This document shows positions 1-64,000 of a DNA stretch of 64,000 nt, piece after piece. Under the pieces are notes generated by a model, which had not been told where the DNA came from, searched no databases, and saw only the letters and a program-made list of their open reading frames with translations. The position numbers and the translations under genes were made by a program. The number at the start of each line of letters is the position of its first letter. The first letter of the stretch is position 1. Source of the stretch: a virus; the IMG/VR virus record IMGVR_UViG_3300023179_000042, positions 41,754 through 105,753 of that record, one strand, 5' to 3'.

Positions 1-1053
1 GACACCGGGGGCTAGCGAAGCAGTAGCTCTTCCTTGTTCAGTAATTACTTCTCTATTTTGAGCCATGGCTAAAGCCATATCAACACCGGCTGTTCCTAAC
101 TTTTCTTGCATAAACATTAGTGTTGATTTAAAAGCAGCTCGCTGTTCGGGCGGCATTCTAGCAAGAGTAAGCTGGGCATCAGCTGACATTTTTTCTACTT
201 TATTTTTTTCTGCTAATTCTTCTCTACTTTTTCCTGTAATAGCAGCTAGTCTATCTAACTCAATTAGGTAATTGGCCGCCCCCTTGTTTAACGATTCTTG
301 TTGTTCTTTAGTTTTTTTTCCGCCTACGCTAAGACCGGATACATAACTTGCTATTGCATTAGCAGCTTCTTGTCCGCTATATCCTAATGCTCTAATTGTA
401 TTTCCAGCATCGCTATTTCTTATAGATAATGCCATTGAGCTAACTTGTTTGCGACCTTCTTCAACACTACCACCAAAAGTTTTTAAAGTTTCAGAATTTT
501 TTTGAATAAAAGCACTTTGTTCACTTAGTGTCATACCTAATCGCAAAGCTGTTACTCTCATTTCTGTTAAATTACCAGCAAATGTTCCACCAATTTTTGA
601 TATTGATCTATATTGTGCTAGCTCTTCTTCTTTTATCCTAGCAACAGTAGCAAATGCTCCGACTACCAATCCTGCTACAGGATGAATTTTATCAAAAATA
701 CCTTTTAGAGAATCTAATGCTACACTGGCACGACCAGTACCAGCCATGAGCTCTTGTCCAAGTGGCTGTAGCGAGCTACCCCAAGATCTAAGTTGTTCAA
801 CAACTAATCCGGATCCTACCCAGAGTTTCTTAAAAACACCGGCGCCCTGAACAGCCTGTTGTCCAACTTGTTCTAAACCAGCATTTGCGGTATCAACTTG
901 AAGACCACTTTTTGCAACCATCCTCTTGAGTTGATCAAGATTTTGTTTGTTAGCTGCCATTGACGATTGAAGTAGCAATCGTAAGGTTGCTTCAGTAGCC
1001 GCGTTATTAAGCTCTACTCGTTCATTACCAATGTTACCAAAGACTTCAGCCAT
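1..1053 (-). CDS. Tape measure protein, N-terminal part (runs off window edge; missing from ORF track)
   Basis: Hand translation from ATG at 1053: MAEVFGNIGNERVELNNAATEATLRLLLQ...; open to position 1; Ala/Gly-rich helical composition; next to tail assembly genes. Confidence 0.7.
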   Translation of the reverse strand, partial: MAEVFGNIGNERVELNNAATEATLRLLLQSSMAANKQNLDQLKRMVAKSGLQVDTANAGLEQVGQQAVQGAGVFKKLWVGSGLVVEQLRSWGSSLQPLGQELMAGTGRASVALDSLKGIFDKIHPVAGLVVGAFATVARIKEEELAQYRSISKIGGTFAGNLTEMRVTALRLGMTLSEQSAFIQKNSETLKTFGGSVEEGRKQVSSMALSIRNSDAGNTIRALGYSGQEAANAIASYVSGLSVGGKKTKEQQESLNKGAANYLIELDRLAAITGKSREELAEKNKVEKMSADAQLTLARMPPEQRAAFKSTLMFMQEKLGTAGVDMALAMAQNREVITEQGRATASLAPGV

Positions 1054-1076
1054 ATTTTAAGCCAATAATGTATGTA

Positions 1077-1084
1077 TATAAATA
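1077..1084 (+). promoter_or_regulatory. T4-type late promoter TATAAATA
   Basis: Exact T4 late consensus upstream of 1128 ORF (GGAG SD at 1117-1120); phage encodes a gp55 sigma. Confidence 0.7.
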
Positions 1085-1108
1085 ATAGATCAAATAATAA
1101 TCTTATAT

Positions 1109-1116
1109 TATTTATT
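1109..1116 (-). promoter_or_regulatory. Late promoter variant AATAAATA for tape measure gene
   Basis: TAAATA core ~55 nt upstream of ATG 1053. Confidence 0.5.
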
Positions 1117-1127
1117 GGAGACAATTT

Positions 1128-1994
1128 ATGGACCAACCCCAAGCATCGGTAAATCCCTTACTAAATTACATGCGACAACCAAAAATTTACATCACACTTC
1201 CTAGTAATGGCGAGTATTGGCCCGAAGGAAGTTTGGTAAAAACCGAAACTAACGAATATCCAGTCTACAGTATGACTGCCAGAGATGAGTTGATTCTTCA
1301 GATCCCCGACGCCCTAATGAACGGGCAAGGTGTAGTTGATATGATACAGAGCTGTGTTCCTAACATTAAAAATGCCTGGGACGCGCCAAGCATCGACATT
1401 GATCTAATTTTAATTGCTATTAGATTAGCTACTTTTGGTGACAAATACACAGTTCCTTTAAACTTTTCTGACGATCTTGATATGGAGTATCAAGTAAGTT
1501 TAACGGATATTATTCAAACCTTGGCATCGTCAATTAAATGGAATCCAATTATTCCAATTAACGATCAATTAACTATCTATGTTAAACCTTTATCATATCG
1601 TGATATTACTAAAATGACTATTGCTGGTATGGAAACTCAAAAAATAATGGACATAGTGGCAGATGAAAGTCTAAACGAAGAAGATAAGGTTAACCTGTTT
1701 AAAGAAAGTCTAGGCAAATTAACAGCTATTACATTGGGCACTGTTCAGGCATCTATCTACAAAGTTGATACTCCTAATGGAAGTACAACAGATAAAAATC
1801 ATATTGATGAATTTGTTAACAATATTGACAAGGAAATTTTTAACCAAGTTCAACAGCACTTGGAAATGTTAAAAGATATCAATGCTTTGAAACCGATTAA
1901 GATTCCTGTATCTGATGAAATGCGAGAAAAAGGCTACGAAGGCGAATTTGTCGAAGTACCTATTCAATTTGATCCATCAAATTTTTTCGCCTAA
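1128..1994 (+). CDS. T4 gp26-like baseplate hub / tail assembly chaperone
   Basis: P-x-I-Y-I-T-L-P-S N-terminus, MTARDE and DIDLILIAIR motifs typical of the gp26 family; next to tape measure gene. Confidence 0.7.
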   Translation: MDQPQASVNPLLNYMRQPKIYITLPSNGEYWPEGSLVKTETNEYPVYSMTARDELILQIPDALMNGQGVVDMIQSCVPNIKNAWDAPSIDIDLILIAIRLATFGDKYTVPLNFSDDLDMEYQVSLTDIIQTLASSIKWNPIIPINDQLTIYVKPLSYRDITKMTIAGMETQKIMDIVADESLNEEDKVNLFKESLGKLTAITLGTVQASIYKVDTPNGSTTDKNHIDEFVNNIDKEIFNQVQQHLEMLKDINALKPIKIPVSDEMREKGYEGEFVEVPIQFDPSNFFA

Positions 1995-2062
1995 GGCTTT
2001 TGTATCTTGACCCCGAAGCGGTCAAATCAATGATTGAAAAATTTGAAAAAGATACAAAAGCC
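1982..2062 (+). promoter_or_regulatory. Programmed -1 ribosomal frameshift signal
   Basis: T TTT TTC heptamer 1982-1988 in frame, 6-nt spacer, perfect 14-bp stem 1995-2008/2049-2062; -1 frame is open into ORF 2000-2218. Confidence 0.8.
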
Positions 2063-2218
2063 ATTAAAGAAGAATTATTTAAAATGTGTTGGTACCTGAG
2101 AGGCGGACTCAGTTATACCGAAGCTTTAAATTTAAGTTTTGAAGAACGGCAAATTATTGGCAAGATAATTGAAAACAACCTTGAGATAACCAAGGAAACC
2201 GGACAACCGTTCTTTTAA
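2000..2218 (+). CDS. gp51-like / chaperone C-terminal extension, probably reached by frameshift
   Basis: WYLRGGLSYTEALNLSFEER motif; TTG start has no SD and lies inside the 14-bp stem. Confidence 0.65.
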   Translation: MYLDPEAVKSMIEKFEKDTKAIKEELFKMCWYLRGGLSYTEALNLSFEERQIIGKIIENNLEITKETGQPFF

Positions 2219-2219
2219 T

Positions 2220-2960
2220 TTATCTAGAAATTAATTTGCTCAAATAGACTACACGATCGTATTCTTCGTTGTAGCCTCGAACAAGGTTAGGATTATCATC
2301 TTCTGGCGGAGTCACTGCTGGAGCAGCAGGTTTAGCACTTGGTTTTTTGCTCTTTGTTGGCTTGACCGCACTTGCTGCATCTGCTGGAGGCACAGCCGGA
2401 GTTGTAGCTGTACTTGCGGCTGGAGCAGCGGTAGTTGCCGCCGGCTGTGCTGAAATAGCATCTAATTTATCTTTGGCATAGGCTACTACATTTTGTCGAT
2501 CTCTACTTCTAACTTTTTGTACACTTGCCACAGCTTGATCAACTTCTTGTTTGGCCTGACCGGCAGCAACACGATTGCTAGCTGCTGTTACTCCGGTAGC
2601 AGCTGGCGCCGAAACTCCACTAGCGGAACCAGTTGGTGCTCCAGTACCACTCAATGAACTTGCTGGCGCAGTACCACCAGCTGTAGCACCTGAAGCGGAA
2701 CCAGTTGGTGCTCCAGTACCACTCAATGAACTTGCTGGCGCAGTACCACCAGCTGTAGCACCTGAAGCGGAACCAGTTGACGCGGCAGGAGCTGTTTGGG
2801 CACTATCATCCCAACTACCCTTGGCATCTTGGTAACCTTTTTTAACATCTCTTCCAAATGCTTTTAGGCCACCAACTACGTGTCCAGCTGTTTTGCCAAT
2901 AACTGAACCTAGACCTTCGTCTATAGTTTCTTCAAGTACAATAATTTCATTGATTTTCAT
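2220..2960 (-). CDS. Ala/Thr/Pro-rich low-complexity late (probable virion/internal head) protein
   Basis: Likely start MKINEII at 2960; TATAAATA upstream; internal 24-aa repeat. Confidence 0.6.
   Translation of the reverse strand: MKINEIIVLEETIDEGLGSVIGKTAGHVVGGLKAFGRDVKKGYQDAKGSWDDSAQTAPAASTGSASGATAGGTAPASSLSGTGAPTGSASGATAGGTAPASSLSGTGAPTGSASGVSAPAATGVTAASNRVAAGQAKQEVDQAVASVQKVRSRDRQNVVAYAKDKLDAISAQPAATTAAPAASTATTPAVPPADAASAVKPTKSKKPSAKPAAPAVTPPEDDNPNLVRGYNEEYDRVVYLSKLISR
2622..2779. repeat. 72-bp tandem repeat (~2.2 copies), in frame
   Basis: agcggaaccagttg recurs at 2622, 2694 and 2766; encodes TGSASGATAGGTAPASSLSGTGAP. Confidence 0.95.
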
Positions 2961-2987
2961 AGTCTTATCCAAAAAAATGATTAAAGT

Positions 2988-2995
2988 TATTTATA
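2988..2995 (-). promoter_or_regulatory. T4-type late promoter TATAAATA
   Basis: Exact consensus on minus strand, 27 nt upstream of ATG 2960. Confidence 0.7.
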
Positions 2996-3002
2996 AGGAT
3001 TA

Positions 3003-3421
3003 AGGTGAACTTTGTTCACCTGCCCTTTCGCTTGTCGCTCATGGCAAATTTACATCGAAGATGTTTAAGTATCATCTAGATTAAGTGGTCACACTTTGCC
3101 CGCACAGGGCAAAGATTTCTGGGCATCATCTGAGTTGCACAGTCACATAGCGTTAGAGCATTACAGTGGCGGTTGACCGGTACCACGAGCTCAGTCTTTA
3201 TTCAACGGCAGGAGCATACAAATACGCTATCATTCATATGTCCGTTAGGGAATTACCCTTCTTTTTGCCTATTCATTCCTCTTCAAACAACCAAATCGCA
3301 GGTCTTAGTTAGCGATCCTCATCCTTTCGGGTAGTGGTTGAGTACTCTTAGCGGCGAGAGATTTCCGTCCCTGCGACCCGAGGTCCAGGTTTAGAGCACA
3401 CGAACTTGGCCTGTGCGAGCC
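3003..3421 (-). ncRNA. Large structured non-coding RNA candidate of unknown family
   Basis: ORF-free and visibly GC-richer than flanks; about ten helices, a GAAA tetraloop, a 7-bp loop pseudoknot (3224-3230 with 3147-3153); G-U pairs favour the minus strand. Confidence 0.7.
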
Positions 3422-3856
3422 TTAACCGTTTAATTTGCCTTTGATGTGTGAGCCATGGACACGGCACTGGATATGGCCGTTGTAATATTCATCTGATTCT
3501 AAGACTTGGTGTCTAAATTGCTCTCTTGCCTCAATATAACTACATTCTGCTTTAGATTTACAGTAGTAGAGTATTTCTCGTTTAAAATTATCTTTGCCTA
3601 ATTTATTAATATCTTCTGTTAGATTAGGACTGGACCCATAATATTCCTGCCAGTCACTGTCTATTTTGCTACGAATTTTTTTCTTTTTCTTGTTGCCGTT
3701 TTTTAACTTTACTGTTTTGTAGGTTGTTTTACTAAATTTTGCTAATTTTTTGCCTATGTATTTTTTATTATTTGAAATATTTGTTATGATGTAGACAAAC
3801 CCTACACAATCTTCGGGTAGTGCCTCAACTAAAGAATTTTGATAAAACCAAGACAT
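3422..3856 (-). CDS. Stand-alone GIY-YIG endonuclease (Seg-like catalytic domain)
   Basis: GFVYIITNISNNKKYIGKK motif, YYGSS, conserved Glu (YIEARE) and YYN; Lys-rich insertion. Confidence 0.85.
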   Translation of the reverse strand: MSWFYQNSLVEALPEDCVGFVYIITNISNNKKYIGKKLAKFSKTTYKTVKLKNGNKKKKKIRSKIDSDWQEYYGSSPNLTEDINKLGKDNFKREILYYCKSKAECSYIEAREQFRHQVLESDEYYNGHIQCRVHGSHIKGKLNG

Positions 3857-4176
3857 TATGGGTCAACATTTTCGTTCGCACCATTTTTCTTTTTAAATAA
3901 CTGAGTTCGTTGTAACCGATGTTGTCTTTGTTCTCTTCTTAATCTTTTTAATTCTTTCTCACCGTGTAATTTTGTCAAATATGCTTCTCTAATACTAACC
4001 ATCATTTCTTTTTCAAGCTCGCGCATTTCTTTTAGCATACGCCGACAATCTGTACTAGATATTTCACTTACATTGGTTAAAAAAGTCGTGTGTCTGTTAT
4101 AGTAGTTTACTATTAAAGAAACAAATTTGTGATATTGTTCCTTATAATTTTCAAGATGTTGATTAGACATAGTCAA
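3856..4176 (-). CDS. Hypothetical helical/basic protein
   Basis: ORF overlaps both neighbours in the operon. Confidence 0.6.
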   Translation of the reverse strand: MTMSNQHLENYKEQYHKFVSLIVNYYNRHTTFLTNVSEISSTDCRRMLKEMRELEKEMMVSIREAYLTKLHGEKELKRLRREQRQHRLQRTQLFKKKNGANENVDP

Positions 4177-5941
4177 TATCGTTACTATAATTGGTAAAAC
4201 CGTTTTCTTTTATAACTTTCAATACATTGTTAACACGGCCAACCAATTCGTCCTTGTGCGATATTAAGTATATATTCTTATGTCGTTCTCTGGCCATTTT
4301 CTTTAGGACCGCAAGCCCTGCTTCGACACCAGCAGCATCCATTCCGGAGTCCATAAGCTCATCAACAAACAACAAATTAATACTTTGGTAAAGTCCTTCC
4401 CAAACATCTCTAAAGGCAAAACTTAGACTTAGTATTAATCTGTTTCTCTCACCTCTTGACAAATTGTCAAAATCTAAATCTTGTCCAAGTTGTGTGATTT
4501 CAACATTTAAGTCGTTTTGGAAAACAACTCTATGCGGTAGTCCGAGCTTGTCAATGTAGTATCCAAGTCGCTTGTTTAAATAGGTTAAATTTTGATCAAT
4601 AATTTTCTTACGAATAAAGCTATCTTTATTGGTTAAAAGTTTGTGTAAAAATTCTTGATGATCTTTTAGTTTGGTAAGTTCGTTAACAGTATCCCAACTG
4701 ATTTCTTGAATAGCTGTAGTCTTAAGTTCATCAATTTGTTCATTAAAGGGATTTTTTTCTTCTGCTTTAGATATTAGAGTTTTTTCCAAATTTTCTAAAT
4801 TGTTCTTGTGCCCTAGTGCTTCGGCTTCTGTATCGTAGTAGGTGTTAGGACGAGCAGGCATATCACCACTACCGATTTCGTCAACAATCTTTTTAAGATC
4901 CGAGGTTACTTTATTGAAATATGTTTCAGCCTCGAGCAAGTTTTTAACGGCCGTTCCTGACATTTCTTCGTGCTTATGATCGTGTAATGCTTGCTCGCAG
5001 GCAGGGCATGTTTTATTTTTTAATTGGTCAACTTCTCGCATGTACTTGTCGCGGGTTTTTTGAGCCTGCGTAGCTGCGCTTTCTAATGTAGCTTTTTGTT
5101 TGTTGAGGCTTCGGGTCTTGTTGTCGTATTCAAGCCAGGCTTTTAAATCTAGATGTGCCTGGAGTTCTGCTTCTATATCAACATTTTCTAAATTAACAAT
5201 AGCACGACCGAGATTTTCTAATTCTTGTTGATGTTTTTGATCCCAGGCATTACTTTTTAATTGAAGACTATCAATACTTCGTTGAATATTATCATTAGCA
5301 GTTTTAATACCTTGTATTTTGAAATCTTCTTGGCTAATAAGATCTTTAGTTTCTTTAATTAGAACCTTAAGGTTTTCTGCCTTTTCACTTAGTAAGGTAA
5401 TACCAAGAAGCTGTTCAATGATTTCTCGCTGATCAGCAGCCCTCATTGACAAAAAAGGCTCAGTGTAAGTATTAAGGGCTACAAGGTGCTTGAACATAGT
5501 ATGTGTCATTTCGAGCATTTGTTCAATACTTTTTTGTGTTTCTCGACTGTCGCCCTGGCTATCATCCTCTTCTTTGCTATCTTTTAACTGCTGATTATTA
5601 ACGAATAACTTAAGAATATTGGGTTTACGACCACGCTCAATACGATAGATATTATTATTTTTTTCAAACTCAACGGTGACTAACATGTGCTTCCCGTTAA
5701 TCTTGTTGATAAGATTTTCTTTTTTAATATTGGTTAAGGCCTGCCCATATAGGGCGTAGCTTAGTGCGTTGGCAATGGTAGTCTTACCGGTGCCGTTTCT
5801 GCTACCTGTATCGTCGCCACCGAGATCGAGGTTAGCACCAAGAACCAGCGTTAAATGTGAGCGGTCAAAATCTACAGCCTGAGTTTGGTTGCCTACGCTC
5901 AAAAAGTTTTTTACGGTTAATGTCTTTATTTTAAACATCAA
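4163..5941 (-). CDS. gp46: Rad50/SbcC-like recombination ATPase (T4 gp46)
   Basis: Walker A NGTGKTT, zinc hook CPAC, signature LSRGE, Walker B LLFVDE, ISH motif. Confidence 0.95.
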   Translation of the reverse strand: MMFKIKTLTVKNFLSVGNQTQAVDFDRSHLTLVLGANLDLGGDDTGSRNGTGKTTIANALSYALYGQALTNIKKENLINKINGKHMLVTVEFEKNNNIYRIERGRKPNILKLFVNNQQLKDSKEEDDSQGDSRETQKSIEQMLEMTHTMFKHLVALNTYTEPFLSMRAADQREIIEQLLGITLLSEKAENLKVLIKETKDLISQEDFKIQGIKTANDNIQRSIDSLQLKSNAWDQKHQQELENLGRAIVNLENVDIEAELQAHLDLKAWLEYDNKTRSLNKQKATLESAATQAQKTRDKYMREVDQLKNKTCPACEQALHDHKHEEMSGTAVKNLLEAETYFNKVTSDLKKIVDEIGSGDMPARPNTYYDTEAEALGHKNNLENLEKTLISKAEEKNPFNEQIDELKTTAIQEISWDTVNELTKLKDHQEFLHKLLTNKDSFIRKKIIDQNLTYLNKRLGYYIDKLGLPHRVVFQNDLNVEITQLGQDLDFDNLSRGERNRLILSLSFAFRDVWEGLYQSINLLFVDELMDSGMDAAGVEAGLAVLKKMARERHKNIYLISHKDELVGRVNNVLKVIKENGFTNYSNDIDYV

Positions 5942-6951
5942 ATATTTCTATAAATGTCAAGAAGTATATTTTTTTCAAATTGTTCTGATTCAATGTTAAC
6001 TAATTGTTCACTTACAATTTGATCTACACTTTCAAATTTTTGATCAGGATTGTCTTCAACAATTCCTTCGAGATTGATTTTATCTTGTATAAGACTAATT
6101 TCTCTGATGTCAAAGCGACCAGTGAAGTCTTCTTTGATAAAATTGGCTTCTTCGAAGCTAATATCAATATCGAGATTAACTTTTAAGTGCATTTTACTTT
6201 TCATTACTTCAGCTTCTCGATCGATTAAGTCGGAAAGTTTTATTGTTCTGTATTTTGGACAGTTATCCCAATCGATAAATCTTGGCTTTCCGCCCCATTC
6301 CATTACCATCATTCCGCGCTGATCGTCCCAGGTATCGGCAAAATTATGCGGAAAGGCATTGCCGATGTACCAAACACGCCCTTTATTTTGGCGCTTGTGA
6401 AAATGCCCGCTAAAGATATATTCTTGATTGGTAAAGTGATCTGCTTGAAGCTCGCCGTGGTCGGGCATTTGTACCATAGCATTCATCATGAACTGTGGTA
6501 GTTCAAAATGTCCAAACATGTACTTACTGTTTATCTTGCCAATTTCTTTCCATTCGTCACCTACCAACCACGGTACTAAAGCCACATCGTCTATGACGGT
6601 AACATCTTCGACTACAGTGACGCCTGGGATATGCCTACCAAAAATACTAGAATGGATATCGCGCTTGTCCTTAAAAAACAAATCGTGATTACCAGGAAAC
6701 CAGAAAAACTGGTTAAATGCAGCTCCGAGCTTTTCAAGGCACCTAATGCTTGAATCAAGAGTTACAAGATTTAGGCTATTGCGATTGTGGCTCCAATCGC
6801 CTAAAAATATGCCTGTGTCACAATTTTCTTTTTGTGCCTGCTCAATAAACCAATCTACAAACTCTTCGCAGTCTTTCAAGTGTGTAGCTGAGTTTCCTTT
6901 GAGTCCAAAATGTATGTCAGTAAAACAAGCAACCTTTTTAAACAAGGCCAT
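5938..6951 (-). CDS. gp47: Mre11/SbcD-like nuclease (T4 gp47)
   Basis: DIHFG, GDW, GNHD, GHFE and SGHFH metallophosphoesterase motifs; start MALFKK follows an AGGAG SD. Confidence 0.95.
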   Translation of the reverse strand: MALFKKVACFTDIHFGLKGNSATHLKDCEEFVDWFIEQAQKENCDTGIFLGDWSHNRNSLNLVTLDSSIRCLEKLGAAFNQFFWFPGNHDLFFKDKRDIHSSIFGRHIPGVTVVEDVTVIDDVALVPWLVGDEWKEIGKINSKYMFGHFELPQFMMNAMVQMPDHGELQADHFTNQEYIFSGHFHKRQNKGRVWYIGNAFPHNFADTWDDQRGMMVMEWGGKPRFIDWDNCPKYRTIKLSDLIDREAEVMKSKMHLKVNLDIDISFEEANFIKEDFTGRFDIREISLIQDKINLEGIVEDNPDQKFESVDQIVSEQLVNIESEQFEKNILLDIYRNI

Positions 6952-6970
6952 ATAATATTCTCCTGTCAAG

Positions 6971-7000
6971 AGTGTAACAGATTATATACTTGACAGTCAA
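6971..7000 (-). promoter_or_regulatory. Sigma70-like promoter for gp47-gp46-GIY-YIG operon
   Basis: TTGACT-N18-TACACT with TG extension. Confidence 0.5.
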
Positions 7001-7917
7001 GTTTCTTCGGCCTCTTCTTCGCCGGATTCGATTTCGTCAGGCGTATCTTCAGACTTAGGCATTCTAAAGTTTTTGTATAGTTCGGCTTGTCTAGCAGTCT
7101 CTTCTGCGTACTCTTGTTGATTTTGTCTAGTAAGACTTGGCGTTAATCCATTCTGCTCTAGCAAGTCATCTCTAATATTTTGACTTTTCTTTTCGACATT
7201 TAGAATGCGAGTAAAGCTGTTTGTGACTGCCGCAGTATAATAGGCAAATGGATTATCTGACTTTGATTCGTCAAACTGTAGACCAATTTGACTTAATTGT
7301 AGTATTGCCTGCCCCTTCATCTCGTCGATATAGGTATAACCACGCCAGTTACTACGCTGAGCATAACGCTCACTTAACTTGATAAACATCTTACCTAAGT
7401 TTTCAGTAATGCGACCGTGATCCTTGCTAAACTTACCAGTCTTAATTCCGCCCTGCCAATGACTTTTACCTACACAGACTAATTCATTGGTTTCATTAAA
7501 CTTCCAATGTTGAAATGGGGGAAAATTAACTCTGTCATGTGCGTCAGAAGTACTTTTAACAGTTTTCTTTCTACCAGGAGCAGCCGGTATATGATCAAAT
7601 GTCATTATACGAATGACAATATCAGTTTTAGCAATTGTTTTGTAATCTGGCGTAACATCGAGCAATTTTGTTTTTTTATCGCCCGTGGCTCTTGCTTGAG
7701 CAAAGGCTTCGAGCCCTATTCTCTTAGCACGATTACGCTTTGCCTCTGCTATTGTTCTTATGTTGATTTTATCTAGGTTAGGAAGAATAATATCGTATTG
7801 ATGATATTCTGCTTTAACAAAGCTCGAAAATGAACATTTGCTACGATGTATTTCTGTTAGCAGGTCTTTATTGTTTAGATATTTTACTTTTCTTGGTGCT
7901 GGAAGCAAGGTGGTCAT
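6997..7917 (-). CDS. gp55: Late transcription sigma factor (T4 gp55-like)
   Basis: YLNNKDLL, NWRGYTYIDEM and FDESKSDNPFAYYT motifs; gp55-gp47-gp46 gene order. Confidence 0.85.
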   Translation of the reverse strand: MTTLLPAPRKVKYLNNKDLLTEIHRSKCSFSSFVKAEYHQYDIILPNLDKINIRTIAEAKRNRAKRIGLEAFAQARATGDKKTKLLDVTPDYKTIAKTDIVIRIMTFDHIPAAPGRKKTVKSTSDAHDRVNFPPFQHWKFNETNELVCVGKSHWQGGIKTGKFSKDHGRITENLGKMFIKLSERYAQRSNWRGYTYIDEMKGQAILQLSQIGLQFDESKSDNPFAYYTAAVTNSFTRILNVEKKSQNIRDDLLEQNGLTPSLTRQNQQEYAEETARQAELYKNFRMPKSEDTPDEIESGEEEAEET

Positions 7918-7945
7918 ATTATTGTGGTTATTCCTTTTTGTTGTT

Positions 7946-7973
7946 ATTTTACAACAAATGTAGCGTTTGTCAA
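7946..7973 (-). promoter_or_regulatory. Sigma70-like promoter upstream of gp55
   Basis: TTGACA-N16-TAAAAT. Confidence 0.55.
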
Positions 7974-8031
7974 CCGAAGATATTAAACTAGTAGTTTATT
8001 TATTGGTTAAATACGGATATAGGATATTAAA

Positions 8032-9150
8032 ATGGCCGATGACGCACTACTAGAAAGTTTACAACAACAGAAAGACGACCTCACGCAACAGGCGCAAACT
8101 CAGATTGGAAATTATTTAGATGCCAAGAGTAACCTCTCGTCAATTTTAAATAGTAACGGCTCTGAGGAAGAAATTGCCAGTGCTGATCAGGCAGTAGCTG
8201 ATGCTAAAGCCTTGGTTGATGAAACTAAAGATCAGATCAAACAAGTAGATCAACAAATTGCCACGACTACAGATCCTCCTGTAACAAATTTATCAGAATC
8301 TGAAGTTGAAGCAGCCTTACGGCAGCAAACCAGCGAAGTAGTTGGTGATAATCAATTGCCATCACTGGGATCATTAGCCAACGGCGCTATAAATGCCGTA
8401 AAATCGGCTGTAGGCGGTGCACTTGGAGGTGCTGCTGGATTGTTTGGCAAAGTGTTGTTTGGTGCCATTAAACCAAATGTCAATCCAGGTGCTGTAAATT
8501 TTTACAATGTAAACGGCGATTTAATTCAAAAAGATACCAGGGTTAAAATACAAGTACCAGATCAATACTGGTCAGATATAACTGCTGGTCCTTTTGATGA
8601 ACTGGTGCTTAATAAAGGTATTATATTCCCCTACACTCCGGCTATAAGCTATGAAAACAAGGCTGAGTATACACCGGTAAACCCTGTACACAGTAATTTT
8701 ACACAATATTTTTATAAAAACAGTTCAGTAAGTCCTATAAGAATTTCAGGAAAGTTTACCGTTCAAAACGATCGAGATGCTGCAGTATACCTGTCAACTG
8801 TTCATCTATTAAAAGCTCTTACTAAAATGCGTTCTGGAGGATTAAAGGTAGACGCTTTAAGCGGAAGTCCACCGCCGGTCTGTAGATTGTTTGCCTATGG
8901 CCTGTTAATGATAGAAAATGTTCCAATAGTAATTAATTCATTTCAGCTTGAGTTGCCAGACAATGTTGATTATTATACATTAGGAAAGTCGTCAGGATCT
9001 GCTTATTCAATTTACGAAACTAACGCTGTACCTATTATTTCGACAATTACCTTAAATTGCTATCCAATTTATAGTAGGAACGAAATGCAAAAATTTAATG
9101 TTAAAGATTTTGTAGGCAGCACAAATTCACGCAAGTCAGGATATCTATAA
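8032..9150 (+). CDS. Baseplate/tail tube initiator-like structural protein
   Basis: IIFPYTP and GSPPPVCRL motifs; first gene of baseplate cluster; TTAAATA upstream. Confidence 0.55.
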   Translation: MADDALLESLQQQKDDLTQQAQTQIGNYLDAKSNLSSILNSNGSEEEIASADQAVADAKALVDETKDQIKQVDQQIATTTDPPVTNLSESEVEAALRQQTSEVVGDNQLPSLGSLANGAINAVKSAVGGALGGAAGLFGKVLFGAIKPNVNPGAVNFYNVNGDLIQKDTRVKIQVPDQYWSDITAGPFDELVLNKGIIFPYTPAISYENKAEYTPVNPVHSNFTQYFYKNSSVSPIRISGKFTVQNDRDAAVYLSTVHLLKALTKMRSGGLKVDALSGSPPPVCRLFAYGLLMIENVPIVINSFQLELPDNVDYYTLGKSSGSAYSIYETNAVPIISTITLNCYPIYSRNEMQKFNVKDFVGSTNSRKSGYL

Positions 9151-9151
9151 A

Positions 9152-9451
9152 ATGTCAGCGTATTCAAAAAATAGTCCTTATTTTACTACAGACCAATCTA
9201 AAGGGTATCTAGATGTAATCACCTTTAGGGATTTTCCTGGTGAGGATGATGATATACTGTTTACATTAACTAAAAATTATGAATACAGGCCCGACCTCTT
9301 GGCCTACGACTTATATGGTGATGTAGGGTTGTGGTGGGTATTTTCTGTAAGGAACAAGGGGTTTATAAAAGATCCGATCTTTGATATGAAAAATGGTATT
9401 CAACTATATTTGCCTAAGCTAACAACAATAAAATCTGCCTTAGGAATTTAA
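9152..9451 (+). CDS. gp53: Baseplate wedge protein gp53-like (LysM-type)
   Basis: YRPDLLAYDLYGDVGLWWVF motif. Confidence 0.8.
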   Translation: MSAYSKNSPYFTTDQSKGYLDVITFRDFPGEDDDILFTLTKNYEYRPDLLAYDLYGDVGLWWVFSVRNKGFIKDPIFDMKNGIQLYLPKLTTIKSALGI

Positions 9452-9452
9452 A

Positions 9453-12400
9453 ATGCCTAATCTAACTCCGCAACAGATCGAACGAATAAGTGCAGCAACA
9501 GCCAATGTAACAACTGGTTCAACTGTGGCCAATTATGCTCAAAAGCCTGTTGTTTTAGGTAGCAATCAATCTAATGTGTTAAATGGATATCGATCGTATA
9601 CCTATGTTTTTACTATGGCGGCTCTAAAGCCAAAGTATCTACAGGATCCAAATCTTCTAAGAGAAAGCGAGCTTGAGCTGGTAATATTAAGAAGTGGTGG
9701 CAAGGGCACAGCAGGAATTTCTACCTCCGATAATCAACAAGGCATATCTGATGCTCAGAAAAATTACGATGCTGAAGCAACAAATCAATCTGCTACAACA
9801 GAATCTATTGCCAGGGCAAAAACAAAATTAGATAACGCAAAAAAGATTTTTAATCAGGCCTCTAGCGTTATTCCGGGATTCAATAAGTCAAGCCCTGGAC
9901 GATTTGATATGTTTATTTCAAATGTTGAAATTGACTCCATTTTTGGTTTTACAGAGCAGTCTTCAGTTTCTTTGCCTAATAACTTTAGATTTGAAGTAAC
10001 AGAGCCATACAGTATCAATGGTTTTTTAGAAGCACTACATACTGCAGCTATTGCCGCCGGCTATCCGAGCTATACTCAAGCGGTGTTTCTGTTAAAGGTT
10101 GAATTTATCGGGTATCCTGACAATAAGGATATTTCAGAGCCTGAATATATTCCTAATACAGAAAGATATTTTCCTTTTAGATTTTCTGGCGTAGATGTTG
10201 AAATTACAGAAAAAGGCACAGTGTATAGATGTACCGGCACACCCTTTAACGAGAGAGCTGCTTTTGGACATTCGGGCAAATTAAAAAAACCTGTTAATAT
10301 GGTAGGATCGACTGTAGGTGAAATACTCAAAGACCTTATGGTTAAGTTAACAGAACAACAAAAGGTAGCAGATCAAGAGTCAAAAGAAAATACAGCTAGC
10401 TCGAATAGACACGATACTTTTGAAATTAAATTTCCTATCTGGGGTCCAAATGGTTGGGATTTTTCTCAGGAAAACGAAATAGCTAAAACTAATCTTATAG
10501 ATCAATTAAAAGACCCGGCAATTTATAAATTTGATAATCCTGCTAGTACCAATAAACCGACAGCGTATCAACCAAGAGGACAAAAAAATCCAACACCACA
10601 GCAACAGGCAAAAAATCCAGAATCTTCAAAATATACTCCAGGATCAGGGACTAGTAAACCTCAAATACAATTTAATGAAAATGCTACAGTTGTTAACATT
10701 ATAGCTGCCATTATAAGAGACAGTAATTATACAAAAGATCTGCTTGAACATCTAGAACAAAAAGTTGATCAGTACGGCTATGTTGATTATTTTTTAGTTA
10801 CGGCGCAGGCTACCTATAGCGATGTTTTTGATACTGTTACTAGACGAAATTATCAAAATATAACTTATATAGTTACACCATATAAAGTACATTATAAAAG
10901 AATTCCTGGGTACGGTGCTATTCCAATATCAGAAGCAAAACTAAAATTGTTAGCTCTTAGAGAATATAATTATGTATACACAGGAAAAAATACCGATGTA
11001 TTAAATTTCAAATTAAATTTTAATAATTTATTTTTTGAAGCTGTGCCGTTGGCACAAGGTAACACTGATCAACCTAATAAAAAATACGGCATCGGACCTG
11101 CCGGAACACTGGATGTAAAAGTGTCAGGAGATAACAAACAGGCTATTGTTAACAGTGAATTAGGCACTCCACCGGTGTATGTTGAAACGGATGCGTCAGC
11201 AGTACAACCTGATGGCGGCATGGGCAATAGAAGACAAGACGATCCGTATGCTGCTCTGGCACGATCTATGCACAAGGCAATTGTTGATTCTAATTCCAGT
11301 ATGCTAACCGGCGATATAGAAATTATAGGTGATCCCCTTTATTTGGTAACTGGTGGTATAGGAAATTATAATCCTGCTCCTGGAGCTAATTTTAGTCTAA
11401 CTAAAAATGGAGAGGCAAATCATACCTATAGAGAAATTGTAATAGCAATTAACTTTAGAAATCCGGTTGATGTTGGCGCAGACGGTTTTATTGAATTTGA
11501 TCCAAACAGAGTGGCCTGGAGCGGCGTGTATAGGGTAACACAGGTCAAGCACACCTTTAATGATGGTATTTTTAAACAAAGTCTTAAGTTAATTAGGATT
11601 CCAGGTCAGGTTCTTGGGGAAGAAAAAACAGCAGAATCTATTGCTGCCAAATATAAACTTAAACCAAAAATTTCAGACATAGAAACTCCACAAACAACTG
11701 TAGGTGTTGATGCTGGAAGACCTACTGCGGTGAATTTATTTTCACAATTACAAAGAGGATTACCTAGTTTAGGGTTGCCAGGGGCATTAAGTAATTTTAC
11801 AGGAGCAGTAGGCGGCCTTGGAGGAACAGTGTCAGGTCTACTTAATCAGGTAAGCGGCGCTGTTACAAGTGGCATAGGTAAATTAACATCAGCCGCCGGT
11901 GCTTTTGGCGGCGCGATTCCTGGTGGAGTTGATCAGTTAGCATCGGGTATACGACTACAGGCATCGGGTCTTGTTAATTTTGCCCAGCAAAATTTAGGAA
12001 TTGCTGCTGTTGTGAATCAGGTAGCTAATACTGTTGAAACAAATTTTCCTGTTACACAGGCCGCTGCTCAATTAGCAAGCGGCATTGTTTCAAAAGCTAG
12101 TTCAATTGTGAATAGTGTTGCTGTTCCTGGGTCGGGAATTGGCGCAGGAGCATCTGTATTAATCGACGCCGCTGCATCTGTTGTGCCTAGTACTAACGGA
12201 ACAATTACTGCTCAGGATATAAAACTATCTCCTGCCCAGTTACCTACTAGCATTTCGGCATTAGGCACAGCCGCTCAAGATCTTGCCGGAACTCAAATAG
12301 CAAATGTTGCAGCACTTGGATCTCAAGCAGCTTCTCTTGCCGGTGGTATCGGCTCAAAACTTTCTGGATTGATAAGCGGAAGTAGTACGGATCCTACAGG

Positions 12401-13037
12401 GTTGGCCAGCGGACTAGGTATTAATGTATCGTCACTTTCGGGATTAAGTGCCGGACTTCAAAGTAAGGTGCTAGGCGAGGTTGGTAATATTGCTAAAAGT
12501 ATTCCAACCAATGTTGACCTAGGACAGGCAGTATCACAGGGACTAGTACTAGATTTTATTAGCAAAGATAAATTTGCTAATATTCCTGCTACCGCACCTT
12601 TTATTAAAGCTCCTAATGCTGAAATTAGTGTAACAGATTTAAAAACAATTGCCTCAGCAGGTCCGGCCGCATTGGCAAGATCATTTGGAGTATCTGATAT
12701 AAGTAAAGTTTCGTCGAGCCTGTTGCCCGATGATTCGGGATCTCTATTGTCTGCTGGTCTGTCTTCACTGAATGCTGGATTAAAAAATCCTTTTACTGGA
12801 TTGTCTACAAATTTAAATTCAACAGATGTATCTGCTTTTAAAGATAAATTAGGATCGGCAGCAAGTCAGTTGTCAGGATTAACCGGTAAAGCAGGCTCAG
12901 TTGAAGGTAATTTAAGTTCACTATACTCATTAGCAGGCGGCAGCAGTGATCAACTTAATTTAGCAAAAAGTGTTACATCTAATTTTGGAAGTTTATCAAG
13001 TGATAGTAGTCCTTTAAAAAAGTTATTTGGTGGATAA
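9453..13037 (+). CDS. Baseplate hub protein (gp27/VgrG-like) with long Gly/Ala/Ser-rich C-terminus
   Basis: IEIIGDP and SGVYRVTQVKHTF motifs; lies between gp53 and gp5. Confidence 0.6.
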   Translation: MPNLTPQQIERISAATANVTTGSTVANYAQKPVVLGSNQSNVLNGYRSYTYVFTMAALKPKYLQDPNLLRESELELVILRSGGKGTAGISTSDNQQGISDAQKNYDAEATNQSATTESIARAKTKLDNAKKIFNQASSVIPGFNKSSPGRFDMFISNVEIDSIFGFTEQSSVSLPNNFRFEVTEPYSINGFLEALHTAAIAAGYPSYTQAVFLLKVEFIGYPDNKDISEPEYIPNTERYFPFRFSGVDVEITEKGTVYRCTGTPFNERAAFGHSGKLKKPVNMVGSTVGEILKDLMVKLTEQQKVADQESKENTASSNRHDTFEIKFPIWGPNGWDFSQENEIAKTNLIDQLKDPAIYKFDNPASTNKPTAYQPRGQKNPTPQQQAKNPESSKYTPGSGTSKPQIQFNENATVVNIIAAIIRDSNYTKDLLEHLEQKVDQYGYVDYFLVTAQATYSDVFDTVTRRNYQNITYIVTPYKVHYKRIPGYGAIPISEAKLKLLALREYNYVYTGKNTDVLNFKLNFNNLFFEAVPLAQGNTDQPNKKYGIGPAGTLDVKVSGDNKQAIVNSELGTPPVYVETDASAVQPDGGMGNRRQDDPYAALARSMHKAIVDSNSSMLTGDIEIIGDPLYLVTGGIGNYNPAPGANFSLTKNGEANHTYREIVIAINFRNPVDVGADGFIEFDPNRVAWSGVYRVTQVKHTFNDGIFKQSLKLIRIPGQVLGEEKTAESIAAKYKLKPKISDIETPQTTVGVDAGRPTAVNLFSQLQRGLPSLGLPGALSNFTGAVGGLGGTVSGLLNQVSGAVTSGIGKLTSAAGAFGGAIPGGVDQLASGIRLQASGLVNFAQQNLGIAAVVNQVANTVETNFPVTQAAAQLASGIVSKASSIVNSVAVPGSGIGAGASVLIDAAASVVPSTNGTITAQDIKLSPAQLPTSISALGTAAQDLAGTQIANVAALGSQAASLAGGIGSKLSGLISGSSTDPTGLASGLGINVSSLSGLSAGLQSKVLGEVGNIAKSIPTNVDLGQAVSQGLVLDFISKDKFANIPATAPFIKAPNAEISVTDLKTIASAGPAALARSFGVSDISKVSSSLLPDDSGSLLSAGLSSLNAGLKNPFTGLSTNLNSTDVSAFKDKLGSAASQLSGLTGKAGSVEGNLSSLYSLAGGSSDQLNLAKSVTSNFGSLSSDSSPLKKLFGG

Positions 13038-13043
13038 TGTAAT

Positions 13044-15362
13044 ATGTCTGGTTTTGAAAGAAGAAGAAAAGGTAAACTTGGGTCTCCTGGGCCCTTTTTA
13101 GCCGAGGTGACTAACCACTTAGATCCAACTTATATGGGCGGTCTAGAAGTTTCTTTAATTAAAGGCCTGCCTAACAAGGTAACACTTCAGGCAGATACCT
13201 ACATTGTTCAATACCTTTCTCCTTTTTATGGAGCAACGTCTGCTAGATTTGAAGGTACGAATGCTAGCGATTTTAACGATGTACAAAAAAGCTACGGTTT
13301 TTGGATGGTTCCACCTGATGTCGGAACTACAGTCATGGTAATCTTTATCGACGGAGATCCTAACCAAGGATATTGGATAGGCTGCGTTGCTGATGTATTT
13401 CAGAATCATATGGTTCCTGGCATACCTGCTACAAATAGTTTAAGTATGACCCAGGAGCAAAAACAAAAATATGGGAGCGAGTTTTTACCATCAGCTGAAT
13501 TTTTAAAAGGTGTTGCTAGAGATATAATTGTAAGTGACAAAATTACTAAACCAGTTCACCCATTTGCTGATAGGTTATTGGCTCAAGGTTTAATACTGGA
13601 TACGGTTCGAGGAGTAACTTCAAGTGGTGCTCGCAGAGAAGTTCCTAGTCAAGTATTCGGAATTAGCACACCGGGCCCGCTTGATACAAGTCCGAATGCT
13701 AAAAAAGGTAACATCGGTTATGGTGGCGATAAGTCGCAACAGTTTCCTGTTAGCAGACTGGGCGGCAGCACTTTTGTTATGGATGACGGAGATATTAATG
13801 GTCAAAACGAATTAGTGCGAATAAGGACTAGAACAGGGCATCAAATACTTTTTCATAATAGTCAAGATCTAATATACATCGCTAACAGCAAAGGAACCGC
13901 TTGGATTGAATTAACTAGTAATGGCAAAATAGATATCTATGCTAAAGATAGTGTTAGCATTCATACAGAAAATGATTTTAACTTTAGAGCAGATAGAGAT
14001 ATTAATATGGAAGCCGGCCGAAATATTAATATAAGAACTATAAAAGGTAATATGGAAACAAATATTACCGGCTACTATAATTTAATTATTGATGATTATG
14101 CTAAGATTGCTATTAAAAATAATAAAGATGAGACCATAGGGCAATCATTAAAAATTAATGTTGGGCAAGATGCTAACCTACATGTTTCGTCAGATATTAA
14201 ATTAACTACGGATGGAAATTTTAATGTATCAAGTGCTAAATCTAACAATCTAACTGCCGGTGGAACTACAAATATTAAATCTGGCGGCGATCATATCGAA
14301 ACAGCTTCTAATATACACATGAATGGCCCGGCCGCTGGCACGGCAACAAAAGCCTCTGATGCTCAAGTTGCTCCTCTTTTACCTATATATTCATTGCCCA
14401 ATAGATCGCCAACAGCAGGATGGATAAATGGCAACTTTTATAAAACAGATGATATCAAAAGCATCATGCAAAGAGTACCAACGCATGAACCATGGGAACA
14501 ACATGAAAATGTTAACCCGCCGAGGTTTTCACCAGAAGCCACGGACGCCTCTCTTCAAAGCCGGGCCGAGTCTAGTATACCTCCTAATCCTAATTCCGGA
14601 ATACAACAACCGGCTAATTCTGCCGAAGTGATTCCGGGAACATGTGATCCAAAATATGCCAAGGATATTAACAATCCAGCAAGCCAATCTGGTATAAGTG
14701 CTTTAAAAGATGCCTGTGCTTCGTTAGGAATTACTTCTCCTATAGCCATAGCTAGTATTTTAGGTATTGCTGGTGGAGAAAGTCGCTGGCGTGTAGTAAC
14801 TGAAAACTTTAATTATAAACCGGATAGGTTATTACAGGTTTTTCCTAGTGTGTTTAAAGGTGATACTGCGCTAGCTCAAAAATATGCCGGTAACCCAAAT
14901 AACAGCTTGCCAGAATTTTTATATGGATATCAGACAAGTAAAGGCCAAGGCCTTGGTAATACTCAACCTGGTGACGGAGCAAAGTATGTCGGTCGAGGTT
15001 TTATTCAATTAACTGGTCGTGGCAATTACACCAGATATAGTAAATTACTCTATGATAAAGGTGTAATAGATACTGCTAGCTATCTAGTTGATTATCCTGA
15101 TAAACTTAACGATCTAAGAATAGCTGCTTTGGCCAGTGTAATATATTTTATTGATCGGGTAAAAGTATCACAAACCGATCCTGGATATTTTGAGGCAGCT
15201 TGTCGTGCCGTAGGTTATAATACCCCCGATATCCATGCTACTAAAAAAGGATTTTATGAATGCTTTTTGGGCCAGTTAACAGGTGGTATTGTAAGTTCCG
15301 GGTCGGGCGGTATCGTAACAACCAGTGATGGTAAACCTGTAAAAACTGGGTCAGGTGGGTAA
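13044..15362 (+). CDS. gp5: Baseplate spike gp5-like with C-terminal GH19 lysozyme domain
   Basis: OB-fold motif SYGFWMVPPDVGTTVMVIF, beta-helix repeats, GH19 signature GRGFIQLTGRGNY. Confidence 0.85.
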   Translation: MSGFERRRKGKLGSPGPFLAEVTNHLDPTYMGGLEVSLIKGLPNKVTLQADTYIVQYLSPFYGATSARFEGTNASDFNDVQKSYGFWMVPPDVGTTVMVIFIDGDPNQGYWIGCVADVFQNHMVPGIPATNSLSMTQEQKQKYGSEFLPSAEFLKGVARDIIVSDKITKPVHPFADRLLAQGLILDTVRGVTSSGARREVPSQVFGISTPGPLDTSPNAKKGNIGYGGDKSQQFPVSRLGGSTFVMDDGDINGQNELVRIRTRTGHQILFHNSQDLIYIANSKGTAWIELTSNGKIDIYAKDSVSIHTENDFNFRADRDINMEAGRNINIRTIKGNMETNITGYYNLIIDDYAKIAIKNNKDETIGQSLKINVGQDANLHVSSDIKLTTDGNFNVSSAKSNNLTAGGTTNIKSGGDHIETASNIHMNGPAAGTATKASDAQVAPLLPIYSLPNRSPTAGWINGNFYKTDDIKSIMQRVPTHEPWEQHENVNPPRFSPEATDASLQSRAESSIPPNPNSGIQQPANSAEVIPGTCDPKYAKDINNPASQSGISALKDACASLGITSPIAIASILGIAGGESRWRVVTENFNYKPDRLLQVFPSVFKGDTALAQKYAGNPNNSLPEFLYGYQTSKGQGLGNTQPGDGAKYVGRGFIQLTGRGNYTRYSKLLYDKGVIDTASYLVDYPDKLNDLRIAALASVIYFIDRVKVSQTDPGYFEAACRAVGYNTPDIHATKKGFYECFLGQLTGGIVSSGSGGIVTTSDGKPVKTGSGG

Positions 15363-15374
15363 AATAAATACATT

Positions 15375-15809
15375 ATGCCATACAAGAATATTGAAATAGG
15401 AAACCCAAGTACCGTTCTACAACGAGCCCTTCAAACTTCTCAGTTTTATAAAGGGTTTAGTTCGGCTCCAGATGTCCCAGGGTCAAAATTGTTTGATTTT
15501 GATCTGATCAAACAAGATTTGTTTAATCACTTCAATACACGCAAAGGCGAGAGAGTAATGAATCCAGCCTTTGGCACAATTATTTGGGATCTCCTTATGG
15601 AACCGATGACTGACGATGTAAGGAACGCCCTAAGAGATGATATTAGTAGAATTTGTAATAGTGACCCTAGAATCACTCCAATACAGATTAATATGATAGA
15701 ACGAGAAAATGGTTATCTTCTTGAGTTAACTTTATTGTTGAATGGAACAGATCAGTCTACACAACTTGTTTTAGCGTTTGATCAAAAAATTGGCCTTAGT
15801 ATGCAATAA
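15375..15809 (+). CDS. gp25: Baseplate wedge gp25-like
   Basis: TRKGERVMNPAFGTIIWDLLMEP...DPR motif; AATAAATA at 15363-15370. Confidence 0.9.
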   Translation: MPYKNIEIGNPSTVLQRALQTSQFYKGFSSAPDVPGSKLFDFDLIKQDLFNHFNTRKGERVMNPAFGTIIWDLLMEPMTDDVRNALRDDISRICNSDPRITPIQINMIERENGYLLELTLLLNGTDQSTQLVLAFDQKIGLSMQ

Positions 15810-15856
15810 AATACCTACATTATTTTTCAAATAAATATTGAAACCGATAAACAATT

Positions 15857-18800
15857 ATGATTCCATCAACAAATAGCAAACTTTTAGTGGCCGAAGATTG
15901 GAAAAAGATCTATTCCAGCTATCGTAATGCTGACTTTAAAAGTTATGATTTTGAAACAATTAGAAGAACTATGATACAATATCTTCGGGAAAATTATCCC
16001 GAAGACTTTAATGACTTCGTTGAAAGCAGCGAATATATTGCTCTAATCGATCTTATTGCTTATCTTGGTCAAAATTTAAGTTTTAGAATTGATTTAAATG
16101 CTAGAGAAAATTTTCTAGAAACTGCTGAGCGTCGAGATAGCATTCTTCGATTGGCACAGCTTATAAGCTACAGCCCAAAAAGAAATTTACCAGCTTCGGG
16201 ATTTTTAAAGATATCTGCTGTTTCAACAACAGACTCTGTAATTGATGCTAACAATATTAATTTGGCAAATACAACAATTTTGTGGAACGACCCTACCAAT
16301 ACTAATTGGTATAATCAGTTCAACAGCATTTTGAATAGTGCAATGCCTAGCACCTATGTATTTGGCAAGCCATTTGATAGATCCACTATTGAAGGTGTTT
16401 TAACAGAACAATATAGAATTAATAGTGCTAACACAGATGTACCAGTTTACAGTTTTGTAAAAAATATCAATGGTACAAGTATGAATTTTGAGCTTGTGAG
16501 TTCAACATTTTCTGGACAAAATTATGTCTACGAGGAAGCACCTCGCCCAGGAAATAGTTTTAGCATATTATATAGAAACGATAATCAAGGGTCTGGCAGT
16601 TCAAGGACTGGATTCTTTGTTCATTTTAGACAAGGTTCTCTTGGCATGGCCTCGTTTTCAATTAACACGCCTGTGCCTAATGAAATTATTGGAATTAATA
16701 CTCCGGGCATTAACAACAATGATGTGTGGTTATGGCAGCTATCATCAAATAAAAATTTTACAACACTTTGGTCTAAAACATCAAGTATTGTAGGAAACAA
16801 TGTTGTTTACAACAGTTTATATAATAGTCAAAGAAATATCTATAGCGTTACATCACGAGACCAGGATCAGATTGATTTAAATTTTTCTGATGGAAGTTTT
16901 GGTAATTTACCTAAGGGCGATTTTAGATTAATGTATCGTGTAAGTAACGGATTAACTTACACTATAAAGCCTGAACAGTTGTCAGGTATTACAATCGATA
17001 TTCCTTATTATAATAAGTTAAATCAGCTGCACACATTATCGTTAACTTTAAATTTATACTATACGGTTACAAATAGTTCAGGAGCAGAAAGTAACGATGA
17101 TATAAAGAGAAAAGCACCACAGGCATATTATCTTCAGAATAGAATGATTACTGCTGAGGATTATAATATTGCCCCTTTAACTTTAGGTAATGATATTCTT
17201 AAAGTAAAAAGTGTGAACCGTGTATCGACGGGGATTAGTAAGTATTTTGACCTGACCGATGTTAGTGGAAAATACGGAAGTACAAATATTTTTGCCACAG
17301 ACGGTGCCCTTTATAAAAATACCCATAGAGAATCTTTTGAGTTTGAATTTGCAAATAGAAATGAAGTTTATTCGATAATAAAATCTCAACTTGAGCCAAT
17401 ATTAAAAGCTCAAAATATGAATTCATTTTATCTTGACAAATATCCAAGACCTGAATTAACTTATCTAAATGTTGCCTGGAAACAAGTTAACAATTTATCT
17501 GGATCTAGTAGAGGATATTTTTATAATACAATATCTGAAACTCCTCAGTCTGTAGCCGGATTTATAGATAATAACTTAACCTATGTTGCTCCTGGAGCCC
17601 TTGTAAAATTTATTACACCGTCAGGATATTTTTCAAAAGAAGGTGGCTTAGTTGCTAATCAATCGCAAACTTCAAAAAAATATATATGGTCTAAGGTCGT
17701 TCAAGTTATTGGTGATGGTAGTAATTCGGGGGTTGGAATGTTGGACGATGGCACCGGCCCGATTATATTCAGTGATGTGATTCCGTCCGGAGCGATTCCT
17801 GTTGAGGTAATTCCTAAATTTAATAATATTTTTACATATAGCTTCGAAACTGAATTGGTTAACCTATGCTTGTCTCAGAAAAATTTTGGATTGTCTATAG
17901 ATAGAACATCAAGGCAGTGGTATATAATAAGTGATACAAACTTAGATGTAATTAATCCATTTAGTTTTAACTACCAAGGCGATACTACAAATGCTTCAAA
18001 GGATGGAAGCTGGCTCATAGCATTTACCTGGACAGGAAATAATTATAAGGTCATTTATAGACTAACCGATTATATTTTTGAAAGTCTACAACAAACTGGT
18101 TTTTATGTTGATCCAAATAATATAAGCTACGACTATGCTTCAGACACAGTTATAAAAGACAAAATTTCTGTCCTGTCAATAAACACATCTGTGACCCCGA
18201 CATCGGCAGTGAATACTTCGACATTTGGAAGTTTAGGCATAGACTATAATTGGCAAATTGATTCTGATATTGTTGAACCCGACGGTTATGTTGAACCTAA
18301 AAAAGTAAAAGTTAGTTTTTATGATTACAACAATCTAGGTCAAATTTCAGATCCTGATACTTTTAATAATATTGTAGAACCAAATTCATTAAATTCAGAA
18401 ACTGGATACAAAGATAAATTTGTTTATTTTTATAGACTTAACAACGGACTTCGTTATGTTGTTACAAGTACAAATATTACAGCATATCCGAATGAGGACC
18501 TTGTTCAAGAGACTCCTGCTGATGGTGATTTATTTTATTTTTATGACAGTGATAAAAATGTTGTAAAATATTATTCTACAAGTTCTTTAGCAAAAACAAA
18601 TAATCCTTGGGTCTATACTCCAACGTATTTTGCCTATCCCGGAAGAACAAATTTAAAGTTCCAATACATTCATAACAGCGGAGAAAACAGAAGAATTGAT
18701 CCAGGCAAGAGTAATATTATGGACTTGTACATATTGACTTCTCAATATGACAGTGACTTTAGATCGTGGCTAAATTCTGGTAGTGGTTCTGCTCCATTAG

Positions 18801-19282
18801 CCCCTACTAGTCAAAGCCTTGATCAAAATTTTGGCGATAGGCTTAACTCTATTAAGGCTATCGGCGATGAAATTATTTTTCAGCCGGCCAAATATAAAAT
18901 CTTGTTTGGTTCTAAAGCAAATGTAAATCTTAGAGCAACCTTTAAAGCAGTGAGAAACTCAACTATACCAACAAGCGATAATGATTTAAAAGTTAAAATT
19001 TTGTCTGCCATAAATGAATTTTTTAGTTTAGAAAATTGGGATTTTGGCCAAACATTTAATTTTTCTGAACTTTCGACCTATGTTATGAATTTGTTAACAC
19101 CTCAGATCACTAATTTTGTTCTTGTTCCTAAAACAAATACATTTGGAAATTTATATGAAATTACCTGCTTATCAAATGAAATTTTTATAAGCGGTGCTAC
19201 CGTGTCTGACATTGAAATCATTGACGCGATTACAGCTTCACAATTGGGCATAACAAGTGTTTTAACGAATACCGGAATTTAA
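15857..19282 (+). CDS. gp6: Baseplate wedge gp6-like
   Basis: DFKSYDFETIR, ENFLETAERRDS and QNRMITAEDY motifs. Confidence 0.85.
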   Translation: MIPSTNSKLLVAEDWKKIYSSYRNADFKSYDFETIRRTMIQYLRENYPEDFNDFVESSEYIALIDLIAYLGQNLSFRIDLNARENFLETAERRDSILRLAQLISYSPKRNLPASGFLKISAVSTTDSVIDANNINLANTTILWNDPTNTNWYNQFNSILNSAMPSTYVFGKPFDRSTIEGVLTEQYRINSANTDVPVYSFVKNINGTSMNFELVSSTFSGQNYVYEEAPRPGNSFSILYRNDNQGSGSSRTGFFVHFRQGSLGMASFSINTPVPNEIIGINTPGINNNDVWLWQLSSNKNFTTLWSKTSSIVGNNVVYNSLYNSQRNIYSVTSRDQDQIDLNFSDGSFGNLPKGDFRLMYRVSNGLTYTIKPEQLSGITIDIPYYNKLNQLHTLSLTLNLYYTVTNSSGAESNDDIKRKAPQAYYLQNRMITAEDYNIAPLTLGNDILKVKSVNRVSTGISKYFDLTDVSGKYGSTNIFATDGALYKNTHRESFEFEFANRNEVYSIIKSQLEPILKAQNMNSFYLDKYPRPELTYLNVAWKQVNNLSGSSRGYFYNTISETPQSVAGFIDNNLTYVAPGALVKFITPSGYFSKEGGLVANQSQTSKKYIWSKVVQVIGDGSNSGVGMLDDGTGPIIFSDVIPSGAIPVEVIPKFNNIFTYSFETELVNLCLSQKNFGLSIDRTSRQWYIISDTNLDVINPFSFNYQGDTTNASKDGSWLIAFTWTGNNYKVIYRLTDYIFESLQQTGFYVDPNNISYDYASDTVIKDKISVLSINTSVTPTSAVNTSTFGSLGIDYNWQIDSDIVEPDGYVEPKKVKVSFYDYNNLGQISDPDTFNNIVEPNSLNSETGYKDKFVYFYRLNNGLRYVVTSTNITAYPNEDLVQETPADGDLFYFYDSDKNVVKYYSTSSLAKTNNPWVYTPTYFAYPGRTNLKFQYIHNSGENRRIDPGKSNIMDLYILTSQYDSDFRSWLNSGSGSAPLAPTSQSLDQNFGDRLNSIKAIGDEIIFQPAKYKILFGSKANVNLRATFKAVRNSTIPTSDNDLKVKILSAINEFFSLENWDFGQTFNFSELSTYVMNLLTPQITNFVLVPKTNTFGNLYEITCLSNEIFISGATVSDIEIIDAITASQLGITSVLTNTGI

Positions 19283-19283
19283 T

Positions 19284-22200
19284 ATGGCAAAAAATATAAA
19301 ATCGGTAAATTTACTTCCTGAAACACACAGAACAGATAAAAATTCTAGATTTTTATCTAGTACCGTTGATCAACTTATACAAAAACCCGAACTAGAAAGA
19401 ATAAATGGCTTTATTGGAACAAAAGACACACCGACCTACAATTCTTCTAATGACATTTATATTAGCGAAAGTACTCAAATCAGGCAGAATTATAATCTCG
19501 AGCCTGCCCTGGTAACATATAGTACTGCCGGTTCAGTGGTCAATGTTGTCGCCATAGATGATTTAACCAACGAAATAAATTTTAGAGGCGGTATCACAGA
19601 TAATTTTGATAGGATTTATAAGCCAAAATACTATGCTTACGATCCATTTGTTGACTGGGATAAGTTAGTAAATTTCCAAGAATATTTTTGGTTAGTTACC
19701 GGTCCCCAGACAATAGAAATAACCGGCAGACCTAAAAATACAACTAGCACATATACTGTTGAAGTTGAAAACAGTCAGTTTGTTTTTACACCTTCTGGCA
19801 TGTCCGACTCAATTTTGACACTATATCGAGGTAATACCTATAATTTTGAAAACCTAACCGAACAAAATTTTTATGTAAAATTTACAGCCTCGCCTGGTAA
19901 TACTGATTTATATCCAGTAAATGTGGTATCAAATGGAACCTCGACTGGAATTGTAAAATTAATTGTTGATGTTAATACTCCGTCTGTGCTGTATTGCGGT
20001 GGCAATGACAAAACATTACTTTGCAAAATTGTTGTTAAAGATTCGAGAGAAGATTCAACGATTGATATTGAAAAAGATATCTTAGGTAAAAAAAGCTATC
20101 TTTCGGGTAACGGAATAGCTCTTTCAAACGGCATGAAAATTAAATTTGGAGGAACGGTATTACCTGAGAAGTACAGAGATAATGAATATATTGTTGAAGG
20201 GGTCGGGGAGTTTATACGATTGGTTGACTATAAGGATCTAATTCCACAGTCGGTAATTGCTTCAAACTTTGATGATAACTTTGATGCCAATCCTTTTGAT
20301 GAGTATCCCTTTGATAATTTTAAAAATTTACCTATTAATCCCGAATATCTCACCATTAATAGAGCCAGTAGGGATTTAAACCCTTGGTCAAGGTATAATA
20401 GATGGTTCCATAAAGATATTATAACAATCAGTGCTGAGTTTAATAACATGGAGCCAGAGTATCCTAGTAATCTGAGAGCTCAACGACCAATTATTGAATT
20501 TAAACCTAATCTTCAACTTTATAACTTTGGAAATATTGCTATTCCAAATGTCGATCTTATTGATTTTGTTACCACTGATCCTCTAGGACAAAGAGAAAAT
20601 ACACGAGGATTGTTTGTTGACGGTCGTCGATTAAACGAAGGTATGACTGTAATTTTTGCAGCTGCCAAAGATGACGATGTAAGAAATAAAGTTTTTAGAG
20701 CAACTTATTTTCAAAGAAGAAAAGCTCGCCGACTGAATTTAGAACCTATCCAAGATGTAATTGAAAATAATTGTGTGAGTATTAATTATGGAACAAGAGC
20801 TGGCGGTAGATGCTACCACTATGATGGATCTAATTGGAAAAGTTCTCAAAATCATACCAGATTAAATCAAGCACCATTGTTTGATCTTTTTGATAAAGAC
20901 GGAAAAAGTTATAGTGATAAAACTTATTACTATTCAAATTTTGCTGGTAACAGAGTTTTTAGTTACAAACGAGGGTCTGGCACCTCTGATTCTGTATTAG
21001 GTTTTCCTTTAAGTTATAGAAATTTAAATGGTGTAGGCAGTTATTTGTTTAGGAATTATTTTATGAATGATTCCTTTACATTATCATCTGGCGAATATGA
21101 TACAACATCTACAAGTTTCTCTACCGCTATTACATTTTTAAAGAAAAATGATGAAAAAGGCGACCAGTTAGTAAATGTTTGGAGAGATAAAGAAGATTAT
21201 CAGATTCCGGTATATCAATTACAATCATATCTATCTGGAACATCTACAGTTGAGATTAATTCAGTAAAGTTAAACAACAATATAAGTTTTGAAATTGAAG
21301 CCTATAACGATGAAAAAATAATTCCAAAGTCTGATTATAATATACTATCATCTGGCACAAACTATACTGTAAATTTTAATAATACTGTTACATCAAATGT
21401 TCTGTTAAAAATTTTTACAGATGCTCCTATTGTAGGCAACGGTTATTATGAAACACCGTTAAATTTAACAAATAATCCTCTTAACGGAAATATTACTGAT
21501 TTAACCTTAAGTGAAATTAGCGATCATGTTGGTACTATGGTTAATAGAGATACTTCATGGTCGGGAATTTTTCCAGGCACAAGTAATCTTCGCGATTTGC
21601 CGGGTATAGCAAAGTACGGAACAAGGTTAATTTCTAATTATAATCCTATTACTTTTGCTCAATTATTTTTAGGTAGTCCGTACTATAGTGTTGAAAGTGC
21701 TATAAAACAAACAGCCAAAGATTACGAAGAGTTTAAAAATAATTTTCTTACATTAGTTGCTACTCATCCTGATCAGAATTCTCCAGTTAGTGCTGTAGAT
21801 ACTATTCTTAAGAGTATGGTTGCCAATATAAGCAAAGGAAGTGCCTATCATAATTCTGATATGATTCCGTTTGGATCTCATAGAGTTAGACAATTCACAG
21901 TGTTAAGCTCAAGAAGAACAGATTATCCAATTTCACTTGATTATAACCCGTCTAAATTGAGTAACCAGGCAGTACTAGTATATATTAATGGAGTTCAGGG
22001 TTGGCTAGGCAGAGATTATATATTCTTAGATGATCAAAATGCCGTACGAATTATTACGCCAATTGTCGCAAACGACACTATTGAAATTAGAGAATATACA
22101 GATACCTCGGGTTGTTATTGTCCACAAACGCCGTCAAAATTAGGTTTATACCCAGCATTCCGCCCAAGAAAATATTTTGATGATTCGTATATTGATAGAC

Positions 22201-25200
22201 CAAGAAATGTTATAATTGGACACGACGGTAGTAAGATGATTGCCTATAATGATTACAGAGATGACATTATTATAGAGCTTGAGAAAAGAATATTCAATAA
22301 TATAAAGTCGAAATATAATCCTGACTTGCTTGATATAAACTCTCTTTTACCAAATGCTTTTAGAAAAACAGAATATAGTTTAAAAGAGATAAATCAGATT
22401 TTACAATCTGACTTTGTTACATGGGCAGGGTTATTTGGGTTAGATTATCAAAATAATAGTTCATTTGATGAAGCAAATCCGTTTACCTACAACTATGTAG
22501 GCACATCAGATACATTAACAAGCACTTCTCTGTCGGGCTTCTGGCGAGGAATTTACAAATATTTTTATGACACCGACCTTCCACATAAATCACCTTGGAG
22601 AATGTTAGGGTTTTATGATAGGCCGGAATGGTGGATAGCAGAATATGGTCCATCTCCCTATACCTCCGGTAATGATATATTATGGCAAGACTTAGAAAAC
22701 GGGTATATCAGAGGAGGCAGTAATCCTGGGTACAATCCGATATATGCCCGCCCAGGCCTAACAAATATTATTCCAGTTGACGAATCTGGTAAACTTATCG
22801 ATCCTTCTGTCTTGTTAATAACAAATTCAACTCCGTATGACAGAAGACAGAATTGGAAATTTGGAGATCACGGTCCAGTTGAAACAGTTTGGAGGAACAG
22901 TAGTTCTTATCCTTATGCTATCCAACGACTGCTATTATTAACCAAGCCGGCTGAATATTGTTCTGTATTTTTTGATGTATCTAGGCTGATTAAAAATGCT
23001 GCAGGCCAATGGGTAAATGCTGATACCAATCGTTTTTTAAATTTAAAAGATGTTGCGTTATTCGGCGAAAACAACACTTTGGCAGCTGGATATAGTGTAT
23101 GGGTAATTGAGCAAGGGTTAAAAAGAAATTCTCAATTTGTATATAGACTAAGAAATAGAATTGATAATTTTACGGTTAATTTATTCCACAAGGTAGGCGG
23201 TTTTGTTGATAAAAATAAACTTAGAATTATTATCGATTCGGTCTCACCATCATCTACAGACCCCGGAGCGATCTTGCCGCAGGAAAATTACCTATTACAT
23301 TTAAATGTAAGTAACCCTGTTGAAGCAGTTGCAGCCAGCGGAATAGTGATTCAAAAACAACAAGATAAATTTATTGTAAAAGGTTATGATAGGTACAGAC
23401 CGTATTTTACAATTTACCAGCCAATAAGGAACTCAAATACCCCTGCCATAACAATTGGTGGTATTAGCGAGAGTTTTGTTGATTGGAATTATAATGATAG
23501 TTCTGGTAGTACCTCTTTAAGCGCAGAAGATCTTACTACGGCCAATACGGCTACTGGAAATAATTTTTATCAACAAGGTCAAATTGTTCGTTACCTCAAT
23601 AAATTTTATAGAGTAAAGGTAAGTCATACCGCTGAAGCAAATTTTAATCCATCTTTTTATGCTGCTATTCCACAGGTACCTATAAAGGGTGGAGCCACAG
23701 TTCAAATCGCTAAATCTTATTCTAAGCAAGAAACACTAATTCCTTATGGAACAATGTTTGATAATATTCAAGATGTGTATGATGTTATTATTGGGTATGG
23801 CCAGTGGTTAGTAGAGCAAGGTTTTATTTTTGATAATTTTAATCAAGAACTTAACACAGTGTTAGACTGGAGATTTTCGGCAAAAGAATTTTTGTATTGG
23901 TCTACTCAAAATTGGGCCCCTAACAGCATTATAACATTGGCACCATTTTCGCCGCAGGTAAAATTTAGAAAGCAAACTGCTGTAACTGATAATTTCCTCA
24001 ATGGGAACTATGATTACACAATATTGACAGCCGATGGATCTTCGTTGCCATCAAAGAACTTATCAGTTAACCGTGATGACGATATTACAATTATAGAACC
24101 TACAAATACAAATAACGGAATATTTTTTATCTATGTTCGACCTGTACAAAAAGAACATGGAATGATTTTTGATAATACAACAATTTTTAATGATATTGTG
24201 TATGACCCCGAAACTGGTTATAGACAAAAGCGAATGAAATTAGTTGGGTTTAGAACCTCTAACTGGAACGGCGACTATTCGAGTCCGGGTTTTGTGTATG
24301 ATAAAGGTGTTGTTAATAGATGGGAACAATTTACATTATATAGATACGGCGATGTTGTAACCTGGAATGGAAAATATTATTCAGCCGCTAATAGTATTTC
24401 AGGATCGTCTAAGTTTAACATAGGCGACGGATGGGTTCTTCTTGATAAAGCCCCAACCCCTGGACTTATTCCTAACTTTGATTATAAAATTTCTCAGTTT
24501 GAAGATTTCTACAGTATTGATATTGACAATTTTGACGCCGGCCAGCAAAAAATGGCTCAACATCTAATAGGCTATACTCCGCGAGTATACTTAGATAATA
24601 TTGTACCAGATGCTATTAGCCAGTATAAATTTTATCAAGGCTATATAAGAGAAAAAGGAACTAGAAATCCTTTAACTAAAATTTCAAAATCAGTTACTAA
24701 TGATCAAACCGGAAGTATCAATTTTGACGAAGAATGGGCATTCAGAGTAGGACAGTATGGATCATATACGACTTTTAGAGAGTTAGAGTTTAGACTGACA
24801 GAAGGGTCGTTTATAGAAAATCCACAAATAATTAACTTTGTTGATACACAACCTACACAGAAGCCAAACGACTTAGTGTATTACATTGATAATAATAAGT
24901 TTGCTATTCAACCTTCTGAGTATAGTTCTAGCAATGTTTTCTTTACTTCGTCGTCAACATTTAAAAATCCGGGATTCAAATATCCTACAGCAGGTTATGT
25001 AAATTTAAATGATATTACCTATACTGCCTATAATGAAAATAGTTTGTTAGATATAGCCAACAACGGATCTATTAAAGACGGTGATGTAATTTGGCTAGGT
25101 TTTAAAACAAATGGAGATTGGGATGTTTTACGATATGAAAATTCTCCGTTTAAAATTATTGGTGTGTTTGTAAATTCTCCAGGAGTTACAATAACATTTA

Positions 25201-28200
25201 CCACAGATTATTTCCATGATTTTAAAGTAGGAGATACGGTTTCTGTTGTAAACTTTAATAATCAGGTTAACGGCATTTATAAAATTATTGATATTCCTCA
25301 GCTTAATCAGTTTACAGTAAATTCTTCTTTAACATACATTAATAATGAACCATTGTTAAGTCCTGGATTGATTTACAGATTTGTAAGCCAACGATTTAAA
25401 AAGTTTGATGATATTCCTGTTGATTCTAAGCTATTAGCCTTGCCGTATGGTAGCAAATTTTGGATAGATGAAAATAATGAAGGTAAGTGGGAAGTCTATA
25501 CAAAAACAAAAAATTATTCGCAAAATTCAGTTATTAGCAGATCTCAACCACTTAATCAACAATTAGGTACAAGTATTGCTAAATCTAAAAATGATTCAAC
25601 ATTATTAGTTGGAGCACCGGGATATCAGTATTATCTTGACAATGGTAGAGTTTTTGTTTATGATAAGATTGGATCAACTTTGACTTTTAAACTTAGCTAT
25701 ACTTTAAACTCAGATAGAATTCAATACCACGACAGTTCGATTAGCCCGGTAACAGAGTTCGGTTATAAGGTTGATTATATACCTGATGAATTTAATAACT
25801 CGGGATATGGACTGTTTATTGTTGGTGCTCCTGCTACCGAAAATGTTTATTACAATACAGTAAGTCCAGGAGCAATATCTTATGCTCATCCAGATAATAC
25901 AAATACTTCAACATGGGGATTAGCGGGTGTTGTTAAGATTAGCAGTGTCGATCCTTTAACACAAAAAGAAAAAGCCGAGGTAGTATTGTCAAATCCGTGG
26001 CCCACTGATCGGGATCGATTTGGTGCTGAAGTTGCTCACTATGGTAATCTATTATTAGTCGGTGCTCCTGGCACAAATTCAACAGGCACCGGTAGAGTAT
26101 TTTCATATAGCATTGATACTACCGGGTATTACACAACCTCGTCGGCGCAAACAGTTATTGGCGTTACAACATCGATGAGTGTAACCTATACGGGCAGGAA
26201 AGAATTACCGGCTGAATATACTGCAGTTGACTCTGATGGTGTTATGTTTGGACATTCTATAAGTATATCCGACGAAGAGTATTTTAAGTATGCGGTTGGC
26301 GGGCCCGGATATAAATCTGAAAATGGACTAGTTGCTATTTTTGGAATGTATTCGCCCTCGGCTAACCAAGTAATTCAGCCGCCAACAAATGTATCGGGTA
26401 CTAAAAAGTTTGGACATAAAGTTGTAATAACACCAACACAACTATTTGTCAGTGCCCCATTACAAAGAAATTCTGATTTATCCTATGGTGCGGTTTACAT
26501 CTACGATTATGATATAGATGCCGGAGCATTTAATACCAGCACCTATCAAATAATTACTAACCCACTTCCTGGATCTAAGTTAAATTTTGGTCAGGATTTA
26601 AGCTATATTGAATCTGATAACTCTATTGTAATTTCTTCTACTGGCGATTTTACACCAAAATTTAATTTAGACAAAGGTAATACTACTTTTGATCAGAAAT
26701 CTACTAAATTTTATAATTCAATTAGAAAAACAGGTACTGCGTATGTATATTCTCGCAAAGACACACGATATGTTCTTGCCGATGAATTAAAAATTGATAA
26801 CTACACTGCCTTTACAGATTTTGGTTATACCGTTCATGCTACTGAAAACGAAATATTTGTTGGGGCCCCTTCATATAGTAGTACTCAGACAAGTAAAGTC
26901 TACGAGTTTAATAAAATTGATACAACAGTTCAAAGTTGGGATCTTTCAACAAAACAAGATGATGTTATTTCTTTAAATGAATTTAGACAAATACATATTT
27001 TTGATACTAAAAAAGATATCATTGTTGATTATCTAGATGTTGTTGATCCGTTAAAGGGTAAAATTCCCGGATTAGCAGACCAAGAAATAAAATATAAAGC
27101 GGCGTTTGACCCTGCTGTGTATTCCATTGGAATAGCTGGCACGGTCGTTGATATCAATACAAATTGGTTAGATGAACATGTAGGTGAATTATGGTGGGAC
27201 CTAAGTACATTAAAATATGTGTGGTACGAGCAAGGCGATCTATCATATAGAAAAAATAACTGGGGTAGACTCTTTCCGGGAGCTACAATTGATGTATATG
27301 AATGGATAGGTACACCTCTGTTGCCTAGCGAGTGGAGCTCACAAGCAGATACCGCTGCCGGTTTAACAAACAATATCAGTGGGCAACCAAAATTTGCCGA
27401 CAATAGTGTTGTTTCTGTAAAACAAATTTATGATTCGGTAACTAATTCGTTTTCTAATTACTACTTCTATTGGGTAAAAAACAAAGTTATTATTCCTAAT
27501 GTAAAAAATAGAAGAATAAGCTCATATCAGGTTGCTAGTTTAATAGCAGATCCAACTGGCTACGGATACAAATATGCTAGTATTATTGCTCCAGATGCGA
27601 TGACATTAGCTAATAGTAATGGATATGCGGTAGATACTCATGTACATTTAAATATTACCTATGATAAGATTGATAATAAAATTCCTAAGCATACTGAGTG
27701 GATTTTATTAAACGAAGGCTCAGAAAATTCAATGCCTCCACGGATGCTTGAAAGAAAGTTGTTTAATAGCTTAATTGGTAAAGATACATTTGGACATACA
27801 GTTCCAGACCCAAGTTTAAACGAGCGAACAAAGTATGGAATTGGAATTAGACCGCAACAAACTCTATTTAAATCAAGGTTAACTGCCTTAAGAAATCTTA
27901 TTGAGTTTTCAAATAATGTTTTAATAAAAGAACAAATAGTTGGAATGAAAGATCTAACTAGACTGTTGTCTCAAGAAGTCCCTCCTGATCAATATAGCGG
28001 ATTATGGGACAAAACTGTTGAGGATCTTGAAGGATTATCTGTAATCAACACAACAAAACTTGTTCAGGCCGAAGTAACTTGTACGGTAGCCGACGGCACA
28101 ATTAGAAGTGTGCAAATAGTTAATTCTGGTTACGGTTATTTGATTGCTCCTATAATAACTGTTATTGCTAACGAGAATGATATTAACACCCGCACAGTAA

Positions 28201-31200
28201 AGATTGAAACAGAAATTGATGAATTTGGAAGGCTTGTATCGACTAATATTGTTGATGGCGGCCGAGGTTTTACAGTTCCTCCTACCTTAACTGTTAGACC
28301 TTTCTCTGTTATTGTAACTTCAGATAGCACCTTTAATGGAAAGTGGACTTTGTTTACTTGGGATAAAGAAGTACAGCAATGGAACAGAATTCGAACACAA
28401 AAATATAATACTCCGTTGTATTGGAATTATATTGACTGGACCAGTTCCGATTTTGATCAGTTTAGAGATATCAGTAAAACTGTTAACGAACTTTTTGAAT
28501 TAAACTATCTTAACCTGCCAAAGAACAGTTATATAAAGATTAATAATCCTGGAGATAATTTACCAATCATTTTAGAGAAGGTAACTCCTTCTAAGTCTAA
28601 TACATTTTCTAATGGATATAATATAGTTTATAAACAAGGCGGAACTATACAATTTAGTAACGGTATATGGGATATCTATAATAATGATCTAGGCTACGAC
28701 AAAAATAATAGTTACGATCAAACATTGTATGATCAAACAATAGAAACAGAATTAAGAAATATCTTAATAGCTCTTAGAGATGACATTTTTGTTGACGAGT
28801 TAAAAGTTTACTGGAATAAATTTTTCTTCACGGCTGTCAAATATGCTATGTCAGAGCAGCCATTATTGGATTGGGCTTTTAAAACATCATTTATAAATGT
28901 TGTCAACAACGCTGGACTTTTAGATCAACGACCTGTTTATAAATTAAACAATTCTGAATATTATGAAAACTTCTTAAAAGAAATTAAGCCGTATAGAAGT
29001 CAAATTAGAACATTTACCAATAAGCATAAAATTTTGGAGCCATCTCAGTCTTTCACAACTGACTTTGATTCTCCTTCTTATTTTAATAGAACTACAAAAC
29101 AATTTGAAACAATTTCTGAAACAGATGCTCTTTCTGATGTTTACCCTTGGAAGGCATGGAAAGATAACAACTCGTTTATTATTGATAGTATTTCTGTAGG
29201 CAATGGCGGACAAAATTATATATTACCTCCTTCGGTGATAATTGAAACAGCACCGGGTGATTTGGGGTCAGGAGCAGCAGCACAGGCATATATAAGCTCT
29301 GGGCAGGTTAATAAAATTGTTGTAACTAATCCCGGTGTTGGATATAAAAAAGCGCCTCTAATAAGATTGGAAGGAGGCGGCTATGCAGATTTGGTTCCTG
29401 CCGTTGCTTATCCAATTATGGCAAATAACAAGGTTAGAACAAACACCATTAAAATTAAATTTGATAGAATTTCCACTCAAAACCAAATTGGTGACGATTT
29501 TGTAGTTGACTCGTTTAATTGCGATGGAACAACATCAATTTTTTATCTTAATTGGTGTGCTCGTTTAGATAGATCGAAAATATCAGTAACTATTGACGGC
29601 GCCTATGTTCTTAGTAGCGAATATATAATTCAAAACTACGAAGAAGAGTTTAATGGTTATACAAAAAAGTATTCTAAGCTTCAGTTTGTTAATCGTATTC
29701 CTGAAATCGGAAAAGTTTTAGTTGTAAAATACGCAAAGAATTTAGAATTGTATAGTGCCGCTGAACGAGTCTTACAATATTATAGTCCAAAATCTGGCAT
29801 GCCTGGAAAAAAACTAGATCAGGTAATGTCGGGTGTAGTTTATCCAAAGACTCAACTTCAAACATTAGGGTTTGATTATACCAGCAAGTGGGATAACCAA
29901 TACGAGATCAATAATGTACCAGTTTATTATTCAGGGTTTGAAACTGCAGCCTATGGCGATGATGTTAGCTATTATACCTTAATTAAAACCTCATCAACTA
30001 CTACAGTTGGATCTAACACATTAACTTTGGCAACAGTTGAGGGTATAGTCGTAGGACAAAATGTTAATATTTCTAATACTCTAACAAATAAATTTAGTAG
30101 CTCAACTGTATTGGTAACCGCAATTAACCAAACAAGCAAAACCGTTACATTGAATACATCGGTAGCGTCTACAGTATTTCCTGGTGACAGTGTAGAGTTC
30201 TGGACACAAACTACAAATTTCACTGCTCTTGATACAATTATCGATAGTGGATATCCTGGATTTACATTAACAAATACCGGCTCGGCTCTACAATATGCGT
30301 TAGGAATAAACCCAGAAGATATAACCATAGACGGGGATGGATTTTTTACACCAGATACAAGTTTTGCCACTGAAGAATTTGTTCCGGGAGAAAGCTCTGA
30401 TAGTATTGGAATAAATGTTTATACTAAATCGGGTGTAGGTGCTCCGCTAATTTATACCGGCAAAATTGATGTACCGAGCAAACGCAATAAGACTGAACTT
30501 TTTGTTCCTTATCCTCCGCCAACGGCTGATTCAATAGTAGTTACTTTTAATACGCAGATATTACAAAGGACCGAGCAATTATTTTTTGCGGCCACACTTG
30601 ATAGTCCTTACTATTACTACGATTTCATCAACAATAAAATTATCATTTATAAGAGAAGTGTTAACGGAGTATTAGGTTACTCAGTAGTTACTGTAGGCGG
30701 TGAGGGAGTTGTCGATCATGGAAGTACAGTAGTTTATAACCAAACTGATGGCCAAGTTGACAGTCTTGCCTATTACGACGACATTAAATTAGCCTATGTC
30801 ACAGTTAACGGTGAAATTATTGGTACTACAAGTACTTCATTCACCAACAAGTACTATGATCTAACTTATTCAAATGAATCTAATAAGCGAGCAAGTGTTC
30901 ATGTTCATAATTTGAATACCAACACTACCAGTACTATACAAGCATGGTTTTTTGACTCTGACGCTGCAACCTTTAATGAAGTTAGATCTCAAACTTTTGT
31001 GTATGACAATGTCAGTACCGCTACAAATATAGAAATTAATAGACCGCCTGGCGTGATAGAGCCATTTGCTCCGCAAGTTATTTTAGAAGTAAGTGTTGAT
31101 AATGGTGTTACATATCGAAGAGTAATGCCCCCATTTACGGCCTACTACAATATTGTTAATACAGCTATTACAACCTATTCTATTAATAATTCTAGAAATT

Positions 31201-33029
31201 TTGTAGACAAATTTATCACACCCGGTACGGGCTTTACTGTACAAAATGTTGATGTGTTTGTAAACGGAGTTCAGCTAGCCCGAGGTATGGATTATACCGT
31301 TGACGATGACATTGTTAATGGCATGGCTAATCCTACTATAACTTTAGATAATGAATTAATTTTAACCGAGGCAGTTAAACCTGGTGATGTGCTGGCAATC
31401 GTTGCCAAACCAGACCTTGGGTGGGAATTTGATATTATAAGTGGTAGCATTTATTTTAATGCTAATGCTGAAATAGTTCCTGGGTATATTGGGTATATCA
31501 CTGATTGTGTATTAAAAATTACAACATATACAAACCACGATCAGATGCTAATGAGAACAGAACGATTTGTAGGTAATACATATAGAAGATTTAGAATAAG
31601 CAGACAAGTTCTAAATAATAATTTTGTATGGGTTACTCTTAATAATCAACCGCTGGTTAACAAGTATGATTATATTATCTTAGATGATGGATATACTATT
31701 CAAATAAGTGATACAATTAGAGTCACCGAAGCCGATGAAGTTGTAATTCAATCTTTTAGTACACAAATTTTAGGTTATGATACTCTAGGGTACAGAGTTT
31801 TTAAAGATATGTTTGGAAGACAATCATTTAAGAGATTGTCAAGAACAAATTCTACAACATTGACACAACCATTGAATTATTATGATACCGAAATTCATGT
31901 TGCTGACGCAAGTGTTTTAACACCTCCGTCTTTATACAGAAAACAACCGGGAGTGGTAACTATTTCTGGAGAAAGAATAGAATTCTATAAAGTTGATGGA
32001 AATGTTTTAAAACAACTCCGTAGAGCTACAATGGGTACAGGTGCGAGTTTTTCTCTTGCTTCAAATTCTAAGGTAATTGATCAAGGTATAAATCAAACCG
32101 TTCCGTATTCTGAAGAGATGCTAGTGCAGTCATACTTAACAACATCTACTACAACCTACACAATTTTTAACTACTCCATGGATGATTGGGGTGATGGAAT
32201 AGCTTTATCGCAGCCTTCTACATCAACAATAATAAGTTCTGCCCTCGCTCTTAATGCTTACGGCATTGCTCTTGATTACTATAATAGAGGGCAGTATGAT
32301 GCTCTCTATGATTTAAATGGAGATAGTGTAATTGACCTTCAAGATTTAATCGATTATCAAACTTTAGCCTCAGGCGGATCTTTGCCATATACTCCGTCAG
32401 AGAGTTCCAATTATCAACAGTTATTTGAAGTAACACAAGCAACTTCGCCTATACCAGCTAAAGATCAAATTGCTGTTTACTTTGGTGGTAGATTATTAAA
32501 GAAAGATCCATATTTTTATCACGATACAACTTTGGCCTACGATAGTCCTCAATATAATATTATCGGTACCATGGACAACGAAACAATGCTTTCGACGGTT
32601 ACCACTGTTGTACTAACTTTAGGCGATGGATATATTGTTACTTCGACAAATCAAGTGTGGATTTATACAAATTCTACAGAATTAGACGCGGTCAATGGTT
32701 TTGTCTATAGAGGTTTAAAGTATGCTCCGCCTGAGTTTACCATCAATACATCTACACAGCAAATTAAATTAAATATTGTAGATGGAGTTGAACCAAATAT
32801 CAAATTGTCATTTGTAAAAAAACAATTTAATAGATTGTCGTGTTGGAATAATATTGTGGACGCTAATACAACATTGTCATTGTTAGAAAGTACAACAGTA
32901 CCTGCTAAGTTTTTACAGGCAAGACCGGCCGAACTTCCTGATAGTTATTATTATGGCGGTCCTGATATTTTAACCGATGGAGGAAATCCATTAACTGATA
33001 CCAATTCTAATCCATTAATAGGAAATTAA
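19284..33029 (+). CDS. Giant (4581 aa) baseplate wedge/virion structural protein
   Basis: Follows gp6; FG-GAP-like repeats (LLVGAPG, FVGAP), G-x-GY-xx-P repeats, dockerin/EF-hand-like motif near C-terminus. Confidence 0.7.
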   Translation: MAKNIKSVNLLPETHRTDKNSRFLSSTVDQLIQKPELERINGFIGTKDTPTYNSSNDIYISESTQIRQNYNLEPALVTYSTAGSVVNVVAIDDLTNEINFRGGITDNFDRIYKPKYYAYDPFVDWDKLVNFQEYFWLVTGPQTIEITGRPKNTTSTYTVEVENSQFVFTPSGMSDSILTLYRGNTYNFENLTEQNFYVKFTASPGNTDLYPVNVVSNGTSTGIVKLIVDVNTPSVLYCGGNDKTLLCKIVVKDSREDSTIDIEKDILGKKSYLSGNGIALSNGMKIKFGGTVLPEKYRDNEYIVEGVGEFIRLVDYKDLIPQSVIASNFDDNFDANPFDEYPFDNFKNLPINPEYLTINRASRDLNPWSRYNRWFHKDIITISAEFNNMEPEYPSNLRAQRPIIEFKPNLQLYNFGNIAIPNVDLIDFVTTDPLGQRENTRGLFVDGRRLNEGMTVIFAAAKDDDVRNKVFRATYFQRRKARRLNLEPIQDVIENNCVSINYGTRAGGRCYHYDGSNWKSSQNHTRLNQAPLFDLFDKDGKSYSDKTYYYSNFAGNRVFSYKRGSGTSDSVLGFPLSYRNLNGVGSYLFRNYFMNDSFTLSSGEYDTTSTSFSTAITFLKKNDEKGDQLVNVWRDKEDYQIPVYQLQSYLSGTSTVEINSVKLNNNISFEIEAYNDEKIIPKSDYNILSSGTNYTVNFNNTVTSNVLLKIFTDAPIVGNGYYETPLNLTNNPLNGNITDLTLSEISDHVGTMVNRDTSWSGIFPGTSNLRDLPGIAKYGTRLISNYNPITFAQLFLGSPYYSVESAIKQTAKDYEEFKNNFLTLVATHPDQNSPVSAVDTILKSMVANISKGSAYHNSDMIPFGSHRVRQFTVLSSRRTDYPISLDYNPSKLSNQAVLVYINGVQGWLGRDYIFLDDQNAVRIITPIVANDTIEIREYTDTSGCYCPQTPSKLGLYPAFRPRKYFDDSYIDRPRNVIIGHDGSKMIAYNDYRDDIIIELEKRIFNNIKSKYNPDLLDINSLLPNAFRKTEYSLKEINQILQSDFVTWAGLFGLDYQNNSSFDEANPFTYNYVGTSDTLTSTSLSGFWRGIYKYFYDTDLPHKSPWRMLGFYDRPEWWIAEYGPSPYTSGNDILWQDLENGYIRGGSNPGYNPIYARPGLTNIIPVDESGKLIDPSVLLITNSTPYDRRQNWKFGDHGPVETVWRNSSSYPYAIQRLLLLTKPAEYCSVFFDVSRLIKNAAGQWVNADTNRFLNLKDVALFGENNTLAAGYSVWVIEQGLKRNSQFVYRLRNRIDNFTVNLFHKVGGFVDKNKLRIIIDSVSPSSTDPGAILPQENYLLHLNVSNPVEAVAASGIVIQKQQDKFIVKGYDRYRPYFTIYQPIRNSNTPAITIGGISESFVDWNYNDSSGSTSLSAEDLTTANTATGNNFYQQGQIVRYLNKFYRVKVSHTAEANFNPSFYAAIPQVPIKGGATVQIAKSYSKQETLIPYGTMFDNIQDVYDVIIGYGQWLVEQGFIFDNFNQELNTVLDWRFSAKEFLYWSTQNWAPNSIITLAPFSPQVKFRKQTAVTDNFLNGNYDYTILTADGSSLPSKNLSVNRDDDITIIEPTNTNNGIFFIYVRPVQKEHGMIFDNTTIFNDIVYDPETGYRQKRMKLVGFRTSNWNGDYSSPGFVYDKGVVNRWEQFTLYRYGDVVTWNGKYYSAANSISGSSKFNIGDGWVLLDKAPTPGLIPNFDYKISQFEDFYSIDIDNFDAGQQKMAQHLIGYTPRVYLDNIVPDAISQYKFYQGYIREKGTRNPLTKISKSVTNDQTGSINFDEEWAFRVGQYGSYTTFRELEFRLTEGSFIENPQIINFVDTQPTQKPNDLVYYIDNNKFAIQPSEYSSSNVFFTSSSTFKNPGFKYPTAGYVNLNDITYTAYNENSLLDIANNGSIKDGDVIWLGFKTNGDWDVLRYENSPFKIIGVFVNSPGVTITFTTDYFHDFKVGDTVSVVNFNNQVNGIYKIIDIPQLNQFTVNSSLTYINNEPLLSPGLIYRFVSQRFKKFDDIPVDSKLLALPYGSKFWIDENNEGKWEVYTKTKNYSQNSVISRSQPLNQQLGTSIAKSKNDSTLLVGAPGYQYYLDNGRVFVYDKIGSTLTFKLSYTLNSDRIQYHDSSISPVTEFGYKVDYIPDEFNNSGYGLFIVGAPATENVYYNTVSPGAISYAHPDNTNTSTWGLAGVVKISSVDPLTQKEKAEVVLSNPWPTDRDRFGAEVAHYGNLLLVGAPGTNSTGTGRVFSYSIDTTGYYTTSSAQTVIGVTTSMSVTYTGRKELPAEYTAVDSDGVMFGHSISISDEEYFKYAVGGPGYKSENGLVAIFGMYSPSANQVIQPPTNVSGTKKFGHKVVITPTQLFVSAPLQRNSDLSYGAVYIYDYDIDAGAFNTSTYQIITNPLPGSKLNFGQDLSYIESDNSIVISSTGDFTPKFNLDKGNTTFDQKSTKFYNSIRKTGTAYVYSRKDTRYVLADELKIDNYTAFTDFGYTVHATENEIFVGAPSYSSTQTSKVYEFNKIDTTVQSWDLSTKQDDVISLNEFRQIHIFDTKKDIIVDYLDVVDPLKGKIPGLADQEIKYKAAFDPAVYSIGIAGTVVDINTNWLDEHVGELWWDLSTLKYVWYEQGDLSYRKNNWGRLFPGATIDVYEWIGTPLLPSEWSSQADTAAGLTNNISGQPKFADNSVVSVKQIYDSVTNSFSNYYFYWVKNKVIIPNVKNRRISSYQVASLIADPTGYGYKYASIIAPDAMTLANSNGYAVDTHVHLNITYDKIDNKIPKHTEWILLNEGSENSMPPRMLERKLFNSLIGKDTFGHTVPDPSLNERTKYGIGIRPQQTLFKSRLTALRNLIEFSNNVLIKEQIVGMKDLTRLLSQEVPPDQYSGLWDKTVEDLEGLSVINTTKLVQAEVTCTVADGTIRSVQIVNSGYGYLIAPIITVIANENDINTRTVKIETEIDEFGRLVSTNIVDGGRGFTVPPTLTVRPFSVIVTSDSTFNGKWTLFTWDKEVQQWNRIRTQKYNTPLYWNYIDWTSSDFDQFRDISKTVNELFELNYLNLPKNSYIKINNPGDNLPIILEKVTPSKSNTFSNGYNIVYKQGGTIQFSNGIWDIYNNDLGYDKNNSYDQTLYDQTIETELRNILIALRDDIFVDELKVYWNKFFFTAVKYAMSEQPLLDWAFKTSFINVVNNAGLLDQRPVYKLNNSEYYENFLKEIKPYRSQIRTFTNKHKILEPSQSFTTDFDSPSYFNRTTKQFETISETDALSDVYPWKAWKDNNSFIIDSISVGNGGQNYILPPSVIIETAPGDLGSGAAAQAYISSGQVNKIVVTNPGVGYKKAPLIRLEGGGYADLVPAVAYPIMANNKVRTNTIKIKFDRISTQNQIGDDFVVDSFNCDGTTSIFYLNWCARLDRSKISVTIDGAYVLSSEYIIQNYEEEFNGYTKKYSKLQFVNRIPEIGKVLVVKYAKNLELYSAAERVLQYYSPKSGMPGKKLDQVMSGVVYPKTQLQTLGFDYTSKWDNQYEINNVPVYYSGFETAAYGDDVSYYTLIKTSSTTTVGSNTLTLATVEGIVVGQNVNISNTLTNKFSSSTVLVTAINQTSKTVTLNTSVASTVFPGDSVEFWTQTTNFTALDTIIDSGYPGFTLTNTGSALQYALGINPEDITIDGDGFFTPDTSFATEEFVPGESSDSIGINVYTKSGVGAPLIYTGKIDVPSKRNKTELFVPYPPPTADSIVVTFNTQILQRTEQLFFAATLDSPYYYYDFINNKIIIYKRSVNGVLGYSVVTVGGEGVVDHGSTVVYNQTDGQVDSLAYYDDIKLAYVTVNGEIIGTTSTSFTNKYYDLTYSNESNKRASVHVHNLNTNTTSTIQAWFFDSDAATFNEVRSQTFVYDNVSTATNIEINRPPGVIEPFAPQVILEVSVDNGVTYRRVMPPFTAYYNIVNTAITTYSINNSRNFVDKFITPGTGFTVQNVDVFVNGVQLARGMDYTVDDDIVNGMANPTITLDNELILTEAVKPGDVLAIVAKPDLGWEFDIISGSIYFNANAEIVPGYIGYITDCVLKITTYTNHDQMLMRTERFVGNTYRRFRISRQVLNNNFVWVTLNNQPLVNKYDYIILDDGYTIQISDTIRVTEADEVVIQSFSTQILGYDTLGYRVFKDMFGRQSFKRLSRTNSTTLTQPLNYYDTEIHVADASVLTPPSLYRKQPGVVTISGERIEFYKVDGNVLKQLRRATMGTGASFSLASNSKVIDQGINQTVPYSEEMLVQSYLTTSTTTYTIFNYSMDDWGDGIALSQPSTSTIISSALALNAYGIALDYYNRGQYDALYDLNGDSVIDLQDLIDYQTLASGGSLPYTPSESSNYQQLFEVTQATSPIPAKDQIAVYFGGRLLKKDPYFYHDTTLAYDSPQYNIIGTMDNETMLSTVTTVVLTLGDGYIVTSTNQVWIYTNSTELDAVNGFVYRGLKYAPPEFTINTSTQQIKLNIVDGVEPNIKLSFVKKQFNRLSCWNNIVDANTTLSLLESTTVPAKFLQARPAELPDSYYYGGPDILTDGGNPLTDTNSNPLIGN

Positions 33030-33030
33030 A

Positions 33031-34935
33031 ATGCCTCAAGTTACGCAACTTCCATTATTATCAACAGCAACAAATCAAACTTATATATTGGTTGTAGATA
33101 ATAACTTGACTAAAAGAGTTAATTATACAGCATTCTCTAGTCAAATTAATAAAATTAATATTGGACCCAGCGGACCTAAGGGTGTTTCAGGTCCTACAGG
33201 TCCGCAAGGAATTCAAGGCAATACTGGTCCTAGTGGAACTCAAGGATCGATTGGCCCAAGCGGTCCAATAGGTCCACAATCTACTATTCCAGGCCCTAGT
33301 GGTATTAGTGGAGCAACAGGTCCAGTTGGTCCAAGTGGTACATCGGGAGTTTCGGGACCAAGCGGACCGAGGTCTACAATCAGTGGACCTAGCGGACCAC
33401 AGGGTAACATAGGTCCTAGTGGTCCTCAGTCGACTATTAGTGGCCCTCAAGGTGATACCGGTGATACCGGTCCACAAGGCGCCCAAGGCGTTGCTGGTCC
33501 ACAAGGCGCCCAAGGCGTTGCTGGTCCACAAGGCGCAAGTGGTCCCGAAAGTACTGTAGCAGGACCACAAGGTGCTCAAGGTGCTCAAGGCCCAAGTGGA
33601 GTAAGCGGTCCCCGTGGTCCAACAACAGGTAATCAAGGCCCAATTGGCAACCAAGGCCCAAGTGGCGTTAGCGTTAGTGGTCCAAGCGGTCCCGCAGGTG
33701 TAGCGGGACCAAGTGGTCCTGGCGGTTCTCAAGGCCCAAGCGGTCCTGGTGGCGCACAAGGCCCAAGTGGCGTTAGCGTTAGTGGCCCTAGTGGTCCAGC
33801 GGGCGTAAGTAATGTTCCTGGTCCAAGTGGTCCAAGTGGTCCAAGCGGCGTAACAGGTCCTGGTGGAACTCGTGTTTATACAGTAACCAATAGCGGTGCC
33901 AGCGCCTATGTAATCGATGGATCGAATAATCCTACACTAAATTTATTAAAAGGTTTTACCTACCAATTTAGCGTAAGTGCGACAGGACATCCTTTTTGGA
34001 TTAAAACTGCTGCTGTAACTGGAACAGGTAGTGCTTATAATACCGGAGTAACAAATAACGGAACTCAAAGCGGCACCATCACATTTGCTATACCGTACGA
34101 TGCTCCGAGTACATTGTATTATATTTGCCAGCTCCATTCTATGATGGGCGGAACAATTAATATTTCCGATGTAGGACCAGCCGGTCCTAGTGGTCCAAGT
34201 GGCGTAAGTAATGTTCCTGGTCCAAGTGGTCCGAGCGGACCAAGTGGTGTAAGTGTTAGCGGACCAAGTGGTCCGGCAAGTACAATTTCTGGACCAAGTG
34301 GTGTTGCTGGTAGTGTTGGTCCAAGTGGTCCAAGTGGTCCTCAAGGTTCAGCAGGGTCACCCGGTAACGCTGGTCCAAGTGGTCCTAGTGGTGCCGGAGC
34401 CAGCGGTCCAAGTGGCCCAGCAGGCGGAGCAGGTCCAAGTGGCCCATCGGGTCCAAGTGGTGCTGGTGTAAGTGGTCCAAGTGGTGCTGGTATAAGTGGT
34501 CCAAGCGGAACTCGAGGTGCGAGCGGCCCTAGTGGCCCATCGGGTCCTGCGGGTAATGCTGGTGGAGCAGGTCCAAGCGGCCCATCGGGTCCAAGCGGTG
34601 TAACTGGTGCTACAGGTTCTCAAGGATCTGTAACCACTTTGGCTACAGGAACTTACAGTATTGGTGTTTTGTATGCCAATACACTAACAGTAACAGGCGT
34701 AGGTGCTTTTAATATTACTTCAGGTAATGACATCAATTTGAAGGCAACAGGTCAAGTTACAGTAAATGCTCCGTTTGTGCTTACCACAAGCACAACAGCA
34801 GGCCTGGCAGCGCTTGGATCGGTTACTCGTGTAGGAGCAATGGTATATGTTACAGATGCTTCGGGCGGCGCACAACCTTGTTTCTATAATGGAACAAATT
34901 GGTTTACAGTAAACGGAAGGACTCAGATAGCTTAA
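33031..34935 (+). CDS. Collagen-like tail fibre with internal cupredoxin-like domain
   Basis: Extensive G-P-S/G-X-Y triplets; central domain GHPF...[12 protein letters not shown]. Confidence 0.85.
33469..33536. repeat. 27-bp tandem repeat (2.5 copies) in collagen region
   Basis: ggtccacaaggcgcccaaggcgttgct at 33469 and 33496, partial at 33523. Confidence 0.9.
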
Positions 34936-34936
34936 A

Positions 34937-36535
34937 ATGGAACATTTAAGATATTATGTTGTTGTTGCCAATCCTGAGGATCAGCCAGCAATCTTTGAAG
35001 AATTAAAATCTTTAGATGGCACTGATCATATTCCATCTAGGCCAGTTGAGGCCGAGGATGAAATGCCTTGGAGCGACCATAATTCCATTTGGATATTAAC
35101 CGAAGAAGAAGCAGAAACACTTAAAAATGATCCTAGAATTATAGATGTTCATAGAGATCCTGAAGAGGTAGGTATTCGACCTAAGCATTGCGGACTGCGA
35201 ACAGGATACTTTGAACGTTCGACAAATAATACAGTTGCGTCAGCAAAAAATTTTGGATTAGTTAGATCTATTGCTAGTACCAATGTTTATGGTGCTAGTA
35301 CATTAACATCAAATTCTTATACATTTAATCTTGACGGAACTGGAGTTGACGTTATTGTCATGGATACTGGTGTTGAACCTTATCATCCAGAATTTGCGGT
35401 TAATGCCGATGGCAGTGGTGGAACAAGAGTAGTCGATTACGATTGGACACAGCACGGCATCATAACCAGTGTTCCTACGGGAGGTTTTTTAGGCGATTGT
35501 GGAGGACATGGCTCGAACGTTGCTAGCATAATAGCAGGTAATACCAACGGCTGGGCATCTGGCGCCAGAATTTATTCTTTAAGAACTGTGCCAGAGACCG
35601 GCGGAACAGAACGAGACATCACCGATGGACGAATTTTAGGTCTGTTAAATGAAACACAATGTTGGGGTTCTATTAGAGCCTTTCATAATGCTAAATCCAT
35701 TGATCCTGCTACAGGATATAAACGACCCACAATTGTAAATTGTAGTTACGGATATCCTAATGCCTACGGAAGTATTAAGACAACAACTTACAGAGGTACA
35801 ACTTATACAACCAGTACAGGTAATGCTGCTTACGGTACAATAGATTTAAACGTGAGTGCGTATTACGGTGGCTCCCATGGTACTAGAATTTCGGCAATAG
35901 ATGCAGAAATCTCAAGCACACTGGCAGCAGGAGTAATTATTGTAGGAGCGGCTGGAAATGACGCACATAAAATAGATGTCCCTACAGGAACCGATTATAA
36001 TAATTACTGGACTAAAACTAATAATGCGGTTTACTATTATCATAGAGGATCAACTCCGTCAGCAGTCTCGGGTGTTGTCTGTGTAGGTTGCTATTCAGCT
36101 ACTACCGATGGTAGCGGTGTCGAACATAAGAAAAATTTTAGTGCTGCTGGACCCAGGATTGATGTATGGGCACCGGGCGATGCTATAATGGGTGCCTACT
36201 CTACAGGTAGTTATTTTGGACCAGCAGTAGTAGACCCTCGTGGCTCTGCTTCGACATCGTCTGGATATTCTTTTTACCTTCAAAAAATTAGCGGAACCAG
36301 CCAAGCTAGCCCTCAAGTAGCCGGAGTATTAGCGTTGGCATTACAGGCTAGACCGTGGATGACACCTGCTCAAGCCCGTTCTTGGGTGATTGGAAGTGCG
36401 TCTTCGTGGACAAATGATGCGACTTATTACGGGGGCACTGGGTATGTACAATGGGGAGGATTACAAGGAGCAGCACCGATTGCTCTCTTCTTACCCTTTA
36501 ATAGCTCAAGTACCGCTGTATTTTCTGTAGGATAA
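34937..36535 (+). CDS. Subtilisin-like S8 serine protease
   Basis: Triad motifs VMDTG, GHGSNVAS and SGTSQASPQVAG; oxyanion AAGN; N-terminal prodomain. Confidence 0.92.
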   Translation: MEHLRYYVVVANPEDQPAIFEELKSLDGTDHIPSRPVEAEDEMPWSDHNSIWILTEEEAETLKNDPRIIDVHRDPEEVGIRPKHCGLRTGYFERSTNNTVASAKNFGLVRSIASTNVYGASTLTSNSYTFNLDGTGVDVIVMDTGVEPYHPEFAVNADGSGGTRVVDYDWTQHGIITSVPTGGFLGDCGGHGSNVASIIAGNTNGWASGARIYSLRTVPETGGTERDITDGRILGLLNETQCWGSIRAFHNAKSIDPATGYKRPTIVNCSYGYPNAYGSIKTTTYRGTTYTTSTGNAAYGTIDLNVSAYYGGSHGTRISAIDAEISSTLAAGVIIVGAAGNDAHKIDVPTGTDYNNYWTKTNNAVYYYHRGSTPSAVSGVVCVGCYSATTDGSGVEHKKNFSAAGPRIDVWAPGDAIMGAYSTGSYFGPAVVDPRGSASTSSGYSFYLQKISGTSQASPQVAGVLALALQARPWMTPAQARSWVIGSASSWTNDATYYGGTGYVQWGGLQGAAPIALFLPFNSSSTAVFSVG

Positions 36536-36578
36536 CCGATGTTTTTTTTGTTGATAAATATGTTATTGGAAATTAAAA

Positions 36579-37202
36579 ATGTATAATATGAACAATAATC
36601 CTAATGAATTTGGCAATATTCATGTCATGGGCCATTTAAAAATCTATGACCCTGTGTCGCAAGAAGTTTTTATCAATAAAAAGAATGCTATTCATTATGA
36701 AAATTTTGCTATTGCGTTAGCACGAGGAGTTAGTAATCAAGGATACGGTTTTATTGCTGATATGGCATTTGGTAATGGCGGCACTAGAATTGACCAAACT
36801 GGTATCATTACATATCTTACACCAAACACTATAGGAACAAGTAGTGCTCTTTATAATCAGACTTATGTTAAGACAGTTGATGCTAAACAGACATATGATT
36901 TAGATCCTAGCCGAAACTATATGGAAGTAAGACATGTTACCGGAACTCCGTATGCTGATGTATTAGTAAGTTGTTTATTAGATTTTGGAGAACCAGCCGG
37001 GCAGGATGCCTTTGATAAAGCAGCCTATACAGATGGCAATTTTGTATTTGATGAAATCGGACTATTAGCCTATAGCCCTGATGGGCAAGGACAAGGAGAT
37101 TTATTAACTCATGTAATTTTTCATCCTGTTCAAAAATCTTTAAACAGACTAATTCAGATTGATTATACGGTTCGAATTCAAAGTTTAACAAGCGGAACAT
37201 AA
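36579..37202 (+). CDS. Virion structural protein (baseplate/fibre attachment)
   Basis: FDEIGL and LLTHVIFHPVQKS motifs; GATAAATA upstream; structural cluster. Confidence 0.55.
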   Translation: MYNMNNNPNEFGNIHVMGHLKIYDPVSQEVFINKKNAIHYENFAIALARGVSNQGYGFIADMAFGNGGTRIDQTGIITYLTPNTIGTSSALYNQTYVKTVDAKQTYDLDPSRNYMEVRHVTGTPYADVLVSCLLDFGEPAGQDAFDKAAYTDGNFVFDEIGLLAYSPDGQGQGDLLTHVIFHPVQKSLNRLIQIDYTVRIQSLTSGT

Positions 37203-37203
37203 G

Positions 37204-38979
37204 ATGCCATACACAATTACATTCAGCGACCCATCAAAAACCGCAGTTATTGCGGTACCTGATTATCCGCCAGGTGTTAATACTGTAGACACTTCGTTGA
37301 CTCTTGTCGGCCGAGGCTATCCTAACTACGGACAAAAATTTGCCGAAAATTTTGTTCACCTTTTAGAAAATTTTGCCAGTGCTATTCCTCCCTCTAACCC
37401 AATCGAAGGGCAACTATGGTATGATACCAGCGACCCTAATAATAAAGTTATGCGTATTATGGACGGGACTTCTAGTGCTGTCCGTTGGCCTAGCATAAGT
37501 GGAATATACCAACAATCAACAGACCCAAGATACTCAAATAATCTAGCAACCAGCGGTATTAAAAATGGAGATATTTGGGTTGATACAGCTAATAACCAGT
37601 TAAAAATTTTTAACAGCAATGGCTGGTCTGTAGTTGGGCCTGAGCTGGCTACAGGTACTCTTAAAAACGGGCCTGAAGTTGCTACCTATCCTGATAACAA
37701 AAATCCTTCAACTCCATATACAGTTGTAAATTTTTGGGCTAATGGTAAAATTGTTGCTATTCTTTCTGATGCTGCATTTACTCCAAGAACTTTAATAACA
37801 GGTTTTAGTACACTAACAGCTGGTATTAACATTAGAAGCGACTCATTGTTTAATGGTACCGCAGCAGCCGCCCAGCGACTTTATGTAAACAATAGACAAT
37901 ATGGAGCAGATAGATTCCTTCGTAAGGATGATACAGCTACTCCTACAGTTTCGGGACAAGGACAAATTATCACTGGTAGAGTTTTATGGCAAACTCCAAC
38001 AAATCAATCAGGTAGTCAAGGACGCGATGGTATTGTTATTGTTAATAGCTCTGCTCCTACCACAACTGATTATGTTCAATTATATAAAAATACAAATGAT
38101 GCCTGGCTTTTAAACAATACCACAGCAGGAAAAATTTATTTAAAAACTAGACCAAATGAAAGTCCGGTTTTAAATGATACTTTGGTTGTAGCACACGATA
38201 AGGTTACACTTAATACATCAACACAGGTCGTTGGCGATGTAACCGTATCTAATACATTAACTGTTTATTCTACAGCTTCAAATTCAATTAGGACATCGGG
38301 CGGTTTATGGGTTGGAGATGATGCTTATGTAAATGGAAATTTAACAGTCGGATCAGACCTTCAGATTTCGGGAAACTTGAATGTCAATAGCAACATTGTT
38401 CCTTCTTCAAATAATGTTTATGACTTAGGAAGTTTAACATCTCAGTATAGAAGAGTATATGCTCAAGCAGTTGGAACTACCGCAACAGTCTATTACGGAA
38501 GTTTAATTGGACAGGCTTCTGGATTAACAAATGCTGTTACTTTTAGACTTCAAGGTCAAATTACAGCAACAAGTTTTATATATAGCGGAACAAGTGTTGC
38601 GGCTACATTTGATACCGTACTTAGACCTACTGCTGTTACAAGTCAAACAAGTTTAACAACCGCATCGTCAACCGCATCTATGCTGGTAACCGAAGGCGAC
38701 TCATTGTATAAAATTTCAAAGAGTAACTTCTTAGCCGGCATATTTCCAACTGGAATGATAACAGCTTACGGAACTAGTACAAACATTCCATCTGGCTGGT
38801 TGCTGTGCGATGGAGCACAATATCTCCAATCAAATTATATATCATTGTACGGTGTTGTTCAAGATACATATAGAAAACCTGGAGATCCTGTAAGTTTGTA
38901 TTTTAGGGTACCCGATATGCGAGGAAGTACAACAGCTACAAATAACTCTACATTTATTTCATATATTATAAAAACATAA
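37204..38979 (+). CDS. Tail fibre protein with C-terminal collar domain
   Basis: Shared N-terminal LVGRGYPNYG..ENFVHLLENFA domain; collar motif PSGWLLCDG..Y..LY.V...FRVPDMRG. Confidence 0.75.
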   Translation: MPYTITFSDPSKTAVIAVPDYPPGVNTVDTSLTLVGRGYPNYGQKFAENFVHLLENFASAIPPSNPIEGQLWYDTSDPNNKVMRIMDGTSSAVRWPSISGIYQQSTDPRYSNNLATSGIKNGDIWVDTANNQLKIFNSNGWSVVGPELATGTLKNGPEVATYPDNKNPSTPYTVVNFWANGKIVAILSDAAFTPRTLITGFSTLTAGINIRSDSLFNGTAAAAQRLYVNNRQYGADRFLRKDDTATPTVSGQGQIITGRVLWQTPTNQSGSQGRDGIVIVNSSAPTTTDYVQLYKNTNDAWLLNNTTAGKIYLKTRPNESPVLNDTLVVAHDKVTLNTSTQVVGDVTVSNTLTVYSTASNSIRTSGGLWVGDDAYVNGNLTVGSDLQISGNLNVNSNIVPSSNNVYDLGSLTSQYRRVYAQAVGTTATVYYGSLIGQASGLTNAVTFRLQGQITATSFIYSGTSVAATFDTVLRPTAVTSQTSLTTASSTASMLVTEGDSLYKISKSNFLAGIFPTGMITAYGTSTNIPSGWLLCDGAQYLQSNYISLYGVVQDTYRKPGDPVSLYFRVPDMRGSTTATNNSTFISYIIKT

Positions 38980-38980
38980 A

Positions 38981-39934
38981 ATGGCATACACAATTTTAAA
39001 CACAAATGGTACCACATTGACACTTTTGCCAAATGGTGAAGTTGATGACCTAACCACAAGTATTTCCTTGGTTGGAAAAAATGTAAATGGTTATGGACAA
39101 TACATTAATAATAACTTTATAAAACTATTAGCAAATTTTGCCAATTCAACTGGAAGCCCGCCAACAAATCCATTAAAAGGTCAAGTATGGTATGATACAA
39201 CTGTAAAGGGACTTAAGGTTTATGATTCGGCTTGGAAAAAAATAAGTGGAGCAACCGTATCTGATACTTTGCCATCAAATTTAGGAACAGGGGATCTATG
39301 GTTTGATACAAATAATAGTCAGCTTAGAGTTGTTCTCGGAACTAGCAGTTTTGTCATTGGCCCTAGTATCTCATCCAAATTTGGTGAAGTTGGACTCACA
39401 GTACCTAGCACAACAATAAAAGATACAAACAATGGTGCGTTACAAATTTCATTAATTAAGAATTATGGTAACACCGTTGGTTTTATATCACAATCGAGAA
39501 CTGCGGTCAATGTAACAGATTCAACTTTATATTTTAGTACATCGACCATAAACGCAGTTTCGGGTGTAAATATTTTAGGGGATCTACAAGTTATAGGTCA
39601 AACTAAAATAAAGTATTACTCTATGAGTGTTGATATTGATATTTTAGTTAATGGATCTAATAATAATATAACTGTACCTTCGCAGGTGTTAAATCAAAAT
39701 GCTGCGATATGTGATCTTTTAGAATTTATGTATCCTGTAAAAACTGCTAAATTTTATCGAGAGCCTGGATTACCGTATTTGGCAGAAGCTAGAGTTCTTT
39801 GCCAATATTCTACGCCAACCTCTGGGTATCATGTAAGAAGATTTTATGTTGAAGCAGGTATAAACACAACAACAAATTATTGGAAAGATTATATAACCAC
39901 AGCATCTGGTGCGGTTCTAAATAGGGTGTTTTAA
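38981..39934 (+). CDS. Tail fibre/baseplate paralog
   Basis: Same N-terminal domain (LVGKNVNGYG..NNFIKLLANFA..GQVWYD). Confidence 0.65.
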   Translation: MAYTILNTNGTTLTLLPNGEVDDLTTSISLVGKNVNGYGQYINNNFIKLLANFANSTGSPPTNPLKGQVWYDTTVKGLKVYDSAWKKISGATVSDTLPSNLGTGDLWFDTNNSQLRVVLGTSSFVIGPSISSKFGEVGLTVPSTTIKDTNNGALQISLIKNYGNTVGFISQSRTAVNVTDSTLYFSTSTINAVSGVNILGDLQVIGQTKIKYYSMSVDIDILVNGSNNNITVPSQVLNQNAAICDLLEFMYPVKTAKFYREPGLPYLAEARVLCQYSTPTSGYHVRRFYVEAGINTTTNYWKDYITTASGAVLNRVF

Positions 39935-39943
39935 GGAAGAACA

Positions 39944-40960
39944 ATGGCCTACGATATTCAAAAGAGCGACGGTACAACACTTGTAATACTTGAAGAAGGA
40001 TTTGTAGATAATTCTACAAGTTTAACACTGGTTGGTAAGAATGTAGTAGGATACGGTTTTGCTCAAAACGAAAATTTTTTACATTTGTTGGAAAATTTTG
40101 CTAACACAGATTCTCCATCAACGCCAATAGATGGACAATTATGGTTTGATAAAACATCAGGGGTACTTAGATTAAAGTTATATGATGGTAGCGACTGGCA
40201 TCAATTATCATCAATTAAATTAGAAAATACAAGTCCAACGACTCAGCAAGCCGGCGATTTTTGGTGGGATACTGATAACTCAATTTTAAAATTTTTAACC
40301 AGTGATGGCTATGTTTCAATTGGACCAACTGAAGCGGTATCGTCAGCTGTGAGATTGTCGACTGCTAGAAAAATTAATAATGTTGATTTTGACGGAACGC
40401 AGGATATTACAATTACAGCAAATACAGCAAATGAATTAATAAAAGGACGATATCTTACTGGATCTAATTTTAATGGCTCACAGGAAGTTACACTAGCTGT
40501 TGATGTGGGAACTGTAAGTTCTGCTGATCCAGGTAAGGTTGTTGCTCGAGATAGCGCCGGCGATATTTGGTATTCAGTTGGACACGGTGTTTCTACACAA
40601 GCTCGATATGCCGATCTTGCTGAAAAATATCTGGCCGATAAAGAATACGAAATTGGTACGGTGATATCAGTGGGCGGAGAAAAAGAAGTTACTGCGTCAT
40701 CGTGGGGCGATAGAGCAATAGGTGTTGTAAGTGGTAACCCTGGGTATATGATGAATAGTGAACTTGAAGGTGGTACCTATATTGCTCTTAAAGGTCGTGT
40801 CCCTGTAAAAGTTACCGGTGTTATCCGTAAAAAGCAAGGATTAATTGCCGCTAACAACGGAAGAGCCGTGGCAGGTGTATATCATTCGAATGAGGTATTT
40901 GCTATTGCTTTAGAAGATAGTGACGGAACAAAAGATACCATCGAAGCAATTATATTATAA
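39944..40960 (+). CDS. Tail fibre paralog with C-terminal chaperone-like domain
   Basis: Shared N-terminal domain; ARKINNVDFDGTQDI fibre motif; YADLAEKY...IALKGRVPVKV C-terminus. Confidence 0.7.
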   Translation: MAYDIQKSDGTTLVILEEGFVDNSTSLTLVGKNVVGYGFAQNENFLHLLENFANTDSPSTPIDGQLWFDKTSGVLRLKLYDGSDWHQLSSIKLENTSPTTQQAGDFWWDTDNSILKFLTSDGYVSIGPTEAVSSAVRLSTARKINNVDFDGTQDITITANTANELIKGRYLTGSNFNGSQEVTLAVDVGTVSSADPGKVVARDSAGDIWYSVGHGVSTQARYADLAEKYLADKEYEIGTVISVGGEKEVTASSWGDRAIGVVSGNPGYMMNSELEGGTYIALKGRVPVKVTGVIRKKQGLIAANNGRAVAGVYHSNEVFAIALEDSDGTKDTIEAIIL

Positions 40961-40973
40961 TACGGATTAAAAA

Positions 40974-42209
40974 ATGCCTTACATTATTAGAAAAACTAAT
41001 GGACAACAGTTAACAAATATCGGCGATGCTACTCTCGATAATAAAACAGATCTGGCTTTGCCGGGAAGAAATTATGCCGGCTATGGACTTGTAGTCAATG
41101 AGAATTTTGTTAGTTTGCTTGAAAATTTTTCTAATTCCACACAACCAAAGAGGCCTATTCAGGGACAGTTATGGTATAACTCAGATACAAAAAATATTAA
41201 TTTATATGACGGATCTATTTTTAAAAGCCTAGCATCGGTTTTTATTCAAAGTTATGCTCCAACAAATTCACAGACTGGCGACTTATGGTGGGATACAGAT
41301 GCTCAACAATTAAGAGCATTTAATGGTAGTTCGTACACATTGGTAGGACCACCGATTAGTAATACCGCTACTGCGTTTTGGGTATCGGCAGATGTAAACC
41401 CTATACAAGGCGAAGAAGAACTTCAATCATCAATTAGTGTCTTAGAAGGTTATGCCGGCGGCTCAGTTGTTGCAACTATTTCAGATACTACATTTGCGCC
41501 AGATATTTCAAATATTTCAGAAAGTTTTCCAAAAGTATATAAGGGTATAACAATAGCTGGTGCTGACCAAATAACCGGTATATCAGCTAATTCAACAGCG
41601 ACTACTGGTTCGGGTTATTTACTATGGGGAACAGCGGCTCACGCCTTACTAGCAAATACTGCCAGGGCTGCTAATGCTGTTAATGTTATAGGAACTTCCA
41701 CTGGCGGCAGTAACTTTTTTGTTCCATTTGGTGATGCCTCAAGTACAGGTACTGCCGCTATGTATGTTAGCAACCGTTTTTATTTTAATCCGGGTACCAA
41801 TGTTTTATATGCAACAGCAGTACAAGCCGCGTATGCTGATATAGCCGAAAGGTACGAAGCAGATGCGGAATATAGTCCAGGGACTGTATTAATGGTAGGC
41901 GGAGAAAAAGAAGTCACATTGCCTGATGCTCATGCTACCACAGCCGTAGCAGGCGTAGTTTCAACACAGCCTGGATATATGTTAAACAGTGATGCCGGAT
42001 CGGACAGTACTCACCCATTTATAGCATTAAAGGGTCGTGTGCCATGTAAGGTTATTGGACCGGTAAAGAAGGGAGATTTGCTCGTTGCTTCGGGACAAAA
42101 TCCAGGTTCTGCTGTTAAAATGCTACCAACAGATAATCCTCTTTCTGTTGTAGGTAAAGCCTTGGAAGATTTAGATGCCCCGGCAGGGATTATTGAAATA
42201 AAAGTTTAA
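40974..42209 (+). CDS. Tail fibre paralog with C-terminal chaperone-like domain
   Basis: Shared N-terminal domain; YADIAERY...IALKGRVPCKV C-terminus. Confidence 0.7.
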   Translation: MPYIIRKTNGQQLTNIGDATLDNKTDLALPGRNYAGYGLVVNENFVSLLENFSNSTQPKRPIQGQLWYNSDTKNINLYDGSIFKSLASVFIQSYAPTNSQTGDLWWDTDAQQLRAFNGSSYTLVGPPISNTATAFWVSADVNPIQGEEELQSSISVLEGYAGGSVVATISDTTFAPDISNISESFPKVYKGITIAGADQITGISANSTATTGSGYLLWGTAAHALLANTARAANAVNVIGTSTGGSNFFVPFGDASSTGTAAMYVSNRFYFNPGTNVLYATAVQAAYADIAERYEADAEYSPGTVLMVGGEKEVTLPDAHATTAVAGVVSTQPGYMLNSDAGSDSTHPFIALKGRVPCKVIGPVKKGDLLVASGQNPGSAVKMLPTDNPLSVVGKALEDLDAPAGIIEIKV

Positions 42210-43093
42210 ACAGCCATTGATGCTTTAATAGCATCGTGACTCTTATAATTTTCTAATTCAATATCCTCCATTGTAAAATCTGTAATAGTTTTTACTGAAG
42301 GATTAAGTTTTAATGTTGCCAAATCGAATGGCTTTCTTGCAAGCTGCTCTTTGACCTGCTCAATGTGATTGCTGTAGATATGAGCATCGCCTAACACAAT
42401 AACAAGTTCCCCAACATCAAGGTCACATGCCTGTGCTATCATATGTGTGAACAAGGCGTAAGAAGCGATATTAAATGGCACTCCAAGAAACATGTCTGCG
42501 CTTCGTTGATACATTTGACAACTTAATTTTTTATCTGAGCTGACATAAAATTGTGCCATCATATGGCACGGAGGCAACGCCATATAATCTAACTCGCCGG
42601 GATTCCATGCTGAAATGATATGTCTGCGACTAGTTGGATCCTTTTTAATACCGTTAACAAGCTCAAGTAGCTGGTCATGATTTTGTAGAACAACTTTATT
42701 AATACGAACTACAGGCCTACGCCACCGGCGCCACTGAACTCCGTAGATTCGACCAAGGTCACCCGGATGCCTTTGCATTCTTTTCTTTGTCCAGTATTCG
42801 GCAGTTGCGTTTTCAGTCCATATAGTTTTCTTATCTGAATAGCGTTCACCATGGAGAATTTCTCGGAGTCTGAACTCATCGCCACTGCCTTCAATAAACC
42901 AGAGTAGTTCCGATACTACAGCACGCCACGCTAATTTTTTTGTAGTTAACGCAGGAAATCCTTTACTTAGGTCAAATTTAAGTTGAATACCGAACAAACT
43001 TTTTGTGCCGACGCCGGTACGATCACTTCTGTCTTCCCCGTTTTCTAAAATGTTTTTTAAGGCATCTAAATATACTTGTTCTGATTTATTCAT
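42206..43093 (-). CDS. thyA: Thymidylate synthase
   Basis: DRTGVGT, ELLWF, ALPPCH, YQRSADMFLGVPFNIASY and DAHIY motifs. Confidence 0.97.
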   Translation of the reverse strand: MNKSEQVYLDALKNILENGEDRSDRTGVGTKSLFGIQLKFDLSKGFPALTTKKLAWRAVVSELLWFIEGSGDEFRLREILHGERYSDKKTIWTENATAEYWTKKRMQRHPGDLGRIYGVQWRRWRRPVVRINKVVLQNHDQLLELVNGIKKDPTSRRHIISAWNPGELDYMALPPCHMMAQFYVSSDKKLSCQMYQRSADMFLGVPFNIASYALFTHMIAQACDLDVGELVIVLGDAHIYSNHIEQVKEQLARKPFDLATLKLNPSVKTITDFTMEDIELENYKSHDAIKASMAV

Positions 43094-43107
43094 AATAATA
43101 GTTTATA

Positions 43108-43141
43108 TATGAGATTGGGGCTGTTACGCCCCAATCTCATA
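43108..43141 (-). terminator. 14-bp stem-loop between ORF 43152-43784 and thyA (terminator or processing stem)
   Basis: TATGAGATTGGGGC / GCCCCAATCTCATA perfect inverted repeat with 6-nt loop; no clear U-tract. Confidence 0.5.
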
Positions 43142-43151
43142 CGGTCAATAA

Positions 43152-43784
43152 TTAAACTTTTTCCTTGACCTTTGCGGTCTTCTTAGGAGGATCAAGCTCG
43201 TCGGCCTGACGACGAAGAGATTGTGCTTCTTTAAAAAGTTTATCAGCCTTTGATCGAAGTTGGGTAGCTGTTACAGGTTCATCAGCAACATCAACAATCT
43301 GAGCAACTTCAGTAATTTCTGTTTCGCTGCCATCCTCGTTTACACTAACACTTGATGTTTTAGTGACATCGTCTTTAGGTCGAGATGTTTTCTTATGTTG
43401 CTTATCTTCCTTAACTGCAAGATCATCAATACTAACACCTTTTTGTTCGGCAATCAGCATATTCAATTCGTCTAATTGAACTGATGTTTGTGGGGTAGGA
43501 GTAACCATTACACCGCTAGTTGCTACCTTTTTAAGAAACCCACGAGTGTGGAGCCATGTTAGCATGTTAGAACCATCGGGAAAATTTCTAACGGCTAAGA
43601 TGTCGGCCAGCTCCCAAGCAGTCTGTGTGCCTTCTTCTTCCAAGATACGCATAAGAGAATCATGGTAAGCCGCTCCAAGATTGCCTGTGCCAATTACTAA
43701 GGCGCTCAACGGATCGCCAGGTAAAGTACGGTACGCAATGGCAACTTTTGCGCCGTTATTTTTCATTTTTCCCACATGTTTCAT
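43152..43784 (-). CDS. Hypothetical protein
   Basis: ORF with AGGAG SD. Confidence 0.75.
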   Translation of the reverse strand: MKHVGKMKNNGAKVAIAYRTLPGDPLSALVIGTGNLGAAYHDSLMRILEEEGTQTAWELADILAVRNFPDGSNMLTWLHTRGFLKKVATSGVMVTPTPQTSVQLDELNMLIAEQKGVSIDDLAVKEDKQHKKTSRPKDDVTKTSSVSVNEDGSETEITEVAQIVDVADEPVTATQLRSKADKLFKEAQSLRRQADELDPPKKTAKVKEKV

Positions 43785-43796
43785 GTGATTCTCCTT

Positions 43797-44045
43797 TTAG
43801 GCTGTTGGTCGTTGACCTTCTTGATTAGCCGGGGTCTGTGCCGGAGCAACAGCATTCAAAAATTTATCAAGTCTATCAAAGACTGCGCCAACAGATGTCA
43901 TTTCGTTTGCGCCAAAGGCACCGCGACGGCTTGCTACATCAAGCACGGTTCTTAGATTTTGTAGGTCGGCTACGCTTAATTGAGGTTGTTCTTGAGCAGG
44001 AACATCACCACCTACCGGTTCTGTAACTTGAGCTTCGTTTTCCAT
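43797..44045 (-). CDS. Small hypothetical phage protein
   Basis: Likely start MENEAQ; LDVASRRGAF motif. Confidence 0.7.
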   Translation of the reverse strand: MENEAQVTEPVGGDVPAQEQPQLSVADLQNLRTVLDVASRRGAFGANEMTSVGAVFDRLDKFLNAVAPAQTPANQEGQRPTA

Positions 44046-44046
44046 A

Positions 44047-44343
44047 TTAATATTTTTCCTTGTTAATATCATGTAAAATTGGACATCCTAATGTTAGCAT
44101 TAAGATCTCTTTAGGATCCTCGATGCCAACCTCTATTACTTCAGACATCTTTTTACTTTTGTCTAAAATAATAGATCTCTTAAGGCTGTACCTACTATTT
44201 AAATTATAGTTAATCCAGTGATCGAGCAGTTTGATATCGGCTGTATTAGATATTGTAATCCTTTTAAAGTGCTCCGGAATAAAACTTAAACGCCTTAGTC
44301 CGAGAACACTTAAAGGATTAAGCTCACTTCTACTCAATGACAT
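44047..44343 (-). CDS. Hypothetical protein
   Basis: ORF with GGTAG SD-like sequence, packed in operon. Confidence 0.65.
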   Translation of the reverse strand: MSLSRSELNPLSVLGLRRLSFIPEHFKRITISNTADIKLLDHWINYNLNSRYSLKRSIILDKSKKMSEVIEVGIEDPKEILMLTLGCPILHDINKEKY

Positions 44344-44354
44344 TAACTACCTAC

Positions 44355-45599
44355 TTATTTATAATGTGCAGTTTGGCCGAATGGCGAAATTATGCTGTCG
44401 TTTCCGTGGACAATAAACAGGGTTTCGCAGTAGTCTTCGTCGCCCCAAGATCCACAAGGATATCCGTCGGTAAACATAATAAAACGCTTTGGACGAATAT
44501 CGTTTTCTTCCATAAAACGCCAATTTGCTTCAAAATCAGTGCCGCCACCACCCATACATTTGTAGTCGTTAATTTCATCTGCGTTATCGCCGGTAAATTG
44601 TTGATAGTTATAGATTTCAGTATCAAAGCACCAGATATCCAGTTTGAAGTCAACATACTCGTCCATAATGCCTTTGACCTCACTAAGGAAATCTTTTGCT
44701 TGGGTATCACTGATACTACCACTCATGTCAATAGCAACACTAACATCGATGGTTTCTTCGTTAAGCATTCCGGGAAGTACAGCACCCGTATGTTGGCTCT
44801 TACGATTTGGACGATTAAAGCTATAGTTACTCTTAAGAATGCTTTGAATACTCATACGCAAAAGTTGTCGCCAATCCATCTTTGGCTCAGTAAAATCCTT
44901 TATCATACGAGCGATGCCAGCAGGCACACGACCGGCGCCAGCAGCCTGTGCGGCCGCTACCACAGCTTCTTTAATTTCATCGCGGATTTGCTTACGTTCT
45001 TCGGCAGTTAATCGAGGCCGACCTTTGCCATCTTTTTTATCATCACCGTCACCGTCACCGCCTTCGCCGTCAAGATGTTCGTCGAGCAATTCACCTAAAG
45101 CGCTCATATCAATCTTGACCGCCTTTTCAAACACATCGGCATAAATTTGCTCGTAGCTCCAACCGCGGTATTTGTTGTCTTGGAAAATTTTAATCCAATC
45201 AGGAACACTACCAATTTTTTCATCGTGAAGAATTTGGTTAGCGGCATAGTCTGCGGCAATATTGCTCAATTGAGGATCGCGACTTTCACGTCGACCCATA
45301 TGATCGAAGACATTATGGAGAACTTCGTGAGCAAAACCGAATTCAGTTTCTTTAGGAGTAAGACGATGAACAAAGTCGTTATTGTAATAGAAATGGCGGC
45401 CGTCGGTAGCCAAAGTAGCGCACCAGTCAGTGGCATCAACCAATTTGAGACGAGTGGCTAGATTTCCAAAAAATGGATGACGCAGTAGAAGGCCAATACG
45501 AGCCGTGGTAAGTTTTTCTACAATTTTATTTTTTTCATCTCGTGTAAAGTTGCGAGGTTCAAATTTCTTTGTCTTTTCAGACTTCATTACTTCGCTCAT
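44355..45599 (-). CDS. Metallopeptidase-vWA domain protein (DUF2201-like)
   Basis: HEVLH zincin motif; MIDAS DMSGS, GGGGTDF and FTDG. Confidence 0.88.
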   Translation of the reverse strand: MSEVMKSEKTKKFEPRNFTRDEKNKIVEKLTTARIGLLLRHPFFGNLATRLKLVDATDWCATLATDGRHFYYNNDFVHRLTPKETEFGFAHEVLHNVFDHMGRRESRDPQLSNIAADYAANQILHDEKIGSVPDWIKIFQDNKYRGWSYEQIYADVFEKAVKIDMSALGELLDEHLDGEGGDGDGDDKKDGKGRPRLTAEERKQIRDEIKEAVVAAAQAAGAGRVPAGIARMIKDFTEPKMDWRQLLRMSIQSILKSNYSFNRPNRKSQHTGAVLPGMLNEETIDVSVAIDMSGSISDTQAKDFLSEVKGIMDEYVDFKLDIWCFDTEIYNYQQFTGDNADEINDYKCMGGGGTDFEANWRFMEENDIRPKRFIMFTDGYPCGSWGDEDYCETLFIVHGNDSIISPFGQTAHYK

Positions 45600-45625
45600 A
45601 GTGCTTCCTCAAAGTTGATTGTATT

Positions 45626-45654
45626 ATTATACACGATTGGTAAAACAATTACAA
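45626..45654 (-). promoter_or_regulatory. Sigma70-like promoter for vWA gene
   Basis: TTGTAA-N17-TATAAT. Confidence 0.65.
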
Positions 45655-45656
45655 GT

Positions 45657-45682
45657 GAAAATGGGCAGTTTCCTGCCCATTT
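45657..45682 (-). terminator. Intrinsic terminator after AAA gene
   Basis: AAATGGGCAG-GAAA-CTGCCCATTT stem with GAAA loop running into a short T run. Confidence 0.65.
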
Positions 45683-45684
45683 AT

Positions 45685-46767
45685 TTACTGCTCCATGGCA
45701 ACGATAACATACTTTCCGTATTTTTCGTAGAACTTATCGAAGTTAGCCAGTTTGCTAGAATCAAACGGAAGTTGATAGTTCGCAATAGCGACTTTGGCAC
45801 CCATAACTACAAGTTCGGTTGGGAAATTGTCCATCATAAAACCAAAGAAGTTATCAGCAAGGCCGTCCCAATCTTTAACTTTCTTTTCGTAGGCGCTTTG
45901 AAGCTCGTAGCACATACTAACAGTCAAAGAGTACATGGCCGAAATTTCTTTAATATCGGCTTTCTTAACTTTGCCATTCAAAATGTCTTCGGGCTTAGGC
46001 ATCTGCTTGGCAACCTTGCGGTGAGCCATAAACTTAACAGCAAGGCCTTCACCAACAGCACCTGCGACCAGATCGGTCAGCGTGTTCTCCGGAAGGTCGT
46101 CATCTTCCAACAGGTCACTGACAAATGACCAGCTACGGGGAGTAGCAAAAGAACGAGAGCTAGACTTAGGATCGAAGTCATATAGATCTTGTTTGGCAAA
46201 ACTCAAATAACCAACAACCTGCTCATGAACACGATTGTTGGTGGCCCAATTGAGCCAATCGTCAAAATCGGTCTTCAGTTCCAAATGTAGGAAGCGGTTT
46301 GCCAACGGAGCAGGCATACGATAGGTAACACCTTTGTCAGCTTCACGGTTACCTGCGGCAACGATGCTGACGCCTGTTGGCAGGATGTAAGTACCAACAC
46401 GGCGATTAAGAATAAGTTGATAAGCAGCCGCTTGAGTGGCAGGAGCCGCAGAATTCAACTCGTCCAAAAACAGAATACTGTTATCTTCTGGATCCGTAGG
46501 CAGTTCAGCCGGCGGAGCCCAAGTCATAGTATTAAGATCGGAATTGTAATAAGGAATACCCTTAATGTCAGTAGGTTCCCAAAGGCTCAAACGAACATCA
46601 ATAACATTTCGGCCTTGTTCTTCGCCAATTTGTTTAACAATGTCGGACTTGCCAATTCCGGGAGGACCCCACATAAAAACAGGGCGCTGAATTTTGATAC
46701 ACTTGCGAAGACTACGCTTCGCATCGCTCGGGCTAACAGTACGATTGCCGCTAATTTGTTCTGCCAT
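45685..46767 (-). CDS. MoxR-like AAA+ ATPase
   Basis: Walker A GPPGIGKS, Walker B LFLDELN, AAGNR, PLANRF and TPRSW motifs. Confidence 0.92.
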   Translation of the reverse strand: MAEQISGNRTVSPSDAKRSLRKCIKIQRPVFMWGPPGIGKSDIVKQIGEEQGRNVIDVRLSLWEPTDIKGIPYYNSDLNTMTWAPPAELPTDPEDNSILFLDELNSAAPATQAAAYQLILNRRVGTYILPTGVSIVAAGNREADKGVTYRMPAPLANRFLHLELKTDFDDWLNWATNNRVHEQVVGYLSFAKQDLYDFDPKSSSRSFATPRSWSFVSDLLEDDDLPENTLTDLVAGAVGEGLAVKFMAHRKVAKQMPKPEDILNGKVKKADIKEISAMYSLTVSMCYELQSAYEKKVKDWDGLADNFFGFMMDNFPTELVVMGAKVAIANYQLPFDSSKLANFDKFYEKYGKYVIVAMEQ

Positions 46768-46823
46768 TTTATGCTTCCAAAAAAGTGTTTAAAAACTATG
46801 CTGAACCGTTTCAGCATGTTATT

Positions 46824-46852
46824 ATTATAGTTGAAAACACCCTGCGAGTCAA
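46824..46852 (-). promoter_or_regulatory. Near-consensus sigma70 promoter for AAA gene
   Basis: TTGACT-N17-TATAAT; 8-bp inverted repeat ATGCTGAA/TTCAGCAT at 46798-46817 just downstream. Confidence 0.8.
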
Positions 46853-47232
46853 GCAGTTTTTTGTGAATTTTTGGCTTTAATCCGGACAAAATGTTCTATA
46901 TTGCCTTCAAAAAGAACCAATTGTACAGCCATTTTATCGTTAAAAACAAAGATTTCTCTGTTGTTTGCATACCACGGACAATCTATAAATCTGTCCAAAT
47001 ATATTAGTAGTTGATTGTTTACAGTCATAGGATGCTCAAATTTGATCTTATGACTCTTGATGTCAGCTTTGGTTAGGCAATCAAACCCTTGTTCGGTTAG
47101 TCTTAACCCACCTGATTTCTTTTTTCTTGAGCTAACCCACCAAGTGGGTATTGTTTGTCTTACACGCTTATCTGTAGCCTCTAATCCTTGAGATTCAAGA
47201 ACTACTCGGGTAATTTTAGTCTTCAGATCCAT
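46849..47232 (-). CDS. Hypothetical protein
   Basis: GGLRLTEQGF motif; overlaps upstream gene. Confidence 0.7.
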   Translation of the reverse strand: MDLKTKITRVVLESQGLEATDKRVRQTIPTWWVSSRKKKSGGLRLTEQGFDCLTKADIKSHKIKFEHPMTVNNQLLIYLDRFIDCPWYANNREIFVFNDKMAVQLVLFEGNIEHFVRIKAKNSQKTA

Positions 47233-47515
47233 CTGTAAGTTTTTCTCCTGTTGTCAGTTTGAAAACGGAGAAGTCTTTAGTACCAAACATTTTATTAAGT
47301 TTTTCGGCCAGATTGATAGCGTGACCGGCATTTGAAAAACTAACTTTTTTGTATTTTGGACCTAATGCTTGAACAACAATGCTAGTTGTCTTTAGGTTAA
47401 TTGGTTTATCTTGGTAGAACACAGCCCAAATGGCCTCTGCTTCTAAAACCTGTTCGGTTTTAAAATTCTTTTTATTAGTAATCTCTAATAGAACGTTTGG
47501 CTTTGGTCTACTCAC
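47216..47515 (-). CDS. Hypothetical protein (late promoter upstream)
   Basis: GTG start, AGGAG SD, GATAAATA at 47544-47551. Confidence 0.75.
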   Translation of the reverse strand: MSRPKPNVLLEITNKKNFKTEQVLEAEAIWAVFYQDKPINLKTTSIVVQALGPKYKKVSFSNAGHAINLAEKLNKMFGTKDFSVFKLTTGEKLTDGSED

Positions 47516-47559
47516 AATATACGCTCTCCTAAAAGTGCGTATATATTTATCAAGAAAAT

Positions 47560-47784
47560 TTAGAATTTTCCGCCGTCCATTTTAACCTCAAGTGTACTAG
47601 GTTGGCTGGCCTGAGCTAGGATTTGATCCATTTCTCCAGTTAAGCGTGTCATTACAACACTTAGACTATTCTGAAGATCTGTTGCCTCTTTTAATGTCAA
47701 AACCACTGTTTTTTGATTGGTTTTAATAGCAATTCTGGTCTTATCTAAGAAATCTTCGATGGGTATTGTGTTTAATTGCTTCAT
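47560..47784 (-). CDS. Hypothetical protein
   Basis: ATGA-coupled ORF. Confidence 0.65.
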   Translation of the reverse strand: MKQLNTIPIEDFLDKTRIAIKTNQKTVVLTLKEATDLQNSLSVVMTRLTGEMDQILAQASQPSTLEVKMDGGKF

Positions 47785-48260
47785 GGCTTATTAACTCTTG
47801 AAAGCTGACTTTTCATTTCTTCTTCGGTCTTAAAAGGACCTTTAAATGGATAACGCTCGAGTGTAATTAGTTTTGGACAGAATGCCTTACGCCAACCTTT
47901 GTGAAATTTAATTACATAATAGCCGGCGCAGAAAAGGCTTTTACTTTTTGAACTCTTAGAGTAAAGTGGCAGTTTTTGTTTAATATTATAAACGGGATCG
48001 AATGGTTTACTGCTACAGGGGTAATCGTAGATAACATAAGATTTGGGTGCTGTATCTGGTTTATGCTTTTTGATGCTTTCTTCAAATAACCCAACACCAA
48101 ATTGGCTGTTAATTTCGGCAAGATCTTTAAATGGAATAGCTTTACCGTTTTTAATAAAAACATATCCTTTTTTGGCTTTACTTACGCTACCGATTTTTCT
48201 ATCGTTAGCTTTGATTAACCATTCTTTATTTGGAACTAAAATCTTTGCTGTTGAATTCAT
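47781..48260 (-). CDS. Hypothetical protein
   Basis: ATGA-coupled to rnh; FCAGYY and FCPKLITL motifs. Confidence 0.7.
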   Translation of the reverse strand: MNSTAKILVPNKEWLIKANDRKIGSVSKAKKGYVFIKNGKAIPFKDLAEINSQFGVGLFEESIKKHKPDTAPKSYVIYDYPCSSKPFDPVYNIKQKLPLYSKSSKSKSLFCAGYYVIKFHKGWRKAFCPKLITLERYPFKGPFKTEEEMKSQLSRVNKP

Positions 48261-49243
48261 AGAACATACCTTGCGTTAAGTGGTTCGGCATAACTTTGAA
48301 CCTGTTCGCTAATTTTCTGTAGGTCGTACTCGGCACAGAATTTTAGCAGTCGAATGCCAACCTGTGGAATATTTTTTTCCGCCGTTGTAGCATCTTTAAT
48401 TGTATCATTAATTATCTGTTTGATATTCTCAGGCTGTGCTGTTAAATCACAAAGAACTACATTTCTCTGATAGTCGTCAAGCACACGATGTTCTACACCG
48501 TTATGGTCAATCCAACGCTGCAACATCATGTTATTCCAATTGTACCCTTTGCTGTTTCGGTCGGCAAATGCCTCACGGAGACCAATTTTATTCTTTGTGC
48601 CTTTTTCGCGTACTCCCGGATAAGCACTAAAGATATTGTCAGAGGTGTCGCCACGCATACACTTTTCAAATAGCGACCATTCTGGATCCGGAGCCCCTTT
48701 TGCTTCTCCAGTTTTCTTATCAACGACAGGTTTACCCTTGGCATCAAAATATCCTTCGTGTGTGGTTGTGATTTCCATTACACCATTATATTGTTTTACA
48801 TTAGGAGCGATTAATTGGGCAAAATCTCCATCAGTTGAGATAATAATGTGATTGTCATTTGGATGACTTTGAATCCAGCCGGCAATCAAATCATCTGCTT
48901 CAAGCTGAGGATGATGTAGTACAGTTGAATTAGTTTTGTTAGTAATAAAGTCTTTAAACTCGTCAAAGGTTTCCCAGAATACACGATCCTCTTCGGCTTC
49001 TCGGGGACTTTGTGCGGCACGAGCTTCACTACGCTGACGCTTATAAGGTTCGTAGATATCTTTACGCCACGAGCGACCTTCTAAGCAGAATACAACATGG
49101 TTGCCATTGAAGTCGCGCCAGGCCTTGCGTACACTTCCTAAAATAGTATGAATACTCATTCCTACTTTATCTTCAGTACTACCGCGGATTACATGCCGGG
49201 CGCGGAAAAAAGTATTAGCAGTATCTACTAGGATATAATTCAT
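48257..49243 (-). CDS. rnh: T4 RNase H-like 5'-3' flap exonuclease
   Basis: ILVD, SWRK..Y.PYK, LEADDLIA, ISTDGDFAQL and GDTSDNI motifs. Confidence 0.92.
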   Translation of the reverse strand: MNYILVDTANTFFRARHVIRGSTEDKVGMSIHTILGSVRKAWRDFNGNHVVFCLEGRSWRKDIYEPYKRQRSEARAAQSPREAEEDRVFWETFDEFKDFITNKTNSTVLHHPQLEADDLIAGWIQSHPNDNHIIISTDGDFAQLIAPNVKQYNGVMEITTTHEGYFDAKGKPVVDKKTGEAKGAPDPEWSLFEKCMRGDTSDNIFSAYPGVREKGTKNKIGLREAFADRNSKGYNWNNMMLQRWIDHNGVEHRVLDDYQRNVVLCDLTAQPENIKQIINDTIKDATTAEKNIPQVGIRLLKFCAEYDLQKISEQVQSYAEPLNARYVL

Positions 49244-49275
49244 TTAAGATTAACTTTCGATGTTTGGAATGTTTT

Positions 49276-49305
49276 ATTATAGCATAACAATAGGCGGGCT
49301 GTCAG
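49276..49305 (-). promoter_or_regulatory. Sigma70-like promoter for rnh
   Basis: CTGACA-N18-TATAAT with TG extension. Confidence 0.6.
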
Positions 49306-49337
49306 CACTAATTTTTACCAATCTGGTTAAGTATCAT

Positions 49338-49784
49338 TTAACTTACTTCGGTCCGCCCGTCATCACGCAGTGCTCGATTAACATAGCCTGCTCCTCTGCG
49401 GCTCATGTCAACTCCTTCTTCGGTACCTAAATTACGACATAATTCGTTAAACCATTGATCCACAATTTCTTCATCGGATCCTCCGGTATATCCAGCACTT
49501 CGAAGTTGAAGAATAAAATACTCGTTCCAATCTAATTCAAAAAAACCGTTACGAACATTTTCTTTATTAACATGAGTTTCAAGAACAGCCACCCAGGGCT
49601 CTTTCTTTTCAGTGGCCAGTTCTTTAGGTGTAAGTTTAGCGACACGCTCTGATTCTTTTGCCAAGGCCGCTGCTTCAGCGGCCGCTGCCGCTTGCTGAGT
49701 TGCTTCGGCAGCTTCTTTTAATGCGGCCTCAGTTTTGGCCTTAATTTTATCAATGCCGAGTAGCTTTTCAATAAATTTATTCAT
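49338..49784 (-). CDS. Hypothetical protein
   Basis: Likely start MNKFIEK overlapping queE stop; GFFELDWN motif. Confidence 0.7.
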   Translation of the reverse strand: MNKFIEKLLGIDKIKAKTEAALKEAAEATQQAAAAAEAAALAKESERVAKLTPKELATEKKEPWVAVLETHVNKENVRNGFFELDWNEYFILQLRSAGYTGGSDEEIVDQWFNELCRNLGTEEGVDMSRRGAGYVNRALRDDGRTEVS

Positions 49785-50632
49785 TAGGTCCCCCACTCGT
49801 TCTTAAACAATGGCACTTGTAGTCTGTCGCTATAACGCCATCCTTTTTTCATTGCTAGTAAGGCTACATTGCGATTATTCAATGAATAGACGCTTTCAAC
49901 TCCGCCGACCGGCATCAGATAAACGGGACCTTTAAATCCAGCTTCTCTATATTCTTTAACTGCCTGTTCGGCATCTTGTAGGTCTTGTTCATTGGTTATA
50001 ACAAACTTTAAATAAACATAACCAAAGTTTTCATAATCAACAACCACAGCAGGTTTAATAGCATCTTTCCAAGGTTCGCCGCTAACAGGTAATTTAGCAC
50101 TTACACTAAAAGTAATTTCTCTGTCAAAATGCTCATGTTTCCAGCGACTTAGATATTCTTTAAAGTCTTTGGTAAGACGCATTGTACCATTTGTTTCAAA
50201 GGTAATTTCTTTAAGACCATTCATTTTAGGATTATCGATAAGATCTGGATACTGCTTTTGCCAACCTAATAGTGGTTCGCCGCCGGTGATTACCAAATGT
50301 TCGTCGCGCCATTCTTTGTACGGAAGCGTATCCATAATCGCGTCGGCAATTGAATCAGTAGATAGAAGGGGAGATAGATGCTTAAAGCGAGGATCCCAGC
50401 TAGCGTAACTATCACAGCCTGTACTAACCAAAGGAAGGGATTTGTACTCGGTGTACTGAGTCGGGTCAATATTGTTTGCTTCTTCACTTAGTTCTCCTCT
50501 AGGCATTCCAAAGCCTTGACATTTAAAATTACATCCAAAAGTGCGAAGGAACACACTAGGCACGCCCATGTAGCGACCTTCTCCTTGAATGCTATAAAAT
50601 AACTCTGCTACTTTAATTTTGCTTTTTACCAT
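49784..50632 (-). CDS. queE: 7-carboxy-7-deazaguanine synthase (radical SAM)
   Basis: ELFYSIQGEG..G.PSVFLRTFGCNFKC...CDS, VITGGEPLL and ETNGT motifs. Confidence 0.92.
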   Translation of the reverse strand: MVKSKIKVAELFYSIQGEGRYMGVPSVFLRTFGCNFKCQGFGMPRGELSEEANNIDPTQYTEYKSLPLVSTGCDSYASWDPRFKHLSPLLSTDSIADAIMDTLPYKEWRDEHLVITGGEPLLGWQKQYPDLIDNPKMNGLKEITFETNGTMRLTKDFKEYLSRWKHEHFDREITFSVSAKLPVSGEPWKDAIKPAVVVDYENFGYVYLKFVITNEQDLQDAEQAVKEYREAGFKGPVYLMPVGGVESVYSLNNRNVALLAMKKGWRYSDRLQVPLFKNEWGT

Positions 50633-51012
50633 TTTCTATAATTGCCTTTTCCGGGAATTACATTTCTAACACCGCCAATTGGATCTTCGACATCACCATC
50701 GTATCTAGGTATTAGGTGAATGTGCGGCCACTCAACGGTTTGTCCTGCTACCTTGCCATAGTTTAATCCAACATTGAACCCATCCCATTCGCCATTTTTT
50801 ATCATTGTTTTGCCATATCGAACTGCGTCTTCAAATGCTTCACTTAAAATTCCTAAGGTGTTATATTTAGGCACAAACAATAAATGCCCAGGATTTACAG
50901 GATATTTGTCTCTATATACTACAACATGAAAGTCATCACGAACAACCTCTGTCCAGGGTGCTGTACTATCGTCGATGTGATCGGGCACATCCATAACTTT
51001 ATTATCTCTCAT
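50626..51012 (-). CDS. HIT family nucleotide hydrolase
   Basis: DKYPVNPGHLLFVPK and AGQTVEWPHIHLIPR motifs. Confidence 0.9.
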   Translation of the reverse strand: MRDNKVMDVPDHIDDSTAPWTEVVRDDFHVVVYRDKYPVNPGHLLFVPKYNTLGILSEAFEDAVRYGKTMIKNGEWDGFNVGLNYGKVAGQTVEWPHIHLIPRYDGDVEDPIGGVRNVIPGKGNYRKW

Positions 51013-51470
51013 TTAATTTTTGCTCTTTCTTTTAGGTACACGTCATTATGTATCCAATTGTTGTTAACTAAAAAACCCCATTCACGCTTTTGAGGCCCAG
51101 GCATAAACAGCGTCCAGCAATCTACACCTTCACAAAGTTCGATACGATGATAAGAAGTAGCATGACATACACGGAAATGACCAGGGCCACGCCACATTCT
51201 TTCTTCACCAATCTTTTGCCCGAGGCCGTTAAATTTTGCCACCCATTCATAATATCCGCCCTTTAAAATTAAAGTAGCGTAAGGCCATGGATGATCATGC
51301 ACATCATCGGGGTCTGACTTAAGGAACTTGTGAAGAAACACATTGAAGGGGAAACGCTTTCTATCTTTAAGAAACAGGTAGTAGCGTTCAAGGTATGGTT
51401 CATTGCTCTGTCTATCTAAAACAATTCGTTTACGGCCGATTCGTTCAAGCCATGTTAGAAACCATTTCAT
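51009..51470 (-). CDS. Cupin-fold metalloprotein
   Basis: HDHPW...GGYYE...YHRIEL metal-binding pattern. Confidence 0.7.
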   Translation of the reverse strand: MKWFLTWLERIGRKRIVLDRQSNEPYLERYYLFLKDRKRFPFNVFLHKFLKSDPDDVHDHPWPYATLILKGGYYEWVAKFNGLGQKIGEERMWRGPGHFRVCHATSYHRIELCEGVDCWTLFMPGPQKREWGFLVNNNWIHNDVYLKERAKIK

Positions 51471-52434
51471 GTTTTTTCATCCAATCGTATGTTGTTTCTA
51501 CAATTTTTAATAGAGTGCTGTTTAGAGGAGTCCATCCAGCATCTCTGATAAAATCAGTAGGGTCTGCTACAAGTTCGGCCGGATCTCCAACTCTCTGTGG
51601 TCCAAAGATAATTTTAGTATGCTGTTTGGTCACAGCCTTTACAGCAGCCACAATTTCAAGATTAGAAAATCCTCGACCTGTACCAAGATTATATGATCTA
51701 AATGTACCTTTGTCAAATGTATTTGCCAAAACAACAGCTTTAACATGAGCATCAGCTATGTCTGATACATGGAGATAATCTCTGATACAAGTTCCATCTC
51801 TTGTTTTGAAATCGTTACCGTTTATAGTGATTGGTGTATTTTCTAAAATACTTTGTACAACTCTTGGAACTAAATGTGTATCATTCCATAAATTGCCTAA
51901 TTTTCCATCTAAATCGCAACCGCAGGCATTGAAGTATCTAAGTGCTATAGATTTAAAACCATGGGCACGAGAATGATCGTTAATAATTTGTTCGCAGATT
52001 TTCTTACTATGTCCGTACGGACTAACAGGAATACCAGATGCTGCTTCTTTGATAGGCAATGTACAATTATTTCCGTACACAGCAGCACTACTACTAAAAA
52101 TAATATTGCCCTGCCAACCCAGTTTGGCAAGATCGTCTAGCATTATATTTGTTCGAGCGCAGTTGTTATTGTAGTACTCGCCGGGGTCAGCCATGCTAGG
52201 TCCTACAAGGCTTGTTCCAGCTATGTGTACAATATTTTTACTTTTATTTTCTTTAACTATTTTAGGAACAATGGTAAAGTCGTCTATAATGAGCTGATCA
52301 ATAAATTGAGCAGACTCGGGGATAGTCATTTCTCTATCTACACCGATAACTGTATAGCCTAAAGAATGAAAGGCTTTAGCGGTTTGTCCTCCGATAAAGC
52401 CCATAGCGCCTGTAATAATAACCGATTTAGACAT
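51445..52434 (-). CDS. galE: UDP-glucose 4-epimerase
   Basis: ITGAMGFIG, FSSSAAVYG, YGHSK, LRYFNA and DGTCIRDYLHV motifs. Confidence 0.92.
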   Translation of the reverse strand: MSKSVIITGAMGFIGGQTAKAFHSLGYTVIGVDREMTIPESAQFIDQLIIDDFTIVPKIVKENKSKNIVHIAGTSLVGPSMADPGEYYNNNCARTNIMLDDLAKLGWQGNIIFSSSAAVYGNNCTLPIKEAASGIPVSPYGHSKKICEQIINDHSRAHGFKSIALRYFNACGCDLDGKLGNLWNDTHLVPRVVQSILENTPITINGNDFKTRDGTCIRDYLHVSDIADAHVKAVVLANTFDKGTFRSYNLGTGRGFSNLEIVAAVKAVTKQHTKIIFGPQRVGDPAELVADPTDFIRDAGWTPLNSTLLKIVETTYDWMKKHEMVSNMA

Positions 52435-52705
52435 CTGTTTTCTTTTTAGATTTTTTGCTTTCTACACTTGCTATAGCTTCTCTTACATCTCGTTGTAATG
52501 CTCCCCGGTCGGATTCAAATTCTATGCGACCATCTTCAAATTCACGCCTAACACTGTGACTTCCGATTGTAAGTTTGGGCCATTCAGTTGATACTGATTT
52601 CTTTTTTGTCTTCTTGGGTTCGGTTTCACCTAGTGTTACTTCTGCCGCTAATTTAGATATTTCTGATATAATTTCTTTTTCAGTTTTCTTTTTTCTTGTT
52701 GCTAT
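52427..52705 (-). CDS. Unannotated 92-aa basic protein with ATA start
   Basis: GAGG SD then ATA GCA ACA AGA AAA; 92 sense codons to TAA overlapping galE ATG; fills the guaC-galE gap. Confidence 0.6.
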   Translation of the reverse strand: MATRKKKTEKEIISEISKLAAEVTLGETEPKKTKKKSVSTEWPKLTIGSHSVRREFEDGRIEFESDRGALQRDVREAIASVESKKSKKKTDV

Positions 52706-52709
52706 AATA

Positions 52710-53807
52710 TTACCTCACAAACACATCGTTAATTTGACGATTAACACGAATGAATGTTGTACACTTGCTTAACTGCTTTAAAGTGGCAGCACCGACATAG
52801 GTACATGTACTGCGTAGTCCCCCTAAGATATCTAGTACAGTATTCTTTACAGGACCACGATATGGTACTTCAACAGTACGTCCTTCACTACTTCGATATT
52901 CAGCAACACCTCCGTGGTGTTTTTCCATAGCGGTGTCACTGCTCATACCATAGAATTGAACAAATTGTTTTTTGTAGGCATAGAACTCATAAGTCCCAGC
53001 ATTGTGATTTGAAATAAATTGCTCACCGTTTTCGTTAAAATATTTTGTGATTACTTTGCCACCGCCTTCATCATGCCCGGCCAACATGCCGCCTAGCATT
53101 ACGAAGTCCGCACCAGCGCCGAAAGCCTTAGCAACATCACCAGGGCAAACACATCCACCGTCAGCAATAATATGAGCACCAAGACCGTGAGCGGCATCGG
53201 CACATTCAATAATTGCACTAAGCTGTGGGTAGCCCACACCAGTTTGGATACGAGTAGTACAAACGCTACCAGGGCCGATGCCCACTTTAATAATATCTGC
53301 CCCACGGTAAATTAACTCCTGTGCCATATCTGCAGTGACAACATTTCCGGCAATAATAGTACAGTACGGAAATGACTTACGAACTCGCTGAACAAAATCA
53401 CCGAAATGCTCACTATATCCGTTAGCAACATCAATGCAGATAAAATGAAGTTCAGGATAACCATCTAATATATTTTGTAACCTTTCGAAATCATCTTCGC
53501 TTGTACCTGTACTAACAGCCATATAGTTGCCACCAATGGCTTTAACTGTTTCTTCTAAATCAGTATATTCATAGTTTTTGGTAAGGCATGTGAACAGTCT
53601 ATGATCGTATAACGCTCGAGACATTTCCAATGTCCCTACACCGTCCATATTAGCAGCCATGATAGGAACACCAGTCCATTCCCAACCGCTATGCTTAAAC
53701 TTGTATGTACGATTTAGATCAACATCTTTACGACTTGCTAATGTACTACGCTTTGGGCGAATTAGTACATCTCGAAAATCAAGTTTAATTTCGTCTTCGA
53801 TACGCAT
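52710..53807 (-). CDS. guaC: GMP reductase
   Basis: [49 protein letters not shown] and YRSSEG motifs. Confidence 0.95.
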
Positions 53808-55006
53808 TAGTACTTACTCTCTTTGCTATACTTGCGATAGTCGGTGCTCATACGCCGCCACTGTTCGCCTTTGCCTTCCATAATATCGCAAATACGATCA
53901 ATAGTTCCGTCTGTCCAGTCGCTAATATGTCCGACCTTGTTATGAGGTTCTTTTAATAAACGAATTAGTTTGTTTAAAGCATCTTTTATGCTCCAGGGAA
54001 CATAGAGCCGTTCTGGATCATTGGAAAAGATTTCTGGGAAACTACGATAAGCAGGATACAAGACATTACAACCCAAAGTGTCAGCCTCTGAAACAGTGTT
54101 AGAGACCCAATCCTGAAGGGCACAATTAAAAAGAACGCGAGTATCATTGAGCAAAGAATAGTAGTCATTTTTACTTAGATCTTCGTAGATTGTCAGTTGT
54201 CCTAGGCTTTCTAACTTTCGTGTCCTTTCCATATAGCTGTTATTATTGCTTTTTAATTTAGCACCGCTAAACAAAGCAAATTCAACACGCGGAAGTTCTA
54301 CACCTTTGTCTAATATATTTTGCCTTAGCTTGTTATAGGATTCAATTAAATCCATATAAAAGTCAGGTTGCTTTTCTTGATCCCACCGAGCTGCAAAACC
54401 AACACGCATAGATCTTTCATTAAATGGAATAATTTCTTTTACTCGCCCGCGAACTTCTGCCTTACCAAACGCTAACCCACTAATGTTATAGATCGGTGCT
54501 TCCCAGCCAGCAACCTTCATGTGCATGACCATTTCTTCGTTGCTGGCAAGAACTCCGGTTACAAATGAGTCCACCATCTTTTCGTAGAGACCCATCCACT
54601 TGCTCATGCCCCAAACATGAACAAAGTCATCGGGGTCGATACTTTGTGCTAGGCAGCGAACAAAGATTTTTGGTCTTAGATTTTCTGGAACTTGATTAAG
54701 AATATAAGGAAGACTTTCAATACCAGGTTGAAACATGTCTTCAAAGTAGACAACATCTTCACTGGTAACTTCTCCGGCCTTCATCATACGCACAAGGTTC
54801 ATAAGTTGACTCATGCCAAAGTATGTGCGTCCATGTGCGTCTAGAACTTGCCCGGTTACAATGGCCTGATCGTTGCTGAGTGTTTCACCGGGTACCAATA
54901 TATAATTGATACCGCGGCGTTTAAATACAGCTTCGTTCCAGTCTTGTAACTGTAATGTGTAACGGGCCTTGTAGGGCTCAAGACCCATGTAAAATAGTTT
55001 TCTCAT
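53807..55006 (-). CDS. GT-B fold glycosyltransferase
   Basis: [13 protein letters not shown] and [29 protein letters not shown] donor-binding region of GT4-like enzymes. Confidence 0.75.
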
Positions 55007-55245
55007 TAGTTGTTATTATTGTTATAACGAGGCTTAAACTCTTTTTTACCTAGATATGGCTTTCTTTCGCCATTCCGGGCTGGGCGAGCAAAATCCTTGT
55101 ATTCCTTAGATTTATATAAATCTTTAGGATCGTAATTTAGTAGATTAAATCGACAGTGATCTAACCACGCATCAAGATCGTCAAAAATCTTTTCGACTTC
55201 GGGCTTCATACGAAGAGTCTTTTGAATATAAGCAGGTTGTGCCAT
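55006..55245 (-). CDS. Hypothetical protein
   Basis: TAATG-coupled ORF in operon. Confidence 0.7.
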   Translation of the reverse strand: MAQPAYIQKTLRMKPEVEKIFDDLDAWLDHCRFNLLNYDPKDLYKSKEYKDFARPARNGERKPYLGKKEFKPRYNNNNN

Positions 55246-55250
55246 TTTGT

Positions 55251-55652
55251 TTATTTGTGATAATGTAAAGATACAGGGAATTTAATGAAGCAACCGTTTT
55301 CGTTATCTTCACTAACGCTAATCCAGGTTTCACGGCCTGGATATCTTGCGATGATTGTTGCGTGAAGATCACGAGCAATCATTTCGCAGGATTTATAGTT
55401 GAGCTCAAGGGTGCCGTCGGAGTAGCACTTCTCGAGCCAACGCTTAAACTGAATAAACTCAATATCGCGATCGTCATGAAACACTTCAATATAGATCTTA
55501 AAATGAAAGATGTGACGATGTGGAGTAGACAGGAACGATACATTGTATTCGTCGTTTGTATTTAGATTAGGATCTGTTGCCGCTGCCGGATAACAATGAA
55601 TACCCTCTTTGGTAAAGGTTACCCAGATCATAGATTTTTCTTTTTCACTCAT
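55251..55652 (-). CDS. dpdL: QueD-like T-fold protein, DpdL-type (putative CDG decarboxylase)
   Basis: EGIH, LSTPHRHIF (LxxxHRHxF instead of QueD CxxxHGH), SCEMIA and VSEDNENG motifs. Confidence 0.65.
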   Translation of the reverse strand: MSEKEKSMIWVTFTKEGIHCYPAAATDPNLNTNDEYNVSFLSTPHRHIFHFKIYIEVFHDDRDIEFIQFKRWLEKCYSDGTLELNYKSCEMIARDLHATIIARYPGRETWISVSEDNENGCFIKFPVSLHYHK

Positions 55653-56185
55653 TTAATAATTTCGTCCTTGGTATATTTAGACCAGTTAGTAAATTTATCT
55701 CTGCTTTTTAGATCGTGAACACTATGACACCAAACTCCAGGATTGCTGTAGTTAAAATCGCTATCGTCAAGTTTAAGTATAGCATTATAGTTTAGTAGTT
55801 GTATATAGGGTAATTTTGCCGAAATCATCGGAATAAACTTATTTGACTCACAAAGTCCTGATTCAGCAAGACCTTCGACGCAAGAAATATCTAAATCAAG
55901 TGTACACCAAAAATCTTTTTCAAGAAAATGATAAATCATAGTTTCCCATTTAGCCCATTCTCCGCCGTCATTTACTTTGAGATTAGGAAAACTTTGATTG
56001 GCACCAAAATAGATATGATTAATGTCTTTTAGCGTAACCTTTGAAAGCCATTCTTGTATTTCAGAGACGGGTTGAACTCCTACTACAAATAAGGTTTTCA
56101 TACCATAGGCAGCAGTATGCTCAACTTCTTTACCAACAAAGAAAACAACATTTTCTTCAGTACCTTCGGTGTAGACTCTTTTCAT
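55649..56185 (-). CDS. Hypothetical protein in deazaguanine cluster
   Basis: HIYFGANQSF and NPGVWCH motifs; between DpdA-like and DpdL-like genes. Confidence 0.7.
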   Translation of the reverse strand: MKRVYTEGTEENVVFFVGKEVEHTAAYGMKTLFVVGVQPVSEIQEWLSKVTLKDINHIYFGANQSFPNLKVNDGGEWAKWETMIYHFLEKDFWCTLDLDISCVEGLAESGLCESNKFIPMISAKLPYIQLLNYNAILKLDDSDFNYSNPGVWCHSVHDLKSRDKFTNWSKYTKDEIIK

Positions 56186-56186
56186 T

Positions 56187-57737
56187 TTATTCCCTTACAG
56201 AATTTTCCATAGCAACAAGTGTCTCGTCATTAGGATCATCTACATCAACTTCATCGACACTTGTAACTTCTTCAACAGCAAATAAACTGTGGAATTTATT
56301 ACGAGCAGGACCACCTTGTAGTCGAGCGCCGTCAAGGCTTTGTAGAAATACAGATGCTTGACTGATTAGATCAAATGCTTCTGCCTTGTTCTTTGTGTTA
56401 AACAATTCTTCAACAAAAGTTTCAAAGTAAAGAATGTTTCTTGGGACAAAAGGACTTGTCTCATCTTTGTTAGCATTTTTACTGCTAAGTTTTTCCCATT
56501 GGCGCCAAGTTTTGCTAAATTTTGCGTGTTCAATATCAGAAAGATGGTTTGCCTTTTGTACAGCATTAATATGCTGATAAACATTATGCCCCATCATTAG
56601 TGCGTAGGCAAAACTATCCCACGAGGTTTTACCTTCTTTGCCAACTTTATTTAGATCGCCTGGAGCATAATAGCAAATATCGCCCATTGTCAGTCTGCGA
56701 CCGATTTCGCTTTCAAACGGGAATGGGATGTTGCTGCCTGCAAGTGCTTTGTTATCTGGGGCTTTGTCCATAACAGTACTCCACTTTTTGGGCGTGTGGA
56801 CTGGATCTGTGTAGCAGAGTCCGTGTGCTGTTGCGACAAACGGTGAGGCGCAGTCAAAAGATATGGTAATTTCTTCATTAATATGTTTCCTAATTTGTCG
56901 TTGAATAGAGGTCAGATAACAACTCCAATCTAACTGAGCGGTACCCAGGAAGTGGATCCAATTTTTGCCTTTGAGCAAACCATCTTCTCTTAAGGTCATT
57001 AGACGCTTGAGAGTAATATCCATTTTACACATGTTAACGCCACCGAATGCCCAACCTTCGGCAGCTTTATCACCCCATATAGCAGGATCGCTGTATTCTT
57101 TAACTCCTTGATACCACTCTTCGGCCATATCCCAATCGCTACCTTGTAGCACGTTTAAGAACTTGGTATGTCCTAGTCTACGCTTTAACCAGTATTCGTT
57201 ATTAAATCTTGTTTTTTCAAGACAATCTCTAATGCTTTTTAGACCTGTTCTTTCTTTGTTTTCATCTAAACATGCCCATGTAGGAACATCTAGCATCATA
57301 GACCAATCTGCTGTAAATTCTAACCAGGCGAGAATGTCATCTCGGATCTTGTTTGCAGCAGGACCGTCGAAGTTTTTCCAATCAAATTGAATAACACCTT
57401 TGCCAATTTGGTAACCACCTGAGTCTCCTAGTATCATTGTGTTATTTTTGTCTCGGCTATGTATCATGCTATCTTGTGTGATAGCCTTATTTAGATCTAG
57501 CTGTGCGTGACCTGCTGAGTACAAGGCATACTTGTAATAGAAATATCCTTGTTCGGGATTAAGAAAATTCATTCCTTCGATGCCACGATCAAATCCTTTA
57601 GGAATACGATCTTGTGGAACAAAGTCTCCTAGCCTCTGCTTGGCAATATAGGTACTGTAGAAACTGCTGATTGCTGGTAGATATACAGCATAGTCTCTCT
57701 GTAAGGGTGTTAGGTCAACCGGTGGTCTTTTCTTCAT
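56187..57737 (-). CDS. dpdA: TGT-fold DNA transglycosylase (DpdA-like)
   Basis: ILGDSGGYQ, MLDVP, LNVLQG, IHFLG and SFDCASPF motifs; clustered with queE. Confidence 0.8.
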   Translation of the reverse strand: MKKRPPVDLTPLQRDYAVYLPAISSFYSTYIAKQRLGDFVPQDRIPKGFDRGIEGMNFLNPEQGYFYYKYALYSAGHAQLDLNKAITQDSMIHSRDKNNTMILGDSGGYQIGKGVIQFDWKNFDGPAANKIRDDILAWLEFTADWSMMLDVPTWACLDENKERTGLKSIRDCLEKTRFNNEYWLKRRLGHTKFLNVLQGSDWDMAEEWYQGVKEYSDPAIWGDKAAEGWAFGGVNMCKMDITLKRLMTLREDGLLKGKNWIHFLGTAQLDWSCYLTSIQRQIRKHINEEITISFDCASPFVATAHGLCYTDPVHTPKKWSTVMDKAPDNKALAGSNIPFPFESEIGRRLTMGDICYYAPGDLNKVGKEGKTSWDSFAYALMMGHNVYQHINAVQKANHLSDIEHAKFSKTWRQWEKLSSKNANKDETSPFVPRNILYFETFVEELFNTKNKAEAFDLISQASVFLQSLDGARLQGGPARNKFHSLFAVEEVTSVDEVDVDDPNDETLVAMENSVRE

Positions 57738-58080
57738 CTTTAGCCAAATAAGTAGTAATTTTCAATTGTTCTTCTGCACGTTTTAGGTTTTCATAGGCAG
57801 CTTTGACAGCAGGATTATTTTGAATTAAATTTTTTATTTCTAATTCTTCGTTACGCTTTTGTCTTGCCCAATCTAGCAATTCCTCAGCCTCTGGAGTTAG
57901 GCCAACAGTAACATAAGAATTACCAATTTGTTGCCACATATTACCATCATAAACCTCTAGGTTATTGTTATAATACCTAGTCATTCCTGCCATAGGTGCG
58001 CCATTATTTTGATAGTTTGTAGAAGAAGTCGAGCCTCCACTTACCGTCATATAACGGCCACCTATTATGCCTTTTATCAT
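57715..58080 (-). CDS. Hypothetical protein
   Basis: ATGA-coupled to clamp; NPAVKAAYE coiled-coil C-terminus. Confidence 0.7.
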   Translation of the reverse strand: MIKGIIGGRYMTVSGGSTSSTNYQNNGAPMAGMTRYYNNNLEVYDGNMWQQIGNSYVTVGLTPEAEELLDWARQKRNEELEIKNLIQNNPAVKAAYENLKRAEEQLKITTYLAKDEEKTTG

Positions 58081-58811
58081 GCGTTTGCTGGAATAATATA
58101 CTTGTAGGTAGCCAAACCACTGTCTAAGGTAATCTGCATAGCGGCTTCATCACTGAAACTAATGGTTGTGTTATTAACATCAGCAGCCTTTAGGATAGCC
58201 AACACAGGTGCTACAGGCCAAGTCCAAGCCTTGCTTAGTTTACCAGCGACATTGGTAGCAAATACAAATTCGCCTCCGTGTGTGCTAACATCGCCGAATG
58301 TAAATTTAAGATTGTTATTGTCAACGCGGGCAAGGAAATAAGTATGTTCGGTGTTAGCACCTGCTTGAAAAGCAAATCGCTGAATAGCATTTAGTTCTGG
58401 CTTGACTTCAACATGCCACTTTACACCCTTGAATACAATAGTTTTCAACTTTTCGTTAATGACTTCTGTACTCATAAACTTATAGTCATTCTTAAAATCG
58501 CCGGCTTTGTTTTCAAAGTGGATACCTACAGGAACTTCGGCACCATTTCGTTGGCCTGTTTGAATTTCAATCTTGGCATCTTTTTGATATTCGGAACCAT
58601 CAAGGATATAACGAAGTTTTTCTAACTGTGGCATACCAAACACTCCGATCATTTCTGGATACGGGTTTGCTGTTTCGGCAAACATAATCACAGTACGATC
58701 ATCAGCCATGCTAGTAATCGCGGTCTTGTCTTCGTCGCCAGTGACCTTAACGATGTTAAGGAAGCCTAATTTCTGTGTGTGGGACACAATGTCTTGTAGA
58801 ATATCTTTCAT
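58077..58811 (-). CDS. gp45: Sliding clamp (gp45/PCNA-like)
   Basis: 244 aa, follows DNA polymerase, C-terminal YKYIIPA as in clamps. Confidence 0.65.
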   Translation of the reverse strand: MKDILQDIVSHTQKLGFLNIVKVTGDEDKTAITSMADDRTVIMFAETANPYPEMIGVFGMPQLEKLRYILDGSEYQKDAKIEIQTGQRNGAEVPVGIHFENKAGDFKNDYKFMSTEVINEKLKTIVFKGVKWHVEVKPELNAIQRFAFQAGANTEHTYFLARVDNNNLKFTFGDVSTHGGEFVFATNVAGKLSKAWTWPVAPVLAILKAADVNNTTISFSDEAAMQITLDSGLATYKYIIPANA

Positions 58812-58828
58812 ATAAATCTCCTTGTTTA

Positions 58829-58857
58829 ATAATATTTAGATTTTGTGGAAAAGTCAA
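58829..58857 (-). promoter_or_regulatory. Sigma70-like promoter heading clamp/deazaguanine operon (nested TAAATA)
   Basis: TTGACT-N17-TATTAT. Confidence 0.65.
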
Positions 58858-58864
58858 CAGAATT

Positions 58865-61534
58865 TTATTCAAAACTGAATAAACTGTTGAATGTGTTGCT
58901 ACGAGTAGTAGAATCAAGATCCCATTCAAGCACGCCAATTAGGTTATCCAGTTTATTGTTAATAATAACTGTTTCCATTTCGCTGTGATCAAATGGTAGT
59001 TCTTGGAACCATTTGGGTAATCTGAGTTCGTCTGTAGGGTATGCGATACTGGTATATCCAAGAGGATTGTCTTTGAGTTTACAGACAATTACCTTCATAC
59101 CGTCGACAATCTGTAGACTATACTTGTCTCCGTTCATGCGGCGTAGCGTATTCCAATTGATACTGGCTCGCACATGTCCGGGCATGTTTGCTTTGCCTAA
59201 CTTCTTTTCTTTTTCTTGATACTCGGTAATGTTGTTGGCTCGTTTAGGCGAACCTTTTTCCCATCCGGGTCGAGCCTTAAATTCCGTTCTAAATTCATTG
59301 ATGCGTTCAAGGATCTCTGACTCTTCAGCACCATTTAGAACTCGTGTTAGAATTTCTTCCAAGAACTTCTGCATAAATTCTGGAGTATCACTACGCTTAA
59401 GGTCCAAACCCATGGCTTTGATCTTACCTGGCTTGCCATCTACATCTGTACGCTTGCCTTCCTTGTCATAATACAATACAGCATAACGCTTTTTGGTAAT
59501 GAACAGGCCTTTGATAGCAACAATTTCACGACCAGCTTTGATAACTTCCCCACGACTTTTAGGACAATGGAATGCGTTGAGCATAAAGTCTGGAAAGGTT
59601 CCGTTTACTTCGGCTGCTACGCTGTCATATACCTGGATGGCAGTATCTTTATTCCAGGGAATTTCTCCACGATCAATTTCTTTCTTTAATGTCGAATGGG
59701 CACTAAAGTACGCTGAGTCAGTATCACCGTAGATAATACTTCGACCTACATGGTTGTATTCGCCTGTGATTACTTCATTTATCTTCGAGGCCATGTGGCG
59801 AGCAATGCTTCTCCCGGTAAGAGTTGTGGATTGGCCAATACGATTATCAAAGAACCTACAACCAACATTAAGAATAGCACCGTATAGGCTATTGAGGTTA
59901 ATTTTTTTAACCAACTGTCTTTTATCCCAATATTCTTCTTCAATTTTGTTCTCCGCTTTGATCGATTCTTTTAATTTGGCCTGCATTTCTTTACGCTCGG
60001 CGTACCATCGTTTTAGAAGACCGGGAATAATCCCTTCGTGTTCGTAGGTAAAAATTGTTCCATTGGCGCTTAACATCCACGGCTTGTTACTTTCAAAAAT
60101 TAGTTGATAAATTTCAGCACCGCTCATAATACTGGTTTCGCTATTTTCCCAATCTACTGTAATATCGTTGGCACGATCTTGATTCATTACAAATTCGTAT
60201 TCATTTACAGCAAATTTTCCTTCCCATGCGGCAGCAAAACTATCTCCTCGGGCCATTTTACTTTCAATTTCTGACTTAGTATAATCTTGTCGAAGTTGAC
60301 CAACAATAGTTTCTGGGCCCATGTTAAGAGCTCGAATAACTGACGGATAAAGGCTGTTAATATCCATGGATCCGATAAAGTCGTGTAGTCCTTTTTTTGG
60401 ATACGCAACATACGCACCTGCGGCTTGTGTATCTTCGGTTTCACTGCGTCGAGGCCTGCTTGGTACAATCATACCTCGACGATGTGCTTCGTTGACAATA
60501 GCCTGCTCGGTCACAGCAACCGCGCCCATTGTAGTTTGTAGCAACACCGTATTTTCGTGAGCAATGGTGTTGGCAAGATCGAGGAACTTTAGCTTCTTAT
60601 CAATTTTGTTAAGAAGAGCACAGTCTTGCCGGTTGTATTCGATAAACTTACGAAAGTCATTGTTATAAAGTTGATCTAATGTTCCTTCATAAACAGTTTT
60701 ACGTTCTCCTACTTCCATTTCTCCAATAGCATCTAGTCGATAGCTATGGCGTTCTTCATATGTGTATTTTCTATAAAGTTCAAGATAGTCAATGTGAACT
60801 CTGCCAATTAAGTCATAGGTTACAGCAGTCTTGCCATATTTCTCATATTCACGCTTTCTCGGAAGCTGATCCCAAAGACAAAATTTACGAGTGTCTTCTT
60901 TGCTTAGAACCTTGGTCACACGATTAACAGTATATGGAATATCAAACCCCTCTGAGTTCCATCCTGTTAATACGTCAGCATCTTCAATTAATTCTAAGAA
61001 AGTTTCTAACAGTTCAGCTTCGTTACTGAACAATATAGTATTTGGAAAGTCTTTGATTTGTTCTTGTGCCTGCTCCATTGTAAGTGTTTTGGGCGGAACA
61101 GCAAGACAAACTAGTGTATCTAACCATTGTAAGTGAACAGCAATAGCAATAATTGGCATGAAAGCATCTTCTGGAGACGCATAGCCGCGTTCTGGATCAA
61201 AGTCTACCTCAATATCAAAAAATGCTACATTTAGTTTTGGTGCTTCGTTGCCTAAATAATTTTCTTCAAGACAACGGAATACAGGATTCATGTCGCTTTC
61301 GTATAAGCGATGATTGCTGTAAATTCTTTGTTCTTTAGTGAATTCCTTGAATGTTTTGGCAGTGACTCTGCTTAGGCTTTCACCAAATATGGATTTGTAC
61401 TTACCCTTTTGATCTGGATAGTAAAATACATATCTTGCTGGATAGTCTGTAAAAAGTCTACCCTTTTTTTGATCTCGTTCAACAACTTGAACAATATCCT
61501 TATCTCGATCCCATCGAGCATCGACGTAACTCAT
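58865..61534 (-). CDS. gp43: Family B DNA polymerase
   Basis: ExoI FFDIE, ExoII WNSEGFDIPY, ExoIII YNRQD, motif A DINSLYPS, motif B KINLNSLYG, motif C YGDTDS. Confidence 0.97.
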   Translation of the reverse strand: MSYVDARWDRDKDIVQVVERDQKKGRLFTDYPARYVFYYPDQKGKYKSIFGESLSRVTAKTFKEFTKEQRIYSNHRLYESDMNPVFRCLEENYLGNEAPKLNVAFFDIEVDFDPERGYASPEDAFMPIIAIAVHLQWLDTLVCLAVPPKTLTMEQAQEQIKDFPNTILFSNEAELLETFLELIEDADVLTGWNSEGFDIPYTVNRVTKVLSKEDTRKFCLWDQLPRKREYEKYGKTAVTYDLIGRVHIDYLELYRKYTYEERHSYRLDAIGEMEVGERKTVYEGTLDQLYNNDFRKFIEYNRQDCALLNKIDKKLKFLDLANTIAHENTVLLQTTMGAVAVTEQAIVNEAHRRGMIVPSRPRRSETEDTQAAGAYVAYPKKGLHDFIGSMDINSLYPSVIRALNMGPETIVGQLRQDYTKSEIESKMARGDSFAAAWEGKFAVNEYEFVMNQDRANDITVDWENSETSIMSGAEIYQLIFESNKPWMLSANGTIFTYEHEGIIPGLLKRWYAERKEMQAKLKESIKAENKIEEEYWDKRQLVKKINLNSLYGAILNVGCRFFDNRIGQSTTLTGRSIARHMASKINEVITGEYNHVGRSIIYGDTDSAYFSAHSTLKKEIDRGEIPWNKDTAIQVYDSVAAEVNGTFPDFMLNAFHCPKSRGEVIKAGREIVAIKGLFITKKRYAVLYYDKEGKRTDVDGKPGKIKAMGLDLKRSDTPEFMQKFLEEILTRVLNGAEESEILERINEFRTEFKARPGWEKGSPKRANNITEYQEKEKKLGKANMPGHVRASINWNTLRRMNGDKYSLQIVDGMKVIVCKLKDNPLGYTSIAYPTDELRLPKWFQELPFDHSEMETVIINNKLDNLIGVLEWDLDSTTRSNTFNSLFSFE

Positions 61535-61546
61535 TAATTTTCTCCC

Positions 61547-61602
61547 TGTATGTCATTTGCGGCTGACAAATACCAATGTTGCGATTTGTGGCTCGCTGAA
61601 CC
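61547..61602 (-). promoter_or_regulatory. Tandem bulged hairpins with GCCRCAAA loops in DNA polymerase leader (putative translational operator)
   Basis: Two copies with different stem sequences but the same loop and bulge geometry, abutting the GGGAG SD. Confidence 0.65.
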
Positions 61603-61608
61603 TTTCTC

Positions 61609-61905
61609 TTAATTATTTATTAACATCCTTACCAGCCCAACACTATCAATGGTGGTGAGCAAGAGATAGTTAGCCAACATGCCAAAAGATTTCCTAGTCC
61701 AAGCAGCCCAAGCATACATAGCACAACCAGTGATCCACAAAGGATATAGCACAATGAGTGGAGGATTGGGTACTGTGAGCGCCATGACGAGTGAGCATCC
61801 AATAGAAATAGCCCAAGCAAGAAGCTCAATAATAAAGCGTATACGGTTAGATGCCCAATCATCTTTGATCCAATCAAAGGTCGGTCGTAATAGATCTAAT
61901 AGCAT
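61609..61905 (-). CDS. Small membrane protein
   Basis: Three hydrophobic segments. Confidence 0.7.
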   Translation of the reverse strand: MLLDLLRPTFDWIKDDWASNRIRFIIELLAWAISIGCSLVMALTVPNPPLIVLYPLWITGCAMYAWAAWTRKSFGMLANYLLLTTIDSVGLVRMLINN

Positions 61906-62174
61906 TAATCTTCACGACGATTTGCGTGTCCGCTAATATCAACAATGGTCTCCAAGTCGTCAAATTCGCGCCAAACAGAATCCCATTGGTCTTTGAGAGC
62001 GATTCGAATTGCTTTTCTAATAACGCTAGGTTTAACTTCGAGTTCTTCGGCTACTGCCTTGATGGTTTCGTTTAGGCCTTCGGTAAGATTTTGAATCTCT
62101 TGCATAACTGTAACGCCTTCGGCTACAATTTGTTTAATTTTTGCTTGTTCAGGGGTGCCAAATGATTTGCCCAT
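61905..62174 (-). CDS. T4 DsbA-like dsDNA-binding protein
   Basis: Helical 89-aa protein with IKAVAEELEVKPSVIRKAIRIA pattern; AGGAG SD. Confidence 0.6.
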   Translation of the reverse strand: MGKSFGTPEQAKIKQIVAEGVTVMQEIQNLTEGLNETIKAVAEELEVKPSVIRKAIRIALKDQWDSVWREFDDLETIVDISGHANRRED

Positions 62175-62194
62175 GTTTTCTCCTTTAGATAGTA

Positions 62195-62223
62195 AGTATA
62201 ACGTGTAGGGATATTTAAGTCAA
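62195..62223 (-). promoter_or_regulatory. Sigma70-like promoter
   Basis: TTGACT-N17-TATACT. Confidence 0.7.
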
Positions 62224-62224
62224 A

Positions 62225-62782
62225 TTATTTGACGCCAATTTTTAAAAATCGGGTATATTTAACTTTGGGGTCAGCAAGGTTCTTTTTACCAAGATATAAA
62301 GTTTTAGCCAGTGGAAATTCTTGATCAAACTCTTTAAGAGAATCTACGGAGTCTACATCATTACGTCCTTCAATAGCAACCATAGTACCTAACGGAATAT
62401 GTTCCAGCCATCCTTGATTATCAATTTCATTTGACGATGTATTGATTACCAATCCTTGACGACCTATCTGTCTGTAATCCAGGTTATTGGCATCTTTAAG
62501 CATGGGAAAAATGTTGTCTAAATTTTTTAATAGAGCCTGCGAAAATTGTAGATGCTTTTTGTTTATATCAACATTGATTACTGTATCTGCCTTGATTCCG
62601 CATCGGTGAAGCGTATAGGCCATTATGCCATACCACGAACCTAAAATATAGATTGTATCAAAATCTGTTTGACCTAAATTTTTAAGTTCTTTACATACCC
62701 ATAGCTTACTGTAAAGAAGATCCTTTGTTATACTACCCTGGAATGTATCAGGACTAAACTCATAAAGGTCAGATGCTCTCAT
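62225..62782 (-). CDS. Class I SAM-dependent methyltransferase-like protein
   Basis: YILGSWYG motif I, NVDIN, KDAN and VINTS motifs. Confidence 0.65.
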   Translation of the reverse strand: MRASDLYEFSPDTFQGSITKDLLYSKLWVCKELKNLGQTDFDTIYILGSWYGIMAYTLHRCGIKADTVINVDINKKHLQFSQALLKNLDNIFPMLKDANNLDYRQIGRQGLVINTSSNEIDNQGWLEHIPLGTMVAIEGRNDVDSVDSLKEFDQEFPLAKTLYLGKKNLADPKVKYTRFLKIGVK

Positions 62783-63024
62783 TTCTTTGGCATCCTTGCT
62801 TTGTATAAAGCGGCCGTGGCCATTTGATCTTTTTTCTCTGGGTTTTTATTTTTGAATTGATGATATCGATTTGGATCGGCAGTTTGGAACCGTTGTTTCC
62901 AATAATCTAATGGCATCTCTGGTTTTAACTTAGGCAATGGACCTGTAGGTTTAGCAGGTGCTTGCCCTTGTTGAGGATCTTGAGCAGGGGCGTTAGGGCC
63001 TACTTGTGGCTCCTGCTCTTTTAT
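62779..63024 (-). CDS. C-terminal extension of upstream ORF, lacking its own start and reached by -1 frameshift
   Basis: Open frame IKEQEPQVGPNAPAQDPQ...QFKNKNPEKKDQMATAALYKARMPKK ending in TGA that overlaps the next ATG. Confidence 0.65.
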   Translation of the reverse strand: MKEQEPQVGPNAPAQDPQQGQAPAKPTGPLPKLKPEMPLDYWKQRFQTADPNRYHQFKNKNPEKKDQMATAALYKARMPKK

Positions 63025-64000
63025 TTTTTTGTTTGTTCTTCTAACCTGGCTAATAAAGATTCCATATAAGCGTCTTCTTTCTTATGACTCTTATATCCTT
63101 TATTTTTCATGTAATGTGCCAAGGCCCAAGGATTATCAATTTCCTTGTGCTTCTTCATAGCCTTAACAGTACCTTCCCATCCTTTAGGAGCTGCTTCCGC
63201 AGGGTTTTCCTTAGACATCTTTTCTTTATATCTCAGTAAACGGCTGTCGGTAGAGGCAGGAGGAATTTTACCACCTTTGGCTAAAAATGCTCGTACTGCT
63301 TCGTCATCATACTCTGGATTGCCTTCCGCCACACCTTGCTTTTTTAATATGTCATAGACTAGCAAAGATAATTGAGGCAAATCCTTTTCATTTTTACCGG
63401 TCATACTAAGATATTTTTTGACATAATTTTGAATATTAGTCGAATTCACTGGCATGCCTTTAATTTTGTCGGCTATTTTTTGAGCCGCAACATTGTCGCT
63501 GATGCCAACAGAATAATTTGTTGATTGGCCAGACAATACAGCAGTAGATGGTGCAGTTGATGTTCCTGCACTTAGTTGGCTGTTGATCCAAGGAATTACT
63601 TTATCTTTAATATATTTTTGAGTATTGGCATCTGTGTTTGGATCCACATTAACTCTAGGTAATTTCTCCAATTGTGCTTTGATCTTATCAGCAACTTTTG
63701 GACTCGTTCCACTGAGTGCTGTACTTAAAAAACTGGCACCTTCTTGGTGTCTACCTTGTAAATAATATACAATGGCTTTTTCAAGGCGAGATGATGAGAA
63801 TCCTGCCCCAAATGAACCCATTGTTTGAGCAAGACCCGCTGTCCATTGTCCATTGGCCTCCGCCATATCTTTCTTTTCTTTTTCTTCACGCTCTTTTTTC
63901 TGCTTGTCTAGTAAATCTTGTAATCTTTTAGCACCAGCATCCATATCATATCCGGCACGTTTCATAGAGTTTTTAAACTTCTGTTGTGGTGTTAATTTTT
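63021..64000 (-). CDS. Probable internal head/virion protein, C-terminal part (open to window edge)
   Basis: Frame open beyond 63965; QGVAEG and GWEGTVKAMKKHKEIDNPWALA modules. Confidence 0.6.
   Translation of the reverse strand, partial: KLTPQQKFKNSMKRAGYDMDAGAKRLQDLLDKQKKEREEKEKKDMAEANGQWTAGLAQTMGSFGAGFSSSRLEKAIVYYLQGRHQEGASFLSTALSGTSPKVADKIKAQLEKLPRVNVDPNTDANTQKYIKDKVIPWINSQLSAGTSTAPSTAVLSGQSTNYSVGISDNVAAQKIADKIKGMPVNSTNIQNYVKKYLSMTGKNEKDLPQLSLLVYDILKKQGVAEGNPEYDDEAVRAFLAKGGKIPPASTDSRLLRYKEKMSKENPAEAAPKGWEGTVKAMKKHKEIDNPWALAHYMKNKGYKSHKKEDAYMESLLARLEEQTKK

What the first reader, a model, noticed from the sequence alone, without database searches (positions are those of the whole stretch)
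3003..3421. Unannotated ~420-nt pseudoknotted ncRNA directly downstream of a GIY-YIG nuclease
Seen: the only long ORF-free gap in an otherwise tightly packed window, GC-richer than its flanks and starting at the GIY-YIG stop codon. Minus-strand helices in order: GCACA/TGTGC; CCTG-GACC/GGTC-CAGG; CTCT/AGAG; CAACCA/TGGTTG enclosing CC-GAAA-GG and ATCGC/GCGAT; AGGG/CCCT; CATATGAAT/ATTTGTATG (two G-U pairs, which fix the strand), whose loop ATAGCGT pairs with downstream ACGCTAT as a pseudoknot (3224-3230 with 3147-3153); nested GAGC/GCTC, GTGG/CCAC and CGG/CCG; CTTTGCCC/GGGCAAAG (3094-3114); terminal AGGTGAAC/GTTCACCT (3003-3021). It does not fit tRNA, tmRNA, RNase P or group I/II intron consensus as I know them. 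Inference: a large phage ncRNA (ribozyme, RNP scaffold or replication-origin RNA).
Basis: partly seen in the sequence, partly recalled or inferred. Interest (0 to 1): 0.9.

Follow-up and report, generated by a model that had tools for sequence, protein, structure and literature searches.

The report
Extended Polynucleobacter-1 twin-box RNA
The gene-free gap behind a small nuclease gene of this freshwater T4-like phage encodes a real, doubly knotted non-coding RNA of about 425 bases; its first third is a motif catalogued in 2010, its function is unknown, and it carries one 7-letter word twice, always identical within an RNA but different between mobile elements.

Summary
Window 3003-3430 (minus strand) is a non-coding, structured RNA gene. 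It is not wholly new: 3285-3421 is a full-length match to Rfam RF01718, Polynucleobacter-1 (120.8 bits, cut-off 37). The other ~285 nt are unmodelled but equally conserved. All 136 related viral loci carry both parts as one unit.

On 78 non-redundant sequences, 86.7% of cells pair, against 36-44% when partners are slid. 75 of 98 pairs show compensatory changes.

Two single-stranded 7-mers (3131-3125, 3077-3071) are identical to each other in 130 of 131 phage loci. At least 14 different words occur, and no complementary partner was found in cis.

The GIY-YIG gene is the usual neighbour (105/112) but not an obligate one. Two loci have a PD-(D/E)XK nuclease in that slot, and enzyme relatives in cultured phages lack the RNA.

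The same RNA also sits in tRNA-Phe genomic islands of about 12% of Polynucleobacter species, between DUF6641 and a small tyrosine recombinase.

Function is unknown. My best guess is a trans-acting adaptor that pairs twice with one 7-nt word.

Earlier agents of this scan reported the same RNA on other phage genomes.

The parts
3003..3430 (-). Whole conserved RNA (~425 nt), from the AAACGGT leader to the terminal hairpin
   Evidence: A profile of 15 homologues matches window 3430-3005 (hmm positions 2-424) and matches 136 viral loci, nearly all full length. BLAST and MAFFT homology at 71-94% identity runs over the whole stretch.
3285..3421 (-). 5' domain, equal to Rfam RF01718 Polynucleobacter-1 RNA
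   Evidence: cmscan gives 120.8 bits (gathering score 37), E = 1e-25, covering model positions 1-141 of 141.
3003..3284 (-). 3' domain, not in any Rfam model
   Evidence: No Rfam match even at E up to 10 apart from chance rows. It is conserved and covarying in 78 non-redundant sequences.
3224..3230 (-). Pseudoknot 1, 5' strand (ATAGCGT, loop of hairpin 3240-3215)
   Evidence: Pairs with 3147-3153. 98.9% of cells pair and all 7 pairs show changes on both sides (helix 12).
3147..3153 (-). Pseudoknot 1, 3' strand (ACGCTAT)
   Evidence: helix 12.
3202..3206 (-). Pseudoknot 2, 5' strand (GTTGA)
   Evidence: Pairs with TCAAC 3172-3176 in the loop of hairpin 3186-3166. 98.7% of cells pair and 3 of 5 pairs are compensatory: TTGA/TCAA, TCAT/ATGA, TCAG/CTGA, TTGT/ACAA (helix 13).
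3172..3176 (-). Pseudoknot 2, 3' strand (TCAAC)
   Evidence: helix 13.
3125..3135 (-). Box 1: invariant ACTC followed by the variable 7-mer AGATGAT (3131-3125)
   Evidence: The 7-mer equals that of box 2 in 128 of 128 loci found by regular expression, plus L064 and L089. L018 is the only mismatch.
3071..3081 (-). Box 2: invariant ATCT followed by the same 7-mer AGATGAT (3077-3071)
   Evidence: The only column that covaries with each variable box column is its twin in the other box.
3094..3114 (-). Hairpin CTTTGCCC/GGGCAAAG between the two boxes
   Evidence: helix 17: 84.9% paired, 4 pairs with double changes.
3004..3046 (-). 3' hairpins: TGCC/GGCA with the conserved GAGCG-N3-AGCGAAA loop, then the terminal hairpin GGTGAAC/GTTCACC
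   Evidence: helices 20-23. The terminal stem has 7 of 7 pairs with double changes.
3422..3856 (-). Upstream neighbour: 144-aa GIY-YIG protein with the catalytic domain only (PF19835, phrog_447). It is the usual neighbour, not part of the RNA.
   Evidence: Pfam E = 3.5e-33 and PHROG E = 6.8e-37. It lies directly upstream of the RNA in 105 of 112 loci. The AF2 model weakly resembles the I-TevI catalytic domain.
2988..2995 (-). TATAAATA (T4 late-promoter consensus) just 3' of the RNA, ahead of the downstream gene (ATG at 2960)
   Evidence: It is present within -1 to +15 nt of the RNA's end in 23 of 104 loci, against a background of 0.007 per 175 nt. Its function as a promoter is inferred from T4 biology.

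Best explanation
Window 3003-3430 (minus strand) is a free-standing gene for a ~425-nt non-coding RNA with two pseudoknots. It is the full-length form of the Polynucleobacter-1 motif (RF01718). It belongs to mobile elements of freshwater Burkholderiales. There is one copy in each T4-like (jumbo) phage of one clade, and one or two copies in tRNA-Phe genomic islands of about one Polynucleobacter species in eight.

Shown:
- The RNA is non-coding.
- It has a conserved, covarying fold.
- It is not tied to one neighbouring protein.
- It displays two apparently unpaired 7-nt boxes that are identical within each RNA but differ between elements.

Inferred (about 35% likely): the conserved scaffold works in trans as a bivalent adaptor. 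Both boxes base-pair with the same complementary 7-nt word on a partner nucleic acid, either two copies of it or its two strands. The box word would set the specificity of each element. The partner and the outcome (targeting, tethering or sequestering) are unknown. The GIY-YIG nuclease is at most an optional partner.

The confidence given (0.4) is for the statement as a whole. The shown part alone I put at about 0.9.
For: Known family: RF01718 at 120.8 bits, full length.

One unit: 136 viral loci carry the 5' and 3' domains together.

Structure: 86.7% of cells pair against 36-44% in slid controls. 75 of 98 pairs show double changes. The covariation score is 0.409 against 0.07-0.08, and 0 of 500 shuffles reach it.

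Non-coding: no codon periodicity.

Not a leader of the downstream gene:
- Downstream genes differ between loci (fam4, fam13, or genes on the opposite strand in L010/L012).
- A late-promoter consensus lies 3' of the RNA.

Twin boxes:
- They are identical in 130 of 131 phage loci, across 9 words.
- In an unbiased sample of RF01718 hits in bacterial genomes, 8 of 12 are identical and 4 differ by 1-2 nt. This adds 5 more words.
- Two copies in one genome carry different words: AGAGAAA twice and AGCGAAA twice.
- At least 28 state changes map on the RNA tree.
- No other RNA column covaries with the boxes.

Mobile and accessory: 17 of 141 Polynucleobacter genomes carry it, in islands at tRNA-Phe.
Against: No partner was found:
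- There is no conserved complementary word in the RNA, its flanks, the islands or the att sites.
- There is no palindromic target in a complete 354,680-bp phage genome.
- The box word is neither avoided nor enriched in the phage's own DNA: 99 observed against 95 expected.
- The extended complement is not enriched in host genomes.

Identity of two direct repeats is also what protein-bound iterons show, so the constraint could act on DNA.

Recombination can move both boxes together, because they lie only ~54 nt apart. This may inflate the count of independent changes.

There is no transcript evidence of any kind. That the boxes are unpaired is inferred only from the lack of a covarying partner.
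Confidence: 0.4

Rival explanations
1. RNA-guided DNA enzyme. The twin boxes are guides that give target specificity to the neighbouring minimal enzyme. In phages this is the GIY-YIG or PD-(D/E)XK nuclease, and in islands it is the ~190-aa tyrosine recombinase. HEARO RNA, described in the same 2010 paper that named Polynucleobacter-1 (PMC2864571), later proved to be the guide RNA of IscB (from my own knowledge).
For: - The 144-aa GIY-YIG protein is a bare catalytic domain and abuts the RNA in 105 of 112 loci.
- Two loci have a different nuclease fold (PF24608) in the same slot.
- In bacteria, a tyrosine recombinase with only the catalytic domain lies downstream in 23 of 26 loci with at least 1.1 kb of downstream flank.
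- The RNA combines a conserved scaffold with short variable boxes.
Against: - No protein family is shared between the phage and bacterial contexts.
- Enzyme relatives in 494 cultured phage records lack the RNA. No RNA match was found in 50,697 phage records, and RF01718 is absent from the whole Melnitz and phiM7 genomes.
- In L041, L087 and L130, extra genes separate the enzyme from the RNA. In L051 and L131, unrelated proteins take the slot.
- No target was found and there is no self-avoidance.
- Bare GIY-YIG enzymes (T4 endonuclease II) and ~200-aa tyrosine recombinases (FimB/FimE) work without RNA (from my own knowledge).
Confidence: 0.12
2. DNA-level repeats. The twin boxes are iteron-like binding sites for an element-specific protein, such as a replication initiator or regulator. 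The transcript would be an origin or primer RNA.
For: - The direct repeats are identical within an element and differ between elements, which is how iterons behave.
- The locus lies beside the recombination and replication genes gp46/gp47 in phages.
- In islands it lies beside a clamp-loader-like AAA ATPase.
- DUF6641 is transcribed divergently from the RNA in bacteria.
Against: - There are only two repeats of 11 bp, and their spacing varies (about 50-72 bp).
- They sit inside a region whose covariation is RNA-specific and includes G-U pairs.
- No candidate binding protein is shared by phages and islands.
- At least 14 words would require as many changes in protein specificity.
Confidence: 0.12
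3. The RNA acts on a host component shared by these phages and islands, for example as a decoy or sponge for a host RNA-binding protein, nuclease or defence system, or as an RNA-only assembly. The boxes would be the recognised elements.
For: - The same RNA is found in two unrelated kinds of mobile element of the same host group, with no shared neighbouring protein.
- It is large, highly conserved and has many conserved unpaired nucleotides.
Against: - Recognition by one host factor does not explain why the two boxes must be identical, yet may take 14 or more words, with two different words in one genome.
- No known defence family is nearby.
Confidence: 0.15
4. A cis-acting untranslated region. 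It would be either a 3' UTR that stabilises or regulates the nuclease mRNA, or a 5' leader of the downstream gene, which was the tentative 2010 classification.
For: - The RNA starts 0-20 nt after the nuclease stop codon in most phage loci.
- No promoter or terminator stands out between gp47 and the RNA.
- Weinberg et al. scored the motif as probably cis-regulatory.
Against: - In bacteria the upstream gene is divergent, and the recombinase lies 170-1500 nt downstream with other ORFs between.
- In phages the downstream genes vary, or lie on the other strand.
- A late-promoter consensus follows the RNA.
- The upstream gene is replaced or separated from the RNA in 7 of 112 loci.
- A 425-nt RNA with two pseudoknots is far beyond known UTR elements.
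Confidence: 0.05
5. The nuclease adjacency comes from homing-endonuclease biology. The small nucleases are free-standing homing endonucleases, some of them domesticated, that landed beside the RNA gene because its sequence is highly conserved. They have no functional link to the RNA. This explains the neighbourhood only, not what the RNA does.
For: - The gene matches the SegE family and homing-endonuclease profiles.
- The slot is swapped for a PD-(D/E)XK nuclease in L045 and L076, and extra ORFs are inserted in L041, L087 and L130.
Against: - The gene is present in 94% of loci and shows 54-84% amino-acid identity to the window's protein (71-84% for all but the divergent L010), with no pseudogenes seen.
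- The family is near-universal in cyanomyophages. That is unlike a sporadic selfish gene.
Confidence: 0.3

Closest known systems
Polynucleobacter-1 RNA motif (Rfam RF01718; Weinberg et al. 2010, Genome Biol 11:R31, PMC2864571)
   Same: Window 3285-3421 is a full-length, high-scoring member (120.8 bits). The habitat is the same (fresh water, Polynucleobacter). The position fits the authors' remark that it lies downstream of a GOS11034 / PSSM2_218-like gene. The family's function is unknown.
   Different: The Rfam model is 141 nt. The real unit is ~425-480 nt and includes two pseudoknots, the twin boxes and three 3' hairpins. The authors found it in no sequenced phage and leaned towards a cis-regulatory role. 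Here it is a core feature of a T4-like phage clade and a cargo of genomic islands. Their raw alignment shows the flanks, twin boxes included, but does not model them.
Guide RNAs with a large scaffold and short programmable segments: omega RNA/HEARO with IscB, IS110 bridge RNA, TIGR-Tas tigRNA (PMC11208158, PMC12045711)
   Same: A conserved structured scaffold carries short variable segments. It resides in mobile elements next to DNA-cutting or DNA-joining enzymes. Dual short segments are known in bridge RNAs and tigRNAs.
   Different: There is no obligate effector family and no identified target. The two segments are identical to each other rather than independent. Only 7 nt vary. None of the known effector domains (RuvC, HNH, DEDD, Nop) is present.
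Large orphan structured RNAs of bacteria and phages (GOLLD, ROOL, OLE, raiA)
   Same: It is over 400 nt, has many helices and pseudoknots, is found by comparative genomics, is often phage- or element-borne, and has no known function.
   Different: There is no sequence or model similarity. None of those is described with an internally duplicated variable word (from my own knowledge).
Plasmid and phage iterons
   Same: These are direct repeats that are identical within a replicon and differ between related replicons.
   Different: Iterons are usually 17-22 bp, occur in three or more copies, and lie in non-transcribed origin DNA next to a rep gene. Here there are two 11-nt repeats inside a covarying RNA fold.

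Membership tests
Rfam RF01718 Polynucleobacter-1 | Covariance-model score at or above the curated gathering score (37 bits) | tested here: met
   120.8 bits, E = 1.1e-25. The own-genome search gives the same result.
Rfam RF01718 Polynucleobacter-1 | All model helices present, with the full model length matched | tested here: met
   Model positions 1-141 of 141 match with no truncation. The helices covary in 78 sequences (helices 2-8).
Rfam RF01718 Polynucleobacter-1 | Lies downstream of a GOS11034 / PSSM2_218-like gene (authors' context remark) | tested here: inconclusive
   The upstream gene is phrog_447, with homologues in Prochlorococcus and Synechococcus myophages. PSSM2_218 itself was not compared. 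The bacterial members lack this gene.
RNA-guided nuclease or recombinase systems (omega RNA, bridge RNA, tigRNA) | Conserved scaffold plus variable, element-specific short segment(s) | tested here: met
   14 or more box words sit on a conserved scaffold, and two different words occur in one genome.
RNA-guided nuclease or recombinase systems (omega RNA, bridge RNA, tigRNA) | Obligate co-occurrence with one effector protein family | tested here: not met
   The neighbour is GIY-YIG in 105 of 112 phage loci, PD-(D/E)XK in 2, and other proteins in the rest. The bacterial loci have none of these. No family is shared between the two contexts. Enzyme relatives lack the RNA.
RNA-guided nuclease or recombinase systems (omega RNA, bridge RNA, tigRNA) | The variable segment is complementary to an identifiable target (element ends, att site, protospacer) | tested here: inconclusive
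   No complement was found in the flanks, islands, att repeats, own phage genome or host genomes. A 7-nt word is too short for a genome-wide search to exclude a target.
Cis-regulatory 5' UTR element or riboswitch | Constant position upstream of one gene family on the same transcript | tested here: not met
   The downstream genes differ or lie on the other strand. A late-promoter consensus lies between the RNA and the next gene. In bacteria the gap to the next gene is variable, 170-1500 nt.
Group I or group II intron carrying a homing endonuclease | Match to intron models, with flanking exons of a split gene | tested here: not met
   No intron family matches even at E up to 10. The flanking genes are complete and unrelated.
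tRNA / tmRNA | Detected by ARAGORN | tested here: not met
   No tRNA or tmRNA genes in the window.
Iteron-type replication origin | Three or more identical direct repeats next to an initiator gene, with origin activity | not testable with these tools
   Two identical repeats are seen. Protein binding and origin firing need experiments.

The most novel reading that the evidence does not exclude
The twin-box RNA is a programmable, bivalent guide. Its two identical 7-nt boxes would direct minimal DNA enzymes of mobile elements to a DNA site that carries the word twice or on both strands. In jumbo phages the enzymes would be GIY-YIG or PD-(D/E)XK nucleases, and in genomic islands a tyrosine recombinase with only the catalytic domain. 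This would be a new class of RNA-guided DNA-targeting system whose effectors can be exchanged.
Probability: 0.1. Interest if true: 0.95.

Novelty: new variant of a known kind. Interest (0 to 1): 0.62.

Why it matters
An orphan motif from 2010 turns out to be one third of a ~425-nt RNA with two pseudoknots. That RNA is conserved in a whole clade of freshwater jumbo T4-like phages and in genomic islands of their likely hosts.

Its two boxes are kept identical within each RNA yet differ between elements. That is the signature of a specificity determinant, and no described RNA class is known to me with this feature.

One host strain, P. asymbioticus QLW-P1DMWA-1, is cultured and carries the RNA. 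The question of what the RNA does can therefore be tested directly.

If the boxes prove to be guides, this would repeat the history of HEARO, an orphan RNA from the same paper that became the IscB guide RNA.

Tried and rejected
- Folding this single sequence: z = -1.1 on the minus strand and -0.3 on the plus strand, which is uninformative.
- Rfam at E up to 10 for the 3' domain: only chance rows (RefA5, MIR3932, GibS).
- blastn of the RNA against 50,697 phage records: no match.
- First scan of bacterial genomes with the phage-type 5' motif: 0 hits. The bacterial branch was found only with the box word taken from Weinberg's alignment.
- Sequencing runs: no RNA holder is listed. Only freshwater and lake DNA metagenomes hold the stretch.
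- A third, cis partner for the boxes by mutual information: none found.
- The box complement in flanks, islands and att repeats: nothing consistent.
- A palindromic target in a complete phage genome: 0 hits.
- Self-avoidance of the box word: 99 observed against 95 expected.
- The 11-nt extended complement in five host genomes: equal to the control.
- A short helix between the two box modules (3140-3138 with 3087-3085): seen by eye in many sequences (GTTC/GAAC, TTCG/CGAA), but only 51% paired in the alignment, so I do not claim it (helix 16).
- Readings of the boxes as box C/D or k-turn, stop codon, codon or anticodon loop: considered by eye, and none fits all the variants.
- DUF6641: a confident AF2 model (pLDDT 87.6) but no fold match (Foldseek E >= 0.2; VIA Z < 5). 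No homology to the GIY-YIG protein.
- PADLOC: no defence system in the island module.
- The GIY-YIG protein against PDB sequences: only a marginal hit, E = 0.1.
- Complex prediction was not used, because it does not take RNA.

Full report
**What is at the site.** The window is part of a 105,753-bp IMG/VR viral record. The phage is T4-like. Minus-strand genes 5938-6969 and 4163-5941 are the gp47/gp46-type Mre11/Rad50 pair (Metallophos; SMC_N/AAA_23), and 1128-1994 is a T4 baseplate protein.

Gene 3422-3856 (minus strand) is a 144-aa GIY-YIG protein (PF19835, E = 3.5e-33; phrog_447). From its stop codon down to the ATG at 2960 there is no ORF above 53 aa. The other ORF-poor stretches of the window hold ORFs of 74-99 aa.

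**Known part.** Rfam places window 3421-3285 (minus strand) in RF01718, Polynucleobacter-1. The match scores 120.8 bits against a gathering score of 37 and covers model positions 1-141 of 141. There are no tRNA or tmRNA genes.

The only paper in the library that names the motif is Weinberg et al. 2010. Its supplement says four things:
- the motif occurs in aquatic metagenomes and in Polynucleobacter sp. QLW-P1DMWA-1;
- its 3' half is not always detected;
- it usually lies downstream of a GOS11034 / PSSM2_218-like gene;
- it was seen in no sequenced phage.

The authors rated it as probably cis-regulatory.

**The real unit is three times longer.**
- A scan of IMG/VR with a 5'-domain pattern gave 18 loci. 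Their homology to the window (71-94% identity) runs through the whole ~425 nt, ends at the terminal hairpin, and is followed by an AT-rich spacer and the next ATG.
- A profile of the full RNA matches 136 loci, nearly all from end to end.
- A 354,680-bp phage genome, rated complete, holds exactly one copy.
- Variability in the RNA has no 3-base period (0.91/0.86/0.85), unlike the upstream gene (0.80/0.68/1.32), so the RNA is non-coding.

**Structure.** I aligned 78 sequences that are below 93% identical to each other. RNAalifold found 56 pairs, 37 of them with compensatory changes.

It has 98 pairs in 23 helices, and its scores are:
- 86.7% of cells pair, against 36-44% when the 3' partners are slid;
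- 75 pairs show changes on both sides;
- the covariation score is 0.409, against 0.07-0.08;
- 0 of 500 shuffles reach it.

A second pseudoknot, GTTGA 3206-3202 with TCAAC 3176-3172, pairs in 98.7% of cells, and three pairs covary.

Frequent G-U cells fix the strand as minus. Folding the single sequence is no better than shuffles, so the support is comparative.

**Twin boxes.** Two stretches share one 7-mer: ACTC-AGATGAT-G (3135-3124) and ATCT-AGATGAT-A (3081-3070).

In the phage loci:
- The two 7-mers are identical in 128 of 128 loci found by regular expression.
- They are also identical in L064 (AGTTGAA) and L089 (AGATGAG).
- L018 is the only mismatch.
- Nine words occur in phages.

On a tree built without the box columns, the word changes at least 28 times. 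Recombination may inflate that count.

Each variable box column covaries only with its twin in the other box. No complementary word recurs in the RNA or its flanks.

**Neighbours in phages.** The synteny is gp47 - gp46 - small ORFs - GIY-YIG - RNA - late genes. The GIY-YIG gene ends between -12 and +113 nt of the RNA in 105 of 112 loci.

The exceptions:
- L045 and L076 have a PD-(D/E)XK nuclease (PF24608, phrog_244) in the slot.
- L051 and L131 have unrelated proteins there.
- L041, L087 and L130 have an extra ORF between the enzyme and the RNA.

Enzyme homologues occur in 494 cultured phage records. The RNA has no blastn match in that collection. RF01718 is absent from the whole genomes of Melnitz and phiM7.

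TATAAATA follows the RNA within 15 nt in 23 of 104 loci, including the window (2995-2988), so the next gene has its own T4-type late promoter.

The AF2 model of the enzyme (pLDDT 79) weakly resembles the I-TevI catalytic domain. Its Lys-rich insertion folds as a long beta-hairpin.

**A bacterial branch.** Weinberg's raw alignment shows the Polynucleobacter copy with twin boxes ACUC-AGCGAAA and AUCU-AGCGAAA. That word pair hits 19 bacterial contigs. Most are Polynucleobacter, including Mb-size chromosomes, and the rest are other Burkholderiales.
- RF01718 scores 79-104 bits there.
- It is present in 17 of 141 Polynucleobacter species genomes, so it is accessory.
- The phage profile aligns to several copies over the whole length.

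The bacterial context is conserved:
- DUF6641 (phrog_31551) is transcribed divergently upstream in 26 of 28 loci with at least 700 nt of upstream flank.
- A tyrosine recombinase whose conserved part is ~190-200 aa lies downstream in 23 of 26 loci with at least 1.1 kb of downstream flank.
- An AAA ATPase follows.

The modules are cargo of islands arrayed at tRNA-Phe, each with its own large integrase.

An unbiased sample of copies adds the words ATCAAAA, AACAAAA, AGAGAAA and GGAGAAA. Four pairs differ by 1-2 nt. One genome has two copies with different words, AGAGAAA twice and AGCGAAA twice.

No DUF6641 or small-recombinase homologue occurs in the phage loci, and there is no GIY-YIG gene in the bacterial loci.

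**Search for a target.** Every search was negative:
- The word is not in the att repeats.
- No palindromic site occurs in a complete phage genome.
- There is no self-avoidance: 99 observed against 95 expected.
- The extended complement is not enriched in five host genomes.
- There is no known defence family in the island module.
- DUF6641 has no fold match.
- No RNA sequencing run is listed for the stretch.

**Reading.** This much is shown: a free-standing, non-coding RNA with two pseudoknots, a member of a known family that extends well beyond its model, mobile, and not bound to one neighbouring protein.

The twin boxes need an explanation. Identity across 14 or more words, with no cis partner, points to one shared trans partner. 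Base pairing with a nucleic acid is the simplest way to tolerate so many words (about 35%).

Alternatives that remain open:
- an iteron-like protein site acting on DNA;
- a host-directed decoy;
- a guide for the neighbouring enzymes. This last is weakened by the lack of a shared effector and of any target.

Earlier agents of this scan reached the same description on other phage genomes. I re-tested their claims here.
- the bacterial DUF6641-RNA-recombinase module at tRNA-Phe islands;
- the swap of the GIY-YIG gene for a PD-(D/E)XK nuclease;
- the second pseudoknot;
- the late promoter after the RNA;
- the count of box words.

Noticed in passing
window 2600-2790 (minus-strand gene 2220-2960): The downstream late gene holds a near-perfect tandem duplication of about 75 nt. 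It encodes an Ala/Pro/Gly-rich low-complexity stretch. The protein has no Pfam or PHROG match, and only its N-terminus (MKINEII..EE..DE) is conserved among loci.
   Followed up: no
L045:3963-4484 and L076:8819-9385: In two related phages, a PD-(D/E)XK nuclease of 173-188 aa (PF24608, phrog_244) replaces the GIY-YIG gene directly upstream of the RNA. This is a non-orthologous swap of nuclease folds at one slot.
   Followed up: partly
G001:C1:392000-430000 (L159, L160): Polynucleobacter sp. MWH-HuK1 has a tandem array of islands at tRNA-Phe(GAA). There are at least eight copies or remnants of the tRNA 3' half, most preceded by the hairpin AAAAACCACCCGAAGGTGGTTTT. The array also holds two large integrases and two RNA modules.
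   Followed up: partly
L022:8265-8636: One phage locus carries a natural deletion variant of the RNA. It lacks the 3' strand of pseudoknot 1, box 1 and the hairpin between the boxes. It may be a decaying copy.
   Followed up: no
window 3026-3040 (minus strand) and all homologues: The loop of the penultimate hairpin keeps the motif GAGCG-N3-AGCGAA(A) in both phage and bacterial RNAs. Its AGCGAAA equals the commonest bacterial box word. I cannot tell whether this is chance or meaningful.
   Followed up: no
window 3422-3856, residues about 40-66: The GIY-YIG protein carries an invariant Lys-rich insertion (KLKNG.KKKKKIRSK), predicted as a long beta-hairpin. It is a plausible nucleic-acid-binding arm.
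   Followed up: partly
G146 (record of L029): A related phage record of 354,680 bp is rated 100% complete, so this T4-like clade is of jumbo size. The window's own record is estimated at about 30% complete.
   Followed up: no
window 3138-3146 / 3085-3092 and the bacterial homologues: Each box is the end of a longer duplicated module: GUG(U)RS - 4 to 6 nt - AAYYY - 7-mer. This module is conserved in both the phage and bacterial branches, so the internal duplication is ancient.
   Followed up: partly

Follow-up and report, generated by a model that had tools for sequence, protein, structure and literature searches.

Why does a phage genome carry, in a stretch without open reading frames, two copies of one short unit placed 54 nt apart? 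In the window analysed here, a 64,000-nucleotide stretch of IMG/VR record IMGVR_UViG_3300023179_000042 (positions 41,754 to 105,753), the pattern TGTGAC-N10-AGATGAT occurs exactly twice, both times on the minus strand, at 3147-3125 and 3093-3071. An earlier note on this DNA had described both copies, their 54-nt period and an 8-bp hairpin between them, all of which proved exact, and had suggested that constant boxes frame two variable 10-nt segments in a layout resembling that of a dual-guide RNA. The repeat alone says little, since ~10% of Markov resamples of the window, per strand, contained a generic 6+N10+7 twin spanning no more than 100 nt. This chance control also met short gapped direct repeats with periods of 69-93 nt at 34389-34558 on the plus strand, which are probably repeats inside a coding sequence. 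Conservation is what makes us regard the twin units at 3147-3071 as real, since all homologs spanning this part of the RNA have the pair.

Estimated to be 30% complete, the record is a 105,753-base fragment from IMG/VR, and its two complete relatives measure 345–355 kb (~350 kb). The neighbouring genes, which encode gp46/gp47-like nuclease subunits, a gp55-like late sigma factor and a baseplate hub, show the record to derive from a T4-like phage. In this part of the window a single long stretch, 2961-3421, is free of ORFs; it is bounded on one side by a 246-aa ORF (2220-2960) and on the other by a GIY-YIG gene, and it holds a large structured RNA. In general, the carriers of this RNA are uncultured giant T4-like phages, in which it sits at a fixed genome position. 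The RNA and its immediate surroundings comprise the following elements.

3422-3856, minus strand: GIY-YIG gene, 144 aa, catalytic domain only (PF19835, E = 3.5e-33), abutting the 5' end of the RNA
3004-3421, minus strand: the whole structured RNA, ~420 nt, starting with the base that immediately follows the GIY-YIG stop codon and ending with the terminal hairpin (nhmmer; ORF-free)
3285-3421, minus strand: 5' domain, Rfam RF01718 Polynucleobacter-1 (cmscan 120.8 bits, model positions 1-141; sequences at or above the gathering score of 37 bits are members)
3224-3229, minus strand: hairpin-loop strand of the pseudoknot, UAGCGU, pairing with 3153-3148
3148-3153, minus strand: 3' strand of the pseudoknot, ACGCUA, ending one base before unit A
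3053-3063, minus strand: short hairpin CAUC-UUC-GAUG (homolog alignment: GC-rich stems, UUCG-type loop)
3021-3046, minus strand: hairpin UGCC...GGCA with conserved GAG...CGAA interior (homolog alignment)
3004-3020, minus strand: terminal hairpin GGUGAAC-AAA-GUUCACC (RNAalifold: 8 pairs, most with compensatory changes)
2988-2995, minus strand: TATAAATA, between the terminal hairpin and the next ORF (ATG at 2960)

Homologs were gathered by pattern scans of IMG/VR and then with an nhmmer profile, which yielded more than 110 loci. A metagenome scan returned 120 matches, 12 of them true homologs; a pattern scan of bacterial genomes returned 120 matches with no true homolog among them, the pattern being too weak for this GC-rich collection, and a loose pattern search gave noise only. 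The nhmmer profile matches span 3421-3004 end to end in more than 45 full-length homologs, and conservation extends over all of this interval, beyond the portion modelled in Rfam. RF01718 covers the first 137 nt only and its model ends at 3285, so that 3071-3147 lies outside it. Furthermore, the central and twin-unit domains were present without an RF01718 match in 13 of the 14 tested loci whose diverged 5' part escapes the profile. The orphan Rfam motif of 2010 is the first third of a much larger modular RNA. When the 3' domain was searched against Rfam at a permissive E-value, a chance-level match far under the cut-off was all that was returned.

The 6-bp pseudoknot (3229-3224 with 3153-3148) pairs in 44–46 of 46 sequences, and all six of its pairs covary. 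An RNAalifold consensus of 63 diverse sequences supported the inter-unit and terminal hairpins with many compensatory changes and left both units unpaired. The inter-unit hairpin, which is the strongest helix of the single-sequence fold, covaries in these homologs, with one pair appearing as UA, AU, CG or GC and another as GC, AU or UA. A scan of the RNA for promoters and terminators found none. A sigma-70 promoter made of GTGAC and GATAAT was considered and rejected, the hexamer spacing being only ~10 nt by reading and the scan finding no promoter. Beyond the terminal hairpin, ATAAATA recurs in many homologs in the alignment at the position of TATAAATA, and we take this element at 2988-2995 to be the T4 late-promoter consensus. 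Because the RNA ends before it, the RNA is not simply the 5' leader of the next gene.

In 90 of 112 loci the gene immediately upstream of the RNA is GIY-YIG; a few loci, L072, L077, L102 and L057, have no GIY-YIG gene beside the RNA, and the genes downstream of the RNA vary among loci. Among RNA-bearing loci, protein identity is ~70–90% for GIY-YIG, ~50–80% for gp46 and ~30–55% for the baseplate hub. The GIY-YIG protein also matches 494 cultured-phage records, where it is mostly mislabelled 'NAD synthetase', and it behaves like a core gene of Kyanoviridae-like and other T4-like phages, not like a sporadic homing endonuclease. No room for the RNA was found behind the GIY-YIG gene in the three cultured carriers inspected (Melnitz, S-SRM01 and phiN3), and a blastn search of cultured-phage records gave no match to the RNA. 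At L123:3911-4304 (plus strand), a related phage locus, a permuted (alphaproteobacterial-type) tmRNA gene and a tRNA occur a few kb from the copy of the RNA, which may hint at an alphaproteobacterial host for that lineage.

The twin units and the elements around them are arranged as follows, in the 5' to 3' direction of the RNA.

3142-3147, minus strand: 5' box of unit A, UGUGAC (in homologs GUGAC is the conserved part, with NUGRY variants)
3136-3141, minus strand: core A, UGUGCA, variable, the 5' strand of hairpin A
3132-3135, minus strand: invariant tetramer of unit A, ACUC, which with the next purine makes CUCR, a YUNR-type motif
3125-3131, minus strand: word A, AGAUGAU, the same as word B in nearly all homologs
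3119-3124, minus strand: 3' strand of hairpin A, GCCCAG (pairing versus shuffles and single-sequence fold)
3094-3114, minus strand: inter-unit hairpin, 8 bp with a 5-nt loop UGUGC, C3114-C3107 pairing with G3101-G3094 (RNAalifold and fold)
3088-3093, minus strand: 5' box of unit B, UGUGAC (sequence and homolog parse)
3082-3087, minus strand: core B, CACUUA, variable, without a firm partner (helix tests against the post-B sequence and the linker)
3078-3081, minus strand: invariant tetramer of unit B, AUCU (homolog parse)
3071-3077, minus strand: word B, AGAUGAU (homolog parse)

In the homologs, each unit consists of a 5' box (GUGAC and variants), a core of 4–11 nt, a tetramer and a 7-nt word, followed by G-Y in unit A and by A-Y in unit B. 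Of the 82 parsed homologs, 81 have the tetramer ACUC in unit A together with AUCU in unit B; in the remaining one both units have undergone an identical change, to GCUC and GUCU. Since the tetramer is invariant, the N10 of the pattern is a 6-nt core followed by the tetramer, and AGATGAT, previously taken for a box, is a variable word. The comparison that the earlier note had called for, in which boxes should be invariant while cores vary, thus came out differently: the 3' box is variable (16 types) and part of the supposed core is invariant. The spacing of the units is 47–59 nt, with multiples of three not preferred, and each fixed difference between them is a transition (C/U, U/C, C/U and, behind the word, mostly G/A). 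The units are not wholly equivalent, since each tetramer is fixed with its own sequence. Their number is exactly two in all homologs except one (L025:8275-8700, plus strand), a variant without unit A, the inter-unit hairpin and the 3' strand of the pseudoknot, which keeps core B, AUCU, the word and the remaining RNA.

We also compared the boxes and cores with the sequences around them. Pairing between the linker that follows word A and the stretch made up of the GUGAC box and core A exceeded that of shuffled partners (z = 7.0 and 5.6). The pairs seen were GUGAC/GUCAU, GUGAAC/GUUCAU, UGUGC/GCACA and AUGAAAAC/GUUUUUAU, and the window's own fold agrees with the homologs in pairing CUG/CAG and GCA/UGC in hairpin A. 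Unit A is therefore displayed in a hairpin loop, and core A is structural, helping to close the hairpin around the unit. No hairpin closing unit B was detected between core B and the post-B sequence (z = -1.3), and core B gave a weak signal against the linker (z = 2.8). A helix between core A and core B was no better than shuffles (z = 0.4), with the single position pair a5-b2 standing out. The N10 segments are thus part stem and part invariant tetramer, which does not suit the paired guides they had been proposed to be, and what stands of that proposal is its picture of two equivalent single-stranded segments within a constant frame, with a hairpin between them.

Different phages may have different words, but within one phage the two units keep the same one. 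Word A equalled word B in 81 of 82 homologs in the first parse, in 107 of 110 loci in the wider IMG/VR parse and in 11 of 12 metagenome homologs. Two parse failures (L010 and L012) have identical words at a wider spacing when the alignment is read by eye, and only L018 and L419 are truly non-identical, by one base each; by our own count the words are identical in 120 of 122. The word itself takes 16 types, which include all eight forms of R-GAU-R-A-W as well as GCAUAAU, GAAUGAU, AGUUGAA, ACGAAAU, AUAGCAG, AUGAAGA, AGAUGAG and, only in unit A of L018, AUAUAAU. Its first base is a purine in every type, and mixed A/G states between the units were never seen at the three commonly varying positions.

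On a tree built from the flanking gene and the 5' domain, base 1 of the word changed at least 20 times and base 5 at least 14 times, and every such change affected both units. Among independent pairs placed on well-supported branches, 16 were concordant for base 1 (sign test, 3e-5) and 9 for base 5, and none was discordant. A tree of the 3' domain with the words masked gave even higher counts, and across both trees there were 20–29 one-position concerted changes among 74–100 sequences. Even between the closest pairs, with 85–89% identity in the sequence surrounding the words, the difference in the word falls at one and the same position of the two units. The tree-based counts are probably inflated by recombination in the RNA gene and by weak resolution. 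When the alignment is inspected by eye, loci L015 and L016 are near-identical in the GIY-YIG gene and the 5' RNA domain and very different in the twin-unit domain, a pattern that looks like a recombination breakpoint inside the RNA gene.

We then searched for what reads the word. Within the RNA, no alignment column covaried with the word except its twin, k-mers complementary to the word were not enriched, and no window paired with the tetramer plus word above shuffles (z at most 1.8). The ~10 kb of flanking sequence in 107 loci contained no partner at a constant relative position, and there was no enrichment of word complements in the 105-kb record or of a word-complement-plus-RRRU pattern in three large relatives. 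Genome pairs with different words were aligned over 30 kb (G000/G004), 78.5 kb (G002/G008) and 12.7 kb (G000/G002), and no third site beyond the twin units changed with the word. No residue of the GIY-YIG protein covaried with the word (base-1 MI at most 0.13, under the permutation maximum). Profile searches of five records (G000, G001, 100% complete, G002, 99% complete, G004 and G008), which are the analysed record, two complete or near-complete relatives and two further partial ones, gave no match to L7Ae (PF01248), Nop (PF01798) or reverse transcriptase (PF00078). The earlier note had likewise seen no Nop-domain protein in the window, and this holds for the whole record and for the four relatives.

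Several other candidates were examined along the way. A GUUGUUU ~160 nt upstream in ~35 loci, a wobble reverse complement of the word, was rejected because it is an invariant G/U-rich segment that stays as it is when the word changes and that already pairs within the Rfam structure. Extra 11-mer matches in the large relatives were set aside, their flanks looking like unrelated coding sites without shared context. A mini-ORF or stop-codon reading of the form NNN-URA was also dropped; the cores do not come in lengths divisible by three, and the pattern fails in deep variants.

The reading that we place first, though tentatively and at clearly less than an even chance, is that the words are twin U-turn-presented seeds for one external nucleic-acid partner. 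The two boxes would be two copies of one module in the 3' domain of the RNA, each an invariant pyrimidine tetramer followed by a purine-rich 7-nt word; the tetramer would form a U-turn (CUCR, YUNR-type) that presents the word, and both words would pair with one external nucleic-acid sequence or with two copies of the same sequence. The RNA would then be a bivalent antisense-type scaffold or sponge with its specificity written in the word. The analysis shows the anatomy, the identity of the two words, their many independent concerted changes and the lack of a cis partner; the U-turn, the existence of an external partner and its nature are our inference. The external partner is favoured by the single-stranded units, the CUCR with its purine start and the transition-only differences, which mean that one partner strand with G or U could pair with both units. 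The YUNR motif fits unit A as CUC plus a purine in all 16 word types and lies in a hairpin loop there, whereas in unit B it fits only as CU-R-G, in most but not all word types. The reading is weakened by the three-party change that it demands, since the partner must change along with both words dozens of times. It is weakened further because an RNA partner with G-U wobble should allow mixed A/G states, and none were seen, and because the partner searches in the flanks, the record, three large relatives and the aligned genome pairs found none; the unequal tetramers of the two units also count against it.

A close rival, possible but ranked behind the external partner, is that the words contact each other like-with-like, base i with base i, and so clamp the 3' domain. 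The helix would be homopurine or homopyrimidine, parallel or otherwise symmetric, with identity itself as the pairing rule. Such contact predicts identity outright and needs a change of two parties only, and it agrees with the identity covariation and with searches that found no third partner; the rate of concerted change, by our impression, resembles that of compensatory change in an ordinary stem. The words are purine-rich, and every position from tetramer to word is purine/purine or pyrimidine/pyrimidine, as is mostly the base after the word. However, U-U and A-A at base 7, and G-G and C-C at base 2, are unlike in size, the fixed C/U, U/C and C/U pairs of the tetramers have no obvious geometry, and the natural variant L025 has unit B only. 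To our knowledge there is no natural intramolecular helix of seven mixed homo-pairs; a point in favour of the idea is the four-pair A-A helix between identical loops of OLE RNA (PMC12286853).

The remaining explanations trail these two. It is unlikely, although still worth weighing, that the units are twin sites for a dimeric or two-domain phage RNA-binding protein with which the word co-evolves, for which two equivalent sites 47–59 nt apart in a constant frame, identical within a genome and different between genomes, would be suitable. In lambdoid phages the two nut boxB sites match the phage's own N protein in this way. Of the twin protein-binding sites proposed in the earlier note, the notion of twin sites for one partner is still live, but a protein would have to switch specificity at least 16 times for one position alone, all eight combinations of the three two-state positions occur, and GIY-YIG, the only constant neighbour, has no residue that covaries with the word, while the downstream genes vary. 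We give very little weight to the idea that the N10 segments serve as guides, whether in a C/D-box- or TIGR-type dual-guide RNA or in a guide RNA for GIY-YIG. The constant frame around two segments and the nuclease gene that abuts the RNA in 90 of 112 loci speak for it, but this layout fails its defining tests: N10 is part stem and part invariant tetramer, C/D or K-turn boxes are not seen (UGAUGA is absent and most relatives have GAUAAU), and the five records contain neither Nop nor L7Ae. A role for the GIY-YIG protein, suggested for a pull-down, is not supported either, as the nuclease does not covary with the word, 494 cultured-phage records carry it, the three inspected carriers have no room for the RNA and a few RNA loci have no adjacent GIY-YIG. 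Equally improbable is that identity serves a polymerase or ribosome jump from word A to word B, or that the words are repeats acting at the DNA level, for example iterons or recombination cores. A jump has precedents in template jumping from one short repeat to another and in the take-off and landing codons of T4 gene 60, and it would require identity alone and accept any word; there is a stable hairpin between the words, and most words are a codon followed by UAA or UGA. Against this, the five related records hold no reverse transcriptase, the 47–59 nt spacing has no multiple-of-three preference, no ORF enters the region, and the stop-codon pattern does not hold for the words AUAGCAG and AUGAAGA. 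Selection on the region acts at the RNA level, which argues against a jump and DNA repeats alike; 54 bp is too short for known site-specific recombination, and the DNA iterons raised earlier are unlikely for units embedded in an RNA whose helices covary in a strand-specific way and which also forms a 6-bp pseudoknot.

Structured RNAs are discovered by their Watson-Crick covariation; the rule obeyed here, across more than 120 phage genomes and many independent changes, is a different and very clean one, 'be identical'. Were the words to pair directly, this would be a new tertiary pairing mode and an added rule for RNA structure prediction, with 'identity covariation' as its sign in place of Watson-Crick covariation. 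That the like-with-like words form the first natural intramolecular homo-base-pair helix with a freely varying sequence is a prospect we hold as doubtful but real. If instead the words are seeds for an external partner, a bivalent, re-addressable seed would be a new specificity device in phage biology, and the word may be a programmable 7-nt address that aims a large RNA of giant freshwater phages at a fast-changing partner. The size of the RNA, similar to that of OLE and ROOL, suits cryo-EM.

Among known systems, Polynucleobacter-1 was described as an orphan motif from Burkholderiales and from fresh water and estuary, with its function given as unknown in the 2010 paper (PMC2864571). Our RNA has the same 5' 137 nt and the same habitat, but the model stops at 3285, without the twin units. 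The layout first brings to mind guide RNAs with two short segments between boxes. C/D-box sRNAs have a C box RUGAUGA and a D box CUGA and act with L7Ae, Nop5 and fibrillarin; the window, in contrast, has AGAUGAU and GUGAC, and in 53 of 82 homologs GAUAAU, GCAUAAU or similar replaces GAUGA. TIGR-Tas systems combine a Nop-domain Tas protein with a tandem array of many units, each with two different spacers, whereas here there is no PF01798 match, there are two units only with identical variable words, and the neighbours are GIY-YIG, gp46 and gp47. Origin iterons are several direct DNA repeats of ~17–22 bp bound by an initiator, with no RNA-level constraint, unlike the two repeats of 11–13 nt found here among compensatory helices and a covarying pseudoknot. 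Unlike the template-jump RNA of defence reverse transcriptases, this RNA comes from phages in which no PF00078 match was found in five related records.

The large ornate RNAs of microbes and phages are closer in kind. OLE, GOLLD and ROOL RNAs are held together between chains by a symmetric A-A helix and by self-pairing kissing loops, and in the OLE cryo-EM structure the conserved four-pair A-A helix joins identical loops of two chains (PMC12286853). Like our RNA they are large and ornate and show an unusual covariation, which in their case comes from identical segments contacting each other. Their contacts are made between two chains by palindromes or all-A runs, whereas the identical segments here lie in one chain, are non-palindromic and vary widely. 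The recognition loops of antisense RNAs are built on a YUNR U-turn, and the c4 immunity RNA of phages P1 and P7 has short pairing segments that determine immunity specific to each phage. Our RNA differs from c4 in that its two seeds are identical, whereas the a' and b' segments of c4 differ; in its carrier, which is ~420 nt and knotted where c4-type RNAs are small hairpin RNAs; and in its target, which was not found in the flanks, the record or the aligned genome pairs. Like these antisense loops and c4, however, it has a constant pyrimidine-U-N-purine start followed by a short single-stranded seed, and, as in c4, the scaffold is constant and the seed varies from one related phage to another.

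Follow-up and report, generated by a model that had tools for sequence, protein, structure and literature searches.

The window, a 64,000-nucleotide stretch of DNA, belongs to a 105.7-kb record (CheckV completeness of about 30%) of an uncultured giant phage related to the Pseudomonas phage PA5oct. Thirteen genes run along its minus strand from 58811 to 49784, with neighbours overlapping or separated by a few bases, in the order (5' to 3') clamp, 121-aa protein, TGT/DpdA-like protein, 178-aa protein, DpdL, 79-aa protein, GT4 glycosyltransferase (GT), GMP reductase, small basic ORF, GalE, cupin, HIT protein and QueE. Every gene of the co-oriented, mostly overlapping run in the preliminary description was found at its position on this strand. 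For comparison, the analysis used 160 related loci from IMG/VR and cultured phages of six groups (PA5oct-like, ACP17, Xanthomonas X1/BUDD, Burkholderia BCSR5, Synechococcus BUCT-ZZ01 and the window's clade). Counts out of 80 refer to those loci, from IMG/VR and PA5oct, whose sequence reaches from DpdA to QueE; the related loci belong mostly to one large phage group, and Fisher values overstate their independence.

Replication genes, promoter candidate and small proteins

Directly upstream of the module lies a family B DNA polymerase gene (889 aa, 58865..61534, minus strand; Pfam DNA_pol_B 5.6e-39, DNA_pol_B_exo1 1.2e-20), whose product is 52% identical to the PA5oct polymerase. The module is located within a replication gene block and is probably co-expressed with the replication genes. 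The 53-bp gap between the polymerase and clamp genes holds a sigma-70-like promoter candidate (58829..58857, minus strand; TTGACT-17-TATTAT, 10/12). This site, earlier named as the promoter of the run, is present, but the region contains 47 promoter-like sites against 39.5 ± 7 in shuffles, which is no excess, and a promoter at 58857-58829 is at most plausible.

The first gene (58077..58811, minus strand) encodes a 244-aa protein that is probably a PCNA/gp45-like sliding clamp. The lead comes only from the ESM Atlas, in which the nearest clusters are PCNA/gp45-like (feature score 0.93-0.98; TM 0.62/0.85 to the gp45-slide_C cluster); the protein also matches phrog_12062, a family annotated as of unknown function, and is homologous to PA5oct gp170 (34% identity), and its sequence had no matches in Pfam or PDB sequence searches. 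The coupling to replication that had been read from this clamp gained no support, the module being merely located in a replication block, likewise in ACP17 and X1.

The 121-aa protein (57715..58080, minus strand) has no family match and is present in most related loci at 37-56% identity. The 178-aa protein, h178 (55649..56185, minus strand), is a frequent module member (53/80 loci) that is also found in ACP17 (28% identity, E 1e-17; HMM 6.4e-23). Its AF2 model has a pLDDT of 86, a fold search returned nothing exceeding Z 6.6, and hhalign against QueE gave 0.2%. The basic 79-aa protein, h79 (55006..55245, minus strand; pI 9.4), belongs to a cluster (c4) found in 66/80 loci. The small basic ORF (92 aa, 52427..52705, minus strand) proved to be a genuine open frame, as previously described; it starts with ATA, rather than ATG, GTG or TTG, behind a GAGG Shine-Dalgarno site, whereas ATG is the start codon of its homologues in 30 loci (cluster c11).

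Candidate enzymes of 7-deazaguanine modification

The 516-aa protein (56187..57737, minus strand) is a candidate long-form DpdA-like DNA-guanine transglycosylase, recognised by TGT motifs and hhalign. Its single sequence had no match in Pfam, PHROG or NCBIfam. Across 49 diverse homologues, D105-S106-G107-G108, G228, H262 and D295 are invariant and Q110 and D150 near-invariant. When its profile was searched against the PDB, nearly all top rows were TGT enzymes whose DSGG.Q, LD and GG motifs lined up with its own, but at a weak E of 0.36. By hhalign the protein matched ACP17 gp123 (96.4%, E 1.3e-9), the 'queuine tRNA-ribosyltransferase' of X1 (95.6%), a 416-aa protein of BUCT-ZZ01 (91.4%) and phiST DpdA3 (79%).

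DpdL (133 aa, 55251..55652, minus strand; phrog_17812 1e-30) is a QueD-like T-fold protein and a predicted CDG decarboxylase, in which the published signature LxxxHRHxF is matched as LSTPHRHIF; tblastn aligned it with ACP17 DpdL (54% identity, 6e-33) and phiST CGPG_00067 (33%, 7e-6). The last gene (49784..50632, minus strand) encodes a 282-aa QueE-like radical SAM protein, a candidate 7-carboxy-7-deazaguanine synthase. It matches phrog_2076 'QueE-like' at 2.7e-53, five NCBIfam QueE models at 5e-17 to 5e-11, each below its cut-off, and the N-terminal motif of PDB QueE at 8e-6, and its C34, C38, C73 and GGEP are invariant.

Collectively, the DpdL, TGT and QueE motifs support the earlier assignment of the cluster to 7-deazaguanine DNA modification and point to a module of the QueC-less DpdL type. 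The 105.7-kb record had no matches to FolE, QueD/PTPS, QueC or Pfam-TGT. Relatives of the window phage have FolE and QueD within the cluster; since neither is in this fragment, they would come from genes in another part of the phage genome or from the host. Their absence from the record was noted as a point against a glycosylated base.

The glycosyltransferase and its partner genes

The 399-aa protein (53807..55006, minus strand; subtype 0) is a genuine sugar-transferring enzyme of GT4 type with a GT-B, retaining-type fold. Its AF2 model (pTM 0.78) retrieved BshA, MshA and PimA from the PDB at E 2e-10 by Foldseek, and structural comparison (VIA) gave Z 20-23 across about 320 residues. Pfam recognises Glyco_trans_1_2 in 14/40 and Glycos_transf_1 in 9/40 family members, and the nucleotide-sugar-binding R/K/E positions R207, E211-K212-Q213 and E307 are invariant in four subtypes. 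Two properties of the GT speak against a glycosylated base. Its closest solved structures are GT4 enzymes that glycosylate small molecules or polymers, and T4 DNA glucosyltransferases were absent among the top 50 structural matches. It is also acidic (pI 5.9), unlike a typical DNA-binding enzyme, although the DpdA-like protein is acidic too.

A GT4-family protein accompanies long-form DpdA, DpdL and QueE in 80/80 module-spanning loci, each time after DpdL/h79, and wherever a GT-seeded locus extended far enough upstream, it contained DpdL. The GT profile also matched neighbours of DpdA/DpdL in PA5oct (gp167, 1e-87), ACP17 (gp124, 2e-72), BUCT-ZZ01 (3e-143), X1 (9e-38) and BCSR5 (7e-35); in the T4-like ACP17 and in the cyanophage, Xanthomonas and Burkholderia phages, the flanking genes differ. 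The co-occurrence of GT, DpdL and DpdA, which the preliminary description had put forward as a check, was borne out in all 80 loci and in the six cultured groups, with the GT in an unchanged position. No GT-family match lay near the DpdL loci with short DpdA3 (phiST, D479) or near those without a recognised DpdA (RHph_I1_18, Bakedbeans, Ahp1). This distribution supports the view that the GT is functionally part of the module, and we propose that it is an obligate member of the long-DpdA type.

The fold itself matches generic GT4 enzymes, which would suit a role outside DNA. The module might then make plain dDG or another sugar-free deazaguanine, while GT and GalE serve another target, such as the host envelope, virion proteins or a metabolite of the host, and are here only because the replication block tolerates insertions at this site. 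DNA completely substituted with plain 7-deazaguanine does exist, in phiST and Vibrio phage VP1 (PMC10516641; 10.1101/2025.10.29.685425). The DpdL-QueE interval is also a general cargo hot spot that carries unrelated genes in relatives (a subtilisin-like autotransporter, a BI-1-like membrane protein and likely homing-type genes), so that position alone is weak evidence for accessory genes. Such a hot spot nevertheless explains neither the presence of the GT in 80/80 loci, always right after DpdL/h79, nor its replacement in place by subtypes of <25% mutual identity rather than its loss, nor its linkage to DpdA/DpdL across differing gene surroundings in ACP17, cyanophage, Xanthomonas and Burkholderia phages. 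We consider this alternative unlikely, if with a real chance.

The sugar-nucleotide genes follow the GT subtype. GalE (329 aa, 51445..52434, minus strand; TIGR01179 galE, equivalog, 289 bits against a cut-off of 262) occurs only with subtype 0 (16/44 loci against 0/33) and, in the close clade, in 4/7 loci with the window's GT subtype against 0/35, which upholds the GalE-GT link drawn earlier. Cytidylyltransferase (24/44 against 0/33) and DegT (7/44 against 0/33) show the same restriction, whereas UDP-sugar dehydrogenase is confined to the other subtype (7/33 against 0/44). GalE is probably the donor-sugar supply for the GT, and the exchange of GT subtypes with their own sugar-nucleotide genes at a fixed site looks like arms-race diversification of the sugar.

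This diversification bears on another possibility, in which the GT glycosylates a small pathway molecule (CDG, the free deazaguanine base or a pterin intermediate), the resulting glycoside serves as a transient handle, as an intermediate made soluble or active, or as a metabolite in its own right, and the final DNA base is sugar-free. The closest structures include small-acceptor GT4 enzymes (BshA, MshA, SenB, LmbT) and a cyanobacterial tetrahydrobiopterin glucosyltransferase (Z 20.5), and FolE, a PTPS-type enzyme and a GT4 enzyme together follow the logic of pterin-glycoside synthesis. The inactivity of ACP17 DpdA and DpdL alone in E. coli would also fit a missing upstream step. The pterin glucosyltransferase, however, ranks only 22 and is no nearer than dozens of other GT4 enzymes; phiST makes dDG with no GT; and a transient handle gives no reason for diversifying the sugar together with its nucleotide-sugar genes. 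This explanation appears distinctly unlikely.

GuaC, the cupin and the HIT protein are optional accessories; they are also present in phages in which nothing about deazaguanine is annotated at the matches, a fact that would suit the tolerated-insertion alternative. The cupin (153 aa, 51009..51470, minus strand) has an HxH...H site and matches phrog_4786 'cysteine dioxygenase' at 1.2e-37. It had been proposed as a hydroxylase of the base, a role at odds with its presence in only 5/44 subtype 0 loci against 30/33 with subtype 1, and with its frequency in unrelated phages of Mycobacterium, Gordonia and Burkholderia, where matched genes are annotated as hypothetical or cysteine dioxygenase. The HIT-family nucleotide hydrolase/transferase (128 aa, 50626..51012, minus strand; Pfam HIT 3.6e-9) is found in 11/80 loci and scores far below the cut-offs of the NCBIfam HinT and ATP adenylyltransferase models.

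GuaC (365 aa, 52710..53807, minus strand) passes the strict NCBIfam GMP reductase equivalog model (556 bits, cut-off 397), is 61% identical to Salmonella GuaC, and also occurs in phages XacN1, Xoo-sp13, RAS14 and Cr30. ToyE of toyocamycin synthesis is a GuaC homologue. By analogy, a toyocamycin/tubercidin-like route before replication could be envisaged, in which a deazaguanine base is turned into a nucleotide, GuaC reduces the 7-deaza-GMP, the polymerase incorporates the altered dNTP and the TGT-like protein has another role; the phosphoribosyltransferase and MazG-like pyrophosphatase found at the corresponding interval of relatives would fit. This we judge highly improbable, given that GuaC is so close to the enterobacterial enzyme and occurs in 12/80 loci, that the phosphoribosyltransferase occurs in 17/80 and neither it nor MazG was found in the 105.7-kb record, that the TGT-like protein is universal with all catalytic motifs kept, and that, according to published work, every known phage deazaguanine arises after replication via DpdA. 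GuaC is an optional, host-like GMP reductase of other jumbo phages as well, and a part for it in the base chemistry is not supported.

A proposed pathway and its closest relatives

Since the GT always travels with the deazaguanine genes, the phage DNA may carry a sugar-bearing purine. From the observed gene identities, module conservation and covariation of GT subtypes with sugar genes, we infer the chemical steps, the acceptor and the retention of the sugar, and a sugar-decorated 7-deazaguanine in phage DNA is our best reading, with a probability of about one half. Of the preliminary description, the module type, GT membership and the GalE-GT tie are supported, whereas the cupin hydroxylase and the clamp coupling are not.

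QueE would convert 6-carboxy-tetrahydropterin, the product of phage- or host-encoded FolE and QueD, to 7-carboxy-7-deazaguanine. DpdL would convert this to the base for insertion, and the phiST study predicts decarboxylation to 7-deazaguanine (PMC10516641). Long-form DpdA would exchange guanine in phage DNA for the DpdL product, and the GT4 enzyme would then add a sugar from a nucleotide-sugar, with GalE supplying or balancing the donor (UDP-Gal/UDP-Glc, or N-acetyl forms). The sugar may be attached once the deazaguanine is in DNA, or earlier, while the base is still free; 7-deazaguanine is without a hydroxyl as acceptor, a point noted against glycosylation. The product would be a sugar-bearing 7-deazapurine that shields DNA from restriction enzymes. 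GuaC would most simply rebalance the purine pool after guanine expulsion from DNA, and the phosphoribosyltransferase may do likewise in relatives. No description of such a sugar-bearing purine was found in the literature.

The DpdL/DpdA3 system of Cellulophaga phage phiST, whose DNA contains plain 2'-deoxy-7-deazaguanosine (dDG; Cui, Hutinet et al., NAR 2023, PMC10516641), is likewise QueC-less, with QueE, a DpdL bearing LxxxHRHxF, a TGT-superfamily DpdA and an adjoining polymerase gene; FolE, QueD and MazG also occur in the cluster of the window's relatives. It differs in its short DpdA3 (259 aa) and in having no glycosyltransferase within 7 kb, whereas the window has a 516-aa DpdA that resembles DpdA3 only distantly, with the GT4 enzyme and the 178-aa protein built in.

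PA5oct (Wroclawvirus) gp162-gp170 comprises polB, clamp, DpdA-like, GT-family, DpdL, QueE and exonuclease genes in the same order (identities to the window: DpdA-like gp168 42%, DpdL gp166 52%, QueE gp162 32%, exonuclease 53%). Its GT-family gene, gp167, is of a different subtype, the cluster lacks GalE, GuaC, cupin and HIT, unlike the window, and gp166-gp168 are annotated as hypothetical. PA5oct DNA withstands restriction enzymes whose sites contain G but is cut by nucleases that recognise hypermodified DNA, an experimental hint in favour of our reading; the preprint identifies only QueE and a PTPS, with no mention of DpdA (PMC12191111).

The dpdA and dpdL genes of Acidovorax phage ACP17, with no further genes of the module, did not yield dDG in E. 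coli, and the authors of that work suggest that further enzymes may be needed. This T4-like phage, of another virus family and with FolE and QueD adjacent, carries h178-like, long DpdA, GT-family, DpdL and QueE genes in one run (FolE-gp122-gp123-gp124-gp125-QueE), the GT being labelled 'glycosyl transferase family 1 domain' in a BFVD/UniProt table.

Sugars on a 7-deazaguanine derivative in nucleic acid are known from animal tRNA, as mannosyl- and galactosyl-queuosine, and the queuosine mannosyltransferase is a GT4-like GT-B enzyme. There the substrate is RNA and the acceptor the cyclopentenediol of queuosine, which the window pathway, having no QueC, QueF, QueA or QueG, cannot make. In T-even phages, alpha- and beta-glucosyltransferases (GT-B) glucosylate 5-hydroxymethylcytosine from a UDP-sugar, and the base sugar differs among related phages as an anti-restriction measure. 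Although the T-even base is a pyrimidine whose hydroxymethyl group accepts the sugar, and the enzymes are of other GT families, the window's module would resemble the T-even system in using a GT-B enzyme to decorate a non-canonical base with sugar.

Layout of the module and its probable 7-deazaguanine genes

The IMG/VR virus record is 105.7 kb long, and the window covers its final 64 kb; CheckV gives the record a completeness of about 30%. Directly after the gene for a family B DNA polymerase come 13 genes on the minus strand (58811 to 49784), which overlap or stand a few bases apart. In the 53 bp ahead of the first gene is a sigma-70-like site (TTGACT-17-TATTAT); sites of this kind are not enriched here over shuffled sequence. 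Another such site, with a 12/12 match (TTGACA-17-TATAAT; 51688-51716, minus strand), lies within the galE coding sequence and could be an internal promoter for the cupin, HIT and queE genes or a chance occurrence. The first module gene encodes a candidate sliding clamp, named from PCNA/gp45-like look-alikes in the ESM Atlas, with no sequence match in Pfam or PDB. The single sequences of the 178-, 121- and 79-aa module proteins (h178, h121 and h79) returned nothing in Pfam, PHROG or NCBIfam, and no cultured phage matched the region by megablast. Elsewhere in the window, the structural gene block contains a single ORF of 4581 aa (19284-33029, plus strand).

The DpdA-like protein (516 aa) was compared with 49 homologues having 25-48% identity to it. 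D105-S106-G107-G108, G228, H262 and D295 were invariant, and Q110 and D150 nearly so. These are the motifs of the TGT/DpdA superfamily that bear on catalysis and substrate: the aspartate of DSGG(F/Y)Q, the aspartate of LD/FDE, the G-G loop that binds the base and, following (Y/F)D, the aspartate that acts as nucleophile. The first three are in register with Zymomonas mobilis TGT, and the family profile ranks TGT chains top in PDB, with an E value of only 0.36. By hhalign, the family resembles recognized members, namely ACP17 gp123 (96.4%, E 1.3e-9), the X1 'queuine tRNA-ribosyltransferase' (95.6%) and the short DpdA3 of phiST (79%), and also a 416-aa protein of BUCT-ZZ01 (91.4%); ACP17 gp123 is a candidate for the gene called dpdA by the NAR authors. 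As a single sequence, the protein had no match to Pfam TGT and none in PHROG or NCBIfam, and phmmer against PDB gave nothing useful. The family comprises 911 clusters at 50% identity. We name the protein DpdA-like, a TGT/DpdA superfamily member predicted to exchange guanine in DNA for a 7-deazaguanine.

The DpdL protein (133 aa) has LSTPHRHIF at residues 40-48, which fits the published signature LxxxHRHxF that stands in place of the QueD motif CxxxHGH (PMC10516641). By tblastn it is 54% identical (6e-33) to ACP17 DpdL and 33% identical (7e-6) to the founding phiST protein CGPG_00067. It is a putative QueD-like T-fold protein, and its proposed role, as for the founding members, is the decarboxylation of 7-carboxy-7-deazaguanine (CDG).

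The last gene of the run (49784-50632, minus strand) encodes a 282-aa protein in which C34, C38, C73 and G117-G118-E119-P120 are invariant. E10, F12, S14, Q16, G17, E18 and G19 of the N-terminal ExFxSxQGEG are nearly invariant, so that the cysteine triad, the GGEP and the N-terminal motif of QueE are all found. Throughout this phage group the three invariant cysteines are spaced Cx3Cx34C, which amounts to a 34-residue insert within the cluster-binding motif. The N-terminal motif matches solved QueE at 8e-6, and the protein matches PHROG 'QueE-like' at 2.7e-53; since the best NCBIfam QueE model reaches only 62 bits against a curated cut-off of 260, it is named QueE-like and not an equivalog. 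That the module inserts a 7-deazaguanine-type base into phage DNA is all but certain.

The h178 protein is kept in 53 of 80 related loci and in ACP17 but shows no recognizable fold. Its Atlas look-alikes scored 0.77, below the useful score, and Foldseek found nothing at E <= 0.001. In a VIA-wide comparison the top Z was 6.6, and QueE chains scored 5.4-6.4, inside the noise band. The idea that h178 is a stripped-down QueE was unsupported here, hhalign against the QueE family giving 0.2%.

The glycosyltransferase and its linkage to the module

The predicted model of the 399-aa glycosyltransferase (GT) has a GT-B fold with two Rossmann domains (pTM 0.78). It matches GT4 enzymes such as BshA, MshA and PimA over its full length (VIA Z 20-23, 300-340 residues aligned; Foldseek E 2e-10). 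R207, K212 and E307 are invariant in a comparison of four subtypes; they stand where we would expect the GT4 motifs and may correspond to the nucleotide-sugar-binding R/K pair and EX7E-region glutamate of the C-terminal domain. Pfam GT1-clan matches among family members were weak and below the gathering score except for the best one (5e-6). The GT profile had no match among PDB sequences, and the assignment thus rests on the fold together with the weak Pfam matches.

The structures closest to the GT belong to GT4 enzymes that act on small-molecule acceptors, a pterin glucosyltransferase among them, and this raises the alternative that the GT makes a small-molecule or transient glycoside. The pterin enzyme has no special rank, however, being no nearer than other GT4 enzymes, and we hold this alternative to be distinctly unlikely. 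As an identity for the GT itself, pterin glucosyltransferase was rejected, since structure comparison placed the GT no closer to it than to dozens of other GT4 enzymes.

The DpdA-like gene was found on more than 500 IMG/VR contigs and the GT on about 600. All ORFs from DpdA to QueE were clustered in the 80 loci spanning both, PA5oct included. The order is fixed: DpdA, (h178), DpdL, (h79), GT, a variable stretch of 0-12 kb, and QueE. A GT-family protein is present in 80/80 loci, including PA5oct as gp167. The family falls into four subtypes with less than 25% identity between them. Within the DpdA lineage of the window (67-87% identity), most loci carry GT subtype 1, and the window shares subtype 0 with seven other loci. 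Elsewhere subtype 0 typifies a lineage with a DpdA of only 34-47% identity. The GT has thus been swapped in place and not lost.

The variable stretch in relatives holds FolE, QueD/PTPS, MazG, phosphoribosyltransferase, UDP-sugar dehydrogenase, cytidylyltransferases, class II aldolase and a DegT fragment, and the sugar genes among its contents track the GT subtype. GalE (16/44), cytidylyltransferase (24/44) and DegT (7/44) occur with subtype 0 and in 0/33 loci of subtype 1, whereas UDP-sugar dehydrogenase occurs in 7/33 loci of subtype 1 and 0/44 of subtype 0; as the loci are mutually related, Fisher values for these counts overstate independence. The GalE pattern persists within a close clade (4/7 versus 0/35). 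Very probably the GT belongs to the deazaguanine system and is itself served by GalE.

The DpdL-to-QueE interval also doubles as a cargo hot spot in relatives, which would suit a GT target unrelated to the deazaguanine pathway. With a GT-family protein in every locus spanning the module, we regard an unrelated target as unlikely. That the product is a sugar-bearing 7-deazaguanine base in DNA stands at about even odds, the transfer of a sugar to a modified DNA base, in the manner of the T4 alpha- and beta-GT, being read from genomic linkage. This step is less secure because 7-deazaguanine has no hydroxyl group, the nearest structures act on small molecules and the interval is a hot spot. A route at the level of the nucleotide, as for toyocamycin, appears very improbable.

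The most far-reaching reading, at a probability of roughly 0.45, is that a glycosylated 7-deazapurine stands at the G positions in the DNA of a very large and widespread phage group. The sugar would be varied by exchange of GT4 cassettes and nucleotide-sugar genes, and the long DpdA, h178 and DpdL would create or present the acceptor. Many jumbo phages from freshwater and marine sources would belong to it, as would T4-like phages and cultured phages that infect Pseudomonas, Acidovorax, Xanthomonas, Burkholderia and Synechococcus.

Accessory genes

The assignment of GalE was supported by TIGR01179 (289 bits, cut-off 262) and by the SDR triad S...YxxxK, seen as SSSAAVYG and YGHSK. GuaC (52710-53807, minus strand) scored 556 bits as a GMP reductase equivalog (cut-off 397), has the catalytic loop and is host-like, with 61% identity to Salmonella GuaC; it is also found in other jumbo phages. 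Its NCBIfam match is split in two stretches, with an insert of about 20 residues (~265-285) relative to bacterial GMP reductase models. GuaC, together with the phosphoribosyltransferase of relatives, would fit a role in reclaiming the guanine that base exchange releases.

The HIT protein and the cupin, named as such in the preliminary description, were borne out by Pfam and PHROG, respectively; against PDB sequences the cupin reached only E ~0.9 to Cupin_2 proteins. It occurs commonly in phages of Mycobacterium, Gordonia, Burkholderia and Xylella and goes mainly with the other GT subtype. Given this wide spread and association, the earlier suggestion that it acts as a hydroxylase before sugar transfer does not hold as a requirement for the GT of the window. 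Cupin, GuaC and HIT tend to occur as a group regardless of GT subtype (related loci L006, L008, L056 and L070-L072), and they may form a small purine-handling set.

Between guaC and galE lies a very basic ORF of 92 aa (52427-52705, minus strand) with an ATA start behind a GAGG Shine-Dalgarno sequence. In 30 related loci its homologues ('MATRKKK...') start with ATG and occupy shifting positions within the variable stretch, which suggests a small mobile or cassette-boundary gene.

Cultured phages and comparison with known systems

Five cultured phages have a neighbor of DpdA/DpdL that the GT profile matches: PA5oct, T4-like ACP17, cyanophage BUCT-ZZ01, Xanthomonas X1 and Burkholderia BCSR5. The DpdA/DpdL/GT cluster of BUCT-ZZ01 (Synechococcus; locus L163) contains a second GT of 447 aa (Glyco_trans_1_4, 6010-7350), which hints at a two-sugar decoration. 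The closest cultured relatives of the window are the PA5oct-like Pseudomonas jumbo phages, with the common order polB, clamp, gp168 (DpdA-like), gp167, gp166 (DpdL), gp162 (QueE) and exonuclease. PA5oct DNA is reported to resist restriction enzymes with G-containing sites and to be attacked by nucleases sensing hypermodified DNA; the authors of that study noted QueE and a PTPS but no DpdA, and the base was not determined (PMC12191111).

The GT family was absent within 7-9 kb of DpdL in phiST, Vibrio D479, Aeromonas Ahp1, Vibrio Bakedbeans and Rhizobium RHph_I1_18, which have a short DpdA3 or none nearby. Thus, DpdL loci seemingly have two architectures, a short DpdA3 without GT and a long DpdA with GT. 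The DNA of phiST is proven to carry plain 2'-deoxy-7-deazaguanosine (dDG), and ACP17 dpdA and dpdL expressed in E. coli gave no dDG, for which the authors suggest that further enzymes may be needed (PMC10516641). In Vibrio phage VP1, plain 7-deazaguanine was found by HPLC-MS (10.1101/2025.10.29.685425). In Bakedbeans (L168, 8227-9378), one 383-aa gene joins an N-terminal part of about 258 aa to a C-terminal DpdL and adjoins FolE.

If the module does make a glycosylated deazapurine, this would be a new class of natural DNA base and, for any DNA, the first purine to bear a sugar. To our knowledge, the known sugar decorations of DNA are all on pyrimidines (hmC, hmU and thymine derivatives), and we know of no sugar-bearing member among the eight published phage deazaguanines; our literature searches for glycosylated deazaguanine in DNA found none. 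Since the GT (over 8000 protein clusters at 90% identity) and the DpdA-like protein are so common, the base would be abundant in nature. It would also account for the failure of DpdA and DpdL alone in E. coli, identify the modification of PA5oct phages, which are relevant to therapy, and provide new enzymes with which DNA could be labelled at G. The reading is testable at once on phages already in culture. To what is known of these systems, the window adds the in-place exchange of GT subtypes along with the sugar genes proper to each, the division into a short-DpdA3 type that lacks the GT and a long-DpdA type that has it, and a tie to the experimental data on PA5oct.
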